A stretch of DNA of 37,577 bases from assembly GCA_001179505.1 (NCBI GenBank), contig CDMY01000642.1, positions 1 to 37,577 of the forward strand. Direction: 5' to 3'. Below, piece by piece: positions 1 to 37,577 of this stretch (position 1 is its first letter; every line of letters starts with the position of its first letter). Made by a program: the position numbers and the translations under genes. Below the pieces are notes generated by a model. The model was not told the DNA's origin and did no database searches. It saw only the letters and a program-made list of their open reading frames with translations. The stretch is from Vitrella brassicaformis CCMP3155 (Eukaryota > Protista > Chromerida).

Positions 1-850
1 CGAAGTGAGATCTGTGTTGACCACCCTTCATGATGCCATACATGGACAGAAACAACTTTGACTGACTGGCCAGTCCATCGGTCTTATTAAAGTAAAAGCA
101 CTCCTACTCTGGGACTTACCGCCCAGCAGATCCTCTATTCAGCTAACTACAGGAAAGGTCCTCACCGGCCTTTTCGCACAGCAACGACCTGTAGAGGACA
201 GTCAGCAACCGATTTCATCGGATGCCGCCCTTTTCTGCTTCTCACTGAGATGCCGAGTGACGACCGATGCGTATGAGCGACGAGCAAGTACGTAGAGGGG
301 ATGCATATGAGGCAGATGAAGTGTATTGTTGTGTTTGTATTGCCGAACTGTATTGTTTTGGGTTCAGATCTGCTTCCGATCTCTATCGCGTATCCACCGA
401 TTCAGCCATCTGTATCTCACGACACCGACATGCGTCTGGACTCTCCGCAGCAAGCCCTCCGCCGGTGCTTTTGGTCGGGATATCCGTGCCTCGCGTTTCG
501 AGCGGCGGGGTGGTGATGCGAAGTGGACACCTCGCATCGATGTTTGTCTATGTGGATCTGTGTCGCGAGTCCCGTCTACCCCTCCGACAAGGTGTGTACG
601 AACCGGAAGGAAGAGCAGACAGACAGGAGGACGCATACATGGAATGAATGGATGTGTACCGACCTTCTGCCGCACACACAACCGACCTGTATGTGGGTGT
701 TCCCGCATCCACGTGACCACCGCCTCCGCGTATGTGTGCAGCCGACGGCCGCGTCCACCGTATATGTGAGCATAAAGTGTTTGTTCTGCTCGTGCGCATG
801 TGTATTTCGACGGATGTGTTGTGTGTCCGTCGATGGGTGCGTGCGAGTGA

Positions 851-935
851 CTGTCTGCCTGTCTGACTGTCTGCCTGTCTGCCTGGATAGATGGATGGAT
901 GGATGGATGTGTGTATGGATGGATACATGGATGGG
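851..935. repeat. Compound microsatellite (CTGT/CTGC then GGAT)
   Basis: ctgtctgcctgtctgactgtctgcctgtctgcct is followed by (ggat)n-rich sequence. Confidence 0.85.
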
Positions 936-2035
936 AATCGATGGGTGCGTACGTATGGGAAGAAGGGCGTTGAGGAAGGGAACCCTTGCATAATGTGATG
1001 CATGCCGTCTGTAGCCAACGTACATGTCAGTGGAGCAGCCCAGGTGCTGCAGGCAGCCAGACATGTATGGGTGCATTGCAGAGGGGTTTGCCTTGAGCAG
1101 AGCAGCTGAGAACAGACGAGGATAGAGCAGCCCGAGGTGCCTGTAGCGCAGCTGTATTTCGTGTCGTGGTTGAGCAAGCTAGCCGTGTAGCCAGCGCTGC
1201 TAGCTAAACCGTTAGAACGGACACCACAGGATTGGAGTTTCCCAGCCTTTCGGCTTTGGCAGCCCTTTGTGGCGTTGTTGCGTATCGTGATTGGACTCTG
1301 CGTGCTGTTTCTTTGCTTCTCAACGGGTTCCCTCCCCTGTGTCTGTTCCCACTGTCGCTGAGGACATCACCTGGACGTCGTCACTCCCCTCTCCCACGTC
1401 ACGTCATCATTCACACCATCATCCCCCTATCCATTGCCACTAGAGCCAGTCACCCCTCTCTCTCACACCACACTTTACCCGCACGTACAGAGAGGGCGGT
1501 GGCGCGTTGGTGCTCCTTTTCTGTCTGTTGTCTGTCTGCCTCTGTCTTGTCACACATCTCACACACCCAGAGAGGCACAGAGGAGAGGATACGCCAACGT
1601 ATCAATGGCTAATTTGGAGGTGGCGAAGTGAAGAGGGTTTAAACGTGTTTTCAATGGCTAAAACAAGCCTCAAAATAGCTAAAACAAGCCTCAGAATAAC
1701 ATTTCTTGCCCCCCCNNNNNNNNNNNNNNNNNNNNNNNNNNNNNNNNNNNNNNNNNNNNNNNNNNNNNNNNNNNNNNNNNNNNNNNNNNNNNNNNNNNNN
1801 NNNNNNNNNNNNNNNNNNNNNNNNNNNNNNNNNNNNNNNNNNNNNNNNNNNNNNNNNNNNNNNNNNNNNNNNNNNNNNNNNNNNNNNNNNNNNNNNNNNN
1901 NNNNNNNNNNNNNNNNNNNNNNNNNNNNNNNNNNNNNNNNNNNNNNNNNNNNNNNNNNNNNNNNNNNNNNNNNNNNNNNNNNNNNNNNNNNNNNNNNNNN
2001 NNNNNNNNNNNNNNNCGCCCCCCCTCGGTCATCGT

Positions 2036-2173
2036 CTAAAGTTCTTAAAATTTCTCCTCGATTTTTTTCTTCATTTGCATTGTTTTAAATATTTTTCGCC
2101 TATTTGCGGGTTTTTAATATTTTTCGGCACATTTGGGACGTTTTAAAAAATGCCCGATCAGGGGAGGAGGCTT
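2036..2173 (+). repeat. AT-rich ~135-bp repeat, left copy of an inverted pair (partner 20957-21095)
   Basis: ...atatttttcggcacatttgggacgttttaaaaaatgcccgatcaggggaggaggctt aligns by eye to the reverse complement of 20957-21095. The inner ~65 bp are nearly identical. Confidence 0.85.
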
Positions 2174-2255
2174 CCACGAGGTGACCCATACGCTCCCCGT
2201 GCCCAACTTTGTAGAGCTGATGGAGACCGCATGCGCACACCCAGCAGCGTTTCGT

Positions 2256-2283
2256 GTTGTTGTTGTTGTTGTTGTTGTTGTTT
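2256..2283. repeat. (GTT)n/(AAC)n microsatellite
   Basis: About 9 tandem GTT units. Confidence 0.9.
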
Positions 2284-2475
2284 TTGTTGCCTGGCCTGGC
2301 TGAAGATTGCCGTTCAGGCTTGCTTAACACGAACAGACGAACTTCGTCGCCCGTTCATGTATCTGTCGATTTGGTAAGAAATTGTCTGTCGAGATGTAGA
2401 CAGTCTTTTTGTCATTTGTCTCTCGACGATCCTGTACGGCGTGGATCCTGTAAGCCGTCACGATGATAGCCCAGG

Positions 2476-5400
2476 TCAACACAGGAGCTCGGTCTTCTTT
2501 GGGTTGTCGGTTATCAGATAGAGGCCATGCTCGCTGCACTGCAAAGACTCCTGGCCTCCAGTGAACTGTTTGAACTCATTGTTGATGCGTTCCAAGTCCA
2601 CGGACGTCTTCCTTGCGTACACGGCCACGTGCCACTCTCGGCTCATGCGCTGAAAGGCCTCGCGCTCCTCGTCCTCATCATAGAGCTTGTCGACCTCCGA
2701 GTTCTCCACGGTGCCGTCCCCGTCCTGGCTGCTGCCCAGCGTCTCCGTCCACCACCCACATTGCAGGCCTCCCCAGCGGACCAGGTGACGCGTGCCATAG
2801 TGAGACACGGGGCCACCAATAGCTGTCTGCACAGCACGAGGGAGCTGCCGATCACCCTGTGATGTGTCGATGGCCCCCAAGAGCCTCAGCTCGTAGTCTT
2901 GCTCCAGGACTCTAATATCGGTGGCTGGAGCGGACGGGCGAAACGCTGCCGTGTTAGGGAAGCTGTCGTTGGTAAGGACTATGAGTGGGGGCGCTGAGAA
3001 GTCGGTGCCAGAAGCACTGCTGTCAGACTGCCGCAGCTGGCTGAGTGTCGCTTCCACCGAGGCGCTGCAGACGGGCGCGAGACGCGTGCGCACAGGGTCG
3101 GACGTGTTGTCCCACGGCACCCACGCCGCATCGGTTATGTCTCGACACAAAACCCCAACGCCACGACGCCGGAGGCTAGGGAATTGCTGGCCAGCACCGT
3201 TGCAGATCAAAGGCAGGCTGCCGAGTAGGGTGCCGATAACGTGGCCCTGTCGCTCCATGAATCCTGCAATCCCCTTCTTGCCGCGGTAGGCGAGCACCCG
3301 CCGCAGGACTGATGCGATGTTGTGACGCACTGACTGCGGGTTCACTGCATCGCACCCTTTCACGATGCCATTGTATACAGACGGGATGGTAAGAGCGATG
3401 CGCAGGAAGGTAGTGAGCACACCATCGCCGATGGGCAGATAGGGCATCGCCTGCGGACGTAAACCATGACGATCGATGAACTGCGATATGAGGAGTGGCC
3501 GCGTCTTGTCCGGCTTTGGTTTCATCTGTCCCCCCTGCGCCAACTGTGGAGAAGCTGCCTGCGGTGCGGGCGCCTGCTGCTGTGCGCCGGCTGCCGTGTG
3601 GTGGTCCAGGGAGACACTGGGCTCGCTCGAAGCCATGACCATGTGCTTCCATTTAGTGGCCGCGCACTCAGCAGGAACGTACATTCCCGTCCCCGCACAT
3701 CTGTTCACCTGAAGTGAGCAAACATAGGCACAAAGTGCAGATGGTCAGATGGTCCAGCACACCTTGGCATGCGTCATGTCTCGCTCCGTCGCGTCAAGGA
3801 ACTGCCGCATTTCGGAGATCATGTATCGGGGAAGGATTCGGCGGCTCTCATGGTAGAACAGCAGGTCTTGCCGGTAGTTGAGCACAATGCGCTCGATCTC
3901 TTCGAACCGTCCCGAGGGATCGATGATGTTCCACCGGTTTCGCTTTGTAATGTTGAATGATCGGAGGCCCCTGTAGCCTCCAGACAGCTCGACCTGCACA
4001 TCACCGTTGATCAACGGATATTATAAACACAGGTCGGTCGCCTACCATGTGCGATGAGTGCGAGTTGAACCGCAGTCTGCCTGCCTTCTGAACGCAGGGA
4101 GAGACACGAGCCGCGGCCAATCGGTCGATCCCGGGCACCTCCGTCACGTCTGGCACAGGCGGTCGAGGGACGTGCACAGCAGACACCCCGCCCTTCTGAT
4201 GCAATGGGCACATGCCGATGCACAGCCCCTTCGTTGGTAAGTAGTGTAAAGGCGGCATCGCCGTCCAGTACTTCAGTAGAGGGTGCGGCCCGCTCGTGAA
4301 ATAGTCAGGGCGCAGGCCAACGGAGAAACGCTGATAGATGTTGATAGCCGGAGACACGTACTTAAGGTCGATGACGTCAAGGATGTGCTCGAAGGGGACC
4401 CAGCAGGCCTCGTCGAGGAAGAAGTTGCACCCCAGCCCGCAGACATGCTATGTATACCCACAACGAACAAAGGTTTGAGACAGCACCTTTACCCGATCTG
4501 TGCCTGATGGCGCTTACTTCGGGCATGGCGTGATCGTTGAGGCTGTCGATTATGGCGCCTGCGCGGCCTGCACGCTTTCTGGCCATGAAAAAATTATACT
4601 CCTCTGTGACATCACGGAAGTGATGTGATAGGGAAGCGTCCTCCATCATCACCTGCAGCCGGGTGTCCCGAGCATGGCCGTCTTGTACGATAAACTCTGG
4701 CGCGCCCTCCCACAGCCTGCGAATGGACGGGTCGAGGGCCCTCCAGAGTGTGGAGCCGCACTCGAATCGCCGATATTTCAACAGCTCCCAGAAAGTCGCC
4801 GCCCATCGCCAGCGCCAGTCTGCTGCCGTCACGGTAGGCTTTGTCAGATATGTTCGGCAATCAGTGCAAACGATGAACGCTCGTATGTCTCCGTCGGATA
4901 GCTGGCGACTGATGTCACCGCAGCGTCCCGCGCGAATTGCCAGCTTGCCGCTGCGGAGGTCATGTGAGGTGAGGACACAGCCTTTCACGTGGATTGACGG
5001 ATGGCGCCGCTCTCCTGCGACGTCTATACGTCGCCGGCAGTTCTCGCAGCGCAGCAGATGAGGATCGATGTCCTGCGTGACCCCACCAGTCGTCGTCGAA
5101 GTCGATTGGTCGCCTTCAAAGAGTTGTCGCAGCGGGCAGTTCCGTGACGACTGTTGAGGGTGACTCAAGCGGTCGAAACAGTATCGACACGACGCCTGTG
5201 CGCTGAACTGCATCACGTCAGTTTCCTCTTCGTCACTCATCTCATGTGCCGGCTCTTCAGCCTCACCGACTGTCTCAAGTCCATCGTCCCCAAAGAGAAG
5301 GTATGGACAGTTGCGGGCGTCGTGATCCTCCTGATAACATATCCGGCAGCGTCGCCGTCGGGGCCCGTTTACCTCTCCTTCTGGCGGTGCTTGCGGACAG

Positions 5401-6341
5401 GTGCGAATGTCGTGCCCCGGCAAATGACATCGGCTGCAGCGACGCTGTCGAGCGGCCGTTTGTTCATGGTGGGCAGCCAAGTAAGACGGACACGTCCGAA
5501 TGTTGTGACCAGTGCGACCACAATGCGAGCAAGACTGGATCTGCGGATGGCGTCGGCGCCGTCGTTGTTGCGGCTCATCTTCAGCACCGTCTCCCTGCTC
5601 GTGGATACGCTGCATGTTCCCATACAAGCTGTGCATAAGCCGGTTCCAGCACTCTTTCAGCACCGCCCCAAAGCCACTGTCCGTAGCCACCCAGTCACCA
5701 AGATACGAGCGTCCGACACTCTCCCCCCTGCAAGACACCACACAACAAACGCAACATGTTTGCGTGCCATTCGTTCCAAAAGGATCCAATTTAGCGGCAT
5801 TCGCATGGTCCAAGGTCCATTTCATTGTCAAAGCTCTCAAACTCTTGCTCTCAGGACTCTCAAAGTCTCGCTCTCAAGGTCTCTCAGAGTCTCGCCCTCA
5901 GGGCTCTCAAAGTGTCGCTCTCAGGGCTCTCAAAGTCTCGCTCTCAGGGCTCTCAATGTCTCACTCTCAGGGCTCAGCCAAGCGCCTTCTCCCCTTACCA
6001 ACCCCCACTTCCCCCCACTGCACTGCAGCAAGCTGCCTCCCTCCCCTTCCCTTTCCCCGTCTTGAAAAAACTCTTGATGCCTGTCTGAAAAATCAGCAAT
6101 TGAGCGAAATGCGTGCAGGCACCTACGTGTTGGTGTTGTTGTTGTTATTGTTGTTGTTGTTCGATCGGTTGCGGCTATGGCCACGGCCACGCCCGCGGCG
6201 AGGGCCACGCGAACGACGACTTGAAATGGCCATAGCAGACACATAGAGACACAGAGAGACTCTGAGGCTCAAACACTGCAAGTACAAAATGTGTACTAGT
6301 TACCGTGTTGCTGGGGTGTGTGATTGCCGACGGCGACGGTT
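2476..6341 (-). CDS. Multi-exon gene: 3x CCHC zinc knuckle plus a Cys-rich domain of unknown function (possible Helitron-replicase N-terminal region). 5' end unresolved.
   Basis: Exons 5727-4518, 4447-4046, 3993-3763 and 3708-2476 are joined by GT-AG phase-0 introns (4517-4448, 4045-3994, 3762-3709) without stops. The joins read MPE|HVCGLGCNFF, SHM|VELSGGY and HAK|VNRCAG. The knuckles CSHCGRTGHNIRTC, CSRCHLPGHDIRTC and CRICYQEDHDARNC are exact C-x2-C-x4-H-x4-C. Upstream exons 6341-6304 and 6219-6127 are phase-compatible but less certain. An unspliced ATG at 5825 is an alternative start. Confidence 0.75.
5825..5975. repeat. 23-bp minisatellite, ~6 degenerate copies (probably intronic)
   Basis: Unit ctctcagggctctcaaagtctcg, for example at 5918-5940 and 5941-5963. 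Confidence 0.8.
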
Positions 6342-7229
6342 CTGTGGCAATCTCCGCTCCCACTTTCTCCTCCCTCCCGCCCCTCCTCTCTTGGTTGGGA
6401 ACCGCAGCAACGAAGGGATGTACAGAAACAGGAGGAACCCGTCGTGCAGCTGGTTGGTGTCGCCGTCGGGGCTGACCAGCGCGTCTGCCGCCTCCATCAC
6501 GTCAGCCATGTTGATCCTTGCTGGGGGGGGATCCTTGCCTCCGTCGGGATGCCCATGCGCCAGGCCGCCGAGTGCTGCTCCTCTGTGCGGTTCCTCAGGA
6601 GCGCCAGCCCTCTCTCCGGGATCGTCTTGGTCGGCCCACGCGTGCCGTTGCGTGCTGATGCGGCGCGGCGGCTGCCGCCCCCATTGTGGTCTCCCCCGTC
6701 GCCGCCCCCACCCGTGCCGTCGCCTGGCTCGTCGGGGTTCCCGCCATCGCCGCCTCCTCCTCTCGCCGCGACACGCCCTCGCCCCCCGCCTCGCCCCCTC
6801 CCCCGTCCTCTCCCTGACCCTCTGCCGCGTCATCTGCCGCCTCTGCCCCCTCTCGTGTTGCTGGCATGGTTGTTTGCGTTTGTTGGCGGCTGAGGGGGTC
6901 GTGGAGGTGGTTGGGACGGTTGAGAGGGCNNNNNNNNNNNNNNNNNNNNNNNNNNNNNNNNNNNNNNNNNNNNNNNNNNNNNNNNNNNNNNNNNNNNNNN
7001 NNNNNNNNNNNNNNNNNNNNNNNNNNNNNNNNNNNNNNNNNNNNNNNNNNNNNNNNNNNNNNNNNNNNNNNNNNNNNNNNNNNNNNNNNNNNNNNNNNNN
7101 NNNNNNNNNNNNNNNNNNNNNNNNNNNNNNNNNNNNNNNNNNNNNNNNNNNNNNNNNNNNNNNNNNNNNNNNNNNNNNNNNNNNNNNNNNNNNNNNNNNN
7201 NNNNNNNNNNNNNNNNNNNNNNNNNNNNN

Positions 7230-9319
7230 CCCGCTGGGGTGCCGACTGCGCACTGGAGAGGGGCGAAGTAGGCGGCCATCTTGTTTTTGTGCTGCATGCA
7301 CACTGCTCTCGTCACCCATCACCGCACTGCATCCCCCACCGCCACCGGCCGCACCTTGCCGTGCCTTTTCGTTAGTGCCATCAGATTCGCGGTGCCGAGC
7401 AGCTTGGTGACAAGCTGTGGGAGCTTCGCGCTCAGCAGCCGTCTGATGATCTTGGGGAAGGGGATGCGCTCCTCTCCCTGCCGGAGCCCATGCTTCGACA
7501 AGTTGAGGTAGCCCAGCAGATGCTCGAACCGCCAGCCGGACGGCCCTGGCGCTGCGCCTTTTGCTGCTGAGCGGAGTGCCTTCGCGAGCATCTTGGGTGG
7601 GACGTCGAGTGCCTCGGGCTCCACGTTGACGTCCGGCTTGGTGACGGGCGTGTTGCGTGAGGGGTGGAGGGCTTGCAGCTTGGCGTATGTCTCCTCCGTG
7701 GCTGGGGCGACTGGGGTGGAGTCCAGCTTCTTGGCCGCTCGTGTGAATTCCCCAAGCTCCACTAGCCGCTTGGCTGTCATGAACGCCCTCTGCGTCGCCG
7801 TGTCGTGGGTGGGGTGGGCGGGTGTGTGGTGGATGGCCGGTATCGTCTCGGTGCTCTTTAGTGCGAAATCGACCCCCTCGCGTAGCAGCAGCTCCCATTC
7901 CCCCTCCCAAAACAGCCGAAACCTCCGCTCCCACTTTCTCCTCCCTCCCGCCCCTCCTCTCTTGGTTGGGAACAGCAGCAACGAAGGGATGTACAGAAAC
8001 AGGAGGAACCCGTCGTCCAGCTGGTTGGTGTCGCCGTCGGGGCTGACCAGCGCGTCTGCCGCCTCTATCACGTCAGCCATGTCGATCCTTGCCTGTGGGA
8101 GGATCCTTGCCTCCGTCGGGATGCCCATGCGCCAGGCCGCCGAGTGCTGCTCCTCTGTGCGGTTCCTCAGGAGCGCCAGCCCTCTCTCCGGGATCGTCTT
8201 GGTCGGCCCACGCGTGCCGTTGCGTGCTGATGCGGCGCGGCGGCTGCCGCCCCCATTGTGGTCTCCCCCATCGCCGCCCCCACCCGTGTCGTCGCCTGGC
8301 TCGTCGGGGTCCCCGCCATCCCCGCCTCCTCCTCTCGGCGCGACACGCCCTCGCCCCCCGCCTCGGCCCCTCCCCCGTCCTCTCCCTGACCCTCTGCCGC
8401 CTCGTCTGCCGCCTCTGCCCCCTCTCGTGTTGCTGGCATGGTTGTTTGCGTTTGTTGGCGGCTGAGGGGGTCGTGGAGGTGGTTGAGACGGTTGAGAGGG
8501 CTGTTGAGAGGGCTGTTGGGATGGTGGGGCCAGGCCTGATGGGCGACCTCTGATTGCCACCCATATGTGTGTCGGCGGCCGTGCTGGTTGTCCTGGCGGC
8601 GCCCCTCTCTGCATCGGGATCCATACGCCCGCCTCATGCCTTGGGGCGGCGTTTCGCTGGGTTCTAGGGCGCCAGGCGAGTGTGGGGGCCGGTGGTGGTG
8701 CGTCTGGCTGCGTGGTGGGGCGCCGCTCCTGTCGTGTGTGGGGCGGAGGGTGTTGCGCGGGGGGTTGGGATCGATGCCGACACTCACCCGAGTCAGAAGC
8801 ACGAGGGTGGATTGAGTGTGGGTTCGATTCCGATAGGAGGTTTTCTTGCTGTGAGCCGCCCCGCTCCTCTTGGCTCTCGTCCTGGTCCTCTTGCCCCTCC
8901 CCGTACTGATAGTCTCCCTCCATGTACTCGCACTCGCCCTCAGGCGCTTCTCCCTCTTGCACGCTGCTTGAGGCGGGCTGTGGGGCGTGTTGCTGGCTCA
9001 CGGGTCGCCAGACGCTCCTGCTGGTCCTCGGTGGTGTGTCCGGGTGGGCGGCGGACCGTTGGGTGGGTGCGACGGCTTCTGGCCGGGCGGCTTGTTGGCT
9101 GGTGGGCCGCCAGACGCCTCTGATAGGTCCTGGTGGTGCGGGCGGCTGCGTGGCGGGCTGCTCAGTGGGGGCGGTTGCCTCTGGCGGGGCGGCTGGCCGG
9201 CTGACGGGCCGCCACTCCCGTCCGCTGCGCTGCTGGGGCTGCTGTGTGGCGGTCTCGTCTGTGGCTGCCTCCTCCTCGTCGATGGTCTCCAGCGCTTGAA
9301 AGGGGTTGGGCGACCGCAT
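7230..9319 (-). pseudogene. CRE-like retrotransposon ORF fragment: low-complexity/RGG region plus N-terminal part of the reverse transcriptase, cut by the gap
   Basis: AKRLVELGEFTRAAKKL...LQALHP...AAPGPSGWRFEHL...LMALTKRHGKVRPVAVGDAVR, then VTRAVC...FAPLQCAVGTPA. These are the RT domain 0-2 motifs typical of CRE-clade elements. No YxDD motif or endonuclease is visible in the window. Confidence 0.85.
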
Positions 9320-10066
9320 GGCTGATTGTCCGCCCCNNNNNNNNNNNNNNNNNNNNNNNNNNNNNNNNNNNNNNNNNNNNNNNNNNNNNNNNNNNNNNNN
9401 NNNNNNNNNNNNNNNNNNNNNNNNNNNNNNNNNNNNNNNNNNNNNNNNNNNNNNNNNNNNNNNNNNNNNNNNNNNNNNNNNNNNNNNNNNNNNNNNNNNN
9501 NNNNNNNNNNNNNNNNNNNNNNNNNNNNNNNNNNNNNNNNNNNNNNNNNNNNNNNNNNNNNNNNNNNNNNNNNNNNNNNNNNNNNNNNNNNNNNNNNNNN
9601 NNNNNNNNNNNNNNNNNNNNNNNNNNNNNNNNNNNNCTCCATCACGTCAGCCATGTTGATCCTTGCTGGGGGGGGATCCTTGCCTCCGTCGGGATGCCCA
9701 TGCGCCAGGCCGCCGAGTGCTGCTCCTCTGTGCGGTTCCTCAGGAGCGCCAGCCCTCTCTCCGGGATCGTCTTGGTCGGCCCACGCGTGCCGTTGCGTGC
9801 TGATGCGGCGCGGCGGCTGCCGCCCCCATTGTGGTCTCCCCCATCGCCGCCCCCACCCGTGTCGTCGCCTGGCTCGTCGGGGTCCCCGCCATCGCCGCCT
9901 CCTCCTCTCGGCGCGACACGCCCTCGCCCCCCACCTCGGCCCCTCCCCCGTCCTCTCCCTGACCCTCTGCCGCTTCGTCTGCCGCCTCTGCCCCCTCTCG
10001 TGTTGCTGGCATGGTTGTTTGCGTTTGTTGGCGGCTGAGGGGGTCGTGGAGGTGGTTGGGACGGTT

Positions 10067-10140
10067 GAGAGGGCTGTTGAGAGGGCTGTTGAGAGGGCTG
10101 TTGAGAGGGCTGTTGAGAGGGCTGTTGAGAGGGCTGTTGG
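10067..10140 (-). repeat. 12-bp in-frame VNTR (encodes QQPS) in the retroelement ORF
   Basis: gagagggctgtt x6 here, x2 at ~8494-8518 and x3 at ~13873-13908. Confidence 0.9.
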
Positions 10141-10407
10141 GATGGTGGGGCCAGGCCTGGTGGGCGACCTCTGATTGCCACCCATATGTGTGTCGGCGGC
10201 TGTGCTGGTTGTCCCGGCGCCCTTCTCTGCATCGGGATCCATACGCCCGCCTCATGCCTTGAAGCGGCGTTTCGCTGGATTCTTGGACGCCAGACAAGTG
10301 TGGGGGCCGGTGGTGGTGCGTCTGGCTGCGTGATGGGGCGCCACTTCTGTCGTGTGTGTGGCGGAGGGTGTTGCGCGGGGGGTTGAGATCGATGCCGACA
10401 CTCACCC

Positions 10408-11785
10408 GAGTGAGAAGCACGAGGGTGCATACCTGAGTGAGAAGCACGATGGTGCATACCTGAGTGAGAAGCACAAGGGTGCATACCTGAGTGAGAAGCA
10501 CGAGGGTGCATTGAGTGTGGGTTCGATTCCGATAGGAGGTTTTCTTGCTGTGAGCCGCCCCGCTCCTCTTGGCTCTCGCCCTGGTCCTCTTGCCCCTCCC
10601 CGTATTGATAGTCTCCCTCTATGTACTCGCACTCGCCCTCAGGCACTTCTTCGTCTTGCACGCTGCTTGAGGCGGGCTGTGGGGCGTTGCCAGCTCACGA
10701 GTCGCCAGACGCTCCTGCTGGTCCTCGGTGGTATGTCGGGGTGGGCGGCGGATTGTTGGGTGGGTGCGGCGGCTTCTGGCCGGGCGGCTGGTTGGCTGGC
10801 GGGCCGCCGGACGCCTCTGGTAGGCCCTGGTGGTGCGGGTGGCTGGGTGGCGGGCTGCTCAGTGGAAGCGGTTGCTTCTGGCGGGGCGGCTGGTCGGCTG
10901 ACGGGCCGCCACTCCCGTCCGCTGCGCTGCTGGGGCTGTTGTGTGGCGGTCTCGTCTGTGTCTCCCTCCTCTTCGTCGATGGTCTCTAGCGCTTGAAACG
11001 AGTTGGGCGACCGCATGGCTGGTTGTCCGCCCCTGGTGCGCTGAGGCCGCCGGGCCACCGATTTGGGGAGCTGGAAGCCTCTCGGGAGGTATATTTGCCG
11101 TTGTCTCCTGCCGTGCTGCCGCCCCTGTCGTCGCGTTGCGAGAGACATATTGGCGCGGGACGCCGTGCTGCTGGTCCTCGGGCGGGTGTTGTTGTTTTGC
11201 CTCCTCGGTTGTGCTGCCTCTGCCGCTCCATTCGACGGCCCGCTCGCCGCCAGTGTGGCCGCCTCCCTCCTGGTATTGACCACGTCGACCCACGCCCTCC
11301 CCCCCGCCTGCTCCGTGTTCTCGCTGGGCTGCTGGGACGGCTCTGTCNNNNNNNNNNNNNNNNNNNNNNNNNNNNNNNNNNNNNNNNNNNNNNNNNNNNN
11401 NNNNNNNNNNNNNNNNNNNNNNNNNNNNNNNNNNNNNNNNNNNNNNNNNNNNNNNNNNNNNNNNNNNNNNNNNNNNNNNNNNNNNNNNNNNNNNNNNNNN
11501 NNNNNNNNNNNNNNNNNNNNNNNNNNNNNNNNNNNNNNNNNNNNNNNNNNNNNNNNNNNNNNNNNNNNNNNNNNNNNNNNNNNNNNNNNNNNNNNNNNNN
11601 NNNNNNNNNNNNNNNNNNNNNNNNNNNNNNNNNNNNNNNNNNNNNNNCATACCTGAGTGAGAAGCACGAGGGTGCATACCTGAGTGAGAAGCACGAGGGT
11701 GCATACCTGAGTGAGAAGCACGAGGGTGCATACCTGAGTGAGAAGCACGAGGGTGCATACCTGAGTGAGAAGCACGAGGGTGCAT
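10408..11785 (-). repeat. 27-bp in-frame VNTR (encodes HPRASHSGM); two arrays, 10408-10510 and 11648-11785
   Basis: Unit gagtgagaagcacgagggtgcatacct. About 4 copies in one segment, at least 5 in the next (runs into the gap), and a single copy at ~8790-8815. Confidence 0.9.
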
Positions 11786-11875
11786 TGAGTGTGGGTTCCA
11801 TTCCGATAGGAGGTTTTCTTGCTGTGAGCCGCTCCGCTCCTCTTGGCTCTCGCCCTGGTCCTCCTGCCCCTCCCC

Positions 11876-13214
11876 TTATTGATAGTCTCCCTCTATGTAC
11901 TCGCACTCGCCCTCAGGCGCTTCCTGCACGCTGCTTGAGGCGGGCTGTGGGGCGCGTTGCCGGCTCACGGGTCGCCAGACGCTCCTGCCGGTCCTCGGTG
12001 ATGTGTCGGGGTGGGCGGCGGACTGTTGGGTGGGTGCGGCGGCTTCTGGCCGGGCGGCTGGTTGGCTGGCGGGCCGCCGGACGCCTCTGGTAGGCCCTGG
12101 TGGTGCGGGTGGCTGGGTGGCGGGCTGCTCAGTGGAAGCGGTTGCTTCTGGCGGGGCGGCTGGTCGGCTGACGGGCCGCCACTCCCGTCCGCTGCGCTGC
12201 TGGGGCTGTTGTGTGGCGGTCTCGTCTGTGTCTCCCTCCTCTTCGTCGATGGTCTCCAGCGCTTGAAACGAGTTGGGCGACCGCATGGCTGGTTGTCCGC
12301 CCCTGGTGCGCTGAGGTCGCCGAGCCACCGATCTGGGGAGCTGGAAGCCTCTCGGGAGGTATATTTGCCGTTGTCTTCTGCCATGCTGCCGCCCCTGTCG
12401 TCGTGTTGCGAGAGACATATTGGCGCGGGACCCCGTGCTGCTGGTCCTCGGGCGGGTGTTGTTGTTTTGCCTCCTCGGTTGTGCTGCCTCTGCCGCTCCA
12501 TTCGACGACCCGCTCGCCGCCGGTGTAGCCGCCTCCCTCCTGGTATTGACCACGTCGACCCACGCCCTCCCCCCCGCCTGCTCCGTGTTCTCGCTGGGCT
12601 GCTGGGACGGCTCTGTCGAAGGTCGCCACTCGTCGTCTTGCTCCTCCTGTCGTGCTGGGCCGTAGAGCTCCGGGTTGTTCGCCATCGCCTCCTCCATCTC
12701 CGCCATGCTGCCTGGCAGTGGGGGCTCCTCGATGCCGAGCTCTAGGTTGCGATTGAGTTGGGGCAGCTCGAGCAGCAGTGTGTTGGTGCCTGGCAGCATG
12801 AGCACGTCCTCTACTGCTTCGCCAGCGTCGTACTCGTCGGCTGCGTCGGCCCTCGGCGTTGCGATCCACGTGCTCGATAATGTGGGCGCGAAGCGGGAGG
12901 GTCCCTTCATCTCCTCCGGCCCCCTCAAGCACCTCGAAGGCGAATTGAGCGTGGCATTGTGGGCAGCGGTGTCCGTTTTGGTGGGTGTATGTCCTCAGCA
13001 GGCAGCGGATGCATGTGTCTGGGTGGCAGGGGAGGCGGTGCAACGCGTCGCCGTGTAGCTCTTCTGTACAGACAGTGCATAGCGCGCCGCCCTGAGTCTG
13101 CTGGCTCGGTTCGACGGCGTCTTGGCCATTGCCTTCTTGGAATAGCCGCCCGACACTCCCCGCGTAGTTGTCCCTGGCCTGTCTTGCTTCAGTGTCGCGG
13201 AGGTTGTACGGCAT
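11876..13214 (-). pseudogene. 5' end of the CRE-like ORF with an N-terminal RING-type zinc finger (frameshifted, nonsense-mutated copy)
   Basis: ATG at 13214 (MPYNLRD...), then CTVC...LPCHPDTCIRC...CPQC at 13079-12954. A +1 frame change near 12850 leads into DAADEYD...MRSPNSFQALETIDEEE, which is shared with the RT-bearing copy. This copy has TAA at 11876-11878 where another has TAC. Confidence 0.7.
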
Positions 13215-14472
13215 CACCCAGGCTCCCCCGAGTGTCGCCCCGACTGTCCATTTTCGCCGCAAGCTTCTTTTTGCATCTTGCCGTAGCCGCCTAGGGTNNN
13301 NNNNNNNNNNNNNNNNNNNNNNNNNNNNNNNNNNNNNNNNNNNNNNNNNNNNNNNNNNNNNNNNNNNNNNNNNNNNNNNNNNNNNNNNNNNNNNNNNNNN
13401 NNNNNNNNNNNNNNNNNNNNNNNNNNNNNNNNNNNNNNNNNNNNNNNNNNNNNNNNNNNNNNNNNNNNNNNNNNNNNNNNNNNNNNNNNNNNNNNNNNNN
13501 NNNNNNNNNNNNNNNNNNNNNNNNNNNNNNNNNNNNNNNNNNNNNNNNNNNNNNNNNNNNNNNNNNNNNNNNNNNNNNNNNNNNNNNNNNNNNNNNNGTT
13601 GCGTGCTGATGCGGCGCGGCGGCTGCCGCCCCCATTGTGGTCTCCCCCATCGCCGCCCCCACCCGTGTCGTCGCCTGGCTCGTCGGGGTCCCCGCCATCC
13701 CCGCCTCCTCCTCTCGGCGCGACACGCCCTCGCCCCCCGCCTCGGCCCCTCCCCCGTCCTCTCCCTGACCCTCTGCCGCCTCGTCTGCCGCCTCTGCCCC
13801 CTCTCGTGTTGCTGGCATGGTTGTTTGCGTTTGTTGGCGGCTGAGGGGGTCGTGGAGGTGGTTGGGACGGTTGAGAGGGCTGTTGAGAGGGCTGTTGAGA
13901 GGGCTGTTGGGATGGTGGGGCCAGGCCTGGTGTATTCACAATGTTGCCAACGCATTTACAATACCGCTTCGACTTGGGATAGTCTGTGACGAAGATGGCG
14001 AGCCCTCCTGGCCTCACCCCCTTTTTCGAACCGAACTATATAGTTGTTGTTGAAGCAAGTGCCTCGTGGTATCCTGCCTCTGATACCCCTTGAATGCTGC
14101 GTGTCGTCAAGAAAGAGGGCATTCCGCGATGAGGCCATCGTCCAACCCGCATAGTCCACGACTCCACGCTGATGGTTCGTACAGATGCCAGTCATGCAGA
14201 CGGGGATCTGGGCGGCCGAAGCTTTCAAGGACACGGTCATCGAGGAGAGGAGAGGCACCCACTCGTCCCGAGTTCGAACCCAACGCAGCTACTGAAAGCT
14301 ACGGCAATTTTATGGAAAAACTGCCTCGAGTTTACACCTGCCCTTCAACCGGTGCGCCAACGGTTGGCGTGATTGACCCGCGGAAAGCGCTCAGACATGC
14401 GGGACGCGGTCCGGGCGCAGGTGGAGCCACAAGTGCGGTCATTGATCTCTCCCTGAATAAGCACTTACTATT

Positions 14473-16468
14473 ATGAAGCATCATCGATGGGCCGGCGTAG
14501 GAGGTGAGAGGCTGGAAAGAACCACACGGGGCGGGGACATTGGACATTGTGTGAACACCAGACAATTTTTTCTTTTGGCTATCGCAATCTTGACGGTTTT
14601 CGCCTTCTTCGCCGCACGGCTGACCCAGAGATTTGTTGGTGACGTGGGGCTTCTTCGCGCTGGACGGCTGCGACAAGCCCACAAGGGCCATGAATTCATC
14701 AGAATGGAGATGCTTGAAGGACACACCGCGGTGACCCCTGCGGAGGAGTTCGAGAGCGCTTACGTCTCATTCTATAGCCGACCAATCCCGTCTGCCCTTG
14801 TCGACAAGTGGCGGCCCTATGCGGAAGCACAGAATTGCTCAACAGAGCCATCGCACTACGCAAATGCTGATCACCAGCTTGAGACTTTTCGCAACCTGCA
14901 GACATTCGCTAAGCCCGGCATCTTCAAATCAATGATCGAAAACGCGGCGAAAGCACCAAGGACTGTCCTCTGGCAGGTACCTCTCCCCTACGGCATGCGG
15001 CTTCATGCCCCCCATGCTCCGAAAAAAGACACGGATGAGTGGCATTCTGTCTGCTCTGTTCAGGTGAAGGAAGGCAAGTTGGCCCACGTCCGAGGAGACA
15101 TCCCTTTCGTAACCGCACCACCACATAGCACACACAAAGTATCAGCACGCATAAACCATCATACCTGTTCTTCGTTCCTGTATCTTGCCAACCCCAGTGG
15201 GGAAGTGGTACCTGGAGGAAGGAGTTGCTTGGACCCATTGCCGAGGTGCTGCCCGACATGCTCCTGACAACAAATCTTTTAGACGAACCGCGCGTGCTGC
15301 GGCCTGCGAATGAGAGCATCGGTCAACCTGACCGAATGAGATTCAGGGGCAGGAGCGCCGCTGAAACCATCAGGCCATCCTGCCTCAATCAGACAGCCGC
15401 TTATCAATCCATCGTCGGGTTCTTCGTCTCGCCGGTGACATTTGACGCCCGCCGGGGTTTCCTACCCATCTTCTCTCGCACTCGCGTGCCGCATTGCTTT
15501 GTCGACATCGTGTCTGCGTTCTATCCCAGTGAGTGGACTCCCGGAGACGCCCCGTTGCCCAGATGGGAGGATAAGACGGAGAAGCTGGTGTGGCGGGGAT
15601 CCAACACGGGATGCCAGTGGACTAATGCAGACGAGTTGCTGTGGAAATGTGAGAGGGGGAGACTTGTGAAGCTGTTCGGGCAGAATAACAAAGCCGCAAC
15701 TCTGAAGGATGTTGGCGACGCGATGCGGTCGCATGGTCTCCTGTCGGATCAGGATCAGTGGCCGTCGGGCGAGTGGGCATCATCGCGTGTGGGAGACATC
15801 TTCGATGTGGGTATGACAGGCTACGGGCAGTGCAACACGCCATCCATCTGCTCACAGCTGGAAGGAATTCTCGGGAGAGCCAAGCCGATACCCTTTATGC
15901 GCCATTTTGACTACAAATACGTACTGCACGTCGATGGTACGCCATGCATCTTCCCCCATCAGCTGCTTACGATATGACGATGAGTACATCTCCCACATAG
16001 GGAACTCGTACAGCAGGCGACTGGTCGTCTACTTGGGAAACATATCAATGAAACTTACGTTATAACAAGTCTCCCTAGACCTTTCTGCGTCTTCTTTTTG
16101 CAGGTCGGTCTACTCCGGTCCAACTCTCTCGTCTTCCTTTCGGTATCCTGCACTGGAAACGGACAAAGGAACGCGGTCAACCCTCTTTCAGCTTGCGCTC
16201 TCTGTATCCCTTTAAGACCGCTTTTGAAACATGGATGGACGGATGGCTACAGCCATGGGTGCACTTCATTCCCGTGTCTCCTTCCCTCGCTGATTTGCCT
16301 GCTAAGCTGATCTGGGCACTGGAGCACGACGGGGATGCGCGACGGATAGCTGAGAATGCCCAGAGGTTCGCCCAGAGATATTTGCGCCCCGTGGACTTTG
16401 GCTGTTATCTCGCATGGCTGCTGATCGAGTATGAGAGCCTTTTCAGACCCAGGCAGAGACCGGAATAG
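14473..16468 (+). CDS. Glycosyltransferase family 90 (CAP10-like) type II membrane protein, multi-exon
   Basis: N-terminal hydrophobic helix FFLLAIAILTVFAFFAA. Motifs WEDKTEKLVWRGSNTG, YKYVLHVDG|NSYSRRL, LLRSNSLVF, WLQPWVHFIPVSPSLADL, WALEHD..ARRIAEN and CYLAWLLIEY. GT-AG introns, for example 14977-15063. Confidence 0.9.
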
Positions 16469-17318
16469 TCCTCTTCACTACAGGGGGTATTAAAGCCGAG
16501 GAAACTTGACTTTGTCCATCCCACCGCAGGCCACAATACCCACAAGATCGTGATGAACAACGACAGCGACCACGAGACGCGCTTGTCGGTGAGGAGCCCC
16601 ACAGCAGGACTCGAGGTCGCCTTCCACTCTGCTGGAAGGGCATGAGAGGGGAGGGGTGGGTCGCTGACGGATAGGTAGAGCTCGGCAGACAGGTCGGGTG
16701 GGATGCCTGCCTTCGTAGATAGTTTTTGAGCCTTCTCTACTAATGTGATTTACGGGCACGAAGTCTCCTGCTAACGAACTACACCGGGAGCCAGCTGCGG
16801 CTGGCAACTTCCAGGCAGCACGTCAATTGCGACATGGTGCATCGTGCTTGCCGAAAACAAATTTGCGACGTGGGTGTCGCTCAACTGTATGTCTCTATGG
16901 GTCTGTGGTAGCACTGCATCGTCTTTTTGTGCGTCATGCATCACTCCGCTTAGTCACTGGAGCCGAGCCAGCCACAAGCACGGCGCCGGTGATGGACAGT
17001 CGCGTGCATGCACAGTCCTTTGCTGTTTATTCTATTTGATGCAACCAGCTAGCCCTGCTTTTATGTAAGACGGTCAACACGAAATGAAACGTTAACAATG
17101 TCCGAAGCACTTCATTTTTGCATCTCAAACCACGTTGCACTCAGTAGGCCGCGTCCACATATTAATCCAATCACATCGCATTAGTACGTCCCATTGCTCC
17201 TTCCGACATCGCGCCTATGTCCATCAGCTTGTGCTTCCGATTGTCACAGCCGGCCGGAGAGGACTGCAACAGATATTCATATCCATACTGAATGACGTTA
17301 TGCATTGCCAATCTTCCT

Positions 17319-20186
17319 TTACCCCTCATCTCCAGGGGCCTCAGCGGCCTCACAGTCAGCCGGAAGTGCAGGCTGCAAGACCACTCTGCCATCATGTCGT
17401 CTCTGAGACAGTCTGCTGAGACCGCCTCTTGTGCCTCGCCACCCTCCCACATTTCCCCCCGTCAGGCAACACAGGCAGTGGGTGGGCCTCTGCAACGCGT
17501 CCATGCCGGATGCGCACAGAGGGACAGACAGACAGATGAATGCATTTACGCAAGACCTGGCTGTACCTTCTCACCTGTATTAAACACAAGTTTGTCGAGT
17601 CTGACGGTGCTGGGCGGGCTGAACGCGATCAGGAAATACTTGAATGTCTCTGCGATGACGAAGCTCTCCATGGTGTTCGTCTGCCGCGGGGGGACCTTAA
17701 AGAGACAGGAAAGAGGCAATCCAATGGCCTTCCGTCTGCACCTGGTGCGCACCGCATAAGGATCAGCGAGAGCGGAAAAACCATGTGCTCCTTTTGCCCA
17801 TTTGATCATCGCCAGGAAGATTTTCCACGTCCAATTGCGGTACCGGACACCCCACTCGCGAACGGCCGCCGATTCTTCTTCCTCAGTGACAGTGGAAAAG
17901 ATGTATTCTTTTTGCCCGCTTGCATCGCTCGTGGCAGCCTTCGCCTGTCGGTCTTGGGTGAAATAGTGCGGCCTCCCCTGAAGCTCAATCATGTAGGCGA
18001 GGGACTCGACAGTCTCCGGCCGTAGAAGCGTGTTGCGCTGCGACATGTCTCGCTGAATGTCGGAATCGCTGAACCTGACTCCCTCGGGCGGCAGACCTGG
18101 ATTGACAAAGACATCTCACTTTACCGCGAGTCTTTGTTTTCTTTCTTACTTTCTCTCTGTACCGCTTTGAGTGAAGAAATACATGGAGACGCAAGTCTTG
18201 CATAGTTCGTCAGCAAGCCGCTCAAGAAAGGCTCCGTCTATTTTGTGGCACGCTGGAGCAAAGCTCCTGTCGTGGCAGGCGGCCTTTGGGGGCTCATCTG
18301 GCTGCCAGACGAGGGATGTCCGCGCCAGCAGCATCAGCATACCCGGAAGAAAACATGCCTAAAAAAAGGTCGAGACGAAATGCGGCTGCCCATTTGGCCG
18401 GATAGCCCACCAGATGGCCCATCCGTGCGCTTTTTGTTCTGCCCCGCTCCGACAGGTCAGCGACATACACGAGTCCTTGGCCACCGTAGTTAATCCGCCC
18501 CTCCCTGTCACCATATGTCTTGCTCCAGTCTGGCTGCGGCAGGGATGGAGGCCTGGAGGTCTTGGATACCACGTCGGGCAACCTGCGCAAAAAGCCCAGC
18601 AGCATCGCCCTCAGCAAGGCGTCTTGCTGGCCTGAGGGGCACACACACACACATTTAAATTGAACAAGAGATGGCCCCCCGAGACTCACGACTACCTGTG
18701 AGAATCCATTCTTTGGCGAGGTACTCATAGAACGAGTCCCCTCCGCCGCCCAGTGAGATCGTCCCCTTGTGTGTGGCCAAATCCTGCGGTTTGAGGTGGG
18801 TGGGGATGAGGCCATGCCTGGACACCTGTCTTCGGCGCTCGATCAGGTCGGTCGTAGCCTCCGCTGCTTCCGCATAGGAGCAATCACCTGTGAAGTGGCT
18901 ACGACGAGGGCCAAGGGGAATGAGCAAGATGGGCTATCTGCGCTTACCTCAGCACCTTCAACTCAAGTTGCACTGTGCCGATTTCTGAGCACAACAAGGA
19001 AACAATGCTGGTTGTGACAGTCCTTTTTTGCTGACCAGCGAGACATGATGCGCCGCCACGGTAAGTCCCCTTTCCGCTATCGAGAAGGACAGTAGATGTC
19101 TGTGGGACACCCACAAAGCGTCCGCCAGTCATCCACTCCTCGATGACAGGCCCACTTTCCGACCACTGTCTCGGAGTGACCGTAGGAGGAAACGATTTCA
19201 AGAGCCGCCCGCCCAGCGACACCGCCTCTTCCAGGACCCTATCCATTTGATGAGCCCGACGCTTCTCCTCATCGGTCATTTTGTCCTTTTCTTTCTTAGG
19301 AAGGGTCGGTTTCAGTAGCGAGTAGATACCCAAAAGGCCGCCCTATGACACAACATTAAGGTCAAGTCTGTGCACCGCACCAATGATTGCTTCATCTTCC
19401 CACCAGCTGCCGTATGGTTGTCTCAAAGACATTGGCGCTGTAGTGGCGATTGAATGAAAGATTGTCTGCCACCCATTGCAGCGCCCTGTCAAGCTCATCG
19501 TGCAGACCAGCATAGAAAAGAGTGTCCATTGAGTCGAGAATCATCACGCCGACCCCGCCCCAATTAGCCCGGCCTTTCCCATTTGACGGGTTGATTTCAT
19601 CACTGCCAAACGCGTGCTGCTCATACTCATGCCAAAACCATTGCAGATTGCGCCTCACGAACCTCCTGCGAATCTCGTTCTCTTCGCCCAGCCAATTTGA
19701 GAAGGACAAACACATGCGGCTCAGAAGAGGGCACTGTTTATAATTGTTGATAGCAGTGGAGGCGTCCATTTGAGATAATGACATGGCCACGAGATCGTCT
19801 TCAGACAGCAAATTCATGAGGTGCCTGGAACACTTCTGTGTGCGACGGATATCTGCCGGCGTGAGCTGTCTTCTTGTCACATTCGTCAACCGCTGTAGGA
19901 CATTCGGGGCTGGCGAAAGCTCTAAGGGTGGGTTGGGCGGGACTCCCACATGCGAGAAGGGAAGCCGGCTGCGAAGGAGGAAGCGCTGAAATCTGGATGG
20001 ATCTGTCGGCTCGTCACCGTGGCCGCGCGGGTGGGATGTGAGATTCATCACCATGACCACTACCATGGTGATCAGCATGAGGGCCAGACACAGTAACCTG
20101 GGGCGTGAGCTCCACCGTCTCTTGCCGTACATCCTCGTGATGTGCGGTAGAGGGAGCAACAACCTGCTACCAACGCGTCGTTTCAT
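17319..20186 (-). CDS. Class I alpha-1,2-mannosidase (glycoside hydrolase family 47), type II membrane, multi-exon
   Basis: Signal-anchor LLCLALMLITMVVVMVM. GH47 motifs DSMDTL, VFETTIR, EIGTVQLE, SLGGGGDSFYEYLAK, MGHL|ACFLPGML, SGLPPE, LRPETVES, MESFVIAETFKY and VFNT|EAHP occur in correct order across GT-AG introns. Confidence 0.93.
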
Positions 20187-20394
20187 AAGCCTTTTCCCAC
20201 TCGTTTTGCTGCTTCAGAGTTACATCATGATGGCTCGAGGAGGACCGGCCTCTTCTATTGGGATTAAAGGTCCAAGGATGAAAGGTGACGGTGTTGTTAT
20301 GGAGATAGAACCACAAATCGCCAGGGCGCTGCAGCCGTTGTGTCTCATTTGCGAGCGACTTCTAGCCACACGTACTTAGTTGGCTAGAGCTGGA

Positions 20395-20786
20395 CTCCGT
20401 TGAGCGCCACCCCCGGCCAGGCCCGTGTAAAAGCCGAAAGGTGCACAGTGTTCTGTGCCTGAGAGCTTTTCTTTGTGTGTCGTTGTCAAGTGTCAAGTCT
20501 CTTCTACAATAACCACGATTTCAGTTCTGTCAGTAGATCACGGGGTGGACTAACTAAAGAGGACTAAAGAGCCGTCTGGGACGTTTGAGACACGGCTTGC
20601 TGCGATGATTGGGGTTTGTCAGAGAAGGAAAAAATGCTCTGCTCACTTGTGCAAAGCTCTACATGCTAAACAAAGACCCAACAAGGAGAGAATGTAGCGG
20701 TTTGACGGAAAGCCGACATGATGATCCGACATGGAGGGCCCTTCTGAGGCCTGACACTGCCTCAGCTTCAAAACCCGTTCCCGAAT
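20395..20786 (+). repeat. ~390-bp dispersed repeat, copy 1
   Basis: ctccgttgagcgccacccccggccaggcccgt...aagccgaaaggtgcacag...cccgaat aligns with 23067-23807. Confidence 0.9.
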
Positions 20787-20956
20787 TTAAGAGGAGCGAG
20801 ATGTCTCCTTTCCGTGCATCGAAGTAATCCGGGCTCTAATTACAGCATCCATATACCTTTTTCTGTTTTCATTCTCTGCTCCGTTTATGTTATTTGATCC
20901 GTTCCGAGCATGATCTCTTGTCTGATTATCCGCGAAGAAGTGATGACACCCCATCC

Positions 20957-21095
20957 AAGCCTCCTCCCCTGATCGCACATTCTTTAAAACGTCCCAAATG
21001 TGCCAAAAAATATTTAAAAACCGGCAAATCGCCGAAAAGCTTTCAAAACAACGCAAACAAATACAAACTAAAGAAGAAATTTTGAAGAAATCAGA
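20957..21095 (-). repeat. AT-rich ~135-bp repeat, right copy of the inverted pair
   Basis: aagcctcctcccctgatcgcacattctttaaaacgtcccaaatgtgccaaaaaatatt... is the reverse complement of 2036-2173. Confidence 0.85.
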
Positions 21096-21430
21096 CAAAC
21101 AAGGAACGCATTTTAAAGGCCGCAAAAAATGGAGGATTTAAAACTTGTGGGTTGCAACCCGTTGAATCACAGCTTCCTTGCCATGGTCTTCTCTCGCAAA
21201 CCAATGTCCTTCACACATCGAACTAGATAAGACTCGTTTGTATTGTCCACACAGTACATTTGCCTTCACACTTCCACAAAATACACACAGGAAACATAAG
21301 ACAGACATGAGATTACACACAACACATAGAGACATGAATACATAATTCATACAGACAAACAGCCAGACAGTGTCGGTAGATGCAGCCGAGCATTCACAGA
21401 GACAGACAGTCGGGGCTTGTACGTACACGA

Positions 21431-21477
21431 ACCAATCAATTAATCAACCAGTCAATCAATCAACCAATCAATCAACT
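21431..21477. repeat. (TCAA/CCAA)n degenerate microsatellite
   Basis: accaatcaattaatcaaccagtcaatcaatcaaccaatcaatcaac. Confidence 0.75.
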
Positions 21478-21864
21478 GACTGGATAGGACAGGGTGAATG
21501 TGTTTCGGTCGGTCGGTCGGCATACCGAGTAAGCAGAGTATCTGAGTATCTCTCTCGCTTCACTTACAAATCCCAATCATCGCGTACAAGTCTCAGACGG
21601 CTCCTCAGTCAGTCACTTTGTATTTAGCGCTTGCCGGCGCAAACCAGTGCCAGTCAGAACAAGAAGGGCAATGGACGGGCATGCATTGTCTGTACACTGA
21701 CACACCCTTGAACCGTGACGTCTCACGACCGACTTTCGCTGCCACGTCTATGTCTCAGCTCTCCATCTATCGCCGGAAACACTGCAATTCATGCAGGTAG
21801 GCACTAATGCATGTACTGTCATTCTTCCACGAACAAGGAAAGAGAAATGTACTAAAGTGGGGAA

Positions 21865-21922
21865 GAAAAGGACTTGGGCTGTCGTGTGCATCCCCCGGCC
21901 CACCTACCGCCGGGGTTTCGAA
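21865..21922 (-). repeat. Short repeat with GC hairpin, copy 1 (Helitron 3'-end-like; CTAG degenerate as CAAG)
   Basis: aaaaggacttgggctgtcgtgtgcatcccccggcccacctaccgccggggtttcgaat. Stem ccccggc/gccgggg at 21893-21899 / 21909-21915. Confidence 0.6.
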
Positions 21923-22099
21923 TATATGTGGAGGGGGTCACTGCGAGGAACAAGTTTGCCTCGACCTAAATCCGTTCACGCGTTCGCGCGAAAAACGGCA
22001 CCAAAAACCCACAAAATCGGTTTTTGGCTGTTTTCGCTCGGGTTTCTGGTGCGTTCGCCGCGCAAGCCTGTGTGTGAGTGCTTCTATGTTTGCTCTGTC

Positions 22100-22950
22100 C
22101 TCACGCAAGCGGTTACCGCTCTGCGCTCCGTGAAACACGAGAACCAGCCACCGAAAGTTGACGCTGCCGTCAACCCAAATCACCACAATTGTGTCAATGC
22201 GTGATACGTTTCGCTACGTTGTCTCCACACGGAAGCGCACATCGCTTTTCGATTCGTTAGAAAGAAGAACCAGTCACTGAAAGGTTACACAGCCACGAAC
22301 CATCAGTCACACAATGCGTCGTTCACGGCACAACTGCTTTACGTTCTCTTCGTACGCAAGCGTCCGTCGCTCTTCGACCCGCAAACGAGACCATAGCCGC
22401 TGAAAACTTGCTCACCGCTAACTCAACCGCAATGTCCTTGCACACGCTTCAAGGTCGATCTGGTAGATGAAATATATGCGTGCGCACGGACACTGCGAGA
22501 GACGAGTTTGCTTCCCATTGCATTGCAATTGCGCCCTGTCGTTCGGGTAAAAGGTGGCGAACACTGGTGTCGGATACACGGAATTTGAGGATTCTGCTGA
22601 TTTCTCTCGGTACTCTCATTCATTCGACGCAAAAGCATGTATGTCTGATACATCCCGTCATGCTGTGTGCGAACGCCAGCGGCCATCGCCCTGCGCCGTC
22701 TTGAGAAAGAGAACCAGCCACCGAAAGTTGGCGCAGCTCTGGACCTAAATCAGCACGATTGTCTCAATGCATGGAACAACTTTCTGTGCTGTATTCACAC
22801 GCAAGCGGCGACCGTTCATGACCGTCTTATTGTTAAAAAAAAAAATAAAAACCAAACTATAATCTGGATACACCTCTCCCGGCTCGGTCCTCACGCATGT
22901 GGCCGTCGCTCTCTTCGCCTCAAAAGGAGAACCAGCCCAATAAAGGTTTA
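22100..22950 (+). repeat. Degenerate ~126-bp tandem array
   Basis: The core cacgcaagcg...cgct...gagaaccagcc...aaag(g)tt recurs near 22102, 22229, 22355, 22671, 22798 and 22893. Confidence 0.65.
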
Positions 22951-23066
22951 CGCACCCCAACCACCAAACGGTGTGCATCGTGGGTTGTCAAACGGGTGGA
23001 TCCCGTCAGGCACGATTTCGCACCCCGCTCTCTTCTTTTGCAGGCTCGCATGTGCTTCAGCTCGCC

Positions 23067-23807
23067 CTCCGTTGAGCGCCACCCCCGGCCAGGCCCGTAT
23101 AAAAGCCGAAAGGTGCACAGTGTTCTGTGCCTGAGAGCTGTTCTTNNNNNNNNNNNNNNNNNNNNNNNNNNNNNNNNNNNNNNNNNNNNNNNNNNNNNNN
23201 NNNNNNNNNNNNNNNNNNNNNNNNNNNNNNNNNNNNNNNNNNNNNNNNNNNNNNNNNNNNNNNNNNNNNNNNNNNNNNNNNNNNNNNNNNNNNNNNNNNN
23301 NNNNNNNNNNNNNNNNNNNNNNNNNNNNNNNNNNNNNNNNNNNNNNNNNNNNNNNNNNNNNNNNNNNNNNNNNNNNNNNNNNNNNNNNNNNNNNNNNNNN
23401 NNNNNNNNNNNNNNNNNNNNNNNNNNNNNNNNNNNNNNNNNNNNNAAGCCGAAAGGTGCACAGTGTTCTGTGCCTGAGAGCTGTTCTTTGTGTGCCGTTG
23501 TCAAGTGTCAAGTCTCTTCTGCAATAACCACGATTTCAGTTCTGTCAGTAGACCACATGGTGTGACCAACTAAAAAATACTAAAGAGTCGTCTGAGACAC
23601 TCTGAGAGACGGCTTCTTGCGATGATTGGGGTTTGTCAGAGAGGGAAAAAGATGCTCTGCTCACTTGTGTAAAGGCCTACGTGCTAAACAAAGACCCAAC
23701 AAGGAGAGAAAGTAGAGGTTTGACGGAAAGCCGACACTTTGATGATACAATGTGGAGGGCCCTTCCCGGGCCTGACACTGCCTCAGCTTCGAAATCCGTC
23801 CCCGAAT
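23067..23807 (+). repeat. ~390-bp dispersed repeat, copy 2 (split by a gap)
   Basis: Same sequence as 20395-20786 with scattered substitutions. The 43 bp before the gap are repeated after it. Confidence 0.9.
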
Positions 23808-24416
23808 GAAGTGACGATGACTTCTCGTATGTGTGTGGACAAGCCGTGTCTCAGACGTCTCTTCAGTCAGATTGACAAAAGAGTCCGGTCTTCTTACTCA
23901 CTCCTTCCAGCCTGCCACAGAAAGGCACACGACACGCAACACATACATGAATGAATTCGACTTTCGGTTTGTGTTATGGTATGCCCACAAGCAGAAGATG
24001 CGACCGTTTCCGCTGCATCTGCCAGAGGGAAGTCATCCTAGATGCAGCACGATGGGGGGAGGGGGGAACGCTCGCTCTCCTTGTACACAATCTGTCCTTT
24101 TCCGACAGACTGATACAGAAGGATGGCTTTTGTGCACATACACTTCACATTCACATGATCCAACTCGCTGTCAGAGTAAACAAGCTCCTGCGGATCCCCC
24201 TTGACAGCTGCACCGCCAACAATGGCGCGGCGCTCTCTATGCTGCATCTGTGAGCGGCAACAGCGATTCATACCTGGACGGCTCAGGGGCAGGGGGGGAC
24301 GGCAGACCGGAAAAGCAGAGACACACACCAGCCGACCTTACTTATCCGCCAAGACTACGCAAACTGGCGGGTTTATGTCTTACCGGTGAGATGATTCATT
24401 CATTCAGACTCAGATG

Positions 24417-24476
24417 AAAAAGGACTAGAGCTATCGTGTGCATCCCCCGGCCCACCTTTCCGCCGGGGTCTCGAAT
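24417..24476 (-). mobile_element. Helitron-like 3' terminus (hairpin, 16 nt, CTAG, T)
   Basis: The minus strand reads ccccggc-ggaaaggtgg-gccgggg-gatgcacacgatagct-CTAG-t. Hairpin at 24445-24468, CTAG at 24425-24428. Confidence 0.5.
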
Positions 24477-27400
24477 TGAGTTAATGTTGTCCCCCCCAAA
24501 AGATAAACCGCCTGACGAGGGGTGTTGACTTCCGTTTGACGGTTTGTATGTTTTCTTTTTATTGTACGGTTTGTATGTAAATTGCAGCGCCCTTTTTCAT
24601 GACCTTTGTTCGTCAGTACAACAGCAGTACAATCGTCACTCACTCAATTCCTTATTCGTGACTGAACGTGAGTCAGGAATGAATATTCACCCCCACATTA
24701 ACCGACCTGTCGCACCGCACCGCACAAGATTGGAAGGGGAGATAGGTAGGGGGGTACCCATAATTTTTTCCGCCCATGTATTGCTTTACTTTCCAGTAGT
24801 GCAAACATACGCATGCACAGGTCTCGCCGAAGGTTTTACGCAGAACAACCCTTAGTGTCACACCACATCATTTTCCATTCGGCTATCCTCTGGCTTCCTC
24901 GCTTGGCAGAAATGTGCCTCATCTATCAGTCGATGGATCGGCATCCTCAAGATGCAACGGGAAGCGTCCTCGGCGCACCATCAATCCATGGCGTCGCCTC
25001 GGAGGCGCTCTTGCTCCAGGTGCCCCCTGGTTCTCTCGTAATCGTTGTCAGGACTCCACGTGCGACTATCATTCAGAGGGTATACCGTAAGTCGGCTCGT
25101 CCAGCATAAGCAATGAGTGGTCCATTGTCCACCTGCAGGTATCTAGGGTCTGGTCGAGATACATCTCACGGGTCAGCGGTCACCCCGAGGTCTTCGAATG
25201 GATACCGCAATGTTGAGGTATGGAGGCCAGCTGAGGCCGCACGGGCACATTGGATATGGGGTAGTGTATTTCACCCCTACAGGATGCCTTCTCTCTGACA
25301 ATTCAGGCACTCTCGCCCCTGTCCCTTCGCAACTGTCATCTTCTCGACAGGGCTCAGCCCGACACGGAGGGGCTGCTCGTGCATACTTGCATCCCCTTCT
25401 CTCTTTCTCTGGCGATTGTGGTGATGTGGTTGTTCACGGTAGGATTGTGTCTTCGACATTCAGGTACCCTCATGTTATTCCCTTTGGGTCGGCCCCCTCT
25501 CCCTACTCTCTTCCATGCGACGTCACAGGGACGAGGCAGCGACGAGCGTCCGGCTGCACTAACCTCCGCCTGCAATTACGAAGCAGTAGCTAGCACAAGA
25601 GGTCCATCTCTCTCCCTTGCGTGTTGCAGGAGCACTGGGTGTCGGTGATATTTGTTTGCTTGAGTGAGAGTTATGTGGCGGGCATCCATCACTGGCTGAC
25701 ATCGTCAGGCCTATATGATGATGCCTTGGATGGGCAAGGCTGTATAGTCTGGTGCTAGTTACCCTGCAGTTCCATGTTATGAGACTTCGATAAGAGTCGA
25801 TCTTCATTTCAAGTGTGGCGTGAGTATGAGTGTCTCTCATTCATGGGTGGTGGCGCCCAGGTACATGGCACGCCCACCCCCATACAGATCGGTCCATGTC
25901 CTTACATGTATCACTGGTACCACGTATGACATATATATCCTTCAATGCAGTCATTGCTGCTACCGCTTCAACAAACAACGACCAGAGCGGTCATCATTGC
26001 CTGACATCCGTACCATCACACACGAGTGAATGATCAAGTCCATCCCGCTTGCAGTCTTTGGTCTCCATCAGGCCTCCCATCTGATGGCGCAACCCGGGGC
26101 GACTACCTTTCCGTGCGTAAGAGGCCTCCCATCTCAATACGCTACCCCTGTGCTTTCCACGCTGTCCTTTTCAGACAGTCATGATCACACAAGGCATCGC
26201 TCGGCTGTCTCGCCTTACGATGGCCTGACTGTACATTGAGCCGTAGGAATCCCTCATCTACGACCGACAGGTGACCCAGTCGATAGCGAACCAAGTGGAG
26301 ACACTCAACACTTGACCCGACGGTCTTGTCCATGCGGAGCTTGGCTACCCTCACATGAATATTGACCGTTTTCACCCGCCTTGCCTGTTGACTATAGGTG
26401 AGGGCTGTCGCCCCCGTACCACAGCATGCCACTTCCGCCTCCCGGAGCCCGACATACTGCCGACTAGAGGGTACCACAGTAGGATGTCTCTTCATCCTTC
26501 GCTAGACACGAGGGCCTTCAGCTTACTCCCTTGCGCTATACCTTGGATTTTACGTGCCCCCGGATCCTCACGGACCCACTGCCCCCTGTTAAAGACATGG
26601 CATTGGGAGACCCCACCTCCCTCGCCCATCTCTGGGAGGCGCAGGATCGTGCTCATACGTTGAGTCTGTCAGCAGTGTATCGTTTCTTACCGAACTGGCG
26701 TAATGGCCCAGTCCGTCCATACTTGGCTTTGTCACTTGTCGCGTTCTCTCCCCCGTGGCGGTCTGCCAGGGGATATTTCCTTAGCCAGCCAAAGCTGCTT
26801 GGGCCTTCTCCGTTCCCTCCTCGATGGTGCTTCGCACCACGAGTTCAGTCAGTTCCTCTCCTCTTTCCCCGTTAATTAACGTGTAACTGTACTCTCTCTC
26901 ATGCTCTCCGGGGCCATACAGACTAGATTCTTCCTCAAATATCCGTCCACATGGGCGGTAGGGTGTGAGACATGTGTTGGTATGCCTCGACGGCTTATGC
27001 GCAGTAGAGGCAGATGGACAACATCAGGGCTTCGGGTGGTGCGCTGGAGTGTGCCCCCTATCCGTGTTGAGTCGCGGCTACCCTCCGCACGTAGCACCGC
27101 GCTCTGGCTCATCCTCGGCAAGGCAACTTACGGAAGGTCCATCAGACAGACAGGCCAAAGGCCCACCTGCCAGACGGAAGGAGAAGAGCCATCTTGGGGG
27201 ATTACTCACACTTCATGGCGCCCTGTGCCTCAGGCTTATTGGGGTGGCCCCTCTCTCCGGGCAGGGAATCAGTTGATGTGTCTTGAGGCAAGTAAGAAGT
27301 GGTGGTGAGAAGCGGACCTCACCACTCACACGGGATCAGTGACCTCCTACAGAAGTGGTCAACTGGATAGGCTTGCAGCTTATAGGAGTGAAGGCTACAG

Positions 27401-27833
27401 ACGACCGAAGGTCTGGGAGTGGCCAGGAACACTGAAAATACGCTAAGTAGGGCAAAGTTCGCAAACTCAATATTTGGGTGAATCGAGATGAAGCAAAAAG
27501 GCAGGAATGTTCAATCGGCGCGCCCAAGGGCCTCAGTTCTCGCCCTTTGGGCCGTTCGCCTCTCGCCCTTGGGCGGGAGGCCTCTCGCCCCGACACTGTT
27601 TTACGATACTCTAACTCTGATTCTCGACTGGGGGAAAATAGGTAACCCCCTCCTCCTTCTTTTCCCAGGTTTTGGAAAAAGTGCTACCGACACGACCCGC
27701 AGCCGACCCGTCGTCGGCGTTTCGGACGGCTGCGAAGAAGACTTTGACACACTCACTCAATCGCAATCGAATGCGGCAAGGGATCACACTAAGTGATGCC
27801 CCCAGACCACTCCGACTTTCTCAAAACAGTCCC

Positions 27834-28734
27834 TCAGAACATGCATGTCGTGTTGGCTTGTTGTGGGTTGTGTGCATGTGCAATAATATAGCGTACGCCT
27901 GTTTTCTTGCCGTATTCTGCAGAAGCATTGTCAAATCCCTCCGCACCCAGCTTTTCGTACACCTTTACATAATTTGGCGGCCACGCCGCCATACGAGCTT
28001 CAACGCGAACGTCCACAAAGCCTGCTGCTTCAATCATATTGCCGAGCAGCCTGCCATGTGCCCCTCCCCCAACCCGGACTGCACCAATACGGTTCACTCA
28101 TCTAGGGGTACACTCACTTGCGATTCCAGGTATAGAGATGATGATCTGCGTCTGCTTTCGCCCCAATAAACGCTTCATCTTTCCACTCATGTTTGATGCC
28201 GACGAGAAGACGACCTCTAGGCTTCAGAGTCGCACGAATGCGGCGCAGCTCGCAAATCGGACACCCAACATGCTCCAAGACAGACAGCGTAAAGGCGAGA
28301 TCAACAGTGCCACAACGCACTGAGCTTACGTGAGCTACTACTTGTTCGATGCCCTGTTTTATCGCGTCGCTGCGTCCAAATGGATTGATTTCTACACAAA
28401 TACGTCGAGCTTGCCGGGGGTTCATATGGGAGAGAACAAAACCACCGCCACATCCGAAATCCATCACCGTGTCCGTCGGACGAAGCAGTCCTTCAAACAA
28501 ATGCTGTTTGGCCTTGCCTCCGAAGACGCCCATTGGCCGCTGATATTTATAATAGGTCTTGTCATAGAAGCCCACATCATCAATTGAGTGCACCAATTCT
28601 TCGTCCACTGGTGAAACCAGCGTTTGTCTTGGAAGCAGAGGAGGAAAGGCTCCTTGATATGGACCACGTAGAATCAAAACAATCACCAATAAGGAACACA
28701 AGAAGCCGTAGGCGACAACGAAGACACTTTTCAT
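27834..28734 (-). CDS. Class I SAM-dependent methyltransferase with N-terminal signal anchor, 2 exons
   Basis: MKSVFVVAYGFLCSLLVIVLIL, VMDFGCGGG, CVEINP, VDLAFTLSVLEHV and LKPRGRLLV. An intron (gtgagt...ggcag) joins HLYTWNRK to LLGNMIEAAGF. Confidence 0.88.
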
Positions 28735-28842
28735 TTTTTGTTTTTTAATTTTTTCAATTTTATTTTTACGCGTGTTTCTACGTATGTTTACGCCGGCTCC
28801 ATGGCCGAGTGGTGCCACGGAGTCATGTCAGCCGGTCGTCGT

Positions 28843-28916
28843 TCGGGACTCGCGAAGCTTGCGAGCGAGGCACGCTCTTTCGGGACTCGCGAGTTTCACG
28901 AGCGTGGCACGCTCTT
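28843..28916. repeat. 2 x 37-bp tandem duplication in the intergenic space between divergent genes
   Basis: tcgggactcgcgaagcttgcgagcgaggcacgctctt / tcgggactcgcgagtttcacgagcgtggcacgctctt. Confidence 0.85.
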
Positions 28917-29002
28917 ACGAAACAAAGTGTATATCCGTCCGTCCGGACGGATCGCAATCGAGAGGGCCCAGGCAGCCATCGAACAGCGGCACGCAGAGAG
29001 TC

Positions 29003-32000
29003 ATGCTGCTGGTGCGAGAGGTCGAGCCCACTCCACACGGGGCTGAGGAGGGCTCTGACGCCTCATCGTGCTGTGAGCAGTCCCTGCCATTGCCGAGTGG
29101 CGATGTGGTGAGCGACGATGGCGAGGGCGGTGACGACGACGAGAGGGGCGACACCCACAGCTGGGTCACGGCTGGCACCGAGGAGGGCTGGCCTAGCTCT
29201 CCTTTGCTTGGGGCGGGTCCGTCGCCGCCGTCGCCGAGGTGTCGCCAGCCGGCTGGGGACAGCGCTGCGGACGAGAAGCCTTGTGACGTTTGTGTTGGTG
29301 CTGGTGCTGGTGATGGGGAAGATCAGGAGGACGACGGAATCATTGGCATGTCGGATGACGACTCAGAGGTACCGATAGAGGGAGAGAGGATCCAGCCATG
29401 ATACACACGTGTCTGTGTGTGTGTGTGTGTCCCTCCCTTTCCTCCCCCCCTGTCTCCCTCCCCTCTGTCAGATGGACTTCCGCTGCGACAGCCCCGCGGC
29501 ACATCCCCGCCACTATGAGTGCGAGCAGCGACACAGATACAGCTTCGCTCACTCCACATGCACCACCACCACAGCGGCAGCAGCAGCAGCAGCAGCCAAG
29601 ACACGATGTCGCTCCTACTCCGAGAGCTATGCATTTCACCTGCCCCCCGTCAGCGAGCCCGCCACACGCCCAGCAATGGCCCCCAATGGCCGGAGAGCCA
29701 AGGAGGGCGAAATGGTGGAGGGTTGGTCGAGTCCGAATTGGCGTGTGGTGCCGCACGAGGACCTGCGGGTGGTGCGGACCTCCCGCGACGCGCGGCAGTT
29801 TGAGTTCCATCCTGTGAGGGAAGATGTGATGCTCGTCGGACACAAAAGTGGCGCGGTGAGCCGGGGAGGGAGGGAGAGAGGGAGAGAGGGATGACGTGTG
29901 TCCTTTACNNNNNNNNNNNNNNNNNNNNNNNNNNNNNNNNNNNNNNNNNNNNNNNNNNNNNNNNNNNNNNNNNNNNNNNNNNNNNNNNNNNNNNNNNNNN
30001 NNNNNNNNNNNNNNNNNNNNNNNNNNNNNNNNNNNNNNNNNNNNNNNNNNNNNNNNNNNNNNNNNNNNNNNNNNNNNNNNNNNNNNNNNNNNNNNNNNNN
30101 NNNNNNNNNNNNNNNNNNNNNNNNNNNNNNNNNNNNNNNNNNNNNNNNNNNNNNNNNNNNNNNNNNNNNNNNNNNNNNNNNNNNNNNNNNNNNNNNNNNN
30201 NNNNNNNNGCCGAGGTGTCGCCAGCCGGCTGGGGACAGCGCTGCGGACGAGAAGCCTTGTGACGTTTGTGTTGGTGCTGGTGCTGGTGATGGGGAAGATC
30301 AGGAGGACGACGGAATCATTGGCATGTCGGATGACGACTCAGAGGTACCGATAGAGGGAGAGAGGATCCAGCCATGATACACACGTGTCTGTGTGTGTGT
30401 GTGTGTCCCTCCCTTTCCTCCCCCCCTGTCTCCCTCCCCTCTGTCAGATGGACTTCCGCTGCGACAGCCCCGCGGCACATCCCCGCCACTATGAGTGCGA
30501 GCAGCGACACAGATACAGCTTCGCTCACTCCACATGCACCACCACCACAGCGGCAGCAGCAGCAGCAGCAGCCAAGACACGATGTCGCTCCTACTCCGAG
30601 AGCTATGCATTTCACCTGCCCCCCGTCAGCGAGCCCGCCACACGCCCAGCAATGGCCCCCAATGGCCGGAGAGCCAAGGAGGGCGAAATGGTGGAGGGTT
30701 GGTCGAGTCCGAATTGGCGTGTGGTGCCGCACGAGGACCTGCGGGTGGTGCGGACCTCCCGCGACGCGCGGCAGTTTGAGTTCCATCCTGTGAGGGAAGA
30801 TGTGATGCTCGTCGGACACAAAAGTGGCGCGGTGAGCCGGGGAGGGAGGGAGAGAGGGAGAGAGGGATGACGTGTGTCCTTTACACACCTCTGTGTGTGT
30901 GCATGTGTGTGTGCAGGTGTCGGTGATAGACTTCGAGAGGGATGTGTCAGTCGGCAGGGAGCCCGTGGCGCAGTGCCCCATCCTGGGTTTAGCGTGGCTG
31001 CATCTGCACCCTACGATCGCCATATGCGGTGCGGCCAACGATGGCACCACCTGCATGCTGCAGTGGGACGAGAACGAGGGCCTGGGCAGGGGACTCAGGA
31101 GACTACACAGCTGCAGAAGATTCGAACAACTCAGGTAGGTGGGCCAGATACACACCGGCCTCCGGCCATCTCTGTGTCGATGTGATGTGTGTATCCATTG
31201 CTCCCTCCCCGTCTCTCTCTCTGCCCCTGTGTGTGTGTGCAGTTCTTTGTCAGTGAATGTGAGTGACGACTACTTCATGACGTCAGGGTTTAGGCGTGAC
31301 TTGGCGCTCTATGACGTGGCCACGGCGCGGCAGCTGCAGGTGTTCGACAACGTCCACCACCACCACATCAACATACTGAGGTCAGGAAGGAATCCAAGCC
31401 CCTGGCAGCACAAGAGGCACGTTCCTGACCTCTCTGTGTCTCTGTTTGTGTGTGTCTGCTGTACAGGTTTTCCGATCACTCGCCTCACATTTTCGCGACA
31501 TCGTCGTTCGACCAGACGTGCAAGTGAGCATTCGGCGGGGTCTCTCTCTCTCTCTCTGTGTGTGCAAAAGGCTGATGGTCTGTTGCCTGTTGTCGTGTGC
31601 AGGTTGTGGGATTTGCGTGAAAAGATCTGCAGCAGCCGGCCGGCTCAATGTTTCCACACGGGGTGTCTCAACGTCATGTGCTGCTTCTCGCCCGACGACC
31701 GCTTCCTGCTGTGCAGTGGCATCGATGCGAGCCTGCATCAGTTCTCCCTGGGCAGTGCGTGTGAGTACCCGTCGCATGACGGCCTGCAAGTGCCGCCGCT
31801 GCACTCTCAGCAAAACTACCGCAGGTACCTCAGTCGGACGGTAGCAGACAAGACAGACACACCCGAGAAATGGATGGTATGTATGTGTTCCCTCCCTGCC
31901 TGGCCTGCGTTTTTTTCTTCTTTAGGTCGTTGTATTTGTCAACCAGTCGGCACTTCATCACCGCCGCCACAGACGAGAGCTTCGTCCGAGTCATGGGCAT

Positions 32001-33191
32001 TCACGGTAGGCACCACACATGAGTGAGTATCCCATCCCAGCCACAGCCACCACTGCACACACTCCCTGCCATGTATGATATATATGTCAGGTGAGGATTA
32101 CGGTATCATCCGTTTCAACGGTCTGCTGAAGACGCCCCTGCCGAGCGACACCGACCCCTCCTCCAGCAGGATGGGCTACGACAGTACGGCCCTCTCGCGA
32201 CGACTGGCCGGCCGCAACGCATCCGTCTCGCTCGACGGGCAGGGCAGCCTCATGCTACTCAGCAACCCGCTCTGGGGCTCACCGCATGCCCGGATTCTCT
32301 CAGGCAATACGGTTCCTCGTCTCATCGGTACGTCAGTCAACCACCCAAGGCAACGCGCACACAGCGGACACAGAGACGTGGTGGGTCTTGTGTGTGTGTG
32401 TGTTGGCAGGTCCGTCGTCGGATGCCGTTCGCGGGCCCTCCCCCTCCTGGTATGTCGATAGCCGAGCCGCCCACCCCGCCCCCGCCCCCCTCCCCGTCTG
32501 TCATCGATGAGAGCGAAGTCACCGACACGCAGCAGCAGCAGCAGCAGCAGCAGCAACAACACGACCCAGCCATGGCCCAGCAACCGCCAAACCAGCAGCA
32601 GGCAGCAGCAGCCACATCTCGCCCCCCCACGCCCTACCCCGAGATGAGGAGCCGGTCNNNNNNNNNNNNNNNNNNNNNNNNNNNNNNNNNNNNNNNNNNN
32701 NNNNNNNNNNNNNNNNNNNNNNNNNNNNNNNNNNNNNNNNNNNNNNNNNNNNNNNNNNNNNNNNNNNNNNNNNNNNNNNNNNNNNNNNNNNNNNNNNNNN
32801 NNNNNNNNNNNNNNNNNNNNNNNNNNNNNNNNNNNNNNNNNNNNNNNNNNNNNNNNNNNNNNNNNNNNNNNNNNNNNNNNNNNNNNNNNNNNNNNNNNNN
32901 NNNNNNNNNNNNNNNNNNNNNNNNNNNNNNNNNNNNNNNNNNNNNNNNNNNNNNNNNGCCACATCTCGCCCCCCCACGCCCTACCCCGAGATGAGGAGCC
33001 GGTCAGAGTATGTGCAGTCGCTGAGAGGGCACCCCACCAAGGCGCTGCAGATGGGGGCGCTGATCGCCACCTACTCCGAGCGCCAGGCATCGTTCATCGC
33101 ACTGGCGACCATCAAGGGGGGTTTCGATCAGGAGAGAGGAGAGGACGACGAGCACGAGGGCATCGGGCACTGCAGATACGGCGGGGGGTAG
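29003..33191 (+). CDS. DHU1: WD40-repeat protein of the DHU1 (DWD hypersensitive to UV-B 1)-like family, multi-exon
   Basis: Ordered motifs RQFEFHP, ILGLAWL, SLSVNVSDDYFMTSG..RDLALYD, QVFDNVHHHHINILR|FSDHSPHIFATSSFD, LWDLRE, NVMCCFSPDDRFLL and YVQSLRGHP match the plant DHU1 WD40 region as I recall it. The start codon is uncertain, and 29233-29908 is duplicated across an assembly gap. Confidence 0.8.
32531..32560 (+). repeat. (CAG)n tract encoding poly-Q in the WD40 gene
   Basis: (cag)8 caa caa inside a Pro/Gln-rich insert. Confidence 0.85.
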
Positions 33192-33630
33192 ACAGGCCGT
33201 CAGTTTCTGTGCATGGATGAGTCCGTGAGTGTGATCAACGACTGCGTTTATCGGTCGGTTCATGTTGCGTGCTGAGAGAGACGTGAGACTTGTCGTCTTT
33301 TTCCTCCAACTTGCTTGTCCGGTTGTCCTTGTGTGTATGTGTGTGGGTAAGGGAGTCAGCTGTAGAGTAGTATCCCATTATCCACACCCTTCCTTACTGA
33401 CAGTCTACGATGAGATCTGTTGCTGCCCGTGACACGTGTGTGTATGTGTGTGAATACACATCTTCCTCCTGGTGCATGTGTGTGTGCATGCATTCTGTCC
33501 GCGTGCGCATTTTTCGCCCAGACACCTGTCTGTCTGTCCGTGCGTGTGCTGTACATGTGCGGTTTGCCCTCAGACTCAATGCGCCAGAGCCGCCGAGGCT
33601 TACGTAGCTGAGGCGTTTGGACCAACGATC

Positions 33631-33675
33631 AGGGTTTAGGGTTCCACCTGCCCTAAATCCCTAACCCCAACCCTA
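33631..33675. promoter_or_regulatory. Telomere-like motifs on both strands upstream of the NYN gene (telo-box-like)
   Basis: agggtttagggtt followed by ccctaaatccctaaccccaaccct, about 110 bp upstream of ATG 33784. Confidence 0.35.
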
Positions 33676-33783
33676 CATTGGACCGCTTGCGTCGTTTGCA
33701 GCTGGTGTTGTTTGCTTCCGTTCGGAGACCATTCCCTACCCGTGAACCGCTTCCCCCCGGCGTCAGATCTCCTTGTGTGCGAG

Positions 33784-34933
33784 ATGAACCGGAGAGCGGA
33801 CGGCAGGTCAGGTCGCACCACAGATCTAAATTGAGTCGATACGGAGATGATTGTCCGCCTGTGTCCTTGCTTGTATCGTAGGAACGAGGAGGAGAGGGAG
33901 GAAAGGGAGAGGGAGGAGAGCAACGACGGTCGGGGAGCGGCAATACTCGCCGGACTCCTTGGTGCAGGCGTGGCGCTTGCTACCGGCTATTGGCTCGCCA
34001 GCGGACGAGAAAGGACGGAAACCGCGCCAAGGGGTGGCATCAACCAGACGGTGAGCGCCAGATCTGGATTGTCCCTTCTCAGACTGTCTGATCTCCCTTC
34101 TTGCCTCCCTGTGACGTAGGTCGAAGCTCCATCACGTACGTCCGGAGGACACAGCCAGGTGAGGTCAACACGCCTTCTTGACCAGTAAGTGTCTGTTGTA
34201 CCATCTGCCGGCTTTGGTGACGAACCTGCCAGGTGGCACGACGGTCTGACACTCTCCGATGCGCGTTGGTCGTCGACGGAGCGAACGTGATCCACTGCCA
34301 CGAAGGTGCATCCCCGACTCGCTTCTCGTTTGAGGACTTCTTTCGCTACGGCAACGAGATAAAACAGGCTTTTGGGTCACGACTGGGCAAGGAGATCATC
34401 TTCCGGAGAGACCACTCGGTCTTCGTCACTACGACCCCGGCAGGGTGGAGAGAGCGCCGCGACGAGATGGGTGCACTGCACGAGAGTATCGAGCGCAGCG
34501 GTGTTTCTGTATTGGAGGTGGAGATGAGGCAGGGGCATGGCGGAAGGACTGTGCAGCAGGGCGCGGATGTGGCCATCGCGACGAAGCTAGTGGAGGCAGC
34601 TCGAGAGAGAGATGTCGATGCCGTGATTCTCTTCTCTGGAGACGGTGAGAGAACATTCTACGCCAGAGAATGTATATTTGGCTGTCTGCATTTGGACTCG
34701 GGTGCACTTCTCGCTTCGGGTCAGGTGACTTGGTTCACGCACTGTACTCCGTCCAACAGACGACGGACACGCGCATCTTCGTGTGCGGATTTCGCGGCAC
34801 AGTCAGGTGAGAACAAGGGGGGGTCACTGTGCACACACGACGTCTCTGTGTCTTGTATCTCTAAACTGGTAACTGCAGCAATGCACTGAGACGCGGGCCG
34901 ATCGACCTCTTGCACTTCATCGACGTTGAATAA
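33784..34933 (+). CDS. NYN-domain (LabA/DUF88, PIN-like) putative ribonuclease with an N-terminal transmembrane helix, ~6 exons
   Basis: The spliced product reads MNRRADGR|NEEE...GAAILAGLLGAGVALATGYWL...|LVVDGANV...QQGADVAIATKLV...DAVILFSGD|GDLVHAL...RIFVCGFRGTVS|NALRRGPIDLLHFIDVE*. The NYN acidic motifs DGxN, K/QGxDV and SGDGD are intact. Confidence 0.85.
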
Positions 34934-35679
34934 GTTGACGCCATGTGCTGACAGTCGACTACCGCATTGACGGCGACTGACGCCATGGCGACATCGCACT
35001 GTCATTTCACTACTGTCAATTGACTAGATCTCTGTGTCTTAGTTTGTAATACGTGCCGGTCGTTCCGTTGCTCTGTTGCACTTGCTGGTCACTGATTGCG
35101 CGCTGCGTTGTGGCAGCGGTAGATGATGGAAGGAGCACTTCGTGTTAGGCTGCCTGTGCGCTTTCCCCTCGTGCATGGCCCCTCGCAAAACTCCTGCCTG
35201 CGTGCTACTTTCTGATGTCTTTGTGGACTCTCTGTGTTGATGTTGATGTTACATGTGTGTCTGCGCTGTGTGTATCGTGTTCGAATGTGTGTGCCCATGC
35301 CAGACCACCGCGTGTGTGCCTGTTGGAGACGACTCTGTGTGTGTGTGTCGTTTGTCCTCCTGGGGTGAGTGGAGGAGTGCTGGGTCGGCCGCACGCGCTG
35401 TGTGCAGAGATGGACCCAAATCCCCACCCCTTTGATGGTGCAATCTCCGTGTGAACGTTTTTTGATGACATTCGACTGAGCAGCTGCCTGATGCACTTCA
35501 CATTGATCGCCCGATGGCCGAGAGTGGCGCATCAGCAAGCAGCCCAAGCAACGGTGTCAGTGCCCATTTATGGGTCTCACAAGACATCTGTATCTCTGTC
35601 CCTATGTCTGTCTTGTCTCGCATACAGTATGATGCACGCACAAATAGGCAGCAGCCAGAGAAATACAGACACAGGGGAG

Positions 35680-36058
35680 TGTCAGTGAGGCTTGGCGCCT
35701 CATGACGCCCCNNNNNNNNNNNNNNNNNNNNNNNNNNNNNNNNNNNNNNNNNNNNNNNNNNNNNNNNNNNNNNNNNNNNNNNNNNNNNNNNNNNNNNNNN
35801 NNNNNNNNNNNNNNNNNNNNNNNNNNNNNNNNNNNNNNNNNNNNNNNNNNNNNNNNNNNNNNNNNNNNNNNNNNNNNNNNNNNNNNNNNNNNNNNNNNNN
35901 NNNNNNNNNNNNNNNNNNNNNNNNNNNNNNNNNNNNNNNNNNNNNNNNNNNNNNNNNNNNNNNNNNNNNNNNNNNNNNNNNNNNNNNNNNNNNNNNNNNN
36001 NNNNNNNNNNNCTCATGACGCCCCGCTAGGCGTCATGAGGCGCCAAGCCTCACTGACA
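35680..36058. repeat. Perfect 30-bp inverted repeat (hairpin) spanning a gap
   Basis: tgtcagtgaggcttggcgcctcatgacgcc (35680-35709) versus ggcgtcatgaggcgccaagcctcactgaca (36029-36058). Confidence 0.9.
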
Positions 36059-36193
36059 GAAGCCACTGTGTGTATTTGGGCAGGCAGGTCACACACACAC
36101 ACAGACACTGCAAAGAACCCCACTCAGGCAGCTCCCTCCACCTGCTTTGCTTGCCTGTCAGCATCACGCCCGTCCTCCACCGGACTCGTGGGA

Positions 36194-37450
36194 TCAGCGC
36201 ACTGCTACCACTTGCTCGGGTGCATGTTGGTTCGGTTTGTGTTGAAGTGCAAGAGGTCGATCCCGTAGCACACCTGTCGTGGATTCGAACGGGTTGATTG
36301 CGCTCGCGTATGGAGTTATGGAGCCGAAAGTGCATGGACTGTGTGCACATTGAATCCGCTCTCGGTCCACCCGCAACCACGTGCAGTGCAGAAAAAGCAA
36401 CACCAAGACAAATCCGTAAGTCTGATGTGTGGCCATGAACCAACAGGGAGGCACCAACACTGCAAATGGCAAGGCTGCAAGCAGACCTGATCACAGCTCA
36501 ACAAATGGAGCGGCTGTAATATTGTATGGGGGCCGTACCCTCCCCCGCCCCCACTCCCCTGCTCCCCCGCTTCTCGACCCCCCTCCCCCATCTCTGTTTT
36601 AGTAGGGCATGCACCCTAGAACAGGGGAGGGGGAGGGGGGGAGGTGGCATGCAGCACACGGGGGAGGCCTCTCTGTTCCTGTAGAGGTCTTTCTCCAGCA
36701 GGGGAGCTTTGCATCAGCATTGGGGGAGCCCTCTGCGTCCTGGGGGGTCCCACTTTCAACAGGGGAGCCCTGCAGCACTCGGTGGAGGCCTCTCTGTTCC
36801 TGTAGAGGTCTTTCTCCAGCAGGGGAGCTTTGCATCAGCATCGGGGGAGCCCTCTCCGTCCTTGAGGGGTCCCACTTTCAACAGGGGAGCCCTGCAGCAC
36901 TCGGTGGAGGCCTCTCTGTTCCTGAGAGGTCTTTCCCCAGCAGGGGAGCTTTGCATCAGCATCGGCTCTCCGTCCTGGAGGGGTCCCACTTTCAACAGGG
37001 GAGCCCTGCAGCAGTAGCGTCTGCAGTCCACGTCACGAAGAAGGTGGCCTTGAGTGACTCGTCAGAGAATCGAGTCAATCGTGCCCAAGCAATCACCCTA
37101 CCTCCCCTCCCCTCTCGCTCATAGGCATCTGCCTTGGCATGATTGAGTCGGATGGGTTCCGAGTCACAGATGCCACGTAAGCATGAGAATAGGGGAGGGA
37201 GAAAAGGAGGCACGGCCGAACATCCACCCTTTTGTTGCGCTCTGTGCGTATGTATCGTCAGTGTATGGCGGTTCAGTCCATGGCGGCTCGTGTCACCTGC
37301 GGCACAGGCAAGTGCATTGGCTTTTGTGAAGCATAAGCAGCAGGTGATGGAGGTGACGGTGCTGCGGATGATAGACACGATTATGCGCATCATCGAGACG
37401 TTCCGGCCGGCTGCCTGCGACGCCACATCATCAGCTGCAGGTGTGCGAGG
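36194..37450 (-). CDS. Possible multi-exon gene of unknown function, probably extending past the window end
   Basis: Several short open segments are bounded by plausible splice sites, for example ...cctgcag|CTGATGATGTGG and ...cgacag|GTGTGCTAC. No recognisable motif, and the frame is not resolved. Confidence 0.25.
36663..37015. repeat. ~121-bp minisatellite, 3 copies (third shortened)
   Basis: The unit starting ggaggcctctctgttcctg begins at 36663, 36784 and 36906. Confidence 0.92.
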
Positions 37451-37577
37451 CCATTTCTTAGCACGATGTACACAGCACATACCAACCCCCTCAACCAGGT
37501 GCGGAGCCCACGGTTGGCCAGTGCATCCCACGGCACCGTCGACCAGTCTGTCTCTGCGCAGTCGACCAGAAGGTTAG

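What the first reader, a model, noticed from the sequence alone, without database searches (positions are those of the whole stretch)
2476..5727. Spliced ~1000-aa gene: triple CCHC knuckles plus an uncharacterised Cys-rich domain, possibly a Helitron-type replicase N-terminus
Seen: three exact zinc knuckles, a fourth variant (CRYC..H..C), CENC/CTDC pairs, a Trp-rich block (WRWRWAATFWELL...LWRAL..SIRRLW), then FRDVT...LNDHAMPEHVCGLGCNF, HVPRPP..DRLAAA, GTGMYVPAECA and FTGGQESLQCSEHGLYLI. Three clean phase-0 introns preserve the frame, which suggests selection for function. Inference from memory, unverified: this motif order resembles the uncharacterised N-terminal region (P-x-x-C-P-W-G-C-x-x-F ... 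GGQ-x-x-x-x-C-x-x-H) of very large Rep/PIF1-helicase proteins in protists and invertebrates. I do not know of that domain being described with N-terminal gag-like knuckles.
Basis: partly seen in the sequence, partly recalled or inferred. Interest (0 to 1): 0.75.

Follow-up and report, generated by a model that had tools for sequence, protein, structure and literature searches.

The report
Solo front module of Helitron-like transposase
This is a real, intact four-exon gene of the alga Vitrella brassicaformis that encodes only the zinc-knuckle, cysteine-rich front part of a family of giant rolling-circle (Helitron-like) transposon proteins, without any of their catalytic domains, so it is either a domesticated or a recently stranded piece of a jumping gene.

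Summary
On the minus strand, 2476-5840, lies a four-exon gene with three short GT-AG phase-0 introns. It is the public Vitrella brassicaformis protein CEM27767.1, annotated as uncharacterised, which uses the same splice junctions.

Pfam, PDB sequence searches, an all-library HMMER search, word searches and metagenome or viral scans found no relative outside this genome.

Inside the genome it has distant paralogs of about 25% identity on contigs C242, C13, C314 and C541. A profile of them scores 67 bits on the protein; shuffled controls reach 2.4 bits at most. Motif order matches, and the position of intron 1 is identical.

In C13 the same open frame runs from this module into Helitron Rep motif I. 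Downstream lie the HUH and YLxKY motifs, a PIF1/AAA_30 helicase and a GIY-YIG nuclease. C314 shows the same order.

The window gene itself is a single-copy, highly diverged version that lacks all catalytic domains. It ends inside a Cys-rich cluster that the paralogs complete.

Its function is unknown; zinc-dependent nucleic-acid binding is an inference. Both structure models failed. Other notes of this scan describe full-length relatives on other DNA of this genome.

The parts
4518..5840 (-). Exon 1. The frame is open from 5840, with Met codons at 5825, 5636 and 5615; the public model starts at 5240. It holds the three knuckles, a variant knuckle, two CxxC pairs, the Trp-rich block and FRDVT.
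   Evidence: The CxxC...CxxC...W-rich order is collinear with the paralog front ORFs.
5307..5531 (-). Three exact CCHC zinc knuckles, at 5490-5531, 5397-5438 and 5307-5348.
   Evidence: Regex scan with shuffles. Pfam zf-CCHC_2 scores 22.1 bits, below its 27-bit cut-off. The paralog knuckle profile hits all three.
4448..4517 (-). Intron 1: 70 nt, GT..AG, phase 0. It follows a Glu codon, two residues before the first Cys of the C-x-x-G-C motif.
   Evidence: The position is the same in the C242 and C13 paralogs.
4046..4447 (-). Exon 2 (134 aa). This is the best-conserved core of the module: HVCGLGCNFF, HVPRPP, DRLAAA.
   Evidence: Own-genome search hits C242 (E 2e-4) and C13. The family profile scores 34.6 bits on this exon alone.
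3994..4045 (-). Intron 2: 52 nt, GT..AG, phase 0.
   Evidence: The junction is spanned without a gap by uninterrupted paralog ORFs.
3763..3993 (-). Exon 3 (77 aa), a continuation of the core (YRGLRSFNITKRNRW...).
3709..3762 (-). Intron 3: 54 nt, GT..AG, phase 0, holding an in-frame TGA.
   Evidence: The junction aligns with the contiguous paralog sequence around CGGTY.
2476..3708 (-). Exon 4 (410 aa plus the stop at 2476-2478). It holds CAGTGMYVP, a low-complexity linker, PPLIVLTND, Y..LVRWGG..GWW and GGQESLQCSEH. It ends where the paralogs continue into a Cys-rich cluster.
5833..5975 (.). A 23-bp minisatellite (6.2 copies) that abuts the upstream end of the open frame.

Best explanation
What is shown: the gene encodes a stand-alone, highly diverged copy of the roughly 1000-aa front module of a Vitrella family of giant Helitron-like proteins. 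The module runs knuckle, then two CxxC pairs, a Trp-rich block, the C-x-x-G-C / HVPRxP / DRLA core, and GQ-x4-C-x2-H. The complete relatives continue into a Rep-like HUH/two-tyrosine region, a PIF1-like SF1B helicase and a GIY-YIG nuclease. The window gene has none of these catalytic parts, so it cannot nick or transpose DNA by itself.

What is inferred: it is about 75% diverged from its relatives, yet it keeps more than 1000 open codons and three good introns. It has therefore been kept under coding constraint. It most likely acts as a zinc-dependent binder of single-stranded nucleic acid. That would make it either a domesticated protein or a trans-acting partner or regulator of the element family.
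For: Homology:
- Exon 2 hits C242 (E 2e-4) and C13 in a whole-genome six-frame search.
- A profile of the C242, C13, C314 and C541 copies scores 67.2 bits on P0001. One 50.6-bit domain covers P0001 residues 244-424, which span exons 2 and 3. A second domain of 13.3 bits covers residues 753-851.
- The best of 500 locally shuffled versions plus the reversed sequence scores 2.4 bits.
- Motifs align collinearly.
- Intron 1 is at the same position in the window gene, C242 and C13.

Link to catalytic domains:
- Frame C13:3973-5652 holds both the end of the module and Rep motif I.
- The HUH-like PHLH and INVQ..YLDK|Y motifs follow, with a conserved intron in five copies.
- hhalign against canonical Vitrella Helitron Rep picks exactly the INVE..YLHKY block, with E 0.012.
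- Language-model features of the C13 Rep ORF point to Helitron_like_N clusters, score 0.94 with 179-181 shared features.
- C13 scores PIF1 27.8 bits, AAA_30 27.7 bits and GIY-YIG 32.9 bits. C314 shows the same order.

Constraint:
- The gene is single copy.
- There are no stops in 1057 spliced codons. GC3 is 0.68 against GC2 0.48, and introns are 10 points lower in GC than exons.
- By contrast, the C13 and C314 copies carry in-frame stops and a nested insertion.
Against:
- The gene ends 12 residues after GQ-x4-C-x2-H. That is inside a Cys-rich cluster that the paralogs complete, which looks more like an accidental truncation than a tidy domain boundary.
- It sits 2.4 kb from a contig end. An assembly gap lies at 1716-2015, and gap-broken retroelement copies lie on the other side.
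- No ortholog is known, so selection cannot be measured.
- Both AlphaFold models are unusable, with pLDDT 38 and 36. Nucleic-acid binding is inferred only from the knuckles.
- Pfam does not call the knuckles above its cut-off.
Confidence: 0.5

Rival explanations
1. It is a recently stranded dead fragment. A separate, now extinct lineage of the same element family lost its 3' part (Rep, helicase, nuclease) by deletion or rearrangement. What remains is still open only because too little time has passed. The annotation is a gene-finder call on a relic.
For: - The end falls inside the Cys cluster that the paralogs complete.
- The gene lies next to repeats, microsatellites and assembly gaps near a contig end.
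- All other family copies examined are decayed or truncated; C242 also stops before Rep.
Against: - An active lineage should leave sister copies, and none was found with exons 1, 3 or 4.
- The two lineage-specific introns and the clear codon-position GC pattern fit a long-resident expressed gene.
Confidence: 0.3
2. It is a host gene that gave rise to the module. The front module began as a cellular zinc-knuckle gene family. A Helitron-like element captured a genomic copy, intron included, and fused it to its Rep-helicase. The window gene descends from the donor lineage.
For: - Helitron-like elements are known for stable capture of host domains upstream of RepHel (PMC11417382, read).
- The shared intron position is what capture of genomic DNA would give.
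- The window gene is single copy, intact and has more introns.
Against: - No cellular homolog of the module was found anywhere outside these elements.
- The window copy lacks the Cys cluster that follows in the elements, so it looks truncated relative to them rather than ancestral.
Confidence: 0.12
3. It is an ordinary lineage-specific cellular zinc-knuckle protein with no relation to mobile elements.
For: It is annotated as a plain uncharacterised protein. It has no Pfam domain beyond a sub-threshold knuckle.
Against: Its only detectable relatives are fused to Rep-like, PIF1-like and GIY-YIG parts, and they are present in several decayed copies.
Confidence: 0.03

Closest known systems
Helitron-like elements, especially Helentron/HLE2 RepHel transposases with long N-terminal extensions (HELIANO survey, PMC11417382)
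   Same: The paralogs of the window gene have Rep-type motifs in the canonical order (T-x-T-x-N, E-F-Q..G..P-H-x-H, N-V-Q..Y-L-x-K-Y), followed by a PIF1-like helicase and then a nuclease. Extra domains in the same ORF upstream of RepHel are known for HLE2. A GIY-YIG domain has been reported in one Sphagnum HLE2 family.
   Different: The window gene has no Rep, helicase or nuclease. Pfam Helitron_like_N does not detect the paralogs' Rep. Their nuclease is GIY-YIG, not the AP endonuclease of Helentrons. The front module matches none of the domains listed for HLEs (DUF6570, OTU, UCH, Herpes_teg_N, RPA).
Retroviral/gag-type CCHC zinc knuckles (Pfam zf-CCHC clan)
   Same: There are three exact C-X2-C-X4-H-X4-C units, each followed by Pro, in a basic context. 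This is the pattern that binds single-stranded nucleic acid in nucleocapsid and CNBP-type proteins (established knowledge).
   Different: The score is below Pfam's cut-off (22.1 against 27 bits for zf-CCHC_2). The aromatic residue after the first Cys is absent. No gag, protease or RT is attached. The neighbouring retroelement is a separate unit upstream.
Truncated transposase-derived proteins that keep only the DNA-binding front part, such as P-element KP repressor-type derivatives or domesticated transposase DNA-binding domains
   Same: It has a front, presumably nucleic-acid-binding, part of a transposon protein with no catalytic part. It is encoded by a single intact gene.
   Different: No evidence here shows repression or any other activity. 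The comparison is by analogy only.

Membership tests
Front module of the Vitrella Rep-PIF1-GIY-YIG giant proteins (copies on C13, C314, C242 and C541) | Collinear sequence homology to the module | tested here: met
   The family profile scores 67.2 bits on P0001, and shuffles reach 2.4 bits at most. Exon 2 alone scores 34.6 bits. hhalign gives E 1e-4 on the C-terminal block.
Front module of the Vitrella Rep-PIF1-GIY-YIG giant proteins (copies on C13, C314, C242 and C541) | Signature motifs in order: knuckle, CxxC...CxxC, W-rich block, C-[PG]-x-G-C, HVPRxP, DRLA, CGxT..Y, Y..L.RW...GWW, GQ-x4-C-x2-H | tested here: met
   Alignments.
Front module of the Vitrella Rep-PIF1-GIY-YIG giant proteins (copies on C13, C314, C242 and C541) | Shared gene structure: a phase-0 intron after Glu, two residues before the C-x-x-G-C motif | tested here: met
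   The position is the same in the window, C242 and C13.
Helitron-like RepHel transposase | HUH plus two-tyrosine Rep domain | tested here: not met
   No Pfam hit. Nothing downstream of the stop in the window matches the part of the family profile that follows the window gene's end, and the catalytic-domain ORFs of C13 give only chance-level tblastn hits in the window. In the paralogs the Rep motifs are present but are not called by Pfam.
Helitron-like RepHel transposase | PIF1-like SF1B helicase after Rep | tested here: not met
   It is absent from the window gene. It is present in C13 at 27.8 bits, over the Pfam cut-off; in C314 (25.4 bits, 26.7 with neighbouring matches in the frame) and C60 (25.0 bits) it scores at or just under the 25.9-bit cut-off.
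Helitron-like RepHel transposase | Multiple copies with defined termini and insertion sites | tested here: inconclusive
   The window gene is single copy. The paralog family has at least 8 loci, several at contig ends. Termini were not analysed.
CCHC zinc knuckle (Pfam zf-CCHC clan) | C-X2-C-X4-H-X4-C pattern and a score over the Pfam cut-off | tested here: inconclusive
   The pattern is met three times. zf-CCHC_2 scores 22.1 bits, under its 27-bit cut-off, and PF00098 was not reported.
Papain-like or USP-type cysteine peptidase (a lead from the protein atlas) | Catalytic Cys and His boxes in a recognisable fold | tested here: inconclusive
   Atlas scores are only 0.85-0.89 with low recognition. 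There is no Pfam or PDB sequence hit. The models were too poor for a fold search.

The most novel reading that the evidence does not exclude
The window gene may be a domesticated, catalytically empty derivative of a rolling-circle transposon protein. On this reading the host, or the element family in trans, uses its triplicated knuckles and zinc module to bind single-stranded DNA or RNA. It could act, for example, as a regulator or repressor of the Rep-PIF1-GIY-YIG elements. It would then expose the roughly 1000-aa front module as an independently folding functional unit, for which no relative was found outside this genome.
Probability: 0.3. Interest if true: 0.6.

Novelty: new variant of a known kind. 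Interest (0 to 1): 0.45.

Why it matters
Giant Helitron-like proteins carry long front regions whose role is unknown. Here that region exists on its own as an intact spliced gene, with its zinc knuckle triplicated.

This marks the module as a separable unit. It also gives a short, expressible construct for asking what the module binds.

If the gene is under selection, it would be a case of transposase-front domestication in a chromerid, a close photosynthetic relative of the apicomplexan parasites. If it is not, it is simply one more relic of an old element family.

Tried and rejected
Searches that found nothing outside this genome:
- Pfam on every exon and on all paralog ORFs gave only a sub-threshold knuckle.
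- PDB sequence searches were empty, both with single exons and with family profiles.
- Three word searches were run: exon 4, profile A2, and residues 18-225 of the C242 ORF. Nothing came back beyond one 312-aa Vitrella protein.
It returned only the protein itself and a repeat artefact. In hindsight exon 2 would have been the better query.
- Two metagenome scans and one viral-contig scan gave no relative. Two earlier attempts failed for lack of a conserved stretch.

Structure:
- AlphaFold of the whole protein and of the core domain gave pLDDT 38 and 36.
- I therefore ran no fold search, because its matches would be meaningless.

Readings dropped:
- I first read a Pfam Helitron_like_N hit on C314 as the Rep of this family. 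I dropped that reading. The hit lies in a roughly 10-kb nested canonical Helitron that interrupts the C314 copy.
- A papain or USP-like reading of exon 4, from the atlas and from eye-matching of 'His box'-like strings, found no support.
- A weak hit on C255 is a 33-aa match beside a gap, and the family profile does not see it.

Tools and limits:
- No self-joined spliced sequence was searched. Exons were searched by reference, and whole-protein comparisons used the database protein P0001.
- The exons were concatenated once, inside a script, only to count GC by codon position.
Full report
**What is there**

The window is contig C642 of a 72.7-Mb, 1064-contig assembly. An exact look-up shows it is Vitrella brassicaformis CCMP3155.

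On the minus strand an open frame runs from 5840 to 4518. It continues, after three short introns, to a stop at 2476-2478.
- The introns are 4517-4448 (70 nt), 4045-3994 (52 nt) and 3762-3709 (54 nt).
- Each starts with GT, ends with AG and lies between codons.
- Only the third is a multiple of three, and it carries an in-frame TGA. The frame is therefore continuous only after splicing.
- The exons encode up to 436 (from Met 5825), 134, 77 and 410 residues.

Exons are 56-61% GC and introns 48-50%. GC is 0.68 at third codon positions against 0.48 at second positions.

The all-library HMMER search returned the public protein CEM27767.1 / A0A0G4GEG6 (P0001, 862 aa, 'uncharacterized'). Its sequence uses exactly these three junctions. 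That model starts at 5240, downstream of the knuckles. The frame stays open for 200 more codons upstream, and that stretch contains three exact C-X2-C-X4-H-X4-C knuckles. Such a pattern occurs 0.09 times per shuffled window.

**No known family**

- Pfam reports only zf-CCHC_2 at 22.1 bits, under its 27-bit cut-off, and nothing for exons 2-4.
- PDB sequence searches are empty.
- The word search with exon 4 found nothing.
- The exhaustive HMMER search with exon 4 found only the protein itself and a repeat artefact.
- The atlas gave weak leads to papain-like peptidases, which nothing else supported.

**Relatives inside the genome**

Exons 1, 3 and 4 match only themselves in the assembly. Exon 2 also hits C242:101204-101584 (E 2e-4, inside a 984-codon open frame) and C13:2330-2722.

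These belong to a family whose copies are about 50% identical to each other. The copies lie on C242, C13, C314, C541 and, as a fragment, C952.

A profile built from the four larger copies (C242, C13, C314 and C541), with fragments handled as fragments, gives these results:
- It scores 67.2 bits on P0001.
- One domain of 50.6 bits covers P0001 244-424, which is exons 2 and 3 across their junction. A second domain of 13.3 bits covers 753-851.
- The best of 500 locally shuffled versions plus the reversed sequence scores 2.4 bits.
- Within the window the profile hits only exons 2, 4 and, weakly, 3.

The alignments are collinear from the C-x-x-G-C motif to GQ-x4-C-x2-H, at about 23-27% identity.

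The front ORFs of the paralogs begin with one CCHC knuckle. Two CxxC pairs about 60 residues apart and a Trp-containing stretch follow, as in exon 1.

Intron 1 of the window gene lies after a Glu codon, two residues before the first Cys of C-x-x-G-C. C242 and C13 have a GT-AG intron at exactly that place. Introns 2 and 3 are absent from the paralogs, whose ORFs run straight across those points.

**What the relatives are**

In C13 the plus-strand frames follow one another from 713 to 10327.
- Frame 3973-5652 contains the end of the module (WSRDHPGLWF ... GQAVARCHEH, then a Cys cluster). In the same open frame it continues to TYFYTVTLNM, which has the form of Helitron Rep motif I.
- The next frame holds EFQ...G.FPHLHGLL, the HUH form, and INVQIVD...YLDK.
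- In C13, C314, C60, C65 and C35 a GT-AG intron follows the second base of that Lys codon, and the next exon begins with its last base and then Y[AV]AGAEE. The spliced motif is therefore Y-L-x-K-Y, the two-tyrosine form.

Pfam does not call Helitron_like_N on these ORFs, nor does a PDB profile search. Three results still point to a Helitron-type Rep:
- hhalign against two canonical Vitrella Helitron Reps aligns exactly the P-[YF]-x-P...INV[EQ]...YLxKY block, with E 0.012 at low probability.
- The atlas places the ORF next to Helitron_like_N clusters, at score 0.94 with 179-181 shared features.
- The motif order matches the canonical one.

Downstream, C13 scores PIF1 27.8 bits and AAA_30 27.7 bits, both over their cut-offs, and then GIY-YIG 32.9 bits. 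C314 repeats the order, with PIF1 at 25.4 bits and GIY-YIG at 23.3 bits. C60 has Rep-like sequence followed by a PIF1-like segment.

The copies are old and broken:
- C13 has three in-frame stops in the helicase-nuclease frame.
- C314 is split by about 10 kb containing a canonical Helitron.
- C242 ends before Rep.
- Further Rep-like pieces sit at contig ends.

A GIY-YIG domain in a Helitron-like family has been reported once, in Sphagnum. Several other domains upstream of RepHel are known, but not this one (PMC11417382).

**What the window gene is**

It is a member of this module family, but a distant one, and it is only the module.
- It stops twelve residues after GQ-x4-C-x2-H. The paralogs go on at that point with CC.PP.D...VRPATC.AKVVR..CP.K...C.V.LC..HF and then Rep.
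- Nothing downstream in the window (2475 to 1, with an assembly gap at 1716-2015) matches the family profile or the C13 ORFs.

**How it most likely works**

Shown: it lacks Rep, helicase and nuclease, so it cannot carry out rolling-circle transposition.

Inferred: a sequence about 75% diverged from its nearest relatives cannot have kept 1057 open codons and three working-looking introns by chance. It diverged under coding constraint. No sister copy exists that would indicate a recently active lineage. I therefore favour a retained, expressed protein (about 0.5). Its three knuckles and Cys/His pairs would bind zinc and single-stranded nucleic acid, either for the host or in trans for the elements.

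The main rival (about 0.3) is a recently stranded fragment. In its favour, the end cuts through a Cys cluster, and the gene sits among repeats and gaps near a contig end.

A third reading (about 0.12) reverses the direction: a host gene family captured by the element, with the shared intron carried along.

**Limits**

- No relative outside Vitrella was found. The word search is bounded by length. The one exhaustive job used the less conserved exon 4, so absence elsewhere is not established.
- Both structure models were unusable, and no fold search was run.
Whole-protein comparisons used the database entry P0001.

**Earlier notes of this scan**

I read these after my own analysis. They describe, on other pieces of this genome, a Helitron-like protein with CCHC knuckles, unknown front domains and a GIY-YIG end. 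That agrees with what I found at C13 and C314.

**Verdict**

The object is a new variant of a known kind: a stand-alone, knuckle-triplicated front module of a little-described Helitron-like family. Interest is moderate.

Noticed in passing
L009 and L015 (G000:C13:713-10327, + strand): The longest family copy holds a knuckle and Cys-rich front module, Rep-like motifs, a PIF1/AAA_30 helicase and a C-terminal GIY-YIG nuclease, about 3100 codons in all. The last 3 kb is one frame broken by three in-frame stops, at 8009, 9101 and 9542.
   Followed up: partly
L015:1644-1761; also L018, L019, L020, L012: A conserved GT-AG phase-2 intron splits the catalytic two-tyrosine motif (Y-L-x-K | Y-[AV]-A-G-A-E-E) in five copies. 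In C13 the intron happens to be open in frame.
   Followed up: yes
L012 and L013 (G000:C314, about 12300-22500, minus strand): The C314 copy of the family is interrupted between Rep motif I and the HUH motif. The interruption is about 10 kb and carries a decayed canonical Helitron (Pfam Helitron_like_N and PIF1 hits with stops).
   Followed up: partly
window 6300-13955, minus strand: Several gap-separated (300-N) repeats of a proline-rich retroelement ORF share the stretch DMADVIEAADALVSPDGDTNQL. One ends in an RT-like start (LTKRHGKVRPVAVGD) at the gap. Pfam found no RT in the pieces tested. A first-reader note calls it CRE-clade with a RING finger.
   Followed up: partly
window 5833-5975, 2255-2289 and 6128-6161: A 23-bp minisatellite (6.2 copies) abuts the 5' end of the open frame. 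(TGT)n microsatellites of about 11 units lie on both sides of the gene.
   Followed up: no
window 19395-20186 (-), 28117-28818 (-), 34233-34886 (+): These are ordinary cellular gene pieces elsewhere in the window: glycosyl hydrolase family 47 (74.8 bits), a class I methyltransferase (39.2 bits) and an NYN domain (30.4 bits).
   Followed up: no
L016 (G000:C366:88000-97000): A canonical Vitrella Helitron has textbook Rep motifs (FITFTCNP, YQKRGLPHAH, YLHKYIYKG) and a PIF1 helicase. Its front part is different and unrelated, so two kinds of Helitron-like element coexist in this genome.
   Followed up: partly
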